DNA of 64,000 bases, taken from positions 124,001 to 188,000 of the forward strand of contig JAKMXF010000311.1 in assembly GCA_024704765.1 (NCBI GenBank). Direction: 5' to 3'. Origin of the DNA: Oopsacas minuta (lineage: Eukaryota > Animalia > Porifera). Made by a program: the position numbers and the translations under genes. The stretch's first letter is position 1, and every line of letters starts with the position of its first letter. Below are positions 1-64,000 of the stretch, piece after piece. A model generated the notes under the pieces. The model saw nothing but the letters and a program-made list of their open reading frames with translations, ran no database searches and was not told the origin of the DNA.

Positions 1-669
1 CCAAATGATGAAAATGATAATTATCAGGCATAAATATCAAATTTATTAAACAACAGCCACCCCATGAAACTCAATATACTGTATCAAATAAAATACAGTA
101 GGCACTATTCAAGATAAGATCGGCGCTGATTATTCATTGAAAATTGACGATAAATAATGTATTTCAGTATACCCTCCCTAATCCGGACAGGACCTAAGGA
201 TCAATACAACCTTTGGAAATTATCTAAATACTCAAAAAGAAAAAGTATAATCGTATCCAATTCCACTGCAGAATAGATATATAGTATATCAAATTGATAT
301 TAATTAATACACAAATGACAGGATTGTACAATTTTGGAAAAATCGTACTCTTAGATCATATATAGTAAACTCCAGTTATGACGAAAGGAATCAGAGGTTC
401 CGAGCGCTCCGTTGTAACAATAGTTTCCTATAGTATTGATCACTCTTGAAAGATGCAAACGATCCATCAGCTTTGCTACAACGTATACATGATAAATAAA
501 ATATATTGTACTAGTATACACCTGCAAAAATTCAATTCGACAATTTCATACTAAGTGAATGTGTGTTAATAAGTTAGTTACAACTCATGATGGAACAAAT
601 GCTTACTATAATTCTTTTAAGAACTTGATTACTGACCACAATTAACTGAATTCAGTGTTTATGTAGGTG

Positions 670-695
670 ATATATATATATATATATATATATAT
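670..695. repeat. (AT)13 microsatellite
   Basis: Perfect alternating AT run read directly from the sequence. Confidence 0.95.
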
Positions 696-1441
696 GGTAT
701 TATTGTTTGAAGTATACTTTTTGTAGTATTTATCATCATTTGTATCTATGTAAACATAAAATAGATTCGATAGTTCAAAATTCGAGATTTTCCGATATTA
801 ATATATTTCTTGATATAATTCCAATATTTTCGATATTTGAAATTTCCGTGACTTTTCGATATGGAAAAATATTGAGAAAATGTTGGGAATATAACAATAA
901 TTATCGAAAGTGATCATTTTCCCTAATCAATGTTTGTAAAACCTAGTTTAAATGTATAGAATTTGGGAGGATGCATCATAACATATATATTAGCAGGGTC
1001 ATATATCAGAGGGAAACGTTGAGATAATCATGAAAGTCAATAACAGTGAGTGTTATTGCTCTATTAGTTTCCATGGAAAGATGTTCATTTTGTAGTGGAA
1101 ACTGTAGCAGAAGGGGCAATCTGGCAAATACGGATTGAAAATAGGCGACTTCAATTATAGAATGTGTTGCTACCACTTCACTAAAAGTAAACATAATTCC
1201 TTAAATTAAATAGAATTATGCAAACATTTATCACTTTATTGAAAATGGATAAAATACAAATGACGAAACAAAATATTTGGAAAATATTACTACGTATTAC
1301 TATCTAACTAGTAATATTTATAGGCAATGTCACACGAGATCAAGTATAACAAATGACTAATTATATCTATACAAGTATTATCTTATGAATTAATTAAGCC
1401 TCAAACGAATAGAACTTTCATTAGCCAATGGAGTTGTAGCA

Positions 1442-2095
1442 TCAGTTTATAAGCACTTTCACATCCTTCAATAAAGGCTGAGCTTCATTATCTTTCAAAA
1501 ATTTCGAAAATTGCCATTTTCGAGACCCATTTTCAACTGGACTACGACAAGAATTTATGACACCATAGAGAAATGCGATACAACAAAAAATTAACAAAAG
1601 TACACTACAAATACTTAAGGCACTCAGGGTAATTAAAAAGGGTAGATTGAAATACGAACAAGACCATCCAACAACAGGATTATCTTCAGAAACAGAATCC
1701 ATTGTCACAAATGCAAAAACATTCTCAGCACCATCTAAAGCAATGCTACAAACTTCATTCACGTTTGCATAGCAACTAGCAATGATATGCGAATCAGAGG
1801 TATTTCCATTTTGAAGTGCTAAAGTTATTCCAGTGTTTTCAGGACTTCTAATGTGCACATACACAGGAAACGCTAGAGAATAAAAATATTTATCTCTGGG
1901 GCAATCAAATGCATTGAATGGAATTGATTGGAAATTTTCCGTGTTAGAAATCGTTGAGTTATGCCATTCAGTTGCAGAGTATGATTGGTTATTCGTCACT
2001 AAATAGATCACACCTGATATTATACTTGCTAGTGTTGCTATGGCGGAGCAAGGTGCACACAAACAAGCAGCAATATTAGACCTGTTTTCTCCCAT
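1442..2095 (-). CDS. Uncharacterised 217-aa membrane protein with two predicted TM segments and a Cys-containing luminal loop
   Basis: Intact ATG-to-stop ORF; hydrophobic stretches near the N-terminus and at about aa 148-178; C-tail has EAQPLL; a degraded paralog lies next to it. Confidence 0.7.
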   Translation of the reverse strand: MGENRSNIAACLCAPCSAIATLASIISGVIYLVTNNQSYSATEWHNSTISNTENFQSIPFNAFDCPRDKYFYSLAFPVYVHIRSPENTGITLALQNGNTSDSHIIASCYANVNEVCSIALDGAENVFAFVTMDSVSEDNPVVGWSCSYFNLPFLITLSALSICSVLLLIFCCIAFLYGVINSCRSPVENGSRKWQFSKFLKDNEAQPLLKDVKVLIN

Positions 2096-2326
2096 AGTAC
2101 GATATATCCAGTTTATGTGAGAATTTCATCTATAAATACTGAATACGAGAAAAATCAGTCTTTAATAATAATATTATCAATTACATTACTCATATATCAA
2201 AAGATTTTACCAATTATAGAATGGAAATGCAATCAGAAACACAAAAATATAATTATATTATATTAAAAGAATAATATATTACTCATCTAGCAATATTATA
2301 ATCTACAAATTAGACAATACATACAT

Positions 2327-2670
2327 TGCCTTATGAATTAACCTTAAAACAATTAGATTCTTCATTAGCCTCTAAAGTTGTACCATGACTCCATGAGTTA
2401 CGACCACTTTGATATCCTTCAATAATGGCTGAGTTTACATATTTTCACAAGTTTCGAAAATTGCCATTTTTGTTATTTCTTTTCAACTGGACAATGACCA
2501 TGATTTAATGTACAAAGAGATACACACGACAGATATAATCAACAAAACTATAATTAGAGCAGTCAGGACATTTAAAAAAGTAAGATTGAAATACGGACAA
2601 AACTATCCAACAACAGGATCATCGACAGAAACAGAATCACAGGTCAGAAATACAAAAACCAACAAAACCT
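2327..2670 (-). pseudogene. Degraded partial copy of the 3' half of the 1442..2095 gene
   Basis: Colinear similarity with about 1370-1720 (cttatgaatta, tccttcaataa.ggctgag, tttcgaaaattgccatttt, ttttcaactggac, agattgaaatacg, atccaacaacaggat, cagaaacagaatc), with indels and no long ORF. Confidence 0.75.
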
Positions 2671-4251
2671 AATATGAACATTAAGTGTAGTTGGTTGGTC
2701 CACAAATGTAGACGTTCTTACAATGATAGGGAGGTTCCCTAAACTTCTATTTAAGGAATCAAATTAACGAGGTTGACAAATAATATTATAATATAAATTT
2801 GATAGTAACGAATAAACTCATGCAACTTATCTTATGATTGAGCATAATAGTACCACTGTAGAAGTTCAATGAATATCAATCAATCCATTGTTTACTTTCG
2901 TTATTAATATGTAATTATATATTCTATACACCAGCGATAGTTGAAAAAGGCTCTTCATCTGCAGGGCCGTAGGACCCGGTGCGGCAGGTGAGGTGCTCGC
3001 CGCACCAATGATTTTTTGCTTCAGAGGTCCCTGATCTGACACTGATAAGAATACAAGTAACAAAATGTATTCAGAAATGAGGAAATCTTTTGATTCTTGT
3101 CATCCTTCCACAATCCATGGCATTATAGTTCTTATTCAGGGTATTAAGTATAATAACAAAGTATACTGGTTATAGTTGAATTAAATATGCCAAATTTGCA
3201 ATGAAAGTGGACTTTGAGATAAACTAGTAAAGAGTGGACAATGGATAAGAAAAGTTAGAAAAACTATTATATCCTTTAGATAATTAGCAAATGTTCAATG
3301 AAAGAGATGATATATAGCTACATGAATATTTAACTGAATACTCCCGGGAAAATGTGTGATTTAATGACGTCAAAAAGCTACTAAAATCTCGTTTATGGTG
3401 CGGGAATTGGTTAAAAGAGAGTGGTAAAATTTAGTGTTCCTTTTCTTTACGAATGTAACACTTCGGCCGTAATCGGTTAAGTTCCTTGGGTCATGGGTAA
3501 GTAAAGCAAGCAATGAAAACTCTGAGTAACAAAGTGTCCCACAAATATTTAAACCATGGTAATAACAGAAATCAGGGGCCATCTTCAGCAAGATAGAGTT
3601 TGTGTTATAAATCAGACAAATTTTATTATTCAAATTCGAGCAATTTTAGTTCGACACATGTAATAGCAGCTCCCCCGCCCACATCAAATTTCACATCCCC
3701 CCAAATATCTCAATTTGTCAACATTTTATCTAACTCTTGATGAAAGCATGTATTGTAATTAAATTGGCCATGAGGGCAATAATTATATAAAGATGATTAC
3801 ATCTATTCTGTCTAGCACGACATGTGTTTATTAATTTCGACTTGGTGCATTTAAATAGACAAATGAATGAGCAAAATATAGTCTAATTGTTTATACTAAA
3901 TAGAAAGCGTCATAGAATATTAAATTATAATAATGAGAAGCTGTCAGTAAGAATCCTCAAAATAGTAACAACATAAAAGTACACCTGTATTTCAATAAAT
4001 AAACAGTAGATTCTCGTAGTTCACAGTTAATACAGCTCTGAATAATACTTAAACTCTAGCAGATCTCAAACTGAGTAATCTGACACGAGCATATGACCTA
4101 ATCTACCTTTTCCATGCACCATAGAATTATAGATTACATTCTCAGGTCCCAAATTTCCAAAAATAAATATTGGATAGTTCTTGATAATTCGAAGTAAAGA
4201 CAATTTTTTTCGGTACAGCTAATTTCTGTATGTATAATTGGATTATGCAGA

Positions 4252-4380
4252 CAGTGGAGGACGGGGCATATGACCCGGTTTTGCCAGATCCCCAGACCAC
4301 CACTACCCATTTTATAATAAGATTTTTCCCGGGGTTTGAAATCTTGGCTCGGGCTATGCAAAATCCTTGGACCGCCTCTG
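4252..4380. mobile_element. hAT-like MITE relic
   Basis: Imperfect TIRs (CAGTGGAGGAC vs reverse complement CAGAGGCGGTC), GC-rich interior, flanks tatgcaga / tatacagg resembling a decayed 8-bp target duplication. Confidence 0.45.
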
Positions 4381-7047
4381 TATACAGGTTAAGAACTTAA
4401 GTTCTACTATACATATAGTATACTGTCATTGCAAATGGAGAAAGTTGAATAAACTTAAACTTAGTTATCAAAATATTAATTAAATACAAATAATAAACTA
4501 ATTAATTACCAAAACATGTTAATTGAATAATTAAATAAAGTAATTACTTCATAATTAATTAGTTCATGGAGAGAGAGTTGCACCAGTAAATTATCCATGG
4601 AGTTATTAAGAATACAATTATATTGCAATAATTAAATATGATATTTTAAGAAAAAGTAACTTTATAATGGAAAAACAATAAATTTTGTTAAATATTTAAT
4701 AATGTGGAATTTTCACGAATTTATATTTGATATTCTCCAATCGTTCTTATACGTAGGATGATGTGAATTGCATTCGAATATAATCTACAGTTTATTGTAT
4801 GTAAAATTCTCAGTAGAAATGTAATTACGTACAGAGTTCGATATGCAATAATTATATTAATTTGAAAAACTAACATTTGGTATAATTAATTGCCAATTTG
4901 AACGTGGATGTAAATTGATCTGTTAACACATAGACGTAGTAGACGATAAAAAGCAGAAAGGAAGAAGCATTGAGTAAAGTAATTGCACGATTTCAAGAAG
5001 GAAGTCTAATAAGGTAAGGGAAATTGGATATGATCTAAATGCGCAGTTAATGATCTTGGAAGTTCGTAATATTTTAGAATGTGGCATTTCGAGGATAAGC
5101 ACAACGTATAGTTAGTATAGAATATAGAACTTCGAACACCCCAAACAGTCACAATCATATTAATGTATATACCATACATACATTAAGTATGGCTTATGAG
5201 ATTCAATTACGCTCTATAGTGATAATGAAATTACAAGAAATTTGGATAATTGATGTCAAACGAAGTTGATATTTACACTTCACTTTTGTAAATTTTAGCT
5301 ATTTTCGTTCAAATGAGGATTTGAATCAACGAAAGAATTTTCTTAATCATAGTGTATTGAATAAACATAATAAATGGATATAAGGGAACACTATGTACAC
5401 CTAGTTATACGCGATAAGCTTATGGTATTCATATCTTTAAACGGTGTATGTCAAACTGATGCAATACATGTACGCAACATCTTCAAAAGAATACCAAATA
5501 AGGAATCAGCAATTTGCAACTTAGTATTAGCAACTAATATGAAGTCTTTTTAATTTAACCAAATGCAAAAAATCAACATACGTGTAAATAATAGTCTGCT
5601 ATTTAGTTGATCAACTTTCACTATTTTTACACGTGGCCTATGGAGGATATTAACAGGAATATAATAATACGAAAATTGGTGAGTTTAATATAGTAACCTG
5701 AATTACGCATAGAGCGTTTATAATTATTGGAATTTAATCCAAACTCATAGAAGAAGATGAATTGCAGCTGATACAGATTAAAGGGATAATAGTTCTAGAA
5801 ATATTTAGCCGAGATTTGTCAATGCTTAGCTAGGTGTTTGAGGAATTGTTGAAATCTATTGGAAGATGGAGTTAATTTCATTGCAAATGGACGACAGCTC
5901 TATTTGGCTTGATTTATTAACCTACAACATAATAAAAACAATCCAATAATAAGGATATCTCAGTACAACTAGAATTGCTGATAAACACATACGAATGCTT
6001 GTTTACGAGCAAGAATTAATAACAACTGTAATTATTTGCCGAAAATTAATTGCAAAAAATCTATAATTACATTCGGAGAAAAATATTGTACCTTCATATT
6101 GTCGGAACAGTAACGTAAATATGTTATATGAGATTTTGTCACATTGATGAGAATTTTAATGATTTCTCCTAAGCGAAAGAGTGTAGTCACGGTTTTTTCT
6201 GAAATAATCTATCACACAATACTCTACCTGTGGAAGTACAATGGTTTCGTGAAGTGATATCATGTATAGAAGAATATTCCCTAGTTATCTATGTAATAGC
6301 AATGGAAGCAGTATAAACTGTATTGAAGAATCCACAATAGATTATGTATTCTCGTAATACAGATTTATCTAAAATATTGCAATACAATTACGTATATTTG
6401 AGAGGAAAGTTCAGACGCCGAGATTGAAAGACATTTAAAGAGTTGAAGCTATGCAAAATTAAATGGTAGCTTATTTAGAGATCGTCTCGTAACCTCCCAT
6501 AGAAACAAGAATTACAGGGGCGTAGACAAGATTTGTCTTATGACATAAAGTTGGCGTTTTGGACTATGAAATGTAGGATGATGCCAGAAAGTTTTCTGCT
6601 TAAGCCCCCAAGCCATTGTAAACCAATTTTACCATAATTAGAACAAAACTTTTGCTAAAATAAAAGAAATTGATAAAAATCTACATATAAGGATGTCAAA
6701 AATATAACCTTAGAGTCTAGTAATGAATCTAAAGTCAATCCCAAATAGGTCATTATTCTATAATAAGAACTAATTAATTATAATACCTACTGAGAAGTCG
6801 AAATATTTCATAGAAACTGAATTATTAAGATAATTGAAAGATTAGGTGGGAAATATACTACATTTAATGCATTATGTTTACGTATAATTTCATATTGAAA
6901 GAGCTCTTTAGATTGCATCGTAAGAATTCAGTGGTTAATAATAATACGAAATTCAATGAAAACGTATACACCAATAAAGTATAAATAGAGATTGGCTAAG
7001 AAGTAAGAAATATAATAAGAATTTAAACAATATAACAAATATTCAAA

Positions 7048-7983
7048 ATGCTAAAACTGATAAAATCTCAATTCAAAAAATGCTGTACGAGATGTACTTA
7101 TAATGCAAAAAAGTCAGCAAAAACAGAAATAGAAACAGTCAAAACTGGTTTTGAAAAATACGAACTCATAGAACAAATCGGTGAGGGTGGCTGTGCAAAG
7201 ATTTTCCTTGCAAACAACATTGTAACAAACGAAAAATGCGCCATCAAATGTATAGAAACTAAAACAGAAAAGGCAAAGAGGTATCTTCAATACGAAATCA
7301 GCACGATGCAGAAGATGAAAGGAATAAAGGGGGTAGTACAAATGCAAGAAACATTCAAAGATGATGAAGAAACTACACACATAGTAATGGAACACATCAA
7401 CGGATGGTGTCTACAAGATGTAGTTGAAAACTTACAAATTGATGAACGAGTAATAGCAACTCTCTGTAAAAGCATATTAAAATCTCTGCAACAAGTGCAT
7501 GCGCGACGAATCATACACAGAGACATAAAATGCGGTAACATAATGCTCACAAAGGATGGAGAAACTAAACTGATTGATTTTGGGTATGCAACTTACTGTC
7601 CTGAAGGTGGTTACGTGAAAAGCGGGAAAGTTGGTTCCATGTTCTGGATGGCTCCAGAGATATTCCAAAAAGAAGCTTACAACCACAAAGCAGATATTTG
7701 GAGCTTTGGAATTATGGTACTTGAGATGTACTTAGGCGACCCTCCTTACTACGGATCACCAAAAACAAACGAAACAATTGTAACCCATCTAGCTATGGGA
7801 GATGTACCTATACCAGGCGGAATGTCATCAAAAATGCAGAATTTTGTCAGAAGATGTCTAGCATATTCACCAGATGAGAGACCAAATGTTGACGAGCTTC
7901 TAGATGACGTATACTTAAGAGATACAGTCACGATAGAAGATATTGCAGACAATATCAATAGAATGTTCAAAGTTACAGTATAA
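7048..7983 (+). CDS. STE20/PAK-like Ser/Thr kinase, catalytic domain only, intronless
   Basis: GEGGCA loop, AIK, HRDIKCGN, DFG, FWMAPE and DIWSFGIMVLEMYLGDPPY (PAK-type subdomain IX); no CRIB domain. Confidence 0.9.
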   Translation: MLKLIKSQFKKCCTRCTYNAKKSAKTEIETVKTGFEKYELIEQIGEGGCAKIFLANNIVTNEKCAIKCIETKTEKAKRYLQYEISTMQKMKGIKGVVQMQETFKDDEETTHIVMEHINGWCLQDVVENLQIDERVIATLCKSILKSLQQVHARRIIHRDIKCGNIMLTKDGETKLIDFGYATYCPEGGYVKSGKVGSMFWMAPEIFQKEAYNHKADIWSFGIMVLEMYLGDPPYYGSPKTNETIVTHLAMGDVPIPGGMSSKMQNFVRRCLAYSPDERPNVDELLDDVYLRDTVTIEDIADNINRMFKVTV

Positions 7984-10900
7984 CTTTTATTTCTATGTTT
8001 TTCAACAACTTATATTTGTATATACGATTTTTGTTCACTTTATTGAAAAATAAACTTTTAGCAAATATATCGTCACAATTCTCTAGCAATGGGTAATTAA
8101 CAAATACCTGTTTAACAGTTTAACATCATTGCAATGTTTACACTAAAAAATTAACGCACGATGGTGATACGATTTAGTAGAGTCGAGGGTTCGAACGTAA
8201 TTGAATGATAATTTCAAATTTGTAATTGAGATCGTGTTTGGACTATACAGTCATATTATACAATAAACACTCTATACAATTGGGTTGGTTTGACAAATGA
8301 AGTAAGTACATATCTGTGAGTATTACTTGTGTAAGATATTTTGTTACTACACTATACTGTTAGTATTAATGGAAGTAATATTTGATTGCAAAATAATTGT
8401 AAGAGGCTGATGGAGCCAATACAGCTCAATTGGGACAATATTTCTTAATATGCCAACAATAGAACTATATCAAATAGTGCATTAACAGCTTTCACATTAA
8501 GATTAGCGCCAATTTTTAAGACTGAATATTGGCCAGTAAAAGCAAAGTATAATTGAACACGTGTAGTAAGATCATACTCTACTACCCCCGTGAAATATTC
8601 AAATTAATTAAGATGCTCTCTTATAAAGTGTCTATAGATACAGCTGTATTAGCCTGATGGTAAAGAGATAATCTATAGCACATCTTGGGTATTTGAATAA
8701 TCACTGTATTGATGTTAAATTTGTATGTTTGTCCTATTCACTACATCTGGTTCATACTATTACAGATACACTAATTAGATTAAGTGGGTGTCTTGTTACC
8801 ACGATAAAGTGCTGTAAATATGATCTTATTACAGGAGAAACGCTTATCCCATAGAATTATGATCAACTACGTAATAGCAAAATGGGTGATTTAGAAGCTA
8901 TTGTAATAGAAATAGAAACTATAGTACAGTGTAACCTCCTAATATAAACACGGTTAATGCGAATTTCCGGATAAGACGATCAAATATCTCCACAAAATCA
9001 GCTCCCTACAATGGCTATTCAATTGGCATTACTCCGGTTAATAAGAAAGTATATTACACTACACTACAAGTATATGTTACGTAGATTAAAAGGAGGGGAT
9101 AATTTTTGATAGGTTGAATGATATGATTATCTATTTCTTGAATAATTTTGTGAAAGGCACGATATGATTGTCCATTGCCCACGTATATGACAAAACATGC
9201 ATTATGCTTTATGTGATGGTATAATAGTATCATTTGTGATAACACACCAGATATTGTATGCTATGAAAAACAAAGCTTGCAAAATAACTTCTTAAAACGA
9301 AAGGAACATTTGAGATATTATTGCTCATATTTACTGTTGAGAAAATACATGCAATTTGTAACTAAAGAAACTACTATTAATATCCCACATGCATTTCGGG
9401 AAAATATTCAAGATTAATCTAACAAATATTTCTAGCTTTTGTTATTTGATTGCGATTAAAAATTCTATTCAATTTACAACAATTTGATCCTAAGAAACTT
9501 TCAATCAACTATGCATTTTGTGGAATTAAAGACCAAATATTAAGGAGAATGGCGAAAAATGCAAATAAATCACTATTAAAATTAAAAGCAATCCTCGGAA
9601 AAATGAGTGGATATATTTCAAATTCTACACTAATGTATTAATATGAAAATAACTTGATTTTGGGTATATATTAATTCATTCTGTGTGTACGTTACGTATA
9701 ATGTTAAATGACAGGACTCAAGCATTTGAAAATCTGTATTCGCTTGAGAGTATTTAACTAAGCATTGACTATTTTCATTGAATAAATGCTTTCAAATGAC
9801 TTGTACCCCACAGGTCTTTAAACTGTGAAGTGAACACTATCTAGATATAGTAATCATATAAATATGTTATAAAGCAATTTGATGCTATATTTGAAGAAAT
9901 CTGTAGGAGTTTCCAATTCAAATCTCAGCGACAGCTTCAATGACCAGTATTTGTTTCAATAGCAATACCAAATTAATTAAGCCAATCAATTAGCATTCAA
10001 TAGATGGTTGATTAAAGTAGATGATAAGAATTATCAGAATGGAGTCCTAAGATTCTCCAAAAACAAGATCGATCAGTCAACATAAATTGACTTAGATTCG
10101 TGAATAGATTTGACAAATAACTTTCGAAAAGTTTAAGCTACTGCCATTTTTAAGCGATATATAAAGTGTCAGCTTACAAATGATTGACTTACAAGGAAAT
10201 TTAGTCTTAATGTAGTTAAATGTTCTTATATGAAAGATGATTCTAAAATTTTCGGAGTAGTCTAAACTATACTACTGCGTTGATATGATTTTGACAGAAT
10301 TAAAGTAATAATGAGTTAATGATGGTGAAAATCAATTACAAATGATTTGGATTTGAACTCTTAAACTTTGGAAGTAAAATCATGGCCTGTAAGACACGCC
10401 TCCAAAATTGAAAATAATCACATTACTCTGAGTGGAAAATTTGATATACAATGTACAAATGTAGTAATAAAATATGAGATTAATCAAATTTCCAGAAATT
10501 TTATCAAATTTTTTACATAATAATTTCACAACCAAATCTGGCACAATTAATTTTTGTTAATTGATTATTAATCAACCACAAAAGAAAATTGAGACAGATT
10601 AGTTAGAAATATATGGGTAATAAAGTTAAGTCGATAAAAATACTATCACAGATAGCTTTGGCAACTTATGTAAGCATTAACTGACCAAACTGGGTTAGAG
10701 ATGCAACTTACAAGTTAAATGCAAATACATGTCAAAGTGCAAAGTGCTAAGTACACACTAATAGCAAGGCTGATAATCTCTCATACACAAAGGTGTAGGC
10801 GTAGGGCAATCTCAGGTATCAGAATATTAAGCAACTATGTAAATTAGCTCTAAGAAATTCTAAAATTAGTAAGGTAAAGCTCAGTACGTAATTATAAATC

Positions 10901-13723
10901 GATAGCGGATCGGTTTATAAGTTTGAATATAAAACAAGCTTGCGTACTAAGAATGCACTCCTCATTAGGATATTCTCACATCAATGAGTCCAAATATTCA
11001 CAGAATTGATCACACTGGCTATTACGACAGTAAAATATTAACAGCGACTAGGTACTGAGCGGTCTAGGGTAAGATACTCTACAACAATCGGTAAGGTAAA
11101 TTGTACATGTGAACTTACCCAAGAAATACTATAAACTCATAGCTATGTAAGTAAGTGATGTGCTATTATGTCAAGACGTTTCATTCTTAAAAATTGAATT
11201 ACACTCATGTTACTCATGCTACTCATGTACCCGACAATATATTATAATGGTTACACACTGGCCTCGGAAGCGCGTAATTATCTCAATTTCAAAGCATAAT
11301 TCTAAGTAAAATTGTAAAAATTGCAAGTTAGCAAATAGAGGCGTGTCGAAATACTCGGTACTATACAATTAAACTCCTCAGAGAGACTGTATAAGCTCTT
11401 ATACAATATCTGTCATATACAATATACATATATCAATTTCCTAATAAAGCATTCATACATATGATAGCCTTTATATGAATGACGTGAATATAAAGTCTAA
11501 TAAGAGAGGAGGGAGGATAGAAAATATTTAAGGAATGTAATAAAAACCTAAATTGAGCGATAAAATGCAGATTTTTCAAGGTGAAATAATTATAATTCCA
11601 TAAACAAATTTCTAGCAATTCATAACATAAATATCTTTTACTTGCGATAAAATTCTGTCAATTAATTGTATTTTTCGCAATTTACAATTGAAACTAAACT
11701 TATGCACTTCAAAACCAACCAATTACATGTTATAACACGTCTAAATAATCCGAATTACACTGTACAGCATTAAATCAAGATATTACACGACCATTTGAAA
11801 TTCTTCTTTGAATAATTATGCTCGCTTGATAGAATCAAAATAGATTATAATAGAAGAATCCTTCAATTAATGTATATTATGGAATTATACCAATTTCTAA
11901 TGTAATACCTCAAACTATGTAGTATTTGAGGAATTAGAAAAGAGTATTCGAGTAATTTAAGGTATAAATTAGATGACATTAAATATTACGCATTTTATAA
12001 ATTACTTATGGAATTTGTAATTGTGAGCATATTAAACTTGTCAATGAGTTAAAAGTTTTCGGTAATTCAATGGGCTCTTTCAATGTATCCTAAAAATAGT
12101 TGATTATGCTCCAATTCACAAATATTTATTAATATGATACAAATCAAATACTTGTAATACAATAAGCTAGGGACTTAAGCGATAGTACAGAGAAATAGAT
12201 TACGTATTATGTTTAGAAATTAATACGAGTGATAAGCTAATTAAGAAAGTACAAATATTCGTTTAGACAAACTACGATACATACTTAGGTTGTATTTAAT
12301 TTGGATAGCTATATGCCAGGATTATAAGTTAGCTGGCTACACCTTTAGCGAGGGACTCAATGATTCAAGAAGGCGTTATACGTGTATTCAAGGAGGTACT
12401 ACGCATACAAGATTTGTTTACTAATAGAAAAATGGCTTACGAAAGTCCTGTATAATGTATTTGAATACACAAATTATAAGTAGATTTCACCATATTTAGC
12501 TTAAGGAGTTTTGTAAAAGGATAATAATCGGAAAAATATTCGAAATATGCATAGATAGTTTGTGTAATTATTGAGAAACACAACGAACGCCCTCAATGAA
12601 AATATTATTAAAACACTAGGTATATATCTCATGTGTGCTTCATAACAAATTGATACAATATGTGAATGAATTAAATTACTCACAGAATTTGCATTATTAA
12701 TGGATTATAATTACTACAAATAATTAATATTAGCTTAAGGATGTCAATAAAATGCAATGGGAAAATAATTGAAAATTCCCAATTATAGCTTAATCATGAT
12801 TGAAACGGAACTATAGCTAATTAATTCGTATAAAATAATTTTTGTATGAATCATGAGTTTAAAGGAAATCTGCAGTGATATGTCAGAATTGGAAATTGAG
12901 GGATTAAGTAATAGATTTATTGCTGAACCTATCCTGCACCATTGTGCGGTGCTAGCTACCCTTCTAATTATAGCAAAGGTTTACAAGGCTTGGGTCTAGA
13001 CTAAGGTCCCATAAATACTTATTATACTTGTATATTATCAATTGGAGTTGAAATACATAATAGCTTTGGCATACAAGCAAAAATGGAAATTTTGTTCGGG
13101 TTCTAGACTTTATCAACATGTGTATTACGACATTTAAGCTTAATCCGTGCCTGTCTGTCTGATAATAAGAATTCAATATACTGAGTGGATCTTACTACGT
13201 ATTGCAAAGCTCAATTCAGCAAAGTTTAGTCGTTGTAAAATTGTTAAATTTTGCTATTGTACAAAATTGAGAAATTTATTAAAAAATAATTGCAGACACC
13301 TTTGATTAATTCAATGAAGATTAAACCGAGCAACCAATGGCTAACTAACTTTGAATGCAATTTACCTACAAATCAAGATTATTAACTCTTTCTATGTGGT
13401 TATCTCAGAATTTAATATATTCTATAACATTGCAAATACAAATTGTCACTGATTAAAACAATTAAAATTCCAAAATGTCTAAACATTGCATTTCAGGGAA
13501 TTAGAAGAATGAATATTGGAAAATTAATAATTAATGGATTGAATTATACATAAAGATTGTGTGTCAAAAGTAAACAAGCAAAACAGAAACTTATGTAACT
13601 AGTACAGTCGCAGAGTAAATAGTTAGGTTAATTAATTAAAATATCATAAATATGCATTCTTTTTATGCTACGAGAGCTATTCTCTCACTATCTTGTCATG
13701 GAGTCAGGATTAAGTAAATAGCG

Positions 13724-13876
13724 AGTTTAGAATAATAATTATGTATCATCATATTTGGAACAATATTTGTTTATTAGCAACCTAGTTTTCAAGTACCAAG
13801 TTTAGAATAATAATTATGTATCATCATATTTGGAACAATATTTGTTTATTAGCAACCTAGTTTTCAAGTACCAAGT
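13724..13876. repeat. Perfect 75-bp tandem duplication (2 copies)
   Basis: agtttagaataataatt...caagtacca starts at 13724 and again at 13799. Confidence 0.9.
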
Positions 13877-13895
13877 GTAGATTTTGTACTAAATA

Positions 13896-14048
13896 CAGTG
13901 GAATCTGCATAAACCGCTCGTTGGGACATGAAAATTTTGTGGGTTTAGCAAATTGTCTGATTATGCAGGTGAATTTGATTGTCAGAAGCTGATTTGGACT
14001 ATAAACACTATCGGATTATACAGGTTTCTGTTTATGCAGATTCCACAG
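13896..14048. mobile_element. Tc1/mariner-pogo-like MITE
   Basis: TIRs CAGTGGAATCTGCATAAAC / GTTTATGCAGATTCCACAG (1 mismatch), TA on both sides. Confidence 0.8.
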
Positions 14049-15223
14049 TAATGACAGTATATGTGTTCTATTAGCAACTAGTTGAGAAAAGCGAAAACCC
14101 AAGTTGCAAATAAGCACACTCTACTGTAATATAATTATCTGAGTTATGGGCTGTAACAAATAGGAATAAATAAACCAGTGTAAAACTAACTAATAAAACT
14201 TGGGCGACTAATAAACATTTATTAGGCAACCATAAATTATATTTTAAGGAATTTTCACTAAAATTGATGGAAACAACATCACTCTCATTTGTATGTATAA
14301 TTTGAAGGTTCCCATCAATTTCTCACTTTCGATAACTCATGTAATGATTATTACAAGTGCATATGTTGGCAAAATATATGTTTATCATAGAGTTATATTA
14401 TAAAACATATTTCGAAAAGTATCCTGCCATCACCGATATTAAATCCAACGAACTTCAGTGAAAATCATCATAAATAGATGCACAAAATATGATTGCACTT
14501 AAAAGAATTTAACAATCAACCAATCTGAATAAAACATTGAAATTAAAAGCAGGAACTGGCCAATATATGAATAATACATTACTTTTAAACAATTACATAA
14601 TTTTTATCCACAAAATAATATAACTGATAGTCCATCGAAATGACCGCAAAATAAGTATTGAACCAAATATGGTTCATCCTCTAGGTAAACTTATGTTTCA
14701 ATTCAAATACGTATGTCTGAAGCTAGTGACGAAAACTGCATCCATTTCCACTATAATGTAACAAGAATGGACGTAATAGTGCTAAAATCAGCTGTAACTA
14801 ATAACTACACTATAAAGTGACATGTCTATCTATTAATTATTTATTCGTAAGATAAGAAATTTGAACATGTAATCATGTGTTCACAATACTATGCCAAACT
14901 TATACTAATATGTGAAGTACAAGAAACTAGACAGGTTTGGTTAGAAGGATTAGGTCAGTCAACTAGATTTGGATACGATCCAGACATCAATTGGTTCTTT
15001 ATTCACATAGCCTGGAATAGTGCTAATATGGAGTTGCAAATTGAATAAACTACTACCAGCATAAATATGTGGTGGTTATTCCTATAGTCAACACTTTAAC
15101 TAGCATAAGGGACTATGAATAATTGGATATTAGGGTAGACAAACTCCTAGGTTAGTTCGATTGGATGTAAACCAGGCATGAATCGATTTAATCAGAGCAT
15201 CCACCCATTATTTGTAGTAATAC

Positions 15224-15526
15224 CAGAGTTGCCAGATTATGTCATGCCACGCACCAATTTGAAAAGTTCATGCAAAAGTCAAAAATTCGTTCGTTTCGTT
15301 TGTCGTTATTTAATGTAGTAAACCAATTCACATACAAAGTGAAAATACATTAAGTCGTGTTCTCCCATTGGGACTACAGTTCAAAATATACGTACAAGTT
15401 TAAATATGAGAAAGTACACTAATAGAAGTACGTCAATGTTCATGGTTCATGCCATGAACTAGCCATAAGTAAAAGTTCATGCCAAAGCAAAAGCCTATGG
15501 ACTTTGTTCATGAAATGGTAACACTG
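15224..15526. mobile_element. Non-autonomous TIR element (CAGTGTTGCCA-type ends)
   Basis: Ends CAGAGTTGCCA and TGGTAACACTG; internal gttcatg/gccatg repeats; similar ends recur at about 59912-59989. Confidence 0.5.
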
Positions 15527-16132
15527 TCCAATATTACTGGAGTCAGGTTTTGATGGCGTCATGGCGCTACATGTTAGTTAAATTTACCTATCACTAGTCA
15601 ATTACTAGTCACTACGTTCGGCCATTGAAAAATCATGCCAATATATCCAATTATGTATAAGATAATAAATCCGATTAATAGGCAATATTTCTTTATCTGT
15701 ACATTATTATATTTCACACACATGCTTGATATATAACGTATCATTCTAGGTCGTAATATTATTCAAATTTGCACAGCTGTGCAGAATTGGTGATAATATT
15801 CAAGATTAATCCACATAAAAATATACACAAAAATAATACGCTTCTGTAGGAAATTATTACGTTTGGAACAAAATATTTTCAGATACATGAAATTAACGTA
15901 AATGTATTTTCATTTGCGTCTTTGAGTCAATATTTTATTTGTATCAATTTATGATACCATTACATAAGTGTATCATATTTACAATCTCAGAAGTAGACGT
16001 CTAAACTTTAATGGTTAAATGACGCGCTTAAATTATGGATTCTGCTTTAGGATGTGTTTATGAACATTTCCTATACCACAAATAAAGTATACATAACATT
16101 TTACAAATATTCATGTAATAAAGAGTACCAAC

Positions 16133-19100
16133 CTGTCTTCTTGCACGTCTAAACTGAGCGACGTTAGCTATAGTTTCAGCAGCAAGACATTTAAGTTCCA
16201 TTGCTCCATCTTGAAGGATTTTAACCAACTCTTCAAGTCCACCCAAATCCACAATAGACAGACGAATATGAGCATTCTCAGAAATCTCCCTCAATATCTT
16301 AAGAGATCCAATCTTACATTTCACGTCTTCTGTACAGATCAAATTTATTAACAGTTCTAAACCACCCACATCTTTGATTGCCATCTGACATGTTTCAAGT
16401 TTCAAGTTGAAGTCACGCATTGAACAGAGAGCTATTACAGTAGCTGTCTGGTTACCACCTTTAAGGTATTTGACAAGCTTTTGTATCTGCCAATATTCAG
16501 ACGGGAGGTCTGTAGTAGATTCGTTCCTACGCTCTGGATACTCCTCTTCGCTTTCATCATCTGAAGAGCTCTCAATAAACACACTAATATTTGTACCTAG
16601 AAATATAACAATTTTCCATGAATTTTTTAGTTCTGATACATTATACTAACATGCAGCAATTGACGAAGGCTGTATATTATTAGTTATTAAAAGCATAAAT
16701 ATTAGATCACCCAATTACTATTCAATAGTATAAAATGGAATTGCAAGGAAACTTTAAACAAGATGGGATTGTTACAAATCTTATTTGGTATACTTGATTG
16801 TTATAGTATTTTACTATTTGCTTGAAAGCATTGGTGGATTTATTACATAACTGATTTTTTCCCTTAATTACTTCATTGCTTTTGGCTGTCTATCCTTCTT
16901 AATTAATGTATATCTGAATTACTTAATAAACCAATTCTGGATTCTTAACTATACTATTAGTGGTTGCTAAGACGTGTTCAAGAAACTAAGTCAACTATTT
17001 TAACAATAAGAATACCAATGGTAAATAATATTAGATTAAACTATAGGAACACTGAATATGGTATAAATTATCATAATAAATGTCCTTAAGCAATACAAAA
17101 CTATTATTGAAAGAAACATCTTAGCCTACCAAACACTATCAATCATTGAGTCAAATTTTGGGCATTATTTATGCCATGCAGACGGACGGACAGATGGACG
17201 ACCCAATCACAAGGAGCATTGCGGGATTTTCTCAAAGAAGCTGCATAAACTAAAAGATAAACAAACACATGACAAAACTTACAATGAGAAAAAATAAAAG
17301 ATATAAAAATATTTCCATTACTAGAGTTAAGATAAAAACATGAATGGATGTTCAATCCATAATATGCATTAATATTCCTAAGATATAAGTATTGAAATAT
17401 GATTACTTGTGGCAAACACGCAAAATAATTTCTCGAGGAGGAATAATGTATCCAAGCAATTTCCCAAAATATTTTGCGGTATTTTCATGTTACATTGGAG
17501 TAATGTCGGTATCATTTATATTTGGATTCGTTTCTCCAACCCAGAAACAAATGATCCAAGAAAATATCCTGGATTATCAAACTCTACCAATTGTTGCCTC
17601 CATTATATTTATCGCAAAAGCATTTGCGTACAGTTCGGTGCCAATTTTTACACTACTTGGGTACAATCTAAAGATAGTAGCCATAATAAGTAGTCTACTT
17701 GGAGCAACAGGGTATATGTTGATCATCATAGCAAGTTCAGCACTGTATGTGATCTTAGGTGTCGCTCTAGTAGGGTATTCTACAGGAATTGCTGGGGTAT
17801 TCATCATTGCATATACCCCCGAAGTTACATTGGATAATCAGAAAAGAATCATATGCGGAGGATTTGGATTCTGCTTTAGGATAGGTATATTTATAGCTTA
17901 TTTCACAGGAATTTGGCTACCTTTCAGATGGTTAGCAATATTTGGGCTAATTCAATTAAGTGTGTTTGGCATTTTGATAATAATAAATCCTCATTCACCT
18001 GTATGGTATGTGCAACAAGGTTTGGATGATAAAGCTAAATTAACTCTCTTGTATTTACATGGTAGTGAGTTTGATGCAGATACTGAAATAGAGAAGATCA
18101 AGGGGAAGACACTGAGTAGTAAAATTAGTTGGAATGAAAGTTTCAGAGCCTTGAAAGAATGGAAAGTATTGAAACCCACTTTGGTAATTTCTGTAATTGC
18201 CTCTCTGAAAGAGTTAGGAGGTCATGAAGCTATGGTAGCATTCTCTTCTCATATTCTAGAGAATCAACAAGCAATGGATCCTAAAGTAGCATCTCTCTTC
18301 TATCCAATATTCTTGATTATTGGATCAATTATGTGTATGCTAATTATGAATTATTGTAAGTTGAAATGGCTGATGATAACAGCATCTATTTTCCAGGCTA
18401 TTTCTCACATCTCTATGGCAATCTATTATTTAGTTACTGAGCACTATCTACACTGTAATACAGAATACTCACAATTATGTCATACATTAGCATTTTGGCC
18501 GATTTCTAACATTGCCTTGTACGCCTTTTCATTTGGATTTGGTTGGGGAGTTGTTTACTTTACATTGGTAGGAACTATGTTTACTGTACACAAAGAATTA
18601 TCTATTGGAATCGGTGGTATAATAACAAACATTTGTTCCTACCTAGCTGTTATGATATTTTTCTACTTACTTCAAAACATTGGAGGATTTGCTACTTTCC
18701 TTATGCTCACAAGTACATACTTTATAGCTATTGTTTTCACCTACTTTTTCTTGAAGTTCTAATCAACAATACGTACTTGTGATAATAAATATTTCTATTG
18801 AACTTCTATATTTCGCTAGTTACTTAGGAAATAACATAAACACAGAAATAATATACTATTATATGCCAAAAACACAATTCAGAGCATTCCATAATACAAG
18901 GATTATCTAAAGGAAAGGGTGTGGTAGTCAAATAACGGAAAACAGAGAGATATTTATATCTGAATTACTTAATAAGTCAATTCTAGATTCTTAACTTTAC
19001 TATTAATGGTTGCTAAGACGTGTTCAAGAAACTAAGTCAACTATTTTAACAATAAGAATACCAATGGTAAATAATATTAGATTAAACTATAGGAACACTG

Positions 19101-22100
19101 AATATGGTATAAATTATCATAATAAATGTCCTTAAGCAATACAAAACTATTATTGAAAGAAACATCTTAGCCTACCAAACACTATCAATCATGAGTCAAA
19201 ATTTGGACATTATTTATTCCGTGCAGACGGACGGACAGATGGACGACCCAATCACAAAGAGCATTGCGGGATTTTCCAAAGAAGCTGCATAAACTAAAAG
19301 ATAAACAAACACATGACAAAACTTACAATGAGAAAAAATAAAAGATATAAAAATATTTCCATTACTAGAGTTAAGATAAAAACATGAATGGGTGTTCAAT
19401 CCATAATATGCATTAATATTCCTAAGAAATAAGTATTGAAATATGATTACTTGTGGCAAACACGCAAAATAATTTCTCGAGGAGGAATAATGTATCCAAG
19501 CAATTTCCCAAAATATTTTGCGGTATTTTCATGTTACATTGGAGTAATGTCGGTATCATTTATATTTGGATTCGTTTCTCCAACCCAGAAACAAATGATC
19601 CAAGAAAATATCCTGGATTATCAAACTCTACCAATTTTTGCCTCCATTATATATATCGCAAATGTATTTGCGTACAGTTCGGTGCCAATTTTTACACTAC
19701 TTGGGTACAATCTAAAGATAGTAGCCATAATAAGTAGTCTACTTGGAGCAACAGGGTATATGTTGATCATCATAGCAAGTTCAGCACTGTATGTGATCTT
19801 AGGTGTCGCTCTAGTAGGGTATTCTACAGGAATTGCTGGGGTATTCATCATTGCATATACCCCCGAAGTTACATTGGATAATCAGAAAAGAATCATAAGC
19901 GGAGGATTTGGATTCTGCTTTAGGATAGGTATATTTATAGCTTATTTCACAGGAATTTGGCTACCTTTCAGAGGGTTAGCAATATTTGGGCTAATTCAAT
20001 TAAGTGTGTTTGACATTTTGATAATAATAAATCCTCATTCACCTGTATGGTATGTGCAACAAGGTTTGGATGATAAAGCTAAATCAACTCTCTTGTATTT
20101 ACATGGTAGTGAGTTTGATGCAGATACTGAAATAGAGAAGATTAAGGGGAAGACACTGAGTAGTAAAATTAGTTGGAACGAAAGTTTCAGAGCCTTGAAA
20201 GAATGGAAAGTATTGAAACCCACTTTGGTAATTTCTGTAATTGCCTTTCTGAAAGAGTTAGGAGGTCATGAAGCTATGGTAGCATTCTCTTCTCATATTC
20301 TAGAGAATCAACAAGCAATGGATCCTAAAGTAGCATCTCTCTTTTATCCAATATGCTTGATTATTGGATCAATCGTGTGTATGCTAATTATGAATTATTG
20401 TAAGTTGAAATGGCTGATGATAACAGCATCTATTTTCCAGGCTATTTCTTACATCTCTATGGCAATCTATTATTTCGTTAGTGAGCATTATCTACACTGT
20501 AATACAGAATACTCACAATTATGTCATACATTAGCATTTTGGCCGATTTCTAACATTGCCTTGTACGCCTTTTCATTTGGATTTGGTTGGGGAGTTGTTT
20601 ACTTTGCATTGGCAGGGACTATGTTTACTGTACACAAAGAATTATCTATTGGAATCGGTGGTTTTATAACAAACATTTCTACCTACCTAGCTGTTATGAT
20701 ATTTTTCTACTTACTACAAAACATTGGAGGATTTGCTACTTTCCTTATGCTCACAAGTATATACTTGATAGCTATTGTTTTCATCTACTTTTTCTTGAAG
20801 TTCTAATCAATATATACTTGTGATAATAATAATTTCTATTAAACTTCTATATTTCGCTAGTTACTTAGGAAACAACATAAACATAGAAATAATAAACTAT
20901 TATATGCAATAAATCAATTCATAGTTTTCAATAATACATGGATTTTTGAATGGGTCGTTCAAATCTTACGTGAAGCTATCAAGGGAAGGGTGTGGTTGCA
21001 AAGTGTGACAACTCCATTCTTTTGTATCACGAAGTAGTCAAAGAACGTGACACAGGGAGGGGAGGGAGTCAAAATCTATGGGATATTGAGTTACGTACGG
21101 TTGAAGGGTTCCGAATTATAAGAGGGTAATTGGGTAAGTATTGACAAAACATCTGCCATCCATGGCCTCATCTGAACGTAACTAAGAACGAGCCAACTTC
21201 TTGTTACTCAGTTAGTATATAATAGTGTCAAGAAAACAATGCAGAGAAATAATGCATGTTAGAAATATTCCAACATATTTTGCAGCATTTTCATGCTACA
21301 TCGGGGCTTTGACAGTTGTTTTTATCATAGGATTTCCTTCTCCAACTCAAAAACAACTAATCGATGAAAATATTCTAGATTATCAAACTTTACCAATATT
21401 CGCTTCAATATCGCATATCACAAGAATATTAGGTTTGAGTTCTGCATCTCTTCTAGTTCAACTTGGTTTCAATCTAAAATTGCAAGCCGTAATAAGTAGT
21501 GTACTTGGTATAGCAGGGTATGTGTTGATAGTCATAGCAAATTCAGCTGTGTACGTAATCATAGGTGTCGCTCTAGTGGGGTATTATACAGGGATTGCTG
21601 TGATGTTCGTATTTACATATATTGCAGAGGTAACTTTGGATAACCAGAGAAAGGTCATGAGTGGGGGAATCGGATTCTGCATTAGATTAGGTTTGTTCAT
21701 AGCATATTTCGTCGGAATTTGGCTACCTTTCAGATGGTTAGCAGTATTTGGTTTAATTCAAGTATGTCTGTTTTGTCTTTTGATTTTATTCAATCCTCTT
21801 TCACCTGTATGGTATGTGCAACAAAGTTTGGATGATAAAGCTAAATCAACTCTCTTGTATTTACATGGTAGTGAGTTTGATGCAGATACTGAAATACAGA
21901 AGATTAAGGGTGAGACACTGAGTAGTAAAATTAGTTGGATTGAAAGTTTCAGGACCTTAAAAGAATGGAAAGTATTAAAACCAATGATTTTGATGGCTGT
22001 AATTGCCTCTCTGAAAGAGTTAGGAGGTCATGAAGCTATGGTAGCATTCTCTTCTCATATTCTAGAGAATCAACACACAATGGATCCTAAAGTAGCATCT

Positions 22101-25100
22101 CTCTTCTATCCAATATTCTTGATTATTGGAGCAATCGTGTGTATTCTAATTATGAATTATTGTAAGTTGAAATGGCTGATGATAACAGCATCTATTTTCC
22201 AGGCTATTTCTCACATCTCTATGGCAATCTATTATTTAGTTTCTGAGCACTATCTACACTGTAATACAGAATACTCACAATTATGTCATACACTAGCATT
22301 TTGGCCCATATTTAACATAGCACTGTTTTCATTTTCATTCGGATTTGGATGGGGACTTGTATACTTCGCGTTGGTTGGCATAATGTTTACTATACACAGG
22401 GAACTCTTTACTGCTATCACAGATATGATCACCAACTTTTCTTCATACATAGTTGTTATGATATTTTTCTATTTACTTCACAATATTGGTGGGTTTGCAA
22501 CTTTTCTAATATTCTCCTGTAATTACTTAATAGCAATTGGATTGGTATATTTCTTCTTCAATATATAATATCTGTTGTTATATCAATTTCCTCATAATTG
22601 TTAGGGCAACTTATTGCATATTATTTATCCCTTATTTATGCTGACAATTAAAATATATATATTTCACCTCCTATAGGGTATTAGGTGATATATGCTTAAT
22701 CATACCGGATTGGACCATATTTAAGATTTCATGTTTTCGAAATGACTGCAAAACCTACAATAAATCGAATTTCGACTTTGCATAATTTTCTGGTAATTTT
22801 CTATGAAAATATGTATAGCTATATAGTGATTTCGCTAATTAGCAACTCGCTAAACAGCAATATATAAATAAATATCAAGATTGTTTATAGCAACCATCAG
22901 GTTCAAAATGTAGATTTTGTACTAATTATATTCCCCAATTAGCAACTGTTTGAAAACAAAACACTCGAATGTACAAATTGCTGTATTTCTAAAGCATTCA
23001 GCGTGATCTTGTATTTTAGCGAGAAAATTGTTCCACAATATTTCAATGAATGATTACTAGAATGTAAAGATAACTACGTCAGTGTATTATTACACAAATG
23101 CATGACATGATGTAATGGGTAACGAGTTCTAATCTAAAATTCCAAGTAATTTGTATAGAACATGATTCTCGATTCAATAGCAGCAATATAATAAGAGAAA
23201 TAGTAAAGAAGTTGGTATGTAGGAGATAATAATGGCTCAAAATCATATACAAACATACTTCGCAGTATTTTCATGCTACATCGGAGCATTGACTGTTGTA
23301 TTTAGAATTGGATTTCCCTCTCCAACTCAAAAACAATTGCTCGAAGAAAATATTCTAGATTATCAAACGCTGCCAATTTTTGCTTCAATATCACAGTTAA
23401 CAAAGCTAATTGGAATAATAGCTGTTCCAATTGTGGTCCAATTTGGCATAAACCTGAAAGCAATTGTGATAGTAAATTTTGTAATTGGAGTGTTAGGATA
23501 CGTTTTGATTATTGTAGCGGAGTCGGCTACGTGTATAATCACTGGGATAGCATTGGAGGGAGTTTATGCAGGAATTCTTGGAATGTTTATAATTACATAC
23601 ATTGCAGAAATTAGCTTGGATGACCAAAGGCGAGTTATGAGTGGAGGATATGGATTTTCGGTTAGAATAGGTTTATTCGTAGCATATTTTGCAGGGATTT
23701 GGCTGCCTTTCAGATGGCTAGCAGTATTTGGGCTAATTCAGATATGTCTCTTCTGTCTTTTGATTATATTCAATCCTCTTTCACCTGTATGGTATGTGCA
23801 ACAAGGTTTGGATGATAAAGCTAAATCAACTCTCTTGTATTTACATGGTAGTGAGTTTGATGCAGATACTGAAATAGAAAAGATTAAGGGTAAGACACTG
23901 AGTAGTAAAATTAGTTGGAATGAAAGTTTCAGAGCCTTGAAAGAATGGAAAGTATTGAAACCCACTTTGGTAATTTCTGTAATTGCCTCTCTAAAAGAGT
24001 TAGGAGGTCATGAAGCTATGGTAGCATTCTCTTCTCATATTCTAGAGAATCAACAAGCAATGGATCCTAAAGTAGCATCTCTCTTCTATCCAATATTCTT
24101 GATTATTGGATCAATCGTGTGTATTCTAATTATGAATTATTGTAAGTTGAAATGGCTGATGATAACAGCATCTATTTTCCAGGCTATTTCTCACATCTCT
24201 ATGGCAATCTATTATTTAGTTACTGAGCACTATCTACACTGTAATACAGAATACTCACAATTATGTCATACACTAGCATTTTGGCCAATATTTAACATTG
24301 CTTTGTATGCATTTTCCTTTGGATTTGGCTGGGGACTTGTATACTTCGCATTGGTTGGTATCATGTTTACTACACATAGAGAAATATTATCTGCTATTTC
24401 TTCTATCATTTCCAATATCTCTGCCTATACAGCTATATTGGTGTTCTTCTATTTGTTAAACAATATCGGAGGATTCGCTACTTTCCTAATATTCTCGAGT
24501 AATTATTTCATAGCAATTGGAGTTGTCTATTTTTTCATGAATATCTAATTCTTCATATATATTCCCTCAATATTATGTTCGTTTATCAAGTTTAGCTAAA
24601 AGATTACACACATGCTTAATTGTGCTATTATTTGTGGGAGACTGAGAGTACAGTGGAACTCGGATAAGAAGTACAACTTCAAGAAACAAAAATTGTAAGA
24701 ACTATCAGAGATCTGAGGCTATCCTGACACTACACATCGCCTCAGTTATCTTCCTGTCTATGCTACGAGTGCATGTGTCGATTCCTTTGCTTAGACAAAG
24801 AATGATTACACCTACAGTAGAACTCGGTTAATACATACAACGTACTACTTCTTTCAAACTAAATATCATCTCTAGTTATGTTGTTGTTCAGTTTGTTTGC
24901 TCAGACTCAAACTTCATTGTGTATAACTTATTATACTTGAGTGATTATGAATTTAGACGTAATGAACCCTGGGCCTGACTCCATTAGCTTTATTTCGAAA
25001 TCAGAGAAGTTCGACGCCCATACGAGAGATTGTATCCCGAATGTATCGGTTCGCTTGCTTAGGATTAAACTCTGGTGCTTGATTTAAGGATTGGTATTTG

Positions 25101-28100
25101 AGTGCATTATTAATAAGTTCACCTTCAATTTGTGTATAGGCACCACAATTGCTACTTGTGAATTAAAATAGTTGTTCATCCTAGCATTATCACAAGCGGG
25201 AAGCTTATTGCATGACTTAATACAAGAGCAATGAGTTCAAAATTGGAAACAAAAACATTCATAAAATAACAATGTGAGTGGATTGTGAATAGTAAATGTG
25301 ATCGTTGATTCAATAAATTTATATTTATTAAACTAAAGAGTGGGTTCTGAATAATATATGGAGGAGGAAAATGAGTGCTAGGAATATTCCAACATATTTT
25401 GCAGTATTTTCATGCTACATTGGAATAGTGGCCCTTATTAATATAGTTGGATTTTCTTCGCCAACTCAAAAACAATTGATTCACGAAAATATACTGAATG
25501 ACCAAACCCTACCAATATTTGCTTCGATCTCACATATCACAAGAATATTTGGCGGAATTTCTGCTACAATTCTTACTCAATTTGGATTCAACCTGAAAGT
25601 AGTCGTATTAGTAAGTAGTGTAATAGGGATGCTAGGTTATGAATTGATCATAATAGCTGAATCGGCTACATGCATAATCAGCGGGGCAGCTTTGGTTGGA
25701 GCATACACAGGGAGTGTTGTGTTGTTTACAAACACTTATATTGCAGAAGTTGCGTTGGATAGTCAGAGAAAAGCAATGGGCGGCGGGTTGGGCTTCAGCG
25801 TTAGAATAGGTTTGTTTATAGTATATTTTACTGGAATTTGGCTCCCTTTTAGATGGCTAGCTGTATCCGGATTAATCGAAGTTTGTGTATTTTGCTTTTT
25901 GATTGTAATAAATCCTCTTTCACCTGTATGGTATGTTCAACAAGGTTTGGATGATAAAGCTAAATCAACTCTCTTGTATTTACATGGTAGTGAGTTTGAT
26001 GCAGATACTGAAATACAGAAGATTAAGGGGAAGACACTGAGTAGTAAAATTAGTTGGATTGAAAGATTCAGGACCTTAAAAGAATGGAAAGTAATAAAAC
26101 CAATGGTATTGATAGCTGTACTCGCATTTCTGAAAGAGTTAGGAGGTCATGAAGCTATGGTAGCATTCTCTTCTCATATTCTAGAGAATCAACAAGCAAT
26201 GGATCCTAAAGTAGCATCTCTCTTCTATCCAATATTCTTGATTATTGGATCAATCATGTGTATGCTAATTATGAATTATTGTAAGTTGAAATGGCTGATG
26301 ATAACAGCATCTATTTTCCAGGCTATTTCTCACATCTCTATGGCAATCTATTATTTAGTTTCTGAGCATTATCTACACTGTAATACAGAATACTCACAAT
26401 TATGCCATAAGCTAGCCTTTTGGCCAATATTTAACATTGCTTTGTTCGCCTTTTCCTTTGGATTTGGCTGGGGACTTGTATACTTCTCTCTTATTGGAAT
26501 TATGTTCACTAAGCATAGAGAATTGTTTACTGGTATCTCATCTGCTATTACGAACCTTGCTAACTACATGGCTATAATGATATTCTTCTATTTATTAAAG
26601 AATATTGGAGGATTCGCCACTTTCCTGATATTCTCGAGTAATTATTTTATAGCAATTGCATTTATATCTTTCTTCTTGAATATATAGTTTATTGCTAACT
26701 AAACATGATATACATATTATTATTCAATAGCTGTAGATGTTATTAAATTAATTTGAAAAATATTGAATTGATTGTGTGAACGTTCATCACTGCACTAAAC
26801 TTGAATAAGGTTATATTTCGTATATCATAAGCTATCTGAATGGTCTCCTATTGTCCATTCAACTTAGTCAATTACTCTAATATGATCCATGATCCCATGA
26901 TTTAATGTTGGTAATAGGTATTGAGTTGTAAAATGAATTTGCGCGCGCGTGACGTATTTGTTGAAGAAAATGTGAGTTCCCAAACAGACAATAAAGATAA
27001 AATAATAGTAATTTTCAACAGTCTTATTGTGAAAAGAGTGAAATGATTTTCAGGGAACTTCCAACTTACTTTGCAGTATTTTCATGCTACATAGGAGTAT
27101 TTTCTGGAATATTTATAGGCGGATTTACTTCTCCAACGCAAAAGCAATTGATCGAGGAAAACATTTTAGATTACCAAACACTGCCAATATTTGCATCCAT
27201 CTCACAATTCTCAAGAATTTTTGGTCTGTCCATTGCTCCTCTTTTAGTTCAATTAGGAATTAATCTGAATGTAATTGTAACTGTGAATTGTTTGTACGGA
27301 TTATTAGCATGTATGTTGATCATATTATCTAGTTCAGCTGCCTGGGTAATTGCTGGCGTTGCGTTTATGGGAATGCATACTGGAATCATTGAGATATATT
27401 TGATGACATATATTGCAGAAGTGAGTTTAGAAAATCAAAGGAAAATAACAATCGGTGGATTTGGATTTTGTATAAGAATAGGATTGTTCATAGTCTTTTT
27501 GGCAGGAATTTGGCTGCCTTTCAGATGGTTAGCAGTATTTGGAATAATCCAGATTTGTCTGTTTTGCCTTTTGACTGTTTTCAATCCTCTTTCACCTGTA
27601 TGGTATGTGCAACAAGGTTTGGATGATAAAGCTAAATCAACTCTCTTGTATTTACATGGTAGTGAGTTTGATGCAGATACTGAAATAGAGAAGATTAAGG
27701 GTGAGACACTGAGTAGTAAAATTAGTTGGATTGAAAGTTTCAGAGCTTTGAAAGACTGGAAAGTATTGAAAACAATTTTGATATTGTCCGTAATAGGTAT
27801 TTTGAAAGAATGTGGAGGTCATGAAGCTATGGTATCATTCTCTTCTCACATTCTAGAGAATCAACAAGCAATGGATCCTAAAGTAGCATCTCTCTTCTAT
27901 CCAATATTCTTGATTATTGGAGCAATCGTGTGTATTCTAATCATGAATTATTGTAAGTTGAAATGGCTGATGATAACAGCATCTATTTTCCAGGCTATTT
28001 CTCACATCTCTATGGCAATCTATTATTTAGTTACTGAGCACTATCTACACTGTAATACAGAATACTCACAATTATGTCATACACTAGCATTTTGGCCAAT

Positions 28101-28868
28101 TTCTAACCTCGCCTTGTACTCCTTTTCATTTGGATTTGGATGGGGACTTGTATACTATGCATTGTTAGGGACTATGTTTACAGTGCACAGAGAATTATCA
28201 ACTAGCATCACCGAAATAATCTCATGCCTATCTTCCTACCTTATTATTATGATATTTTTCTATCTACTCCATAATATTGGCGGGTTTTTTACGTTCCTTA
28301 TCTTTTCAGGGAATTATTTCTTAGCTGTTGTATTTGTGTATTTATTTATTAATTAAGTTCTAATATAATGCTTGTTGTAATCCTATAATAATATATGCTA
28401 AGTGATAGTACACATTATTAAATGCTAATTATATTATGGTCAGACATTATGTTCTGTTTAACAAAATATAATACATTAAAGAGGTAATAGGAAAGTACGT
28501 GCATACCTGCTCGAGTACTGATCCTAGTCTGTTGTGATTTGAGTGACATTTGACTGACACGTTTGGCTGGCATCTTTGATGAAGTTTTGATAGGAGATTT
28601 GAGAGGAGATTTAATCTTCATTCGATCTTTCTCAATCTCAGAACTATTCTGCTCTGGTTTTTGAAATGCTTTCTCTGCCAAAAGATCATCTGTATGATAT
28701 TTATTCTTATCAGTCAATTTAGATCTCCGTAGTTTGAGTTCCTGTGAGATATCTTTCGAGGTTGGCTTCTTTACAGGACGTCTTGCGGACTGTTTGCGAT
28801 TGGGAGAGTCAGGAGAAATGTCTACTTTTGAGTCTATGATAACGCTAGGGCCATCCATTAAAATGGAG
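16133..28868 (-). CDS. ARMC4: ARMC4/ODAD2 outer dynein arm docking subunit, partial; exons 28868-28507 and 16596-16133
   Basis: Exon 16596-16133 encodes [71 protein letters not shown], the ARMC4 hallmark (high confidence). The upstream K/S-rich exon has acceptor tttttcag at 28869 and donor GCAG|GTATGC at 28506, phase-compatible with acceptor tttctag|GT at 16597 (moderate confidence). Later exons were not found in the window. Confidence 0.75.
17446..18762 (+). CDS. MFS sugar porter, GLUT8/Tret1-like, copy 1 (438 aa)
   Basis: About 12 hydrophobic segments; [20 protein letters not shown] and FGFGWG motifs. First ATG 17446 gives the same 1317-bp length as the paralogs; the ORF track starts at TTG 17392. 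Confidence 0.88.
   Translation: MYPSNFPKYFAVFSCYIGVMSVSFIFGFVSPTQKQMIQENILDYQTLPIVASIIFIAKAFAYSSVPIFTLLGYNLKIVAIISSLLGATGYMLIIIASSALYVILGVALVGYSTGIAGVFIIAYTPEVTLDNQKRIICGGFGFCFRIGIFIAYFTGIWLPFRWLAIFGLIQLSVFGILIIINPHSPVWYVQQGLDDKAKLTLLYLHGSEFDADTEIEKIKGKTLSSKISWNESFRALKEWKVLKPTLVISVIASLKELGGHEAMVAFSSHILENQQAMDPKVASLFYPIFLIIGSIMCMLIMNYCKLKWLMITASIFQAISHISMAIYYLVTEHYLHCNTEYSQLCHTLAFWPISNIALYAFSFGFGWGVVYFTLVGTMFTVHKELSIGIGGIITNICSYLAVMIFFYLLQNIGGFATFLMLTSTYFIAIVFTYFFLKF
19490..20806 (+). CDS. MFS sugar porter, GLUT8/Tret1-like, copy 2 (438 aa)
   Basis: Near-identical to copy 1; intact ORF from ATG 19490. Confidence 0.85.
   Translation: MYPSNFPKYFAVFSCYIGVMSVSFIFGFVSPTQKQMIQENILDYQTLPIFASIIYIANVFAYSSVPIFTLLGYNLKIVAIISSLLGATGYMLIIIASSALYVILGVALVGYSTGIAGVFIIAYTPEVTLDNQKRIISGGFGFCFRIGIFIAYFTGIWLPFRGLAIFGLIQLSVFDILIIINPHSPVWYVQQGLDDKAKSTLLYLHGSEFDADTEIEKIKGKTLSSKISWNESFRALKEWKVLKPTLVISVIAFLKELGGHEAMVAFSSHILENQQAMDPKVASLFYPICLIIGSIVCMLIMNYCKLKWLMITASIFQAISYISMAIYYFVSEHYLHCNTEYSQLCHTLAFWPISNIALYAFSFGFGWGVVYFALAGTMFTVHKELSIGIGGFITNISTYLAVMIFFYLLQNIGGFATFLMLTSIYLIAIVFIYFFLKF
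21252..22568 (+). CDS. MFS sugar porter, GLUT8/Tret1-like, copy 3 (438 aa)
   Basis: Same motifs as copy 1; ATG 21252 gives 1317 bp. Confidence 0.88.
   Translation: MHVRNIPTYFAAFSCYIGALTVVFIIGFPSPTQKQLIDENILDYQTLPIFASISHITRILGLSSASLLVQLGFNLKLQAVISSVLGIAGYVLIVIANSAVYVIIGVALVGYYTGIAVMFVFTYIAEVTLDNQRKVMSGGIGFCIRLGLFIAYFVGIWLPFRWLAVFGLIQVCLFCLLILFNPLSPVWYVQQSLDDKAKSTLLYLHGSEFDADTEIQKIKGETLSSKISWIESFRTLKEWKVLKPMILMAVIASLKELGGHEAMVAFSSHILENQHTMDPKVASLFYPIFLIIGAIVCILIMNYCKLKWLMITASIFQAISHISMAIYYLVSEHYLHCNTEYSQLCHTLAFWPIFNIALFSFSFGFGWGLVYFALVGIMFTIHRELFTAITDMITNFSSYIVVMIFFYLLHNIGGFATFLIFSCNYLIAIGLVYFFFNI
23232..24548 (+). CDS. MFS sugar porter, GLUT8/Tret1-like, copy 4 (438 aa)
   Basis: Intact intronless ORF with family motifs. 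Confidence 0.88.
   Translation: MAQNHIQTYFAVFSCYIGALTVVFRIGFPSPTQKQLLEENILDYQTLPIFASISQLTKLIGIIAVPIVVQFGINLKAIVIVNFVIGVLGYVLIIVAESATCIITGIALEGVYAGILGMFIITYIAEISLDDQRRVMSGGYGFSVRIGLFVAYFAGIWLPFRWLAVFGLIQICLFCLLIIFNPLSPVWYVQQGLDDKAKSTLLYLHGSEFDADTEIEKIKGKTLSSKISWNESFRALKEWKVLKPTLVISVIASLKELGGHEAMVAFSSHILENQQAMDPKVASLFYPIFLIIGSIVCILIMNYCKLKWLMITASIFQAISHISMAIYYLVTEHYLHCNTEYSQLCHTLAFWPIFNIALYAFSFGFGWGLVYFALVGIMFTTHREILSAISSIISNISAYTAILVFFYLLNNIGGFATFLIFSSNYFIAIGVVYFFMNI
25371..26687 (+). CDS. MFS sugar porter, GLUT8/Tret1-like, copy 5 (438 aa)
   Basis: Intact intronless ORF with family motifs. Confidence 0.88.
   Translation: MSARNIPTYFAVFSCYIGIVALINIVGFSSPTQKQLIHENILNDQTLPIFASISHITRIFGGISATILTQFGFNLKVVVLVSSVIGMLGYELIIIAESATCIISGAALVGAYTGSVVLFTNTYIAEVALDSQRKAMGGGLGFSVRIGLFIVYFTGIWLPFRWLAVSGLIEVCVFCFLIVINPLSPVWYVQQGLDDKAKSTLLYLHGSEFDADTEIQKIKGKTLSSKISWIERFRTLKEWKVIKPMVLIAVLAFLKELGGHEAMVAFSSHILENQQAMDPKVASLFYPIFLIIGSIMCMLIMNYCKLKWLMITASIFQAISHISMAIYYLVSEHYLHCNTEYSQLCHKLAFWPIFNIALFAFSFGFGWGLVYFSLIGIMFTKHRELFTGISSAITNLANYMAIMIFFYLLKNIGGFATFLIFSSNYFIAIAFISFFLNI
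27043..28356 (+). CDS. MFS sugar porter, GLUT8/Tret1-like, copy 6 (437 aa)
   Basis: Intact intronless ORF with family motifs. Confidence 0.88.
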   Translation: MIFRELPTYFAVFSCYIGVFSGIFIGGFTSPTQKQLIEENILDYQTLPIFASISQFSRIFGLSIAPLLVQLGINLNVIVTVNCLYGLLACMLIILSSSAAWVIAGVAFMGMHTGIIEIYLMTYIAEVSLENQRKITIGGFGFCIRIGLFIVFLAGIWLPFRWLAVFGIIQICLFCLLTVFNPLSPVWYVQQGLDDKAKSTLLYLHGSEFDADTEIEKIKGETLSSKISWIESFRALKDWKVLKTILILSVIGILKECGGHEAMVSFSSHILENQQAMDPKVASLFYPIFLIIGAIVCILIMNYCKLKWLMITASIFQAISHISMAIYYLVTEHYLHCNTEYSQLCHTLAFWPISNLALYSFSFGFGWGLVYYALLGTMFTVHRELSTSITEIISCLSSYLIIMIFFYLLHNIGGFFTFLIFSGNYFLAVVFVYLFIN

Positions 28869-29773
28869 CTGAAAAAGATGGAATTATACAGAAGTACATA
28901 CGAGGTATGTCACCAAAATATTGAAAATATGCATTCAGTATTAATTAATAAAAACATATTGAGCGAATTTAATAATGACTAAATCTATTTATATGTACCG
29001 TATTTCCCTGAACAAGCGCCAGGGCTAGAACAAAGCTCCCAAAAGTTGTGAATAAAATTTATCACCAGAACTTCTTCGATCAAATTTACGCCTCATTTAG
29101 CTATGCAACAAATTATGATAATTAATTTCCCAAAATCATTTGTATTTTCCAAAATTGTATAAGAATCTACACAAAAATGCCCATATATTTTTGACAAACT
29201 TTTCTTGGAAAAAAAATGTGTTAATAATTAACTATTGATCGCTGGGTATCCACGGCTTTTCAATGAACCAGTGTTCATAAAAATTTGAGGAAGAAAACAG
29301 GCATCAAATGTTGAGAACTTAGGCCATGTAAATATTACTTGTTTTTCATCCGGAATTTCCTCAGAAACTGGGATGGCGTTCGGTATTTTATTTATATGTT
29401 ATAGGCGAAGTTTGTATGTAGTATATTTTGACCATTCGATTATCTCATTACATTTTTTCTTGGCATGAAAATATTGATAAGTTCAACTCTACAGATAATA
29501 AAATGTGCATTGAACAATCTTTGATCTTAGAATTTTCCTTATATTTCTAAAAAATACAAATAAAATGTATCAAGACGGAGGACAAAATTTGGGAAGGTCG
29601 GAGATGAGAAACAAATATATTAGTTTACATGGCTTTATTGAAGGCTTATATTTGTTTGTGAGCTCTTAATCTAGGAGGTCATTCTAAGAATTCATGCATT
29701 GTACTGGTTATAACTTACAAGGGTTTAAAGATTCTTGTATATAAAAATTACAAATACAAATATTTTTTTGCAA

Positions 29774-31090
29774 ATGAATTTCAAAGAAGCTCCAAATTAC
29801 TTTGCAGTATTTTCATGTTATATAGGTGTATTAACACTTGTATTTGATATTGGATTAGTTTCCCCAACTCAAAAACAGTTATTGGAAGAAAATATTCTGA
29901 ATTACGAGAATTTACCAATCTTTGCTTCCACCTCATATGTCGCATGTAGCCTCGGGTATCTTATTGGGCCATTTATTGTGTATTTTGGTATAAATAGCAA
30001 AGTAATGGCCACAGTTAGTTGTCTGCTTGGAGTATTTGGATATATGCTGATTATTGTAACGGAAACAGCTATGTGTATTATCATAGGTATTGGTTCGGTG
30101 GGAATATACAGTGCATTTGCATCGATTTTCATAAAAATATATATCGCGGAAGTAACCCTAGATAGCCAGAGGAAAATTCTGAGTGGTGGATACGGATTTT
30201 GGATCAGAATAGGGCTATTTGTTGCTTACTTTGCAGGAATTTGGCTGCCTTTCAGGTGGTTAGCTGTACTAGGAATAATTCAGATATGTTTGTTCTGCTT
30301 TTTGATAATAATAAATCCTCATTCACCTGTATGGTATGTGCAACAAAGTTTGGATGATAAAGCTAAATCAACTCTCTTGTATTTACATGGTAGTGAGTTT
30401 GATGCAGATACTGAAATAGAAAAGATTAAGGGTAAGACACTGAGTAGTAAAATTAGTTGGAATGAAAGTTTCAGAGCTTTGAAAGACTGGAAAGTATTGA
30501 AACCTATTATCATATTGTCTCTATTAGCAGTACTGAAAGAGTTAGGAGGTCATGAAGCTATGGTAGCATTCTCTTCTCATATTCTAGAGAATCAACAAGC
30601 AATGGATCCTAAAGTAGCATCTCTCTTCTATCCAATATTCTTGATTATTGGAGCAATCGTGTGTATTCTAATTATGAATTATTGTAAGTTGAAATGGCTG
30701 ATGATAACAGCATCTATTTTCCAGGCTATTTCTCACATCTCTATGGCAATCTATTATTTAGTTTCTGAGCACTATCTACACTGTAATACAGAATACTCAC
30801 AATTATGTCATACACTAGCATTTTGGCCAATTTCTAACCTTGCTTTGTACGCCTTTTCATTTGGATTCGGTTGGGGGCTCGTACATTATTCACTGATAGG
30901 AATAGTGTTCACTAAGCATAAGGCGCTCTCTTTCGGAATTGTGGGTGTTTTTGGAAACACTACTAGCTTTGCAGTTATATACATCTTTTTCTACTTGCTA
31001 CAAAACATTGGTGGATTCTTCACATTTATAATGCTTTCCTTTAACTACCTTTTTGCTATTGGTTACATATATTTATTCATAAATATATAA
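29774..31090 (+). CDS. MFS sugar porter, GLUT8/Tret1-like, copy 7 (438 aa)
   Basis: ATG 29774 gives 1317 bp; family motifs present. Confidence 0.88.
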   Translation: MNFKEAPNYFAVFSCYIGVLTLVFDIGLVSPTQKQLLEENILNYENLPIFASTSYVACSLGYLIGPFIVYFGINSKVMATVSCLLGVFGYMLIIVTETAMCIIIGIGSVGIYSAFASIFIKIYIAEVTLDSQRKILSGGYGFWIRIGLFVAYFAGIWLPFRWLAVLGIIQICLFCFLIIINPHSPVWYVQQSLDDKAKSTLLYLHGSEFDADTEIEKIKGKTLSSKISWNESFRALKDWKVLKPIIILSLLAVLKELGGHEAMVAFSSHILENQQAMDPKVASLFYPIFLIIGAIVCILIMNYCKLKWLMITASIFQAISHISMAIYYLVSEHYLHCNTEYSQLCHTLAFWPISNLALYAFSFGFGWGLVHYSLIGIVFTKHKALSFGIVGVFGNTTSFAVIYIFFYLLQNIGGFFTFIMLSFNYLFAIGYIYLFINI

Positions 31091-31890
31091 TTCTTAGAGA
31101 ATTTGTTCAGTTTGTGCTCAGATCATTATTAAATGATTATCATATGCGTAGCATCTAAGTATAACTGTATAAGTAATTACCAAGTTGGATATAACGAAAT
31201 GAAGTGATGTAGTACGTATATCTATGAGTTACGATATTTTCATGATTTGGTACTATCTAAGGTGTCAAAATCTGCCACACATTTCTAGTTTATGCTTTGA
31301 TATGATATCCTTTCACAGGGCTAGCTAAACTACATTTTATATTCCCAATTGGAAAATTTCCTATAGTCGGAAGGAACTCCGTTAGTGGATGCAGGTTATA
31401 AGAACACTTGATGTAAACACATTTAGATATTAATAGGTAACGGTTCTCATATATTATTGCTGATTCTACAAACATACTGGTAATAAGAACCAATTTTACT
31501 ACTATTCTAAGAGTGTTCTTATAACCGGCATAAATTATATTGAGGTGTAAGGCAACCGTTTTTCCAGTATAATGTTCTTATAACCTATATAGAATAAACT
31601 TACATCCGATTTAAATTATACGGAGTAGAATACAACGACATATATGGTAATTTGCTATGTATTCGGTGAAACGGGATTCCGTCCGAAAATAGGAGGTTAG
31701 CCAATTGGAATTGTAGGCGGTAGTGAAACATCTGCCGCAACATTGAGGAGCATTTTTCATGTAGTTCAGAATATTACACTGGATTAGTGTCAAAAATCGC
31801 AAGATAAAATCCAGCAATACTCAATTTGATAAATATCTCAATCAGCAACAGAAATAGTAATTAATTACTATACTTACACACAAATATTTT

Positions 31891-32490
31891 CTAACTAAAT
31901 TTAGAAACAATCAATTCTGTTATCTTACTATTACTCCAATCCAATCTAGTGTCTTCCAGATGATCATCAAAATCCACACAAGATTCATAGAGCTTTTTCT
32001 CAATCACTTCTTGGCTAGAAATACAACTTTCATTCGAGAAAATCTGAGCTTTAGAAGCAAGTCGAAGTGAACTATCTTGTCTACTGAAAATATGAAAAGG
32101 TAATTTACTACCTTCTTCCTTTATCTTTGTCAGAGCATGGTTATCAACCAGCAATAAAATAGCTTGTTTAAAATGCTCACTTATCTTATCCATTATTCTC
32201 TCACAATGTACATCAGGTGACTGTTGTTTACAATTCTCAAAAGCGTGATAATACCCTATTATTGTTTGTTCACTAGAGAATGTTGTGTCCAGTTGGATCA
32301 AAGCAATTTCTAACATAGGAGATAATCCATGTCCGGTATGAAACAGTGGATATACGTCTTGTATTAGCAATGGATCACCGTTTTGATTTCCAATTAGGAG
32401 GCCATTTACAGTATAGTGTTGATACTTAAGTATATGTGATAAGATCTTAGCATAAGCTGTAGGAGATATTTCTATTGAAGTAGTTGCCAT
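31891..32490 (-). CDS. EMC8: ER membrane protein complex subunit 8/9 (MPN-like), intronless, 199 aa
   Basis: AYAKILSHILKYQHYTVNGLLIG, PLFHTGHGLSPMLEIALIQLD, IIGYYHA and VDFDDHLEDTRLDWSN match EMC8/9; ATG at 32490. Confidence 0.9.
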   Translation of the reverse strand: MATTSIEISPTAYAKILSHILKYQHYTVNGLLIGNQNGDPLLIQDVYPLFHTGHGLSPMLEIALIQLDTTFSSEQTIIGYYHAFENCKQQSPDVHCERIMDKISEHFKQAILLLVDNHALTKIKEEGSKLPFHIFSRQDSSLRLASKAQIFSNESCISSQEVIEKKLYESCVDFDDHLEDTRLDWSNSKITELIVSKFS

Positions 32491-33059
32491 GCTAGTGAGT
32501 GGTTGAGAAGGGAAATGTAATCGGATTTCAAATACAAATTCAAATATATTTCGCAAATGAACATGGCCAGTTATGATTGTAATTTACATTATACACTGAA
32601 GGTGTTGATCAAGTAAATGTAATTTGTAAAATTAGAAATTATTAAACTATGCTTTTATTAAAAGCAATCGTATAGAAATATATGATATAAAATAATTCAT
32701 CTTGCATATTTTTGTTGTGGCGGAGGTTCTGGGCGTAGAAAGCGAACAAGTTCTACTTTTTTGTAAGTGATACATGTTAAACTTGCTACGTACTCAATAA
32801 ACGATATCCCTAATATACACTATCTGGCCAGAATCATTCGAACGCTCAGCCATCATACCAATACATTAATCAACTCTGCGTTGAGTAAAGATTTTTGCCA
32901 GTGTCATGACACTTGTGCCAAAGGTGGTAGCCTGTTCCAATAATTTTGGACACTGCATCCAACAGCATATACTATATAACCCTGGTTTCGTATTTCACAT
33001 CTGCCAGATACCTATTGATATTCGTGAAAGCAGAAAGATGAGATCAGAACATCGTTGCA

Positions 33060-33250
33060 ACCGAATCCGAATAACATTTGGCGAATAGTTCAATATTTAG
33101 CTCCCAAGCGAATATCAGTATTCGGTGTTCGGTTGGTCCAAACCGAATATTATCAGTAGTATTCGGTTGATGTAACCGAATAATATCAGTATTCGGTAAA
33201 GCAACTATTCATGAATGCTGATATTCGGTCCGATCGGTTTCAACCTTGGA
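33060..33250. repeat. Short element with clustered ACCGAATA/TATTCGGT motifs in both orientations (probable hAT-type MITE subterminal repeats)
   Basis: Several irregularly spaced tattcggt / accgaata copies; limits approximate. Confidence 0.5.
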
Positions 33251-33569
33251 TCAGAAGCAATCTGAACTAATAGGATTACAACTTACAAATCTATAGTCTT
33301 CCAACTAAAGCAAGGCCCTGGACTTAAAGAGTCTATGTATAATGAATTGATACGAGTATTCACATTGGGGAAAATATTTTGTGGAGTCATTGAGGCTAGC
33401 CACGAGAATATCAAAATAGGAAAGGGAAATTTTCTCCAAATAAACTCTTTAGTAGTTTCTACTGCAATCCACAGAAGGTATTACACGTGGTTATTCTTTT
33501 CTTGAAGTTTAAAGAGTTCCCATTTGATCATTTACATATGTTTTTAGTAGGTATTGATCATGAAGGGTA

Positions 33570-35591
33570 ATGGAGCTTGGAAATACTTATAAGGATGACC
33601 ATGAAATTTATGAATTCCCATTCTATGCCTCAAATAAATACTCGTTAAAATTGTATATGCTTCAGATGGAAGGAGATTCGATATGTTCCGCTAAGAGAGG
33701 AAATGGTGAACGTGGATATTCATCAATACATAAGATTATCCAACGCATTTCCTATAAAAACATTTCCTATTCTGTAAGAGAACAAGGAAAAATATTCAAA
33801 AAGAAAAAGCAAATCCTGACAAATGTCAATGGTAAAATGTGTACCGGCTTGAATGCTATTCTCGGGCCTACTGGAAGTGGAAAAACTACTCTAATGGATA
33901 TATTAGCCGCACGTAAGAATAAACGATATCTACAAGGGACTGTGCTTATAGATGGACAACCTACACCGAAACATTTCAAATATATGACGGGATATGTCAC
34001 ACAAGATGTCCATCTCCATGATATGATGTCTATAAGGGAGTCAATATATTTCTCGGCGAATCTCCGACTCCCTTCACATGTATCTTCAAAGGAAAAGGCC
34101 ATTCGTGTTCAGGAAGTTATTGATTTATTAGGCCTAACTAGCATATCCGAGTCGCGTATTGGTAATGCGTATATTCGCGGTATTTCTGGTGGTGAATTAA
34201 AACTTACTCATATTGCAATGGAATTAGTAATATCTCACTCGATTCTGTTTCTTGACGAACCAACGACTGGGCTAGACGCGTACACTTCAGTTGAATTGAT
34301 GGAAACTTTGAAAAATATTTCAAATGAAGGTAAACTCGTTATTGTAACAATTCACCAACCAAGGTATGCTATCTATAAACTATTCGATTCCATTACATTG
34401 TTATCACGTGGTCAGACTGTGTATCATGGCCATGCTAACTACGCAATTGAGTATTTCGCTTCTTTAGGCTATATATGTCCGGACAGAGAAAATCCAACAG
34501 ATTTTTTCTTAGATACGATAGCTAAAGATGAATTGGAACAGCCTAAAATCGAAAATCTCATTGTGAAACAAAATTTATCTGTAATATTCGAGCAATCAGA
34601 AATGAGTTCGATTTTACAAAATAGTTTACAAGCTTCCAGTGGGATAAGTAATGGAAATAATGCATTAGAAAGTTTTATACAAAACTGCCATCCATCTAGC
34701 TTTCTATGGCAATCATACGTTGTCGGTTTACGTTCAATGAAACGTATTATGCGCTCTCCAACTGAATTCATTCTCATTATGATTACATCACAAATAATAG
34801 GACTTTTGTTTGGTGGCATCTACTGGCAACTTGAATGCAGTTTATCTGGCCTACAAAATAGAGTAGGTTGTCTATTCTTAGTTCTAATGCTAATCATTAC
34901 ATTCAATCTGGCATGCATTGAAACATTCCTGGAATCAAAGGTAATATTCATACACGAGTATACACATGGATATTACCGTGTCTCGAGTTATTTTCTCTCA
35001 AATGTAATTCCAGACCTGATAATCAAACGTCTCATGCCAACACTTGTGTCTAATACAATCCTATACTTAATGACCGGGTTTAAATTAAAAAGCGAGAATA
35101 TGGCTATATACTTACTAGTAATAACGCTTGCTAATATCAATGCTGGGGCATTACATGTATTTCTAGGCTGTTTTAGCAATTCATTTTCAATTGCAGCCGT
35201 ATTGAGTGGATTCATTGATGTTTTGATGATTATTTTCGCTGGAAATCTAATAAACATCACATCGCTACCAATTTGGATACAGTGGGTACAGTATTTGAGT
35301 ATATTTCGTCTCGGGTTATCAAGTTTGTTGGTGAATGAGTTGGTTGGGTTAGAATTCTGTCTGGACTATTTTCGGGAAATAACCATGGATAAATCTTGCT
35401 TTAACGCTACATATAATCTCGGTGATAATGTAATATCTACAATTGAAACTGGTGAGAAATATTTGGAGTCACAAGGTATTCTATACGCAGAACCTTTTGA
35501 CGTTTGGAGAGGAATCATTGGTTTAGCTCTATATGCTATCATTTTAATGATTCTAGCTTATACAGCACTCAGAACGCTCAAAAAAAATTAA
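33570..35591 (+). CDS. ABCG2/White-like half ABC transporter, copy 1, intronless
   Basis: Walker A GPTGSGKTT, signature ISGGE, LFLDEPTTGLD, TIHQP, NBD-TMD order. The start may be ATG 33666, preceded by ttcag. Confidence 0.92.
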   Translation: MELGNTYKDDHEIYEFPFYASNKYSLKLYMLQMEGDSICSAKRGNGERGYSSIHKIIQRISYKNISYSVREQGKIFKKKKQILTNVNGKMCTGLNAILGPTGSGKTTLMDILAARKNKRYLQGTVLIDGQPTPKHFKYMTGYVTQDVHLHDMMSIRESIYFSANLRLPSHVSSKEKAIRVQEVIDLLGLTSISESRIGNAYIRGISGGELKLTHIAMELVISHSILFLDEPTTGLDAYTSVELMETLKNISNEGKLVIVTIHQPRYAIYKLFDSITLLSRGQTVYHGHANYAIEYFASLGYICPDRENPTDFFLDTIAKDELEQPKIENLIVKQNLSVIFEQSEMSSILQNSLQASSGISNGNNALESFIQNCHPSSFLWQSYVVGLRSMKRIMRSPTEFILIMITSQIIGLLFGGIYWQLECSLSGLQNRVGCLFLVLMLIITFNLACIETFLESKVIFIHEYTHGYYRVSSYFLSNVIPDLIIKRLMPTLVSNTILYLMTGFKLKSENMAIYLLVITLANINAGALHVFLGCFSNSFSIAAVLSGFIDVLMIIFAGNLINITSLPIWIQWVQYLSIFRLGLSSLLVNELVGLEFCLDYFREITMDKSCFNATYNLGDNVISTIETGEKYLESQGILYAEPFDVWRGIIGLALYAIILMILAYTALRTLKKN

Positions 35592-35720
35592 TATTATTCG
35601 GACTCTAAAAATGCTCTGTTCTATTAGATTTCATTACATTTCTATTTTTCATATTTAGGTATAATATATTTCATAAATATAATGCTTATCAATAATATTG
35701 TTATGGAAATAATGGAAGTG

Positions 35721-35985
35721 CAGTATGCCCTCCTAATCCGAACACCACTGTTCCGAATGCAAAATAATACGATCGGATTAGCAAAATGCATTGAAACAAT
35801 ACTATAGAATCTGGGAGGACTTGTTTATTAAGCAAACGATGGAATGAGGACCAAATGCGTAATATAGTATTAGATATTGATCTGTAGTAGAACTGGATAT
35901 AAATTGGCTATGTTTTTACGTTTGAAACAATTTTCCAAAGATTGTATAAGCTCTAGGCCTTGTTCGGATTATTGAGGGTCTATTG
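35721..35985. mobile_element. Tc1/mariner-pogo-like MITE
   Basis: TIRs CAGTATGCCCTCCTAATCCGAAC / GTTCGGATTATTGAGGGTCTATTG; a related end lies at about 165-190. Confidence 0.65.
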
Positions 35986-36227
35986 TAGTGATAATTCGTG
36001 AAATTCCAAGTAACATGTCGCCATTTTTAGAGGGAGGGACACACGTTTTCTAGTAGGATCGACGCATCTGGTGGACACGAAGTGTTAGCAAGCCCCGCAG
36101 CGCAAATAAGTAATAGCACATTTTAATATGAGCATTTATAATAAAACCACTTTTTTTCTATAAAACATTTTGCAAAAATGGGATGAATCAATAACTTTAA
36201 TAATTATTAACTATCAAACTAAATAAA

Positions 36228-37703
36228 TTACTGCTTGCTTGGCGGCAATTCTTCCTTTTTCATCTCTTTAATATGAATGTAATCTTTATACTCAGATTTT
36301 GTGTCAAATTCGAATTCTTGTGCCCAATCAGGTAACTTAGTACGAAACTCCCAATCTGGGCTAGAATAGGACAGCGCGTGTAGAAACATAGACATTTGAG
36401 GTATATTCTTCAGTGCATGACAGTCTACACATAAATCATCAGGATTTGGATTGAGTTTAGCGTAGATAGCTTGTAGCTCTGTTTGAGTAAGGTTTATACC
36501 ACCGTAGTCCAATGGGTATTGCATTATATGGTCATCTGCTATTTTAGATGGCCGTATATCTTTACATACACTGGATTCCTTAATAATAGGCTCATTTTGT
36601 GTATTCTCCTGTTGATCGATTTGTTTGACAAATATCTTAACCATTTCTTCAACCTTTTCAGGAGGCATCGGTTTACTTTTCTCGTATTTTGGTAATTCCC
36701 AGGCTGGGTGATTATATATGGGATCATTTACAATAGGAAATCCTAAATGCTGTAAATGTACGCGTATTTGATGCATACGTCCAGTTCTCGGCTTACATAA
36801 CAATAAACTACGTTCACCGTTAAATGCCAATAGTTGAAAATATGTTTCAGACTGTTTGCCTTCATCTTTGTCACAGGTAATCTGGCAAACTCCAATATTA
36901 TGTGACACACATTTTATCGGCTCATTTACCATAATTGAATCTGGAAATTTCCCATTTACAAGACAAACGTATTCTTTCTCAATTTCCCTCTTTTGCAAAA
37001 AATTACTCAATTGGCGTGATTTTTTCGAATTCCGTGCGAATATCATTATCCCACTCGTCAGCCGATCAAGCCTGTGTACACTGAATATATCCTCAAAACC
37101 ATACTCTAAACGTAGTATATTTAGAAGTGTATTGAAATGGTATCTACCTGATGGATGCACTGGTATAGATGAGGGTTTATTTATGACGAACATATCTTCG
37201 TTTTTGAATAGAATCTCAATGGGAGTGGTTAATACAGGCGGCTCGTGGCGGTGAACTAGATGCGTTAGGATATCACCGTTTTTAACTTTGACTTCTACAT
37301 TCGTGATTTTTGCACCGTTTAACCGCAGTCGTCCGTTGTTTATAACTTTAGCGTAGTACTCATACGAGCGACTTGTAAATTCAGTGCAAGTGACATCAAT
37401 AATTGATCTGTCGAACCAACGTGCTTTTGCGTTCGAATGAAAGTTAAAAAAATACGGTTTTAAGAATTGGAGAGAATGTTCTCTATGAAAATGACATAAA
37501 TCAGAATGATCGTTATCACGTAATTTGAATTTTTTCTTGCCACGGGTATCGTATTCAGGGTGATCTCTATTCTTCCTAAAAGGCTTTGAAATCGTCTCAG
37601 AATAACTATTCGAAGGAGATTGATTAGATGCCATTTTAAATGAAAGTACTTGAATAGATTTGTAGCTGGAAAATATCGATTTTATTTGATAGGTTTTTCT
37701 CAT
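36228..37703 (-). CDS. RPUSD2: RluA-family RNA pseudouridine synthase (RPUSD2/Rib2-like), intronless
   Basis: S4-like region, HRHEPPV, NKPSSIPVHPSG, catalytic VHRLDRLTSG, PRTGRMHQIRVHLQHLGFPIVNDPIY. Alternative start at ATG 37634. Confidence 0.88.
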   Translation of the reverse strand: MRKTYQIKSIFSSYKSIQVLSFKMASNQSPSNSYSETISKPFRKNRDHPEYDTRGKKKFKLRDNDHSDLCHFHREHSLQFLKPYFFNFHSNAKARWFDRSIIDVTCTEFTSRSYEYYAKVINNGRLRLNGAKITNVEVKVKNGDILTHLVHRHEPPVLTTPIEILFKNEDMFVINKPSSIPVHPSGRYHFNTLLNILRLEYGFEDIFSVHRLDRLTSGIMIFARNSKKSRQLSNFLQKREIEKEYVCLVNGKFPDSIMVNEPIKCVSHNIGVCQITCDKDEGKQSETYFQLLAFNGERSLLLCKPRTGRMHQIRVHLQHLGFPIVNDPIYNHPAWELPKYEKSKPMPPEKVEEMVKIFVKQIDQQENTQNEPIIKESSVCKDIRPSKIADDHIMQYPLDYGGINLTQTELQAIYAKLNPNPDDLCVDCHALKNIPQMSMFLHALSYSSPDWEFRTKLPDWAQEFEFDTKSEYKDYIHIKEMKKEELPPSKQ

Positions 37704-38495
37704 AATAAAGTGGCTATGTAAAGTGTCGAATTGTTCGCTAAAATAGATACAAAGTTAATATTTTTATGAGCTGCTCTAGCGGTCACAGACCCGACAAATT
37801 TGAAATGATACATGGCATTTTATATCTGATGGATCGATTCCATATAGTGTGTTGCAAATACTATACTAATGGAATAGTAAGTGACTATTGCCGTGCCTGT
37901 ACATGTTGTATGCATAGGCGCAATTAGGGTCATTTTGGGTTGCCTAGATTGGACTCCACCATAATACAAAAGTCTAGGATGGGTGGACACGACGTCCAGA
38001 GTTAACGTTATCTTTGCCCACCCAGACTCATGACTCTAGTTGTGCATATGGCCGTACCATAGACCCCAACCTATCACTTTCCATATGCTTGTTATCATAC
38101 CGTTTTTACGGTTTATTGCCTAATATAGACAGGTATTTTCTTAACATAACATTGTGTGGGAAATGAAATAATTTTCAGGAATAATTCTAATTTTAAATTT
38201 TCGTAATACATGCTATCGCTACAAATGCTGGTCAAACCAGCATTTGGCTGGTGACTTAAGGTGTATGTCGTACGACTTCAGATTTAGTAACAAAGGGAAC
38301 CTTTATTATACCATTCAAGTTAGTATTGATACCAGATAGTTTGATATCATATATAAATGTTCCTTGGATGATAGATGATACTCGTGGTTATTAATTATCC
38401 TACTAAAATACATTATACAGCCTATCAATATTACAGATTGTACCATTTATCAAACAATAGGCAGTAGAATATAATTATTGATAAACACAAAGAAA

Positions 38496-40442
38496 ATGGC
38501 AATAAACGATATAAACAGGAAACTTTTATCAAACGATTTTTCAAGTATACATGAACATAAGCTTGTCGACAGTGTCTCAATTGATTCTGAGGAAGATGGA
38601 ATAGTACGATTAGCATATCACAAGATAGACTATGCAGTACCAAAGATTGATATATTTGGTCTAATAAAATTTAAAGAAAAACAAATTTTGAAAAATGTAA
38701 GCGGTATAATGTACCCAGGGCTGAATGCAATAATGGGGCCAACTGGTAGTGGGAAAACTACTCTGTTGGACATTCTAGCCGCGAGGAAAGATAAACGTTA
38801 TATCGAAGGTGAAGTATTGATGAATGACAAGCCAAGGTCGAAACAGTTCAAATGTATTACAGGCTATGTTATACAAGACGATTGTCTGATGGGTACACTT
38901 AGCGTTAGAGAAAATATATATTTTTCTGCCAGTCTGAGATTGAGGAATAACATGTCAAGTAAAAAAAAGCGAGCAAAAGTACAGGAAGCAATAGAAAAGC
39001 TTGGTTTGTTAGCTGTTGCGGATACAAAGATTGGGACTGAGTTTGCAAGAGGTGTGTCCGGAGGGGAAAGGAAACGGACTCATATCGCAATGGAACTTGT
39101 GATCGCACCGTCAGTACTTTTCCTAGATGAACCTACGACAGGTTTGGACGCTTTCACCGCAGTAAATTTGATGAAAATCCTGAAAAAGATTGGCGAAGAA
39201 GGGAAGATAATAATAATGGCAATTCACCAACCTCGCTATGCTATTTTCAACTTGTTTGATAGTATAACCTTATTGTCGCATGGTCGTACAGTGTATCAAG
39301 GCACTACGAGAGAAGCTATTGAATATTTCTCAAGTCAAGGCTATGAGTGTCCTGCTAGGGAAAACCCAGCTGATTTCTTTCTAGATTTGATCGCGGATGA
39401 TGAACAAAATTATCTGAAAAATGTGCCGGTGAATTGGCCAGATAGATACGAATTTTCGAACACTTTACAGATGAGAATACAAACTAAGCCAAAACACGCA
39501 ATCATACAGTTAGCCTCAAATGCTATAACTTCTACTAACTATGCTTCAAATATTTTCTGGCAAACTTTCGTTGTTGGGAAAAGAACTATTAGAAATATGA
39601 TACGCTCACCAACAGAATTTCTCCTTCAGGTCCTTATAAGCACATTATTCTCGATAGTAATCGGACTAATATATTTCCAATTAAAACTCACACCGTCAGG
39701 ACTGCAGAATAGAGCTGGAGCGATTTTTCTTATGGTGACAATACAAGTGTTCGCGAATCAGTCAGCTATTATGGCATTCATGAAGGAAAAGGCACTTTTC
39801 ATACATGAAAATGCGAATGGATACTACAGAGTGTCAGCGTACTTTTTCGCGAATCTCATGATTGATCTATTCCCGAAACGAATTGCACCGATTTTAGTTG
39901 GTGGCACTATCATGTATTTCATGACAGGATTCCAAAGGGAGTTCGCGAAATATTCCATCTACATTCTAACAACTTCGGTGACAACAATCGCCGCATCTGG
40001 ATTCCCGCTTTTATACGGATCAATGGTGAATAGTTTCGCGGTTGCTAGCCTATTAACAGCTGTAACTTTCGTGACTATGATGATATTTGGCGGGCTTTTA
40101 GTCAACATAACTACGTTGCCAACTTGGTTACAATGGATACAGTACTTAAGTGTATTTCGCCTGGCAATAATAACCTTGTCCATCAATGAACTGAAAGGTC
40201 TTACATTTTGCTATGACGAATTCCGTGGACTGGGAAACGGAACATGCCATCGTGAGTCTATTTCATTCGGTAATATTAATATTAGTACCGTTGAAACTGG
40301 AGAAATGTATCTGAAAGAACAGGGAATACCTTATGAAAACGAGTTCGATTTATGGGCAGGGGTAGCAGGATTGTTTTGCTACGCTTGTATACTCTTGATA
40401 CTAACTTATGTGTTACTGCGTATTGTAAAGAAAGAGAAGTAA
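38496..40442 (+). CDS. ABCG2-like half ABC transporter, copy 2, intronless
   Basis: GPTGSGKTT, VSGGERKR, LFLDEPTTGLD, AIHQPRY, ENPADFFLD, YYRVSAYF; first ATG 38496. Confidence 0.93.
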   Translation: MAINDINRKLLSNDFSSIHEHKLVDSVSIDSEEDGIVRLAYHKIDYAVPKIDIFGLIKFKEKQILKNVSGIMYPGLNAIMGPTGSGKTTLLDILAARKDKRYIEGEVLMNDKPRSKQFKCITGYVIQDDCLMGTLSVRENIYFSASLRLRNNMSSKKKRAKVQEAIEKLGLLAVADTKIGTEFARGVSGGERKRTHIAMELVIAPSVLFLDEPTTGLDAFTAVNLMKILKKIGEEGKIIIMAIHQPRYAIFNLFDSITLLSHGRTVYQGTTREAIEYFSSQGYECPARENPADFFLDLIADDEQNYLKNVPVNWPDRYEFSNTLQMRIQTKPKHAIIQLASNAITSTNYASNIFWQTFVVGKRTIRNMIRSPTEFLLQVLISTLFSIVIGLIYFQLKLTPSGLQNRAGAIFLMVTIQVFANQSAIMAFMKEKALFIHENANGYYRVSAYFFANLMIDLFPKRIAPILVGGTIMYFMTGFQREFAKYSIYILTTSVTTIAASGFPLLYGSMVNSFAVASLLTAVTFVTMMIFGGLLVNITTLPTWLQWIQYLSVFRLAIITLSINELKGLTFCYDEFRGLGNGTCHRESISFGNINISTVETGEMYLKEQGIPYENEFDLWAGVAGLFCYACILLILTYVLLRIVKKEK

Positions 40443-41127
40443 AGTATATTAGAGTATATTTGTAGAGAAATGTGTACTATACTGTATTTATGTGTGTAAA
40501 AGTTATCGTAAAGAATTATTGAACAGTGTTAAGCAGAGATTGTAACGGGCCGACCTATTCCCTCCGAGTAAACCTGAATTCATTTTCTCAGGCCTGAGCC
40601 CATCCCATCCCGACGCAGGTAATCATCTTTGATTTTCACTCAGTCCAACCCAGATATGAAAAATAAGTAAATATTTTGTGATAAGTTTTGTATAGGAATG
40701 AGATTAAATTATTTCGAAAGTTAATAACTGTTTATTCGGGACACTAAATATTGAAGCACGCCTCGGTAAATACTAAAGTCGATGCCAGTTACAAGTACGA
40801 TCCTCAGGAAAACGGTTCTTATAAAATCCTGTATATTATACAGGTTATACTAATATGAATTGCTACTCCTAATGGGCTAACCCAGTATCTACTTTATCAA
40901 ACTACTGATTACGTAAATCTACAGAATATAATCAAATATATCAATGAGTTAGACTAATAGTCTACAGGAAATTGATGATATACTATGACCTGATTCACAT
41001 ATACCTTCAACATATATCTGGCATCATGCTCGTCATAATAAACCAATTCATTGGTAACTTGATATAGAAAGCATGAGTGAACATATAAATGGAGAAGAGA
41101 AGAAGAAACTAATAATATACTTATCAA

Positions 41128-43071
41128 ATGACGGAGAAGCTAATAAGCCAACAAGACAAACCAAAGTACGGGACGATAGAAGCAGCGAAACGGAAGAACG
41201 ACTGGGGTCTCAGAAATAACAACGAGAATTTCGAGAAATTAACCTATCAACATGTGTACTATGATATACCAACTATCAATTTGTGTGGATTAAAATTCAA
41301 GAAGAAACGAATCCTAACAGATGTAAGCGGGATAATGACACCAGGACTGAATGCTATAATGGGACCTACTGGCAGTGGGAAAACTACACTTATGGATATT
41401 TTAGCTGCGAGAAAGGACAAAAGCTACATTCGTGGACAAGTATTAGTAAATGGTGATCCACAACCTTATTATTTCAAGTGTATAACTGGGTATGTCGTAC
41501 AAGATGATTGCTTAGAAACTACATTGAGTGTCAGAGAAAATATCTTTTTCTCAGCCAATTTGAGGCTACCGTTTTCAATGTCACTTCGAGTGAAACGAGA
41601 AAGAGTGCAAGATTCAATTGATAAGTTAGGCTTAACAAATGTAGCGGATCAACTGGTCGGGAATGAATTTTATCGTAGCATATCAGGTGGAGAACGGAAA
41701 CGAACAAATATAGCAATGGAATTAGTAATCGCACCTTCAATTCTATTCCTTGACGAACCAACAACAGGACTAGATGCCTATACAGCAGTACAATTAATGC
41801 ATCAATTGAAAGATCTTAGTAATGAAGGGAAAATCATAATCACTGCAATCCATCAGCCACGTTACGCTATATACAATCTATTTGATAGCATAACACTGTT
41901 GTCACGAGGACGTACTGTTTACCATGGTACTGCAAAACAAGCTCTGACGTATCTATCATCAAAGGGTTATGATTGTCCAGATAGAGAAAACCCAGCTGAT
42001 TTTTTCCTTGACGTCATCGCACAAGATGAACTGAGAGGACGAAATGAGGAGATAATAGGTGATAGCCTCCCTGATCTATTTGTTGGATCTGACGCTAAAC
42101 TCGAATTAGACGCTCGATTGAATAGAATGGTTGAGCAGCATAAGAGGGATGAAGGTAAAATACACAAGCGAAAGTACAGTGCGTATGCGAGTAATGTCAT
42201 CTGGCAGATAGTTGTTGTTGGACATAGAACACTAAAGAATATGATAAGAACACCATTGGAATTCATTCTACAGATTATTATCAGTGTTGTATTCTCAACA
42301 ATAATTGGTGGTGTATTCTGGCAATTGGACCTAACAAGTAATGGACTACAAAATAGGATTGGAGGGATTTTTCTAGTCACTATGAATCAAGTTTTCGCGA
42401 ATCTTTCCGCGATTGATGCGTTTATGAAAGGAAAGGCACTTTTCATGCATGAAAATGCAAGTGGATATTATCGTGTTTCGGCATATTTTATCTCAAAGTT
42501 GCTACTCGATTTGCTACCGAAAAGAATTATACCAATTGCATGTGGTGGTTCAATCCTATACTTCATGATGGGATTCCAAGTTGTCTGGTATAAATATTGT
42601 ATTTTTCTACTATGCTTATTTACAACAACCATTTCTGCATCAGGATTCCCATTCGTATACGGAGCTTTAGTGAATGATTTCGCAGTTGCGAACCTTTTAA
42701 CTGCGCTTACCTTTGTTATGATGATGATATTCGGAGGCCTGCTTGTCAATATAAGTACACTACCCATCTGGTTACAATGGATACAGTATCTGAGTATTTT
42801 TCGTCTCTCAATCTCAACATTGTCAATAAACGAACTACTGGGTCTGAATTTTTCTCAGGTAACTTTGAATAACTCGTGCGGTTTCAACTCTTCCATCCCT
42901 CCGGGCATTGTATTACCCCCCACACCTGGAAGATGTTACCTGGAGCAACAGGGAATTGCATTTGGCGAACCTTTCGATGTGTGGAGAGGTATAGTGGGGC
43001 TAGCAGGATTTGGAATAATTTTGTTGACTCTAACTTACCTCATTTTACTGTGTAGTAAGAAGGAAAAGTAA
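41128..43071 (+). CDS. ABCG2-like half ABC transporter, copy 3, intronless
   Basis: Canonical motifs as in copy 2 (ISGGERKR). Confidence 0.93.
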   Translation: MTEKLISQQDKPKYGTIEAAKRKNDWGLRNNNENFEKLTYQHVYYDIPTINLCGLKFKKKRILTDVSGIMTPGLNAIMGPTGSGKTTLMDILAARKDKSYIRGQVLVNGDPQPYYFKCITGYVVQDDCLETTLSVRENIFFSANLRLPFSMSLRVKRERVQDSIDKLGLTNVADQLVGNEFYRSISGGERKRTNIAMELVIAPSILFLDEPTTGLDAYTAVQLMHQLKDLSNEGKIIITAIHQPRYAIYNLFDSITLLSRGRTVYHGTAKQALTYLSSKGYDCPDRENPADFFLDVIAQDELRGRNEEIIGDSLPDLFVGSDAKLELDARLNRMVEQHKRDEGKIHKRKYSAYASNVIWQIVVVGHRTLKNMIRTPLEFILQIIISVVFSTIIGGVFWQLDLTSNGLQNRIGGIFLVTMNQVFANLSAIDAFMKGKALFMHENASGYYRVSAYFISKLLLDLLPKRIIPIACGGSILYFMMGFQVVWYKYCIFLLCLFTTTISASGFPFVYGALVNDFAVANLLTALTFVMMMIFGGLLVNISTLPIWLQWIQYLSIFRLSISTLSINELLGLNFSQVTLNNSCGFNSSIPPGIVLPPTPGRCYLEQQGIAFGEPFDVWRGIVGLAGFGIILLTLTYLILLCSKKEK

Positions 43072-43208
43072 ATAGGATATGTTTAAGGCATTAGTTTGGT
43101 GGATTGTTTAAGCTTACAGATATACTGTATAGTGTTTTATGTGAGTTTATTTTATGACTGTAGTTAATCAAACAATTGTAATAAGTATCAGAGTAGGAAA
43201 TATAGAGT

Positions 43209-43279
43209 CAGTGGGTCCTCTCTAATTGTCCGCTTCGGAACCCATTGCCAACGGGTGGACAATTTGAGAGGATGGACAG
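43209..43279. mobile_element. Very short CAGT-type MITE / hairpin
   Basis: cctctctaattgtcc pairs with ggacaatttgagagg (1 mismatch); begins with CAGT and is followed by TA. Confidence 0.5.
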
Positions 43280-43487
43280 TATTTGATTGAAATTGTAATA
43301 CTATTCTGGGAAAATAGTATTCAAATTTGTATAATGACTCAATATATAATATAGATCCAGCTTAAGTACACAGGTTCGTTCCAGGAAGTTCGCACGAATC
43401 AAACACTAATGTGTGTTAAATTTAAGTGGATGATATCTGTAATTAATAATTAATAAGACCAAATATAAATTTAGTTATGGATACTTG

Positions 43488-44192
43488 CTAAAGTGCATGA
43501 GGCATGTCTCTGTCTATATTCTTAGATAGTTTAGGACCTAATCGTTCTTCTAACGTCTCATACCGCGTAATCCCAGGGTAAAGTGATAGGGAAATACGTT
43601 CTGGCGGTTTGTTTAGCCAAAATTGAGCTTTGGTAGGTCTTGGTTTTAAAGTTCGGTCTGGAGGTTTCCCTAACTTAAGTACGAGGAAGTAATGAGTGAA
43701 TTTTCTTCGTTCTATGTCGGCTCGTCCTTTCGCACGATACCTCAAGCTTTTGTGTACTACCCCTCTACCGATGTGACTCTTATGTACCCATACATCCGCT
43801 GGGTCCACCTCACCAAATCTCTTCTTCGCTCGGTTAAATGTTTCAACTACAGTTGTGTATACATCTCGTGACGATCTTATTTCACAGAATTGTAACTGTA
43901 TTAAAGCCATTTTCACGTCTAAGTCTCGGATCAACCGAGCGACTCTGTTCACCGTTTTTGGAGGTTGTTGGACATTCCAACTGACACCGAACACAACATC
44001 AGATTTCTTAATGGGCGGGTAAGGGAAAATTGAGCCAACTTTAGGAGGCTGTGGGTCTGGTAGATCTCGTCCCCGATTTAAAGTCAAGTCAAGGTTTCGA
44101 GTGATAATTTTAAGTGATAGTTTTGGTGGAATTAAGTGTGCATGATGAGATGATAGTTTTGAGAAACTTTGGAATAATGAGCTCAATGCCAT
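43488..44192 (-). CDS. MRPL22: Mitochondrial ribosomal protein uL22m, intronless
   Basis: Basic, Ser/Leu-rich presequence followed by an L22 domain (VARLIRDLDVKMALIQLQF..HIGRG..LRYRAKGRAD..THYFLVL). Confidence 0.85.
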   Translation of the reverse strand: MALSSLFQSFSKLSSHHAHLIPPKLSLKIITRNLDLTLNRGRDLPDPQPPKVGSIFPYPPIKKSDVVFGVSWNVQQPPKTVNRVARLIRDLDVKMALIQLQFCEIRSSRDVYTTVVETFNRAKKRFGEVDPADVWVHKSHIGRGVVHKSLRYRAKGRADIERRKFTHYFLVLKLGKPPDRTLKPRPTKAQFWLNKPPERISLSLYPGITRYETLEERLGPKLSKNIDRDMPHAL

Positions 44193-44777
44193 CTAGATAT
44201 TATTGTTTTAAATATATTAAAGTTCATTAATACGTATGTACGTATAGCTCGCTAATAAAGGAATGACATGGTTATAAATGTAGACATTTGCCCTAGACGA
44301 ACTATGTAATGTTCCCTCCAATATACGGGTAGGAAGACATCTGGTAGGGTATAGGAAAAATATCGGGCATTATATATAGACACACTTTCTCCGAAATTCA
44401 TGAGATTTGACCTCCAAATACCTGGGGTAGCACCCAAAATGTTAACTTTTCCGAGGGGTGGGGCCATTGGATTAGGTCTAAAAAGAGGAATTATTGTAAA
44501 TTGATGGCAGATGCGCGACTTCAAATTGGGCTAACACAGCAAATTTAACTATTCTGCTGAATCCTGTCACAAAACAGAATAGTTTGGGTATATTCTACCC
44601 ATATTATATAAATTCTAAGCACGTATCATAATAGAATATTTATTATTACAGCTTTTGAGAAATTATATATTCCTAATACAGAAATTTATTCAACAACAAA
44701 AAAGGAAATAAATAATAAAAATATAAATTCCAATTTATATTATAACATCAGTAGATATAGCAGGTTACTCGATAATG

Positions 44778-46769
44778 TTAGTGAGGTGGGGCGGTAGGGT
44801 AAGGTGGATTTCCACCAGGGGGACCAGCATAGGGTCCTGGAGACTGGCCATAGTTTTGGAATCCGTAGGGTGAAGCAGGGGGCGGGTAACCAGCTGGGGG
44901 AGCTTGATACCCCCATTGAGGTGGAGCCATACCTTGTGGATGAGCATACTTAGCTTGGTATTGTTTTGGCTGTGGTTGTTGTAATGGATAACCTACTGGA
45001 TTGAATTGTGCACCATGAGCTAATGATGGAACAGATGCGTGCATTGGATTTGACTGTTGCTGCCCGGGGTAGGGAGAAGTATACCCTGTGGAGCTGTTGG
45101 GTGGAGTCTGGGTTGCGGCACGGATATCTTCAAGGGATGATATCGCAGGAGCGTTGAACATGCGCGCAACAGGCGGTTTTGGTTTGATATTATAGTCGCT
45201 CATGTATTTCGTTACTTGCCCTGGGACTTCTTCTAATACTTCTTTTGCCAAGTTGAATTGTGTTGTAGAGCTTTGTTTAACCTCTCGTAAGGGTACAAAT
45301 TGTACTATATCATTTTTCATACGTTTTAAAGTACGTGAGTGTACGAGAGGTATGTCGTCAGCATCTAGAGTATTCATATCAGTGAAATCGGCGCCTCCCA
45401 CACCCACAATCACTATGGAAAGTGGAAGTGTAGACGATTCTACAATGAGATCAGAGCTCTGTCGCATATCATTGATTACACCGTCAGTTATTATGAGTAG
45501 AATTGTGTATGCGTATTCTTCCATTTGACTTTCGGCAACTGCCTTTGAGTAGGCTAATATTTCACTAAATAAAGTAGGTCCAGACAAGCGACAAGAAGAT
45601 AGAGTGTATTTATACGCGTCGATAATGCCCTGTATCCCGTTAACCTCTGGATCAGCCTTGCCGTTCAGCGGGAAACAGTGATGAGCACGGTCATACGCAG
45701 GGGGTAATTTCGCACCAAATCCGAAACATGGAATTTGCTGGTCGCTATCATAAGGCACAAGAATGTTACCTACACTCTTAATTGCTTCTAAATACTCGTT
45801 GTCTCGTACACCGATATGATGTAAGGATCGAGGATCTGCTGGATTACCATTTGAACCTGTAAAATCGATAGCTACGATTAATTGGATTTGTAGACCACCC
45901 TTGAGGTATTCGACAAATGTATGGACTGGGGTTATTATTATCCGCGAGAACGTGAATGTACCTGAATTCTTGTATTTATTTCCCTTCTTGCGTTTTATAT
46001 CAGGGTTTATGAGCGTGAAGGAATTAATGCTACCATGTTCAGGGCTAATTTCCGCGAAAGAAGTGCGGAAAGATCCGATTAGATCAACTTTTCCGCTCAT
46101 ATTCCAGTCAAAAACATCAAATTGTAGTGGTGTATTGTAATCTCCTGAGCATAGCGCGGACATACCGATATCAAATGGATCGAAAACTGGATTCAAATTA
46201 CTCTTTATTACTGCGCTTTTGTACACTAAAACCGGACGATTTCCCTCACGGATTTTTCTGATTTCAAAATATGGATCTGATTTACCAAAAAAATCTTTTT
46301 TATCCAGTTTCGTACATCGTGTGTAGAATGTTACTTTGGCTTTATTTGATATACCCTCTTCGGCGTACAAGGTAATTGTGCCGCGAGATTTCCCATTATC
46401 TTTCAATTCGTATACCATTGGTTCTCCCGAGCTAGCTAATTCTCCCAAACGAACGTGCGTAGCACCGATATAATCGTTCTTACCAATACGGTCATAATCT
46501 TCAACTACGAATTTCATTATTTGTTCTTCCTCAAAATGGTAAGCTAATTCGAATACTTTATCAAATTTCGGTTCATGCGTGTTGTTTTTCACTTCGGTTA
46601 CGCCTATTTTCTTATAAGATTTTCCTTCACGTAAGTAAAGTGTAACAAAAGGATCAGACTTGGAGAAGAGATCCATTTTAGGAAGTCCTGAACACGAGAC
46701 AGAAATCTCAACATTAGAAGTACAATCTTCTTCATATAGAAATGGTTGTGCACCTTGTAATCCTGCCAT
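44778..46769 (-). CDS. Copine (C2A-C2B-vWA) with a long Pro/Gln/Tyr-rich C-tail, intronless
   Basis: FSKSDPF, LDKKDFFGKSDPY, VAIDFTGSNG, LLIITDGVI, LPLSIVIVGVG, DIVQFVP. Confidence 0.93.
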   Translation of the reverse strand: MAGLQGAQPFLYEEDCTSNVEISVSCSGLPKMDLFSKSDPFVTLYLREGKSYKKIGVTEVKNNTHEPKFDKVFELAYHFEEEQIMKFVVEDYDRIGKNDYIGATHVRLGELASSGEPMVYELKDNGKSRGTITLYAEEGISNKAKVTFYTRCTKLDKKDFFGKSDPYFEIRKIREGNRPVLVYKSAVIKSNLNPVFDPFDIGMSALCSGDYNTPLQFDVFDWNMSGKVDLIGSFRTSFAEISPEHGSINSFTLINPDIKRKKGNKYKNSGTFTFSRIIITPVHTFVEYLKGGLQIQLIVAIDFTGSNGNPADPRSLHHIGVRDNEYLEAIKSVGNILVPYDSDQQIPCFGFGAKLPPAYDRAHHCFPLNGKADPEVNGIQGIIDAYKYTLSSCRLSGPTLFSEILAYSKAVAESQMEEYAYTILLIITDGVINDMRQSSDLIVESSTLPLSIVIVGVGGADFTDMNTLDADDIPLVHSRTLKRMKNDIVQFVPLREVKQSSTTQFNLAKEVLEEVPGQVTKYMSDYNIKPKPPVARMFNAPAISSLEDIRAATQTPPNSSTGYTSPYPGQQQSNPMHASVPSLAHGAQFNPVGYPLQQPQPKQYQAKYAHPQGMAPPQWGYQAPPAGYPPPASPYGFQNYGQSPGPYAGPPGGNPPYPTAPPH

Positions 46770-47636
46770 AGGTATCTGTATATATATTATTGTATTGTTA
46801 TCAGTGAGTAGAGTTGGCTATTTATACTTGATGGGGGTTATATTGGAGTCTTTAGTTAGTATAACAGCAAATTTAGAGCAATTCTAACACATGGACACTA
46901 TTAGAATATTAATTGCGAGAATTTAAAGCATAGGATAAGATAGCTATTTGAAGAAAGCCTAAATCTGTTCGTTTTTGGCTTCCTTTATGGCTGCTACAGT
47001 GTAAATGGAAGCATACGTTCATAATCGTTCTATTATTAGATATTGAAAGTATTGTGAACATAAGGAAGTGTGTTATGTAAGATAAACATATTGGAGTTTA
47101 AGTTTATGACCAAATAAACTGATAAGAATTGACGGCAATCGTACTGTGAAAGAGCAGGTAATTAATATAATTTTCGCGAAAAATGACGATCCGTACTCAA
47201 TAGAATTGAATAAATTCTCCTAAATGAGACGAATAGAAGTATATTAGAATTACAATCACTGTCGACACCGTTTTTGGTATTATTCCTTGTACTAATAATA
47301 AAATTATGGCAATAATCAACTTCAAAATTCTGAAAAAATACCAGTGTATACCTATTGATAATTTTCTAACACTTTTATACAAATTCTGTATTGGCATAAG
47401 TACAACCAAGCTATAAGAAGATATCACAAAAGAAATGCAAATTCTAAAAAGCTATTATCTCACATGTAAAATTGCTTGTTATTGTTTTCTCTATTATCAT
47501 AGTGTGACGCGTGATAGTATTATTATAGAAGGTAATTATATCAAAAATAGCATTCAGTTAGGTCAAAATATTATTTCCCAGTAATTTCTATAGATTGTTG
47601 GGTGTTTATTAAATATAATTAACTTCAAATACAATC

Positions 47637-47684
47637 AATATAGCCTGTTTGATTACTATATTCAGTAATCAAACAGGCTATATT
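47637..47684. repeat. Perfect 21-bp inverted repeat with a 6-nt loop
   Basis: aatatagcctgtttgattact-atattc-agtaatcaaacaggctatatt; a partial third arm lies at about 47704-47720. Confidence 0.9.
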
Positions 47685-48570
47685 AAATTGCTAATGAGCA
47701 CTTTAGTAATCAAACAGATAAATTAGCATATTAAAAAAGCAATCTTATTTACTAGATATATTTCAGAATATTTAGAATAGATCACTAAATCACTGATACA
47801 ATGGAGTTTGCCTATCTTAGGATAGGGTATTTGGCACTAATTCCCTTGCAAATACTCGAACTTGCTATTAGACGGATTATTTCCAATACAAAATGGCTCT
47901 AAGTCCCCTGAAAAAAATTGCTACAGTAAAATACAATGAATACGTACACGAGCGGACTTTCGAAATGTGTACTTCATATTCTTAGTACGTATAAACCGAA
48001 GCAAAATCAATTGAAAAACCATTACAAGGACTTGATTTTGTGTAAATATTTGTTCGTATTATCCGGAAAATTCGTATTTAGCGTGTTCGTACTAACGAGG
48101 TTGTCCTGTATAAGGCGAATATTCTTACTAAACTGGATAAAGCAATATCAACCATATTTACAGTATTGAATTTAAGAATCGACGTATATCGATAACCAAA
48201 CACTTATATTCCCTCAAGAATTAGGTAATAAGGAAATACCTTGAGAAATGGAACTACTTTTCCCAAAAGGTTTGCTTCAGCCCAAATATTGAAGTTTTAA
48301 AGAAATATCAATTAGATCAGTATTAAACTTTAAAAGCATGTTTTAATCAGTTATGAAAATTAGCGTCGCCATTTTAAATATTATCGCCGATCTTATCGAT
48401 ATATCAAGAAAACTTCAATGTTTAGGCTAAAGAAACTCAATGGATCATTTCTTCATGAATTATGGCTATGCCCAAATATAATTGTAAAGTGAACAATGAA
48501 ATGAAAAGCTAAGTGAAATGATGCAAGAAAAAACAGCAATCCTGAAATACATTACTAAATGAACTGACTA

Positions 48571-51500
48571 TTACGTATAAGCGAGAATAGGACCAAGCCA
48601 TGTCTCCATAGACTCCAATGCTTCACCCTTCCTCTTCGAATAATTCATAACTTGTTCTTTAGTAATCTTACCAACGGAGAAGTAGGAAGCCTTAGGATTG
48701 GCGAAGTATAGTCCTGATACAGATGCTGCTGGTCTCATAGCTAGACTGTCCGTTAATTCGATACCAGTTACCTTGGTAACATCCATTAAACGCCACATTG
48801 TGGACTTTTCAGTGTGATCTGGCTGTGTAGGGTAACCAGGAGCAGGTCGTATACCGTGATATCGTACCCTATGGAGATCCTGTGTATTGAGATTTTCATC
48901 TGGAGAATAGCCCCAGAAATGTTTGCGTACATTAGAATGGAGTTCTTCAGCGAAAGCTTCAGCTAATCTAAATGAAATAATTACTCCTGGATAACTAATT
49001 GGATATGCGATCATCGCATTTCCTAAAATAGTTATTTTGTGTTCCATATGAGATCTACCATACGTAGGTATTGTTGTTATATATGCAAGAATCCACAAAA
49101 AATGAATTGCATGCTCAATGCATACAACCCAAGCGACCAGAATTTCACCAAAAAATTGTATCACAATATATTCATTCGTACAGTGCAGTAACTCCCTGTT
49201 ATAACCAAGTCGGATATAACGAACTCCCGTTATAGCGAAATGATACCAGGGTCTCAAACACTTCTTAATAACGAGAGTTTAGTGTATTTCCAATATTTCG
49301 AGCTCATATGGTAAAATATCGATTGTTTCTAATGTAGTATTCATGATAGTTTACGAACTATCATCATTGCAAGACGATATTTTACAGTATATCTGTCATG
49401 AGGATTAATCTGAGCAGTATTAGGAGAGGAAAAGTTGGGAAAAATATTCAATACCCCAGTTTCTAAACAAACCACAAAGTATATTTCTATATTGAAGCAA
49501 ATTTCTCAATGCATACAGTTTGACATTCGGAAATATCATAGATTCAGAAACACTGCATTAATCACATACAAGGTAGATGAAATTTCTGAATCACTATAAA
49601 ACTGGAATTGATATTTTGAGGACAAATATGCTAAATTTTACAAATACGTATAATGCACTCTAATGAAGAATACAAACAAATATTAGGATTCCAAACAAGA
49701 ACTAAGATATATGCAAATATAAATAGGCCTTATTTTATGGTGTATAAATAGGGTAAAGGAACTACAATGACCAAATCTCGATGAAATGAAATTACGCAAC
49801 ATTATCAAACGATCTTGCAAAATAATCCTTTGTATTTTCCTTATTATTAAGATATTTATGTTTATTTGGAAAATTCCTTACAATCGGATAGCATCAAGTG
49901 TCTTATTCGAAGAGAACAAGAAAGGTTTGTCTGTATTCATATGGAAAGGGGTTTGTACAGATAAGATTGACATTTTGAAATCATTGCCTGGTTTTCCTAT
50001 GTGGCCAGATTTAGAACTTACGACAGACTATATTGATATAGAACTTGATATGAATGAATATGGTCAGAGAATATTCGGTTTAATCCTACCGAATATAACT
50101 GGAATGTATCAGTTCAAAATTGTCACGAATTATCCATGTAATTCAGAATTATGGTTATCAACAAGTCTTAATCCAAAAAAGGTGGAATTAATCGTGAAAA
50201 CAATCGCGAACACAACTTTGAAGGAATCAAAAAAGAAGTACAGAAGTGTTTCCCTAGAATCAAATAGAACGTATTATTTTGAAATTTTGAATTTAGGACA
50301 TAACATGAAGGGAAGAGACATACTATCTCTATATTGGAGGAATTCAAAGGATGGAGATTTTGAATTAATTGGTCCGCAATACTATTCTCCATACAAAATG
50401 AGTAAAATATTACAAAACAAAAAATTGCCATGTCACAAGGAACTGGACCAAAAACACATTTCCCAAAGAAATGAAATTATTCTGTACAAGAAATTAGAAA
50501 ATATATTCTACTCAAATATACTCCCAAAATGCACGAATCAATCTGATGAAATAATCTCAAGAGAAGTTGAAAGATTCAAAGGAATTTGGAAAATAAATGA
50601 AATCGAAATATATAACCCAAATTCCAATCAAGATTCGTTTAATGATATTCCAACTATGAATGAAATCGAAGCAAAAATTATAACACAGAAATTTATACAA
50701 ACATTTGTCACTGTTTTTCAACAGTTTTCTCTACTAATTCTAGAGAAGAATATAGATGAAGTGAGGGAAAATCATTATTTATTAGAAGCTAAAGTTAAAC
50801 TAATTTCGTCACCGAATATATCTCATTATATTTCGCAAAGGTTTAGCATTGAAAATGGCTCTCTATGTCTTCCAGCTTCTTCACCAAATTCAACAGCTTT
50901 TGTTCATATTGTTATTATTGTTAAAGATCAAAGTAGATGGATACGCTATTTCTTTCAAAATATCAATAAAATATACAAACAAACAAACGATCAACAATTC
51001 GGAGTTATAATCGTAGACTTCAACAGTGTAGATATGAACATGAACTACGTCATGAAACACACACTTAAAATAAAGCATTTCTCATATATATCTGTAGGAG
51101 GATTGTTCAATAAAGTACGTGGACAGAACCTAGCAATAGATAGTATTAAGAATCCTGACGATATAATATTCACGTGTGATTTACACTTAGATATTCCTAT
51201 TGGTTTAATAGATTCTATCAGGAAGCATACTATTCAAGGTTTTTCAGTGTTCGCCCCTATTGTACGTAGATTGGAGTGTGGTGTTATTGCATTTGATGGG
51301 AAAGGGAAATGGGAGATCGCTGGTTCTGGGTTAATATCGATGTACAAGTCTGATTGGGAGATTGTCGGAGGGATGAGCACCGTGTTTGGATTCAAATGGG
51401 GTGGAGAGGATTGGGAGTTGGTAGATAGACTTTTAAGGATCGGATATTATATAAACAGACTTAGAATACAAGGATTAGTGCATTACTACCACACAAGAGA

Positions 51501-54500
51501 AGGTTCTTGGTATGGTCTGTGATGGACTTTGTATTCAATATATTCGCTTAAGTTTTCATACACTTACTTTTATAATTATTTTATTTTTGAAAATGAATTA
51601 ACACTCGTGAACCTCCACAAATGGGAAATTTAGAAGAAACAGGGCTATTCTAAGTTTGTTCATAGGTATACATAAATGTCATTAGTGCAGGGTTTTAAAT
51701 GTAGGATAATTCCTAAGTCGATTGTATTCATTGGAAACTTCCCTAATATGTGGATTGTTTAGAAACTGCAGTGAAACTATCAAAACTTTCTAGTCTGTTG
51801 AAGGAATAAATATATATTCGAAATGTGAAAATATCATATTAGTACAATGTTTTGCTGCAAATGCTGGTCACTTGGGGTGTATTATATTTGCGCATGCAAT
51901 TCATTTTTGTGGAAACTTGCAAAAGCGATAATACCTTTCGTATATCCCTTACCAAGAGGTTCACAACATTTTTCGCCCCATGGACTCATATAGTACCTAT
52001 TTTAATATATTCTATGGACCCCTTACTGTCGTGGATGGACCACCAAGAGGCCATGGGGCATGAGCATCAGGTTGGAAAAGAAATAGTTGCTGAATGGTTG
52101 TATTTTTTGCGGAATATTGTTGTTAGTCTGCCCAACGAAGACATGTTCGAGATTTGTACTACTTATCGATAATCTTATTAATAAACACATATAAACATGA
52201 AACATACCTATCAGCTAATGCCTTGACCATAATATCATTATACACATCTTGTTTAGCTAGATAATCATTACACAATTGTTCAACACCAAATCCAACAGAA
52301 ACCGCGAACATTCCAACATAATCTGTTATACCAGTGCTTTTAGGCGCTATAAAATCTGATAAACAGAGGTAAGGCTCGTCTAGGTCGCCAATTTTCTCCT
52401 CTTGCTGTCGTAGCCCGTATATAGTACCGATTACATCGTTTAAATCATCAGAATATAGGTCAATATCGTCCTGAAATGAATTAGCTGGGAATATTTGGAA
52501 TACTCCATTTGCTTGAAGCTTGTTATTAGTGATTATGTCTTTCAGAAGTTCCTATTAAGATATTCAGTTAACACCCAAGATCTCAAACAAATTGAGATTT
52601 GCATACGGGCATTTAACCTCTGTAATCTGAACCCAGTCTTTTCACAAATCCTGGGACCGCTTCTGTTAAAATTATGTTACATATGTCATCTGAGAGTTTG
52701 ACTATTGGGCAGAATTCTGACATTTTTGGATTATTTTTCAAAGTTATATAGAAACAAGCACGCTTCGCCTTTTAGCAACTTACACCTTATAATTGCATAC
52801 TTGTTAACTCCCGGAGTTTACCCACAAGGAAATCCTTTCAATTTTTAGCTACATTCTGAAATTTTTTGGGTGGATAGGGACGTAAAATCCCGGGAAATTT
52901 GTAAAGGGATTGATAAGGATGTAATAGATTTAAAATCAATTACCTGAGCTTCTTCATACAATTTCAATGCTTCTGCTCCAACACTCTTATCCTTGAAGAT
53001 ATTCGGGTATCCACGATTTGGATATTTTCCACGTAGCTGCCAGAGATCAAAGAAAGGCTTCCAATCAATAAAAGGAACTAATTTATTCAAATCATAGTTT
53101 GACAACACGTTTAATCCTGTCACATTTGGTTTGACAGGTGTGTAAGTAGAAAAGTTTAATTTCAAAGATTGAGAACGAGCTTTTGATAGAGAAAGGAATG
53201 ATCTTTCTTTAAGAGAGTCGATATGATCCTGACGGATGTCAGCGTAATCTTCTCTAATCTATAATAGAATTGAAAGTCAACTCCCAGCTAAGGTTATATC
53301 GAAGTAATTATCGCGGTCCCTTGAGCTTCGATGTAACGGGGAGTTGCCGTCTATGACTATTTGTATAGACGGCGAATATACACAGATCTATTGAATGAGA
53401 ATTGGACGGTTGGACGTATTTAGATGACCGCAATGAAAAACAAAGTGAATATCAAAAGCATAACAAATTATCTGGACCAAGAAGCAAGGCAGTGATATAC
53501 AGTGGAACTTCGTAAATACGAACACAAAGGGACCGTAAAAATAGTGTAGCTCTATTCGGAGTTCGTATTAAACAAGATTCCACTCTATCTATAAATAATA
53601 TAAACCTCATCTAAAAACAATTCTCGCTGTTTCATCAAACTCTGAAACACAACAACACTCTTACTAGCATCTAATACATGTACACAGGGTCCTGAATAAC
53701 AAGGAGCTATCTTAACAGCTGTATGAGCACGTGACGTAGTAGCTCCTCCTATTAGTAAGGGACGCGTGAAGCCTCTACGCTCCATCTCTTTAGCTACATA
53801 TACCATCTCTTCAAGTGATGGAGTTATTAAGCCGGATAAACCTAAGTGATTGTGTAGCAAATATTAAATGGATTTTAATCTCAGGTCATGTGAAGTAAAA
53901 ATACTTGAAAATCATCCAAGCAGAACAAAAATATCATGTATTAAGCCTGTAAATGAGAAACTTGTTTCAGCTCCTAATTACACTGATAAAATATTGAAAT
54001 AAGACAATATTCATAAGGCAGGTAAACTTGATCAGTGAGTTAGAGCTGAAACAAGTTTCCAACAAAAAGCGCTATATTATCGTTATGAAATGAATAATAA
54101 TCAGATGAGCATTTCCAAACAATCAGATAACGAATTTCCCTGAATAACCGCCGGGGTCAGCACCACCCTCTAGAATAATCTTTTGATGAAATTTACTCGT
54201 CATTTTACTATGCAACAAATGAGGATAATATTTTCCAAATTCAGTGGTATTTCAAAAATGCAAAAAAATTTCTACGAAAATGTGCGTATTATTACAACAA
54301 TACTTACCAATAATATCAGCATTCTCTTCTATAGCAGTCTTTAGTATCTTATCACAAGGAGTCATAACACCCAAATCAACAACTCTATAATTATTACATC
54401 CCAGTACAACCCCAACAATATTCTTGCCAATATCGTGTACGTCACCCTTAACTGTAGCTATAACTATAGTACCATTGTATTGTGATGTATTGGTAGCTGC

Positions 54501-57500
54501 TGAAACAGCTGTTTGAGTCAGCTGTTTCTTCTCCTCCTCCATGAATGGGATTAACCAGGCTACAGCTTTCTTCATTACACGGGCTGATTTTATTACCTGA
54601 GGTAGGAACATTTTGCCTGATCCGAATAAATCACCGACTACATTCATTCCTAAAGGGAGAAATCCGGTAGATTACGTGATTACCGCGAAATGTTACTTCG
54701 TTTCTCCGTTTCTGATTAATCCTCCATTTTTGGTGATTCATCCTTAATTCTTGGCGCTCCATTTAAAATCAGTCCGTTTCCACAAGTTCCAGTCTGTACA
54801 CTGTATCAACAATCGTTTTGAATTATAGTCAAAAGGTGTCATGTATTATTCATATGATAAATATTTGCGAATATATCCGCCCGATTGATATATGTGCTAT
54901 TAGGGTTTAGATGCCAGGAAAATGTAGTTTTTACAAAAGGTGTGAAAATATGATTAATAGCCAAATTTCAAAAGTTTGAATCCAAAACACAGAATATATC
55001 GATGTTATAACAAATTTTCTAATATAATCAGAGTGTTAGATTTCGCAGGATCACACGCACACAGATACATACACAAGTGTTCCCTCTAACTTACGGGGGG
55101 GCAACAAATCTGACTGGGGTGTTGTCAAAATTCCGTGTGGTACTGGCAAATATCTAATATTTTAAGCGAAAATTCAGAGGAAACACAGACATACATTCTT
55201 TTATTCTCTAATTTACCTTCCATGAGTGGTCCCTCTATAACATTCAAAGTTCTAGGATACTTATCAGTCAATACTCTAGCAGCTTCTACATCCTCTACGA
55301 TATAGTTATCAATACCTTTAACCAGAGCATGTACTATCTTATCTTCTAGAGGATTATCTCTCCATTCCTCTATACGAATACCTCCAATAGATTTATCTGA
55401 TGAACCTAGATAATTCCATTGATTATATCGAACTTTGCTTGTACAAAGTAATTATCGTGGTCCTTAAGGCATTTTTCAATCAACAATACAGCAGATAAGT
55501 ACAGACAACTGATAGGCTTGGCAATCAGTTAATCTGGCCACTCGACCATAAACAGAACAATGAAAATAGTGTTAAGTAGCCCGATCGGGAGAATATCCCA
55601 TGGACGTAACGGAGAACGACTATTTGGAGACAACACGTTGGTTTTATTTGGAAATGTTCACGTGGAGATTTACAAATGTGTTTGATTAGCCTACTCATAA
55701 TAGTTTGTGATTAATCCGAGTCTTCTGTGTTTTGAAACGTAGTGTTATGACGAAAATGGTTACCTTATATGCTTATTAGTTTTTAACCGTGGATGGTGGA
55801 TTTGTTTATCTGCTTGGATGTTGCTCTAGTTCCTTTTGAGGTACTTAGATTACCGTTAGAATATAACAGAGTAAAAAATGAAAAATACACCATCCATGGT
55901 TAAATAGCTAATAAGCTAAACAGTTTATCAAATTTGACAGTACAACTAGAGAATTCTACTTCTATACAATTCTCACACAATTCAGTATAAACAAACCTTC
56001 AGCATACACCAGTAACCTCTCTGTAGCATCAGCTCGTTTATTCCATAGAATATCCTCACATAATAACAATAGATCATCTGGTATATCCGAATACACCGGT
56101 AATTGTCCTGCATTAACAATACCCATATCCATACCGGCTTTTATCGCGTGATACAAGAATACGGAATGCATAGCCGCGCGTAAATTTTCTTTTCCACGGA
56201 ATGAGAACGATAAATTCGATACACCCCCGCTTACTCGTGCTTCAGGCAAGTTTGATTTTATTAATTTAATCGCGTCAATAAACGCTACTCCGTAATTGTT
56301 ATGCTCTTCTAGACCTGTGCCTATTGTCAATATGTTAGGATCAAATATTATATCAGAGGGATTGAAAGATAGTTTTTCTGTCAAAAGTTCGTATGAACGT
56401 TTACAGATTTCAAATTTACGCTGTGCATCGGTTGCTTGTCCCATTTCATCAAAAGCCATTACTACAACTGCTGCTCCATAGTTTTTGATTAGTTTTGCTT
56501 TGTGAAGGAAATCTTGTTCTCCTTCTTTAAGACTTATACTATTCACTATACATTTACCTAAGGAAATGGAAAGTTAATTCAGATACAGAATACTTTGGTG
56601 TTAGGGACACTTGTCTCGGAATCAGATTCAGAACTGTAAAACAATTTTAGGCCTGTAATTTGGAGAAAATATGTAAAATCAAAGTACAATAGAACCTCGT
56701 TAATACGAACCCCAACTGATGGTCAGAATATGTTCGGCTTCTCAGGAGTTGGTATTTACTGGAATAATATCAATGGAATATCCACTGTAGATACATGAAC
56801 CGTGTTCGTATCAACGAAGTTCCATTGTATTAGATCATTTATAGAGACGGATTAGACACGGTAGACTTGTAAAATACTATCTCATTTCATGTATTTGACG
56901 TTTTGTTTAGGAATCAGAAATTCAGCAATTACTTCCTATGTGCTACGAGAGTAGAGTAATGAATGGGAACAAATAATTTTGGTGATACTATTACCCAATT
57001 CCTGCAAATTTTGTCTTATTTTGGATATTCAAAAATCCCCAAATTTTTCCAAAAGTATAAATTAGAGGAAATCCCCCGTTTCCAACCTAAGGACAGCCAC
57101 TGACCGAATATGTTTCTTATGTTCTATGGGTCTGAATCAGAATTCCCTAAATAACATAACATAACAAACCTTGTGCACATTTCAATCCAGCTTCAATAAC
57201 TTTAAAATTACTAGAATCAATACATAGAGGTACTCTAGCTATATCAGGATCAGAGCCTAATAGATTACAAAATCTTGTCATAACTTTGATTCCATCTAAC
57301 ATTCCTTCGTCCACATTGATATCCAAGATCTGAGCACCTGCTTCAACTTGATCTTTAGCTATTTGTAATGCTTCATCGTATTTATCTGTTTTTACCAACC
57401 GACAGAATTTCCTACTTCCTGCTATGTTACAACGTTCGCCGATATTTATAAAATTCGTGTACTGAGAAATTCGCATTAATTCTAGCCCTGATAATAGTGT

Positions 57501-59751
57501 AGCTCCTTTGTGGATGTTCTGCTTTGGGACTCGCGGTTTTACGCACTTCATTGCTTCGGCTATTGCTCGTATATGATCAGGGGTAGAACCACAACATCCT
57601 CCGACAAGATTCAAGAAACCCTCGATAGCGTACTCCTTCAAAATCTTCGACATAGAATCAGGAGTTTCGTCGTATCCACCAAATGCATTAGGTAGTCCTG
57701 CATTAGGATAACATAACGTGAAAATGGAAGTGAATTGACTTACTGCTTGTATGAATGGTCGGATCTCTTGCGGGCCTAATGCACAGTTTAGGCCTATAGC
57801 GAATGGAGAGCTGTGTAAGAGACTGGTGAGAAATGCTTCTGTAGTTTGACCGGATAATGTACGGCCACTCTTGTCAACAATTGTACCTTGGATAGAGTGT
57901 TAAGTCTTAAGATAATAAGAATTCAGTAATTACTGGAATTATCACCTCATGATAACTAAACTTCCTTATAAGGGAATTATAGCGATTACCGTCTGAAGAA
58001 TTTTTCAATTTTTGAAACTACAAAATATTTGAGAAATTACTTATCCTAACTTTTTGCACTGTCAAATGTCATCTCCCATTATCGAAGCTCAAGGGACCGC
58101 GATAATTACTTCTGTATGAGCGGAGTTTGATATAACCGATGAAACATGTTATTTCTATATTCGTACAATTTCAGTATTCAATACAAATGAGTATTTCGAG
58201 GGAGATATCCCAACCTTACCAACACATTTAAAATTTTCAGGGAATCTACGTCGAGAAATATAGCAAAAAAAGGAAATATTTCAAGAATTTTCAATTTTTC
58301 CCATGGCTAAGACGTGAACCCTCTGAATAATGACTGTAATAACAAAATTAACATTATCAAAACGTAGCATTTTCAAACTCACACACCTGATACCATAATA
58401 GGAACTCTCCTATATCCTTGTGAGAATATACTATCAATAGCAAATAGGGCAGCTTTAGCATTAGCTGTATCAAATATAGTCTCTACAAATAATATATCGG
58501 CTCCTCCGTCTAGCAAGCCTTTAGCTTGTATAGAATAACCTTCTGCTAACTCGTCATAGGTAATGTTACGGTATTCTGGTCGCTCAACTGGAAAAGAGAA
58601 AATGTCTTAAAATCGTTTGACAAGTGCTAATTAGTGATGAATTATGACAAATGTCAAATTCAAATTTTGAAAAAGGAAGCACACTGTCTGAAAACAGTGA
58701 AAATGAAATTTTAGAAAAAATCAGCGAACTAAAAGTTCTAGGCTTACTTGTAGGCCAATTTTTCGAGTCAAAAGGGGATAAGAGCTGCAATATAAATACT
58801 AATATCCAAGTATAGAAGTTAACTGAATCGTATATTAATGTTTCTACCTGAAGGAGATACTGATAGAGTTCTATTAGTAGGCCCCATAGCTCCAGCAACA
58901 AATCTAGCTACACCAGTGTTCCTACTAACTTCATAACAAGCTTCTAATGCTAATCTAGCTGCAGCCTTGTTAATCTCATAAGTATACTCTTCTGTGTTGT
59001 AATCTGATTGGGATATAGTAGTACCGTTGAATGTGTTAGTCTCTAGAATCTCAGCACCTGCTTCAAGATAACCTTAAAAGATAGAAAAATATTGAAAAGT
59101 ATATTACGTATTATTTAAGCGTTGAATAAATTGGATGGCGGAAAATTAGTTACAATATTTGGCCGTATGGAAAATTCTTGGCGGAAATATCCAAGCAGGT
59201 ATAATGGTAAATCTAGGGTCGTAGCTGCTAATGAGGGAGGGAGGCAATTGCAGACTTGCTAACTGCACCTGTATGTATGTTGAGGCTAATGTCATGTCAC
59301 GCCAAAACCAGCCAAAGATTGACCAATGTAAATATGCTAGATCCCGCGACGCCGGTTAAATTAGTACATTCTGTCCCGATTTTTTCTTCACTCAGGTTGG
59401 TAAGTATGCAATTGCATCCTCGCTTTTTCCTCTTCGCCTAATCTCGCTATTTGAATGGGGCAAATATTCATCCTTGGTGCCTCTATCTGAAATTTTATAC
59501 TATTAGAACAAACCCATATGTATTTCAGTAATAATTTTTGGCTGTGTTAGACATAGAATATCGTTATTTCCCTTCAAATCTTTCGGATGATCCTTGAATC
59601 TCTCTCCTCTATAATCTTCTTCCTTCAGTCTATAACTTTGTATCATAGTGCCCATACCGCCGTCTATTATCATTATTTGATTCTGTAACCGATCTGTTAG
59701 ATATTCCTCAAGATTAGGGATATTTCGTACATCATTTCGTTCTAACTCCAT
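48571..59751 (-). CDS. MTR: Cobalamin-dependent methionine synthase, 11 exons, 1254 aa
   Basis: Exons 59751-59514, 59072-58848, 58587-58387, 57886-57170, 56557-55997, 55405-55217, 54649-54308, 53841-53606, 53258-52944, 52551-52208, 48967-48571. All introns are GT-AG and phase-compatible; total 3765 nt. Motifs DGGMGT, GGCCG, DVHDIG (B12 His) and RPAPGYP are present. Confidence 0.96.
49786..51522 (+). CDS. B4GALNT3/4-like beta-1,4-N-acetylgalactosaminyltransferase (PA14 plus GT7-like domain), intronless, nested in MTR intron 10
   Basis: Type II TM anchor; PA14-like [21 protein letters not shown]; [24 protein letters not shown] and [13 protein letters not shown]. Confidence 0.85.
   Translation: MKLRNIIKRSCKIILCIFLIIKIFMFIWKIPYNRIASSVLFEENKKGLSVFIWKGVCTDKIDILKSLPGFPMWPDLELTTDYIDIELDMNEYGQRIFGLILPNITGMYQFKIVTNYPCNSELWLSTSLNPKKVELIVKTIANTTLKESKKKYRSVSLESNRTYYFEILNLGHNMKGRDILSLYWRNSKDGDFELIGPQYYSPYKMSKILQNKKLPCHKELDQKHISQRNEIILYKKLENIFYSNILPKCTNQSDEIISREVERFKGIWKINEIEIYNPNSNQDSFNDIPTMNEIEAKIITQKFIQTFVTVFQQFSLLILEKNIDEVRENHYLLEAKVKLISSPNISHYISQRFSIENGSLCLPASSPNSTAFVHIVIIVKDQSRWIRYFFQNINKIYKQTNDQQFGVIIVDFNSVDMNMNYVMKHTLKIKHFSYISVGGLFNKVRGQNLAIDSIKNPDDIIFTCDLHLDIPIGLIDSIRKHTIQGFSVFAPIVRRLECGVIAFDGKGKWEIAGSGLISMYKSDWEIVGGMSTVFGFKWGGEDWELVDRLLRIGYYINRLRIQGLVHYYHTREGSWYGL
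53276..53349. mobile_element. MITE-family fragment in MTR intron 8
   Basis: Ends gtcaactccc / gggagttgcc. Bases 53301-53332 are the exact reverse complement of 58081-58112 (MTR intron 3). Related sequence lies at about 55420-55470 and about 61450-61480. Confidence 0.65.
53500..53585. mobile_element. CAGTGGAAC-type MITE in MTR intron 8
   Basis: TA-CAGTGGAACTTCGTAAATACGAAC ... GTTCGTATTAAACAAGATTCCACTC-TA. Confidence 0.65.
56687..56827. mobile_element. CA(A/G)T-type MITE in MTR intron 4
   Basis: TA-CAATAGAACCTCGTTAATACGAAC ... GTTCGTATCAACGAAGTTCCATTG-TA; 24-bp TIR with 3 mismatches. Confidence 0.8.
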
Positions 59752-60186
59752 TGTTATATGCTAATTGGGAAATTGTTATGATTATAGTAAATTTAGTTTG
59801 AATACTGGAATAAATAACTCGAATAAATTCAGCAAATTATAAGTAGAAGTTCTATATTTAGCTCAAGTTATGAATGAAATATAATGCAACAAAAGCAATA
59901 ATTCGCTTACCCTTGTTGCCAGATCAAGAGCTAAGTTCATAGATTTTGGCGTGAACTTCCAAGTGTGAGCACATTATCTGGTAACACTGTCCTGGATAAC
60001 ACCAATGTATCCGAAGACAAACAATCTATGTAATGTAAACCTATCTTATAACTTAACATAGTGATATATTATGGGTATAACTTACCTACAAATGTACTAA
60101 TAAAATATTCTAATAAATAAAGTATAAGTGTGTACTTGCTGGTGAGAATGATAGTATAACAATTACAGAGATTAAGTCTACATATA

Positions 60187-62665
60187 TCAATGTGCTACGT
60201 GTACATGTCTCTCTACTAGTACTTTTGATTTATTACTTCTACTCGGTGCTATGTTTGTACGTTTCCCAGTTTGTATGTAAATCGGATTGGTTGGTTCTTT
60301 CGTTTTAGTGATTGGCTGAGGATTTGTGTTTGCTGTTTTCTTCTGTGACTTTGCAATTGGTATATATGCACTTTGTGTTGTACTAGGAGGTTCAGGGATA
60401 ATCGGGGGATCAGGAGGGATTGGTTCCAGGTCGATGTGTTGATTGGAGGGTGGTACTATGTCCTGTGGTTGGAACATGGTCATAGCTTCCATACTGAGTG
60501 CACATACTCCACGCATAAATGCTTTTTTCATTGTTTCCTCGTATGTTTCACGGTCTCGTGTTAATACCTTTACTTCTTCACGAGCCTCATGGAGTGCATT
60601 CTCAGCTTCTGCTACCTTTAGCTCATAATCTGCTGTAAGATGAGTACAGACCTGGTGGAGAGGAAGCGTTAAAGATTAGATATCATAAAATACAAATGAC
60701 GTCAAAATAAGGGAAGTGTTTCCAATCTTTGGGACCATGGATATACATTGCTATTTTCAATGGACGTATTCTGTATTCGAAATCGTGTTTTTACAAACAG
60801 TTATTATACTTTACCCGAGTTTTCGCCTCTCGTCCATGTAAAAATGATCAAAATCCCAGAGTTAAGGTGTTTCCCTCGGCACCTTTGCCTCTTACTACCA
60901 TGCAATAAGGTTTTTGTCAAGTTTCGGCGGACATTAGCCTCAAAACAAATTTCCATATTTCCTAATATACTAAAGCTAACCTGTTGTGCCCTTGCTTGAC
61001 ACGCCCTCTCAATCCTAGCCTTCCATCTCCCAACAATCAAAGACCTCCATCCTTCCCAACTCCTCCTCTTCATTCGTCTAACATTACACTGTTCTGCTAA
61101 TCTAACCTTCAATGCCATACCTCTAGCCTCTGCTAAACGCTCCCTCCATAAGCCCCAGTACTTCCTAGCGTTACACACGTGACGTACTTTACTCAAAGAA
61201 CGTGTTATACTCTCTAATGCTTGGTTACGGTGGGATAAAGACATCTCATATCGAGTGACTAATTCACGCATAGATTCTAGTTCTCTTTGTAAACTGTTTA
61301 CTTCGAATGCTCGCTCTTCTCTTGTCCTGTTAATTGAGTCACGGACTTTAGCATTAAGTCGTGTTTGTATTTGTTGTACTTCTGCTAGAGTGTTGCGTTT
61401 GAAATTACCAGTCCATTCATCAATAAAGTCATCTGCGGAAATATGTATGGTAAACTCCCGTTACATCGAAGGATTAATTGATTAATATAGTACCAAACCG
61501 TCAAAAGCTTTATATCATAAATTTTATCATCAGTTACTTATAGGAATTATATCAAAATAATTATCGCAGTATCGATATAAACCGAAGTTGATTGTAATAG
61601 TAATATTATATAGAGTAGAACTCGGATATGTCGTTCTCCTCGGCAAGCCGTAAAAGTGCATAATAAACGAGTTAAACTGGAACATCTACGTATACCAATT
61701 TACATCACAGAAAATGGTCATAGTTGCCTTCTGAAATCATGGCTAGCCGAATGTATGCCAAAAAGCGCGATTTATCGTTATTTTAACTTGTATATAATAA
61801 ACTCACTGATTCTATATAGCTCTATAGCATCTGTAGATAATTCATTGTTTACATTCTTCCTAACAGGGAAACCATCATAAACAAACTCCGTTACGTCATC
61901 AGTATTTGTCTGTAATACACGATGTTTAGGAATTGTATCTGTTTGGTATTTTGGTTCTTTTGAGAGTTCATCTAAGTCTAATGATAAATCTATGAGATCT
62001 GATTCCATATGGAATTGGGTAGCAGGTTTGGGAATAGGTTCTGGAGCTATCTCGGATGGTAATGGGATGATAGAGGGTACTTGTCTATGGAGATGTATCT
62101 CTGAAGAGTGATCTGTCGGAATAGAAAGAAAAACTATTTCAAATTTCGATAAACCGTATATCTCTGGATAAGCGTCCCGGTACATATTAATTTCATGAAG
62201 CATTTTTTAGCCTATTTCCCATGTTTGAAAATACTAAAATGTTTGGAAACGAATAATCCTGAGTGGCTGAGACGAAAATTCATCTCCAGAGAATGGAATG
62301 GTCTCGTTTCCTTAGACCCCTGCCGTGAACTACGTAGTTCACGCCTCTACAAGGAAATTATAATTCTTCGAAAAATCTAAAGGAAGTAACACAACTTTAC
62401 ACAGGAAATTTGTACAAATAATTTTCATACATTAGAATTGTATTCCACACTAGTATTTACCAGGTTGCTTCTTGAGTGGACTCATTATAACTGTTTCAGT
62501 TTGTGTACCATAGTTACTATTAAGAGGCGTTGGAATGTGTGGAGCTATGAGAGTATGTTTTAACAGTTCCTCATACTCCTCTCTGAATGTAGTAGACACA
62601 GAACTACCTTTACTCTCATCCAATATTGGTATAGACATGTTCATATCTTCTAGGCTACTATCCAT
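60187..62665 (-). CDS. POC5: Centrosomal protein POC5, 4 exons, 475 aa
   Basis: Exons 62665-62461, 62112-61807, 61432-60981 and 60651-60187 (1428 nt, GT-AG, in phase). Hallmarks: WEGWRSLI..WKARIERACQARA, DYELKV, MKKAFMRGVCALSMEAMTMF. Confidence 0.88.
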
Positions 62666-63313
62666 TAGCTAAAGTTGTATATTATGGGTAATTTAATGGA
62701 TATTTTCATACGTGAAGTTGCAGCGGTTCGTTCTTAAATTTTCAAAACAGAAAAACCAAGCCTAGACATTGCGAAGGCAGTCAAACATTAGAATCACAGA
62801 GCTGAACTATAAACGAAAGGGAATAACAGAAAGGCAATAAATGAATCAAACTACCATATTTGCGCCATAACACTTCGAGTTTGTCTAATGGATATTTTGC
62901 ATTATTTCTATAGCCATATTATTAGCATTTATTGGTTTTCTAGCCCAAGTGAAGCGGGAAATTGCAAATGCACCGAGATCATTCGGTTTCCTAGGCAATT
63001 TAGGACAGCTCTTGTTTGGTTATTTTGGCCTATCCAATCGGAAGGTGAATAATATCGATCGCTGATATTGACATATGAATATTCATATTAAACTATCAAG
63101 GACTTTCGATATTTGTTGAGGAACTATAGCATATATATTACACAGATTCCTAGTATACATAATCAATATATACAATCCAATAACAATCTCTAGATAAATA
63201 TTTGTAAAATAACAAATACAATAAATGAAAATTAGAAAAGTAGAGTGCAGGTAAAAAGAAATTTGTACTTTTTAGACTTTTTCTAGATGAAGAACCCATC
63301 AATCCATTTTTGA

Positions 63314-64000
63314 CTACAGACTGTTTTTGGTTCGATTGTCGAAATCAAATTCAGGTTCTAGTAAATGTATTTTTGTATTCGTGTTATATTTCTCTGATTT
63401 TCGCCGATGTGGGTCTCCTTTGGCAGAAGACCTAGTACTGTAATTGATAGGAGAATCTGGACTATGGAAACAGGGTAATAGTTCGCTTTCACTTCGCTGT
63501 TTCTTAGAAACCCAAGATTTCTTATGCAGTTGGACCTGTTTTATAATAGATTTAATATAATTGGATATTCGTAGTGCTTGTTCTATCTGATCGCATGACC
63601 ATTGGTCTTGAAATGGACTGATGAATTTCAAAGCATTTTCAAAGCCGATTGCTTCCATCTTGGGGGCTACATCTTGGTTGTCACCACTACAACGTATAGA
63701 AGATACTAATAAACTTTGGACAGCTGATTGAGTTGCACGATCGTTGTTATGTGATAGAAGTGCTAATATTTTCGGTTTTATTAAAGGTTCTATATCGGAA
63801 AAATAGCATTTGAATGTTTGTTTCGCTTCGGCCAATGTCTCGATGATATTTTTAGAACTAATATCATCATAGTTGTGGATAATATGAAGACTTAGTATGA
63901 AGAATATTAAAGTTTGAGAATTTGGATCTTTTATCAAATCTGGATGTACAATACAATCTTTTGTTTGTAGCAAAAATGTATTCAGTCTTTCGTCCCAGTT
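63314..64000 (-). CDS. NF1: Neurofibromin-like C-terminal region (3' end; frame open to the window edge)
   Basis: Recalled similarity to the NF1 C-terminal HEAT region: DP..Q.L...L, IIETLAEA..F, L..KI..LLS..D, GF....F..PF. The alignment is divergent and was made by eye. Confidence 0.6.
   Translation of the reverse strand, partial: NWDERLNTFLLQTKDCIVHPDLIKDPNSQTLIFFILSLHIIHNYDDISSKNIIETLAEAKQTFKCYFSDIEPLIKPKILALLSHNNDRATQSAVQSLLVSSIRCSGDNQDVAPKMEAIGFENALKFISPFQDQWSCDQIEQALRISNYIKSIIKQVQLHKKSWVSKKQRSESELLPCFHSPDSPINYSTRSSAKGDPHRRKSEKYNTNTKIHLLEPEFDFDNRTKNSL

Follow-up and report, generated by a model that had tools for sequence, protein, structure and literature searches.

A homogenised central block in a tandem array of sugar-porter-fold genes of the glass sponge Oopsacas minuta, probably maintained by region-restricted gene conversion

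Tandemly duplicated genes can be homogenised over part of their length while diverging elsewhere. Regional gene conversion of this kind has been described in the variable exons of the clustered protocadherins of fugu, zebrafish and human (PMC1852091, citing Noonan et al. 2004), and in fugu it carries a GC-biased signature, raised GC3 serving as a criterion (PMC1852091). Tandem arrays of Trypanosoma brucei, transporters included, combine partial gene conversion and divergence within one array (PMC1855330). In Leptodactylus, conversion homogenises the ATP1A1 paralogues at all but certain sites (bioRxiv 10.1101/2020.08.04.234435). The transporter-like array of Oopsacas minuta described here is a clear, though not unprecedented, case of conversion restricted to part of a gene, of the kind known from the protocadherin clusters. 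With these it shares a block that is near-identical in DNA among tandem paralogues, silent sites included, in a lineage-specific manner, the rest of the exon being diverged and thought to bear specificity. The protocadherin block, however, sits 3′-terminally in the exon and its GC3 is raised, whereas the sponge block is central, diverged on both sides, interrupted by an island, flat in GC3 and part of a membrane transporter. In the T. brucei arrays, too, less conserved regions are argued to escape conversion (PMC1855330), but most of those arrays consist of dosage repeats within polycistronic units, whereas each sponge copy is old, has its own spacing and, beyond the block, has diverged strongly from the others. 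ATP1A1 is likewise a duplicated and homogenised membrane transport protein in which the sites that stay different are candidate functional differences; there, two copies differ at few sites with tested function, whereas here seven to eleven copies, known from sequence, differ over whole helices.

The window, by which we mean the whole stretch of 64,000 nucleotides analysed, contains seven tandem open reading frames with ATG starts on the + strand, all in one register, intronless and without indels. W1 (17446..18762), W2 (19490..20806), W3 (21252..22568), W4 (23232..24548), W5 (25371..26687) and W7 (29774..31090) each have 438 codons, and W6 (27043..28356) has 437, its stop falling one codon early. 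W1 and W2 are a recent tandem duplicate of about 2 kb, 99% identical throughout, so the array effectively comprises six old lineages; their spacers are the only ones that can be aligned, the others being beyond alignment. W3 has close relatives elsewhere in the Oopsacas genome (L001 and L003), and a family remnant upstream of W1 (16788..16910, + strand) matches the last 41 family residues at 56% identity. The O. minuta genome holds at least 11 copies: seven here, three elsewhere on the contig and one on another contig. Two open reading frames on the - strand point to a host gene. The first, with a Met start (28418..28858), is its probable first exon, lies downstream of W7 in that gene's reading direction and has a counterpart with 75% conservation within another sponge's array (L002); the second, with Armadillo repeats (16058..16582), is probably a later exon, which would place W1 to W6 inside a host-gene intron. 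The array is oriented antisense within this gene.

Each copy carries the homogenised block of 515 bp on the + strand: 17986..18500 in W1, where it covers codons 181-351 with the ICH helices, TM7, TM8, TM9 and loop 9-10, 20030..20544 in W2, 21792..22306 in W3, 23772..24286 in W4, 25911..26425 in W5, 27583..28097 in W6 and 30314..30828 in W7. The first-pass annotation had described the seven-gene array, its indel-free 515-bp blocks at these positions and six products of 438 residues, all of which we confirm. Identity to the W4 block is 93.6-98.1% across the seven blocks. By Nei-Gojobori estimates, dS and dN are 1.31 and 0.28 in the N flank (codons 1-178), 0.13 and 0.04 in core A (codons 179-242), 0.05 and 0.02 in core B (codons 254-346), and 1.58 and 0.21 in the C flank (codons 347-437). 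The claim that near-identity extends to synonymous sites thus stands, and a core dS similar to that of the flanks is excluded (0.05-0.13 vs 1.3-1.6). When the core is taken as codons 181-242 plus 254-345, leaving the island out, the copies differ at 21 of 707 fourfold sites (3%) in the core versus 474 of 919 (52%) in the flanks, with Fisher p < 3e-5 in 15/15 pairs. Protein identity among copies is 87-97% in the core, 52-68% in the N flank and 57-76% in the C flank, so that the 50-65% first judged by eye for the flanks was about right. At the 3′ side, silent sites show a sharp step at codon 346/347, immediately beyond which codons 347-372 (TM10) combine a conserved protein with abundant silent differences. 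For W1-W2, core dS exceeds flank dS, but this contrast rests on 5 vs 2 changes, with equal total differences (2.4% vs 2.2%), and was therefore left out of the evidence. GC3 is 0.29 in the core vs 0.31 in the flanks; the lack of a rise in the core counts against conversion, though a rise is not a universal requirement.

The short variable segment seen within the core at first inspection proved to be an island of 11 codons with dS 0.59 and dN 0.40 (codons 243-253 in the estimates). In W4 it occupies 23961..23993 on the + strand, at codons 244-254, in the cytoplasmic half of TM7 (TM7a), and it has the same offset in the other copies (18175-18207, 20219-20251, 21981-22013, 26100-26132, 27772-27804 and 30503-30535, + strand). 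W1 and W4 have identical islands, and island types pass from copy to copy without following the flanks. With a Sawyer-type run test, the sole tract detected was W1-W4, in which 31 polymorphic sites in succession agree (p<0.001), in an assembly whose phasing is unsafe. Because this test is powerless when all copies have been homogenised together, silent-site contrasts were used. Core variants appear reticulate, 99/190 site pairs failing the four-gamete test, again with phasing that is unsafe in a short-read-polished assembly. Crossing-over in the core that would shuffle N and C flanks is unsupported: trees of the two flanks differ weakly, and their congruence is not rejected (AU p=0.23, 0.39).

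The homogenisation is genuine: it is limited to the core, specific to this genome and not the product of silent-site constraint. The O. minuta core differs from those of three other sponge assemblies at 39-53% of fourfold sites, and from the syntenic locus L006 at a uniform 37-40%, so its silent sites are unconstrained. In core trees, all nine Oopsacas copies fall in one group, as do all five L002 copies. The separate core and flank trees proposed in the first-pass annotation disagree, the core data rejecting the flank-tree clade of W3/4/5 plus clade A (AU p=0.0037). On the flank data, monophyly of these copies is not rejected (AU p=0.11, 0.38), so that an origin of the flank lineages before the species split is not proven. 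Among HiFi-style assemblies, the core-flank contrast is significant in the L004 array (2% vs 18%) and the L002 array (25% vs 40%). Two younger arrays, L006 and L007, follow the trend only weakly (p=0.33), which counts against conversion. The array is an unusually clean natural example of mid-gene concerted evolution in an early-branching animal, recurring in several glass-sponge genomes. Islands are uniform within the arrays of other species, and island types common to several species, considered as a candidate, were rejected on these grounds. A neighbouring ABCG array has no homogenised block, its fourfold sites being saturated even in the most conserved motifs.

The pattern is very probably due to region-restricted interlocus gene conversion, a form of concerted evolution that would homogenise the central 515 bp or so while the flanks and most of the island escape. 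Repeated, short-tract, non-reciprocal conversion would hold this segment near-identical across at least 11 copies. The converted part would comprise the intracellular helical domain, TM7b, TM8, TM9 and the Cys-containing loop 9-10, and TM1-6, TM10-12 and, for the most part, the 11-codon TM7a island would lie outside it. Conversion is favoured over unequal crossing-over since homogenisation extends to neither spacers nor flanks. The most likely reason for the block's persistence is that conversion depends on closely matching local sequence, and no other part of the protein diverges as slowly. Cross-species conservation is indeed highest in the core (0.66-0.83, with 0.43-0.66 in TM1-6, TM11 and TM12 and 0.73 in TM10), which fits homology-dependent persistence, and selection against conversion of the flanks may add to it. 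A neutral reading, with conversion surviving only in the parts that have diverged little, fits as well as diversification along the substrate path. A purely neutral model nevertheless leaves the escape of the TM7a island unexplained, as conversion tracts across the island do occur (W1 to W4).

A constant/variable design maintained by selection would refine the conversion explanation and not replace it. According to this proposal, which we consider possible but rather unlikely, selection removes tracts entering TM1-6, TM7a and TM10-12, where copy-specific substrate or partner specificity would reside, and ICH-TM7b-TM9 is kept uniform. The borders of the core give a divided answer, the 5′ edge at about codon 181 being common to the arrays of three species and the 3′ edge depending on the species (about 346, 360 and 375). 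So does the island, which in O. minuta is diverged between homogenised sides and of independently moving types, but uniform in the arrays of other species. Private charged or polar residues in the N-domain helices of each of W4-W7 (e.g. R25, D25, E91, E109, E117, K121) would suit copy-specific functions; the peripheral helix TM3, however, is as variable as TM2 and TM4, and at about half of the variable TM positions the exchange is among hydrophobic residues only. The invariant charged set R145, K255, E256, H260 and E261 sits in or beside the constant part, in line with such a design. Against it, the constant block also includes TM7 and TM8, the location of the substrate site in GLUT-type porters. 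Flank dN/dS speaks against it: values of 0.26-0.66 in unsaturated pairs, the older pairs being saturated, indicate purifying selection, and the sole value above 1 (W1-W2, 16 nonsynonymous vs 2 synonymous changes) is not significant (p=0.40). Of the interpretation first placed on this locus, position-restricted conversion of the cytoplasmic loop and TM7b-TM9 is well supported, by silent sites homogenised within the genome and diverged between species, by the disagreement of core and flank trees and by raw-read graphs that agree with it. Its second half, diversification of substrate-path helices in a constant/variable design, is not borne out by the flank dN/dS, TM3, the hydrophobic exchanges or the place of TM7 and TM8 in the constant block.

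A more far-reaching and doubtful idea is that the GLUT-fold repertoire of glass sponges follows a modular plan, with ICH-TM7b-TM9 made uniform by conversion in each species, the N-domain, TM7a cassette and TM10-12 shielded by selection and setting specificity, and the TM7a cassette shuffled between copies. Region-restricted conversion would in itself indicate where an MFS transporter tolerates exchange between paralogues (helical domain, TM7b-TM9) and where it stays copy-specific (TM1-6, TM7a and TM10-12). Such a map supplies chimera hypotheses for an uncharacterised family in which charged residues replace sugar-binding ones.

An assembly artefact, in which SPAdes or Pilon collapsed truly diverged cores to a consensus, is very improbable. 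The assembly is a Pilon-polished SPAdes hybrid (PMC10280926), and polishing with multi-mapping short reads can homogenise repeats. Raw-read Logan unitigs of the sequenced sample nonetheless end at the core edges, stopping at 23765/23796 and resuming at 24318 for W4 and stopping at 25935 for W5. The depth check, also proposed at the outset, gave 49-69 for the flanks and several-fold more for the core, whose bins sum to about 250-1200; the breaks and the excess depth together argue against a polishing artefact. Core pieces likewise reach about 10x the flank depth in a separate sample, X5, which carries another organism label. Independent long-read-style assemblies from other sponges show the core-flank contrast as well, and mis-mapping alone would not produce so sharp a silent-site step as that at codon 346/347. 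Short-read polishing may have placed single core variants in the wrong copies. In practice, family trees must leave out the core, and for such arrays both short-read assemblies and gene models call for checking with long reads.

It is highly implausible that an RNA or DNA element in the core, for example a regulatory or antisense host-gene feature, forbids silent change. The antisense position of the array inside a host gene would accommodate such an element, but the 37-53% fourfold difference between species would not, and no Rfam family was matched in the window. Cross-species fourfold divergence is admittedly lower in the core (39-53%) than in the flanks (58-63%), which is what a coalescence of cores at the species split, and of flanks before it, would be expected to give. 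That the genes are young, the core giving their true age and the flanks evolving fast by local hypermutation or strong positive selection, accords with the unrejected flank monophyly of the Oopsacas copies but is scarcely credible in view of saturated flank silent sites with dN/dS well below 1, spacers beyond alignment, flank distances as large within the array as between species, and the 20- to 40-fold step in mutation rate needed at two sharp borders.

The genes are old tandem paralogues and belong to a branch of the sugar-porter (GLUT/Tret1/ERD6-like) family that has expanded in glass sponges. They match Pfam Sugar_tr (PF00083, MFS) over residues ~20-436 with 72-102 bits against a cutoff of 22.3. 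A phmmer search of the PDB with one protein gave no match; a family profile was required, and it matched GlcP and GLUT1 with E about 1e-18 to 1e-19. The AF2 model (pLDDT 89.5) has twelve long helices and four short ones at 185-235, as in a GLUT fold whose intracellular helical bundle lies between TM6 and TM7, with a TM-score of 0.84 to GLUT1/3/4 and of 0.85-0.90 to the ERD6-like, Tret1 and GLUT8/6 models. Class III GLUTs, Tret1 and ERD6-like proteins share the Sugar_tr match, the 12-TM GLUT fold and the intracellular helical domain, but their sequence identity with the sponge proteins is only 17-22%. Profile and fold thus place the proteins in the sugar porter family, whereas the conserved sugar-coordinating residues are missing. 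Of the GLUT1 residues that coordinate the sugar in the GLUT1/GLUT3 structures (Q161, Q282, Q283, N288 and N317), Q282/Q283/N288 align to K255/E256/E261, Q161 to G141 and N317 to L290, and these five sponge residues are invariant or nearly so in the family. Their replacement makes sugar transport doubtful, and the residues at these positions suggest that the substrate is probably not a hexose.

The sugar-porter array occupies 17446-31090 (+) of the AT-rich window (GC content ~33%) as seven head-to-tail open reading frames, W1 to W7, which share one common register with zero indels and follow one another at start-to-start distances of 2044, 1762, 1980, 2139, 1672 and 2731 bp. All seven match Pfam Sugar_tr and six have 438 codons, the stop of W6 lying one codon earlier; a database search placed the array in the glass sponge Oopsacas minuta (assembly GCA_024704765.1, contig JAKMXF010000311) and recovered ~100 relatives, nearly all 437-440 aa long, many of them grouped, several per contig, in ENA assemblies. 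W1 and W2 form a recent tandem duplicate with a unit of ~2 kb (16906-18904), while the remaining spacers are beyond alignment, which indicates that the array is old. Identity across this duplicate is uneven, at 99% in the genes and 97% in the 540 bp upstream but only 88% in the 138 bp 3′ of the genes (18767-18904 vs 20808-20944), so that the duplicate is itself mosaic. Just upstream of its unit, a short remnant (16788-16910, +) resembles the C-terminal 41 residues of the family.

The genes are variable almost throughout codons 2-180 and 347-437 and nearly invariant over codons 181-345, with the exception of codons 243-253. The first-pass annotation had described this ~515-bp core, interrupted by a variable segment of ~10 codons, as near-invariant even at synonymous sites and had predicted a lower dS there than in the flanks. 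Nei-Gojobori estimates bear this out: dS is 0.13 before the island (core A; dN 0.04) and 0.05 after it (core B; dN 0.02), compared with 1.31 in the N flank (dN 0.28) and 1.58 in the C flank (dN 0.21), the island itself standing at dS 0.59 and dN 0.40. Among the six old W lineages, fourfold-degenerate differences number 21/707 in the core vs 474/919 in the flanks, a contrast significant singly in 15/15 pairs. Protein conservation cannot account for how alike the cores are at silent sites, since these sites step sharply at its 3′ border and codons 347-372 (TM10) are conserved in protein yet carry many synonymous differences. The core has no GC3 signature (0.29 vs 0.31 in the flanks).

Arrays from other sponge assemblies (L002, L004, L005, L006 and L007), with contig names resembling metaMDBG or hifiasm output, were used for comparison. 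L006 is the syntenic locus, where UPF0172, ABCG, pseudouridine synthase and ABCG genes come after the transporter array, as in the window. Between Oopsacas and the other assemblies, fourfold differences amount to 37-53% in the core and 58-63% in the flanks, so core silent sites are free to change over time; the W cores are all equidistant from those of L006 (37-40%). The silent-site likeness of the core is maintained within a genome only, and its homogeneity is concerted evolution, not constraint. Separate trees agree with the position-restricted homogenization proposed at first reading: core trees unite all nine full-length Oopsacas copies, and likewise the five L002 copies, whereas in flank trees the Oopsacas copies fall into two sets, each joining genes of other species. 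With core columns, the AU test rejects one flank-tree grouping (p=0.0037) but does not reject the other (p=0.108); the reverse test is weak, Oopsacas monophyly not being rejected by flank data (p=0.11, 0.38). Branch lengths show the contrast without recourse to topology: computed from the observed fourfold proportions, JC-corrected fourfold distances have a within/between ratio of ~0.06 in the core vs ~0.8 in the flanks. A central block recurs in L004 (2% vs 18% fourfold differences) and L002 (25% vs 40%, with two high-identity zones); in L006 and L007 it shows only as a non-significant trend. Genes in the L002, L004 and L005 arrays lie in both orientations, unlike the tidy head-to-tail Oopsacas array, and transposase and reverse-transcriptase ORFs occur among them (L002:15682-16417 and 19374-20444, L004:727-1251, L005:7442-9261).

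An AlphaFold model built from 51 homologues is confident (pLDDT 89.5) and superposes on GLUT1/3/4 with a TM-score of 0.84, the closest reviewed proteins being ERD6-like, Tret1 and GLUT8/6 (17-22% identity). In the predicted structure, the core comprises the last turn of TM6, four cytoplasmic helices (185-235), TM7, TM8, TM9 and loop 9-10, which has two conserved cysteines; the island (codons 244-254) is the cytoplasmic half of TM7, and the flanks are TM1-6 and TM10-12. At TM7 codons 255-261 (W4: 23994-24014), the QQxSGxN sugar-binding motif is replaced by K-E-L-G-G-H-E, near-invariant across the sponge family. Profile alignment pairs GLUT1 Q282/Q283/N288 with K255/E256/E261, Q161 with G141 and N317 with L290, the roles of the GLUT1 residues being those in the published structures. 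These replacements, together with invariant R145 (TM5) and H260, make a neutral hexose an unlikely substrate and point, from sequence, to a charged or otherwise non-hexose one.

Why only the middle is homogenized can be read in two ways, both of which fit. On a neutral reading, conversion requires long near-identical stretches, and the core would have remained similar enough for conversion to go on while the flanks escaped, an argument already made for trypanosome arrays (PMC1855330); this agrees with the core being the slowest-evolving part across species (identity 0.66-0.83, against 0.43-0.66 in TM1-6, TM11 and TM12, and 0.73 in TM10). On a selective reading, tracts entering the flanks would be removed because flanks carry copy-specific function. 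This fits a 5′ edge at ~codon 181 common to three species, private charged residues within N-domain helices in each of W4-W7, and an island diverged between two homogenized segments despite tracts able to cross it (the W1 island is found in W4, and that of W7 again in two copies at L003, elsewhere on the contig). However, in unsaturated pairs the flanks have a dN/dS of 0.26-0.66, peripheral TM3 is as variable as the cavity helices, half of the variable TM columns contain hydrophobic residues only, other species' arrays have uniform islands, and the 3′ edge varies between species. The proposed split into constant scaffold and variable path is also inaccurate, since two helices lining the substrate path, TM7 and TM8, belong to the constant block. 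An adaptive modular design is improbable.

Assembly collapse or mis-polishing, a procedural risk because SPAdes assembly of Illumina and corrected PacBio reads with Pilon polishing (PMC10280926) can blur repeats, is made very unlikely by the reads, whose unitigs break at the core edges with core depth several-fold that of the flanks. Logan unitigs from four runs were placed over 21252-26687. In sequenced-sample runs, error-free unique unitigs span 22505-23765 and 24318-25935 and stop at most a few codons from the core edges, and depth is 49-69 outside the core vs core-bin sums of ~250-1200, so a multi-copy, near-identical core is present in the reads themselves; a run under a different organism label (X5) likewise shows the core ~tenfold above flank. 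The central block seen in the other sponge assemblies also speaks against an artefact. Copy-assignment of the few core variants is unsafe, and their reticulate pattern (99/190 site pairs incompatible) may partly be a graph-resolution artefact. In another differently labelled run (X6), the W3-W4 spacer at 22890-23071 reaches a summed depth of ~16,600, far above all else; a repeat also present in that organism is the probable cause.

Other Oopsacas loci also carry the core. One W3-like copy, L001, lies on a different contig and has flank pS of ~0.15 and core 0.05; L003, on the window's own contig, holds two more copies with the same core, one W3-like and intact, the other partial. In this young W3 group, fourfold differences of 2.8% in core vs 9.4% in flanks (p=0.016) suggest that conversion has continued, between loci too. 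A further copy (L003:9747-11049, +), frameshifted near codon 226, annotated as LOD99_5824 (320 aa) and bearing a W7-type island, has a core only 89-93% like the others.

Regional, lineage-specific homogenization of part of tandem paralogues, detected through identity at silent sites, is established in protocadherin clusters (PMC1852091) and in trypanosome arrays (PMC1855330), while conversion-resistant sites of frog ATP1A1 have served as pointers to function (10.1101/2020.08.04.234435). The W array is a well-documented further case, differing in that its block is central and interrupted, lacks a GC3 signature, belongs to a different protein class and recurs in glass sponges.

Three adjoining intronless, tandem ABCG-type half-transporter genes (33570-35591, 38478-40442 and 41128-43071, all +), among which lies a gene for a pseudouridine synthase (36228-37703, -) in an order repeated in L006, served as a control array; they have no homogenized block, and their fourfold sites are saturated even in the best-conserved motifs. 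Between W6 and W7, a Met-start ORF (28418-28858, -) is 75% conserved inside the L002 array (L002:12261-12704). Taken with a second minus-strand ORF that encodes Arm repeats (16058-16582), its position suggests an antisense placement of W1-W6 within an ~11.8-kb intron of an armadillo-repeat gene.
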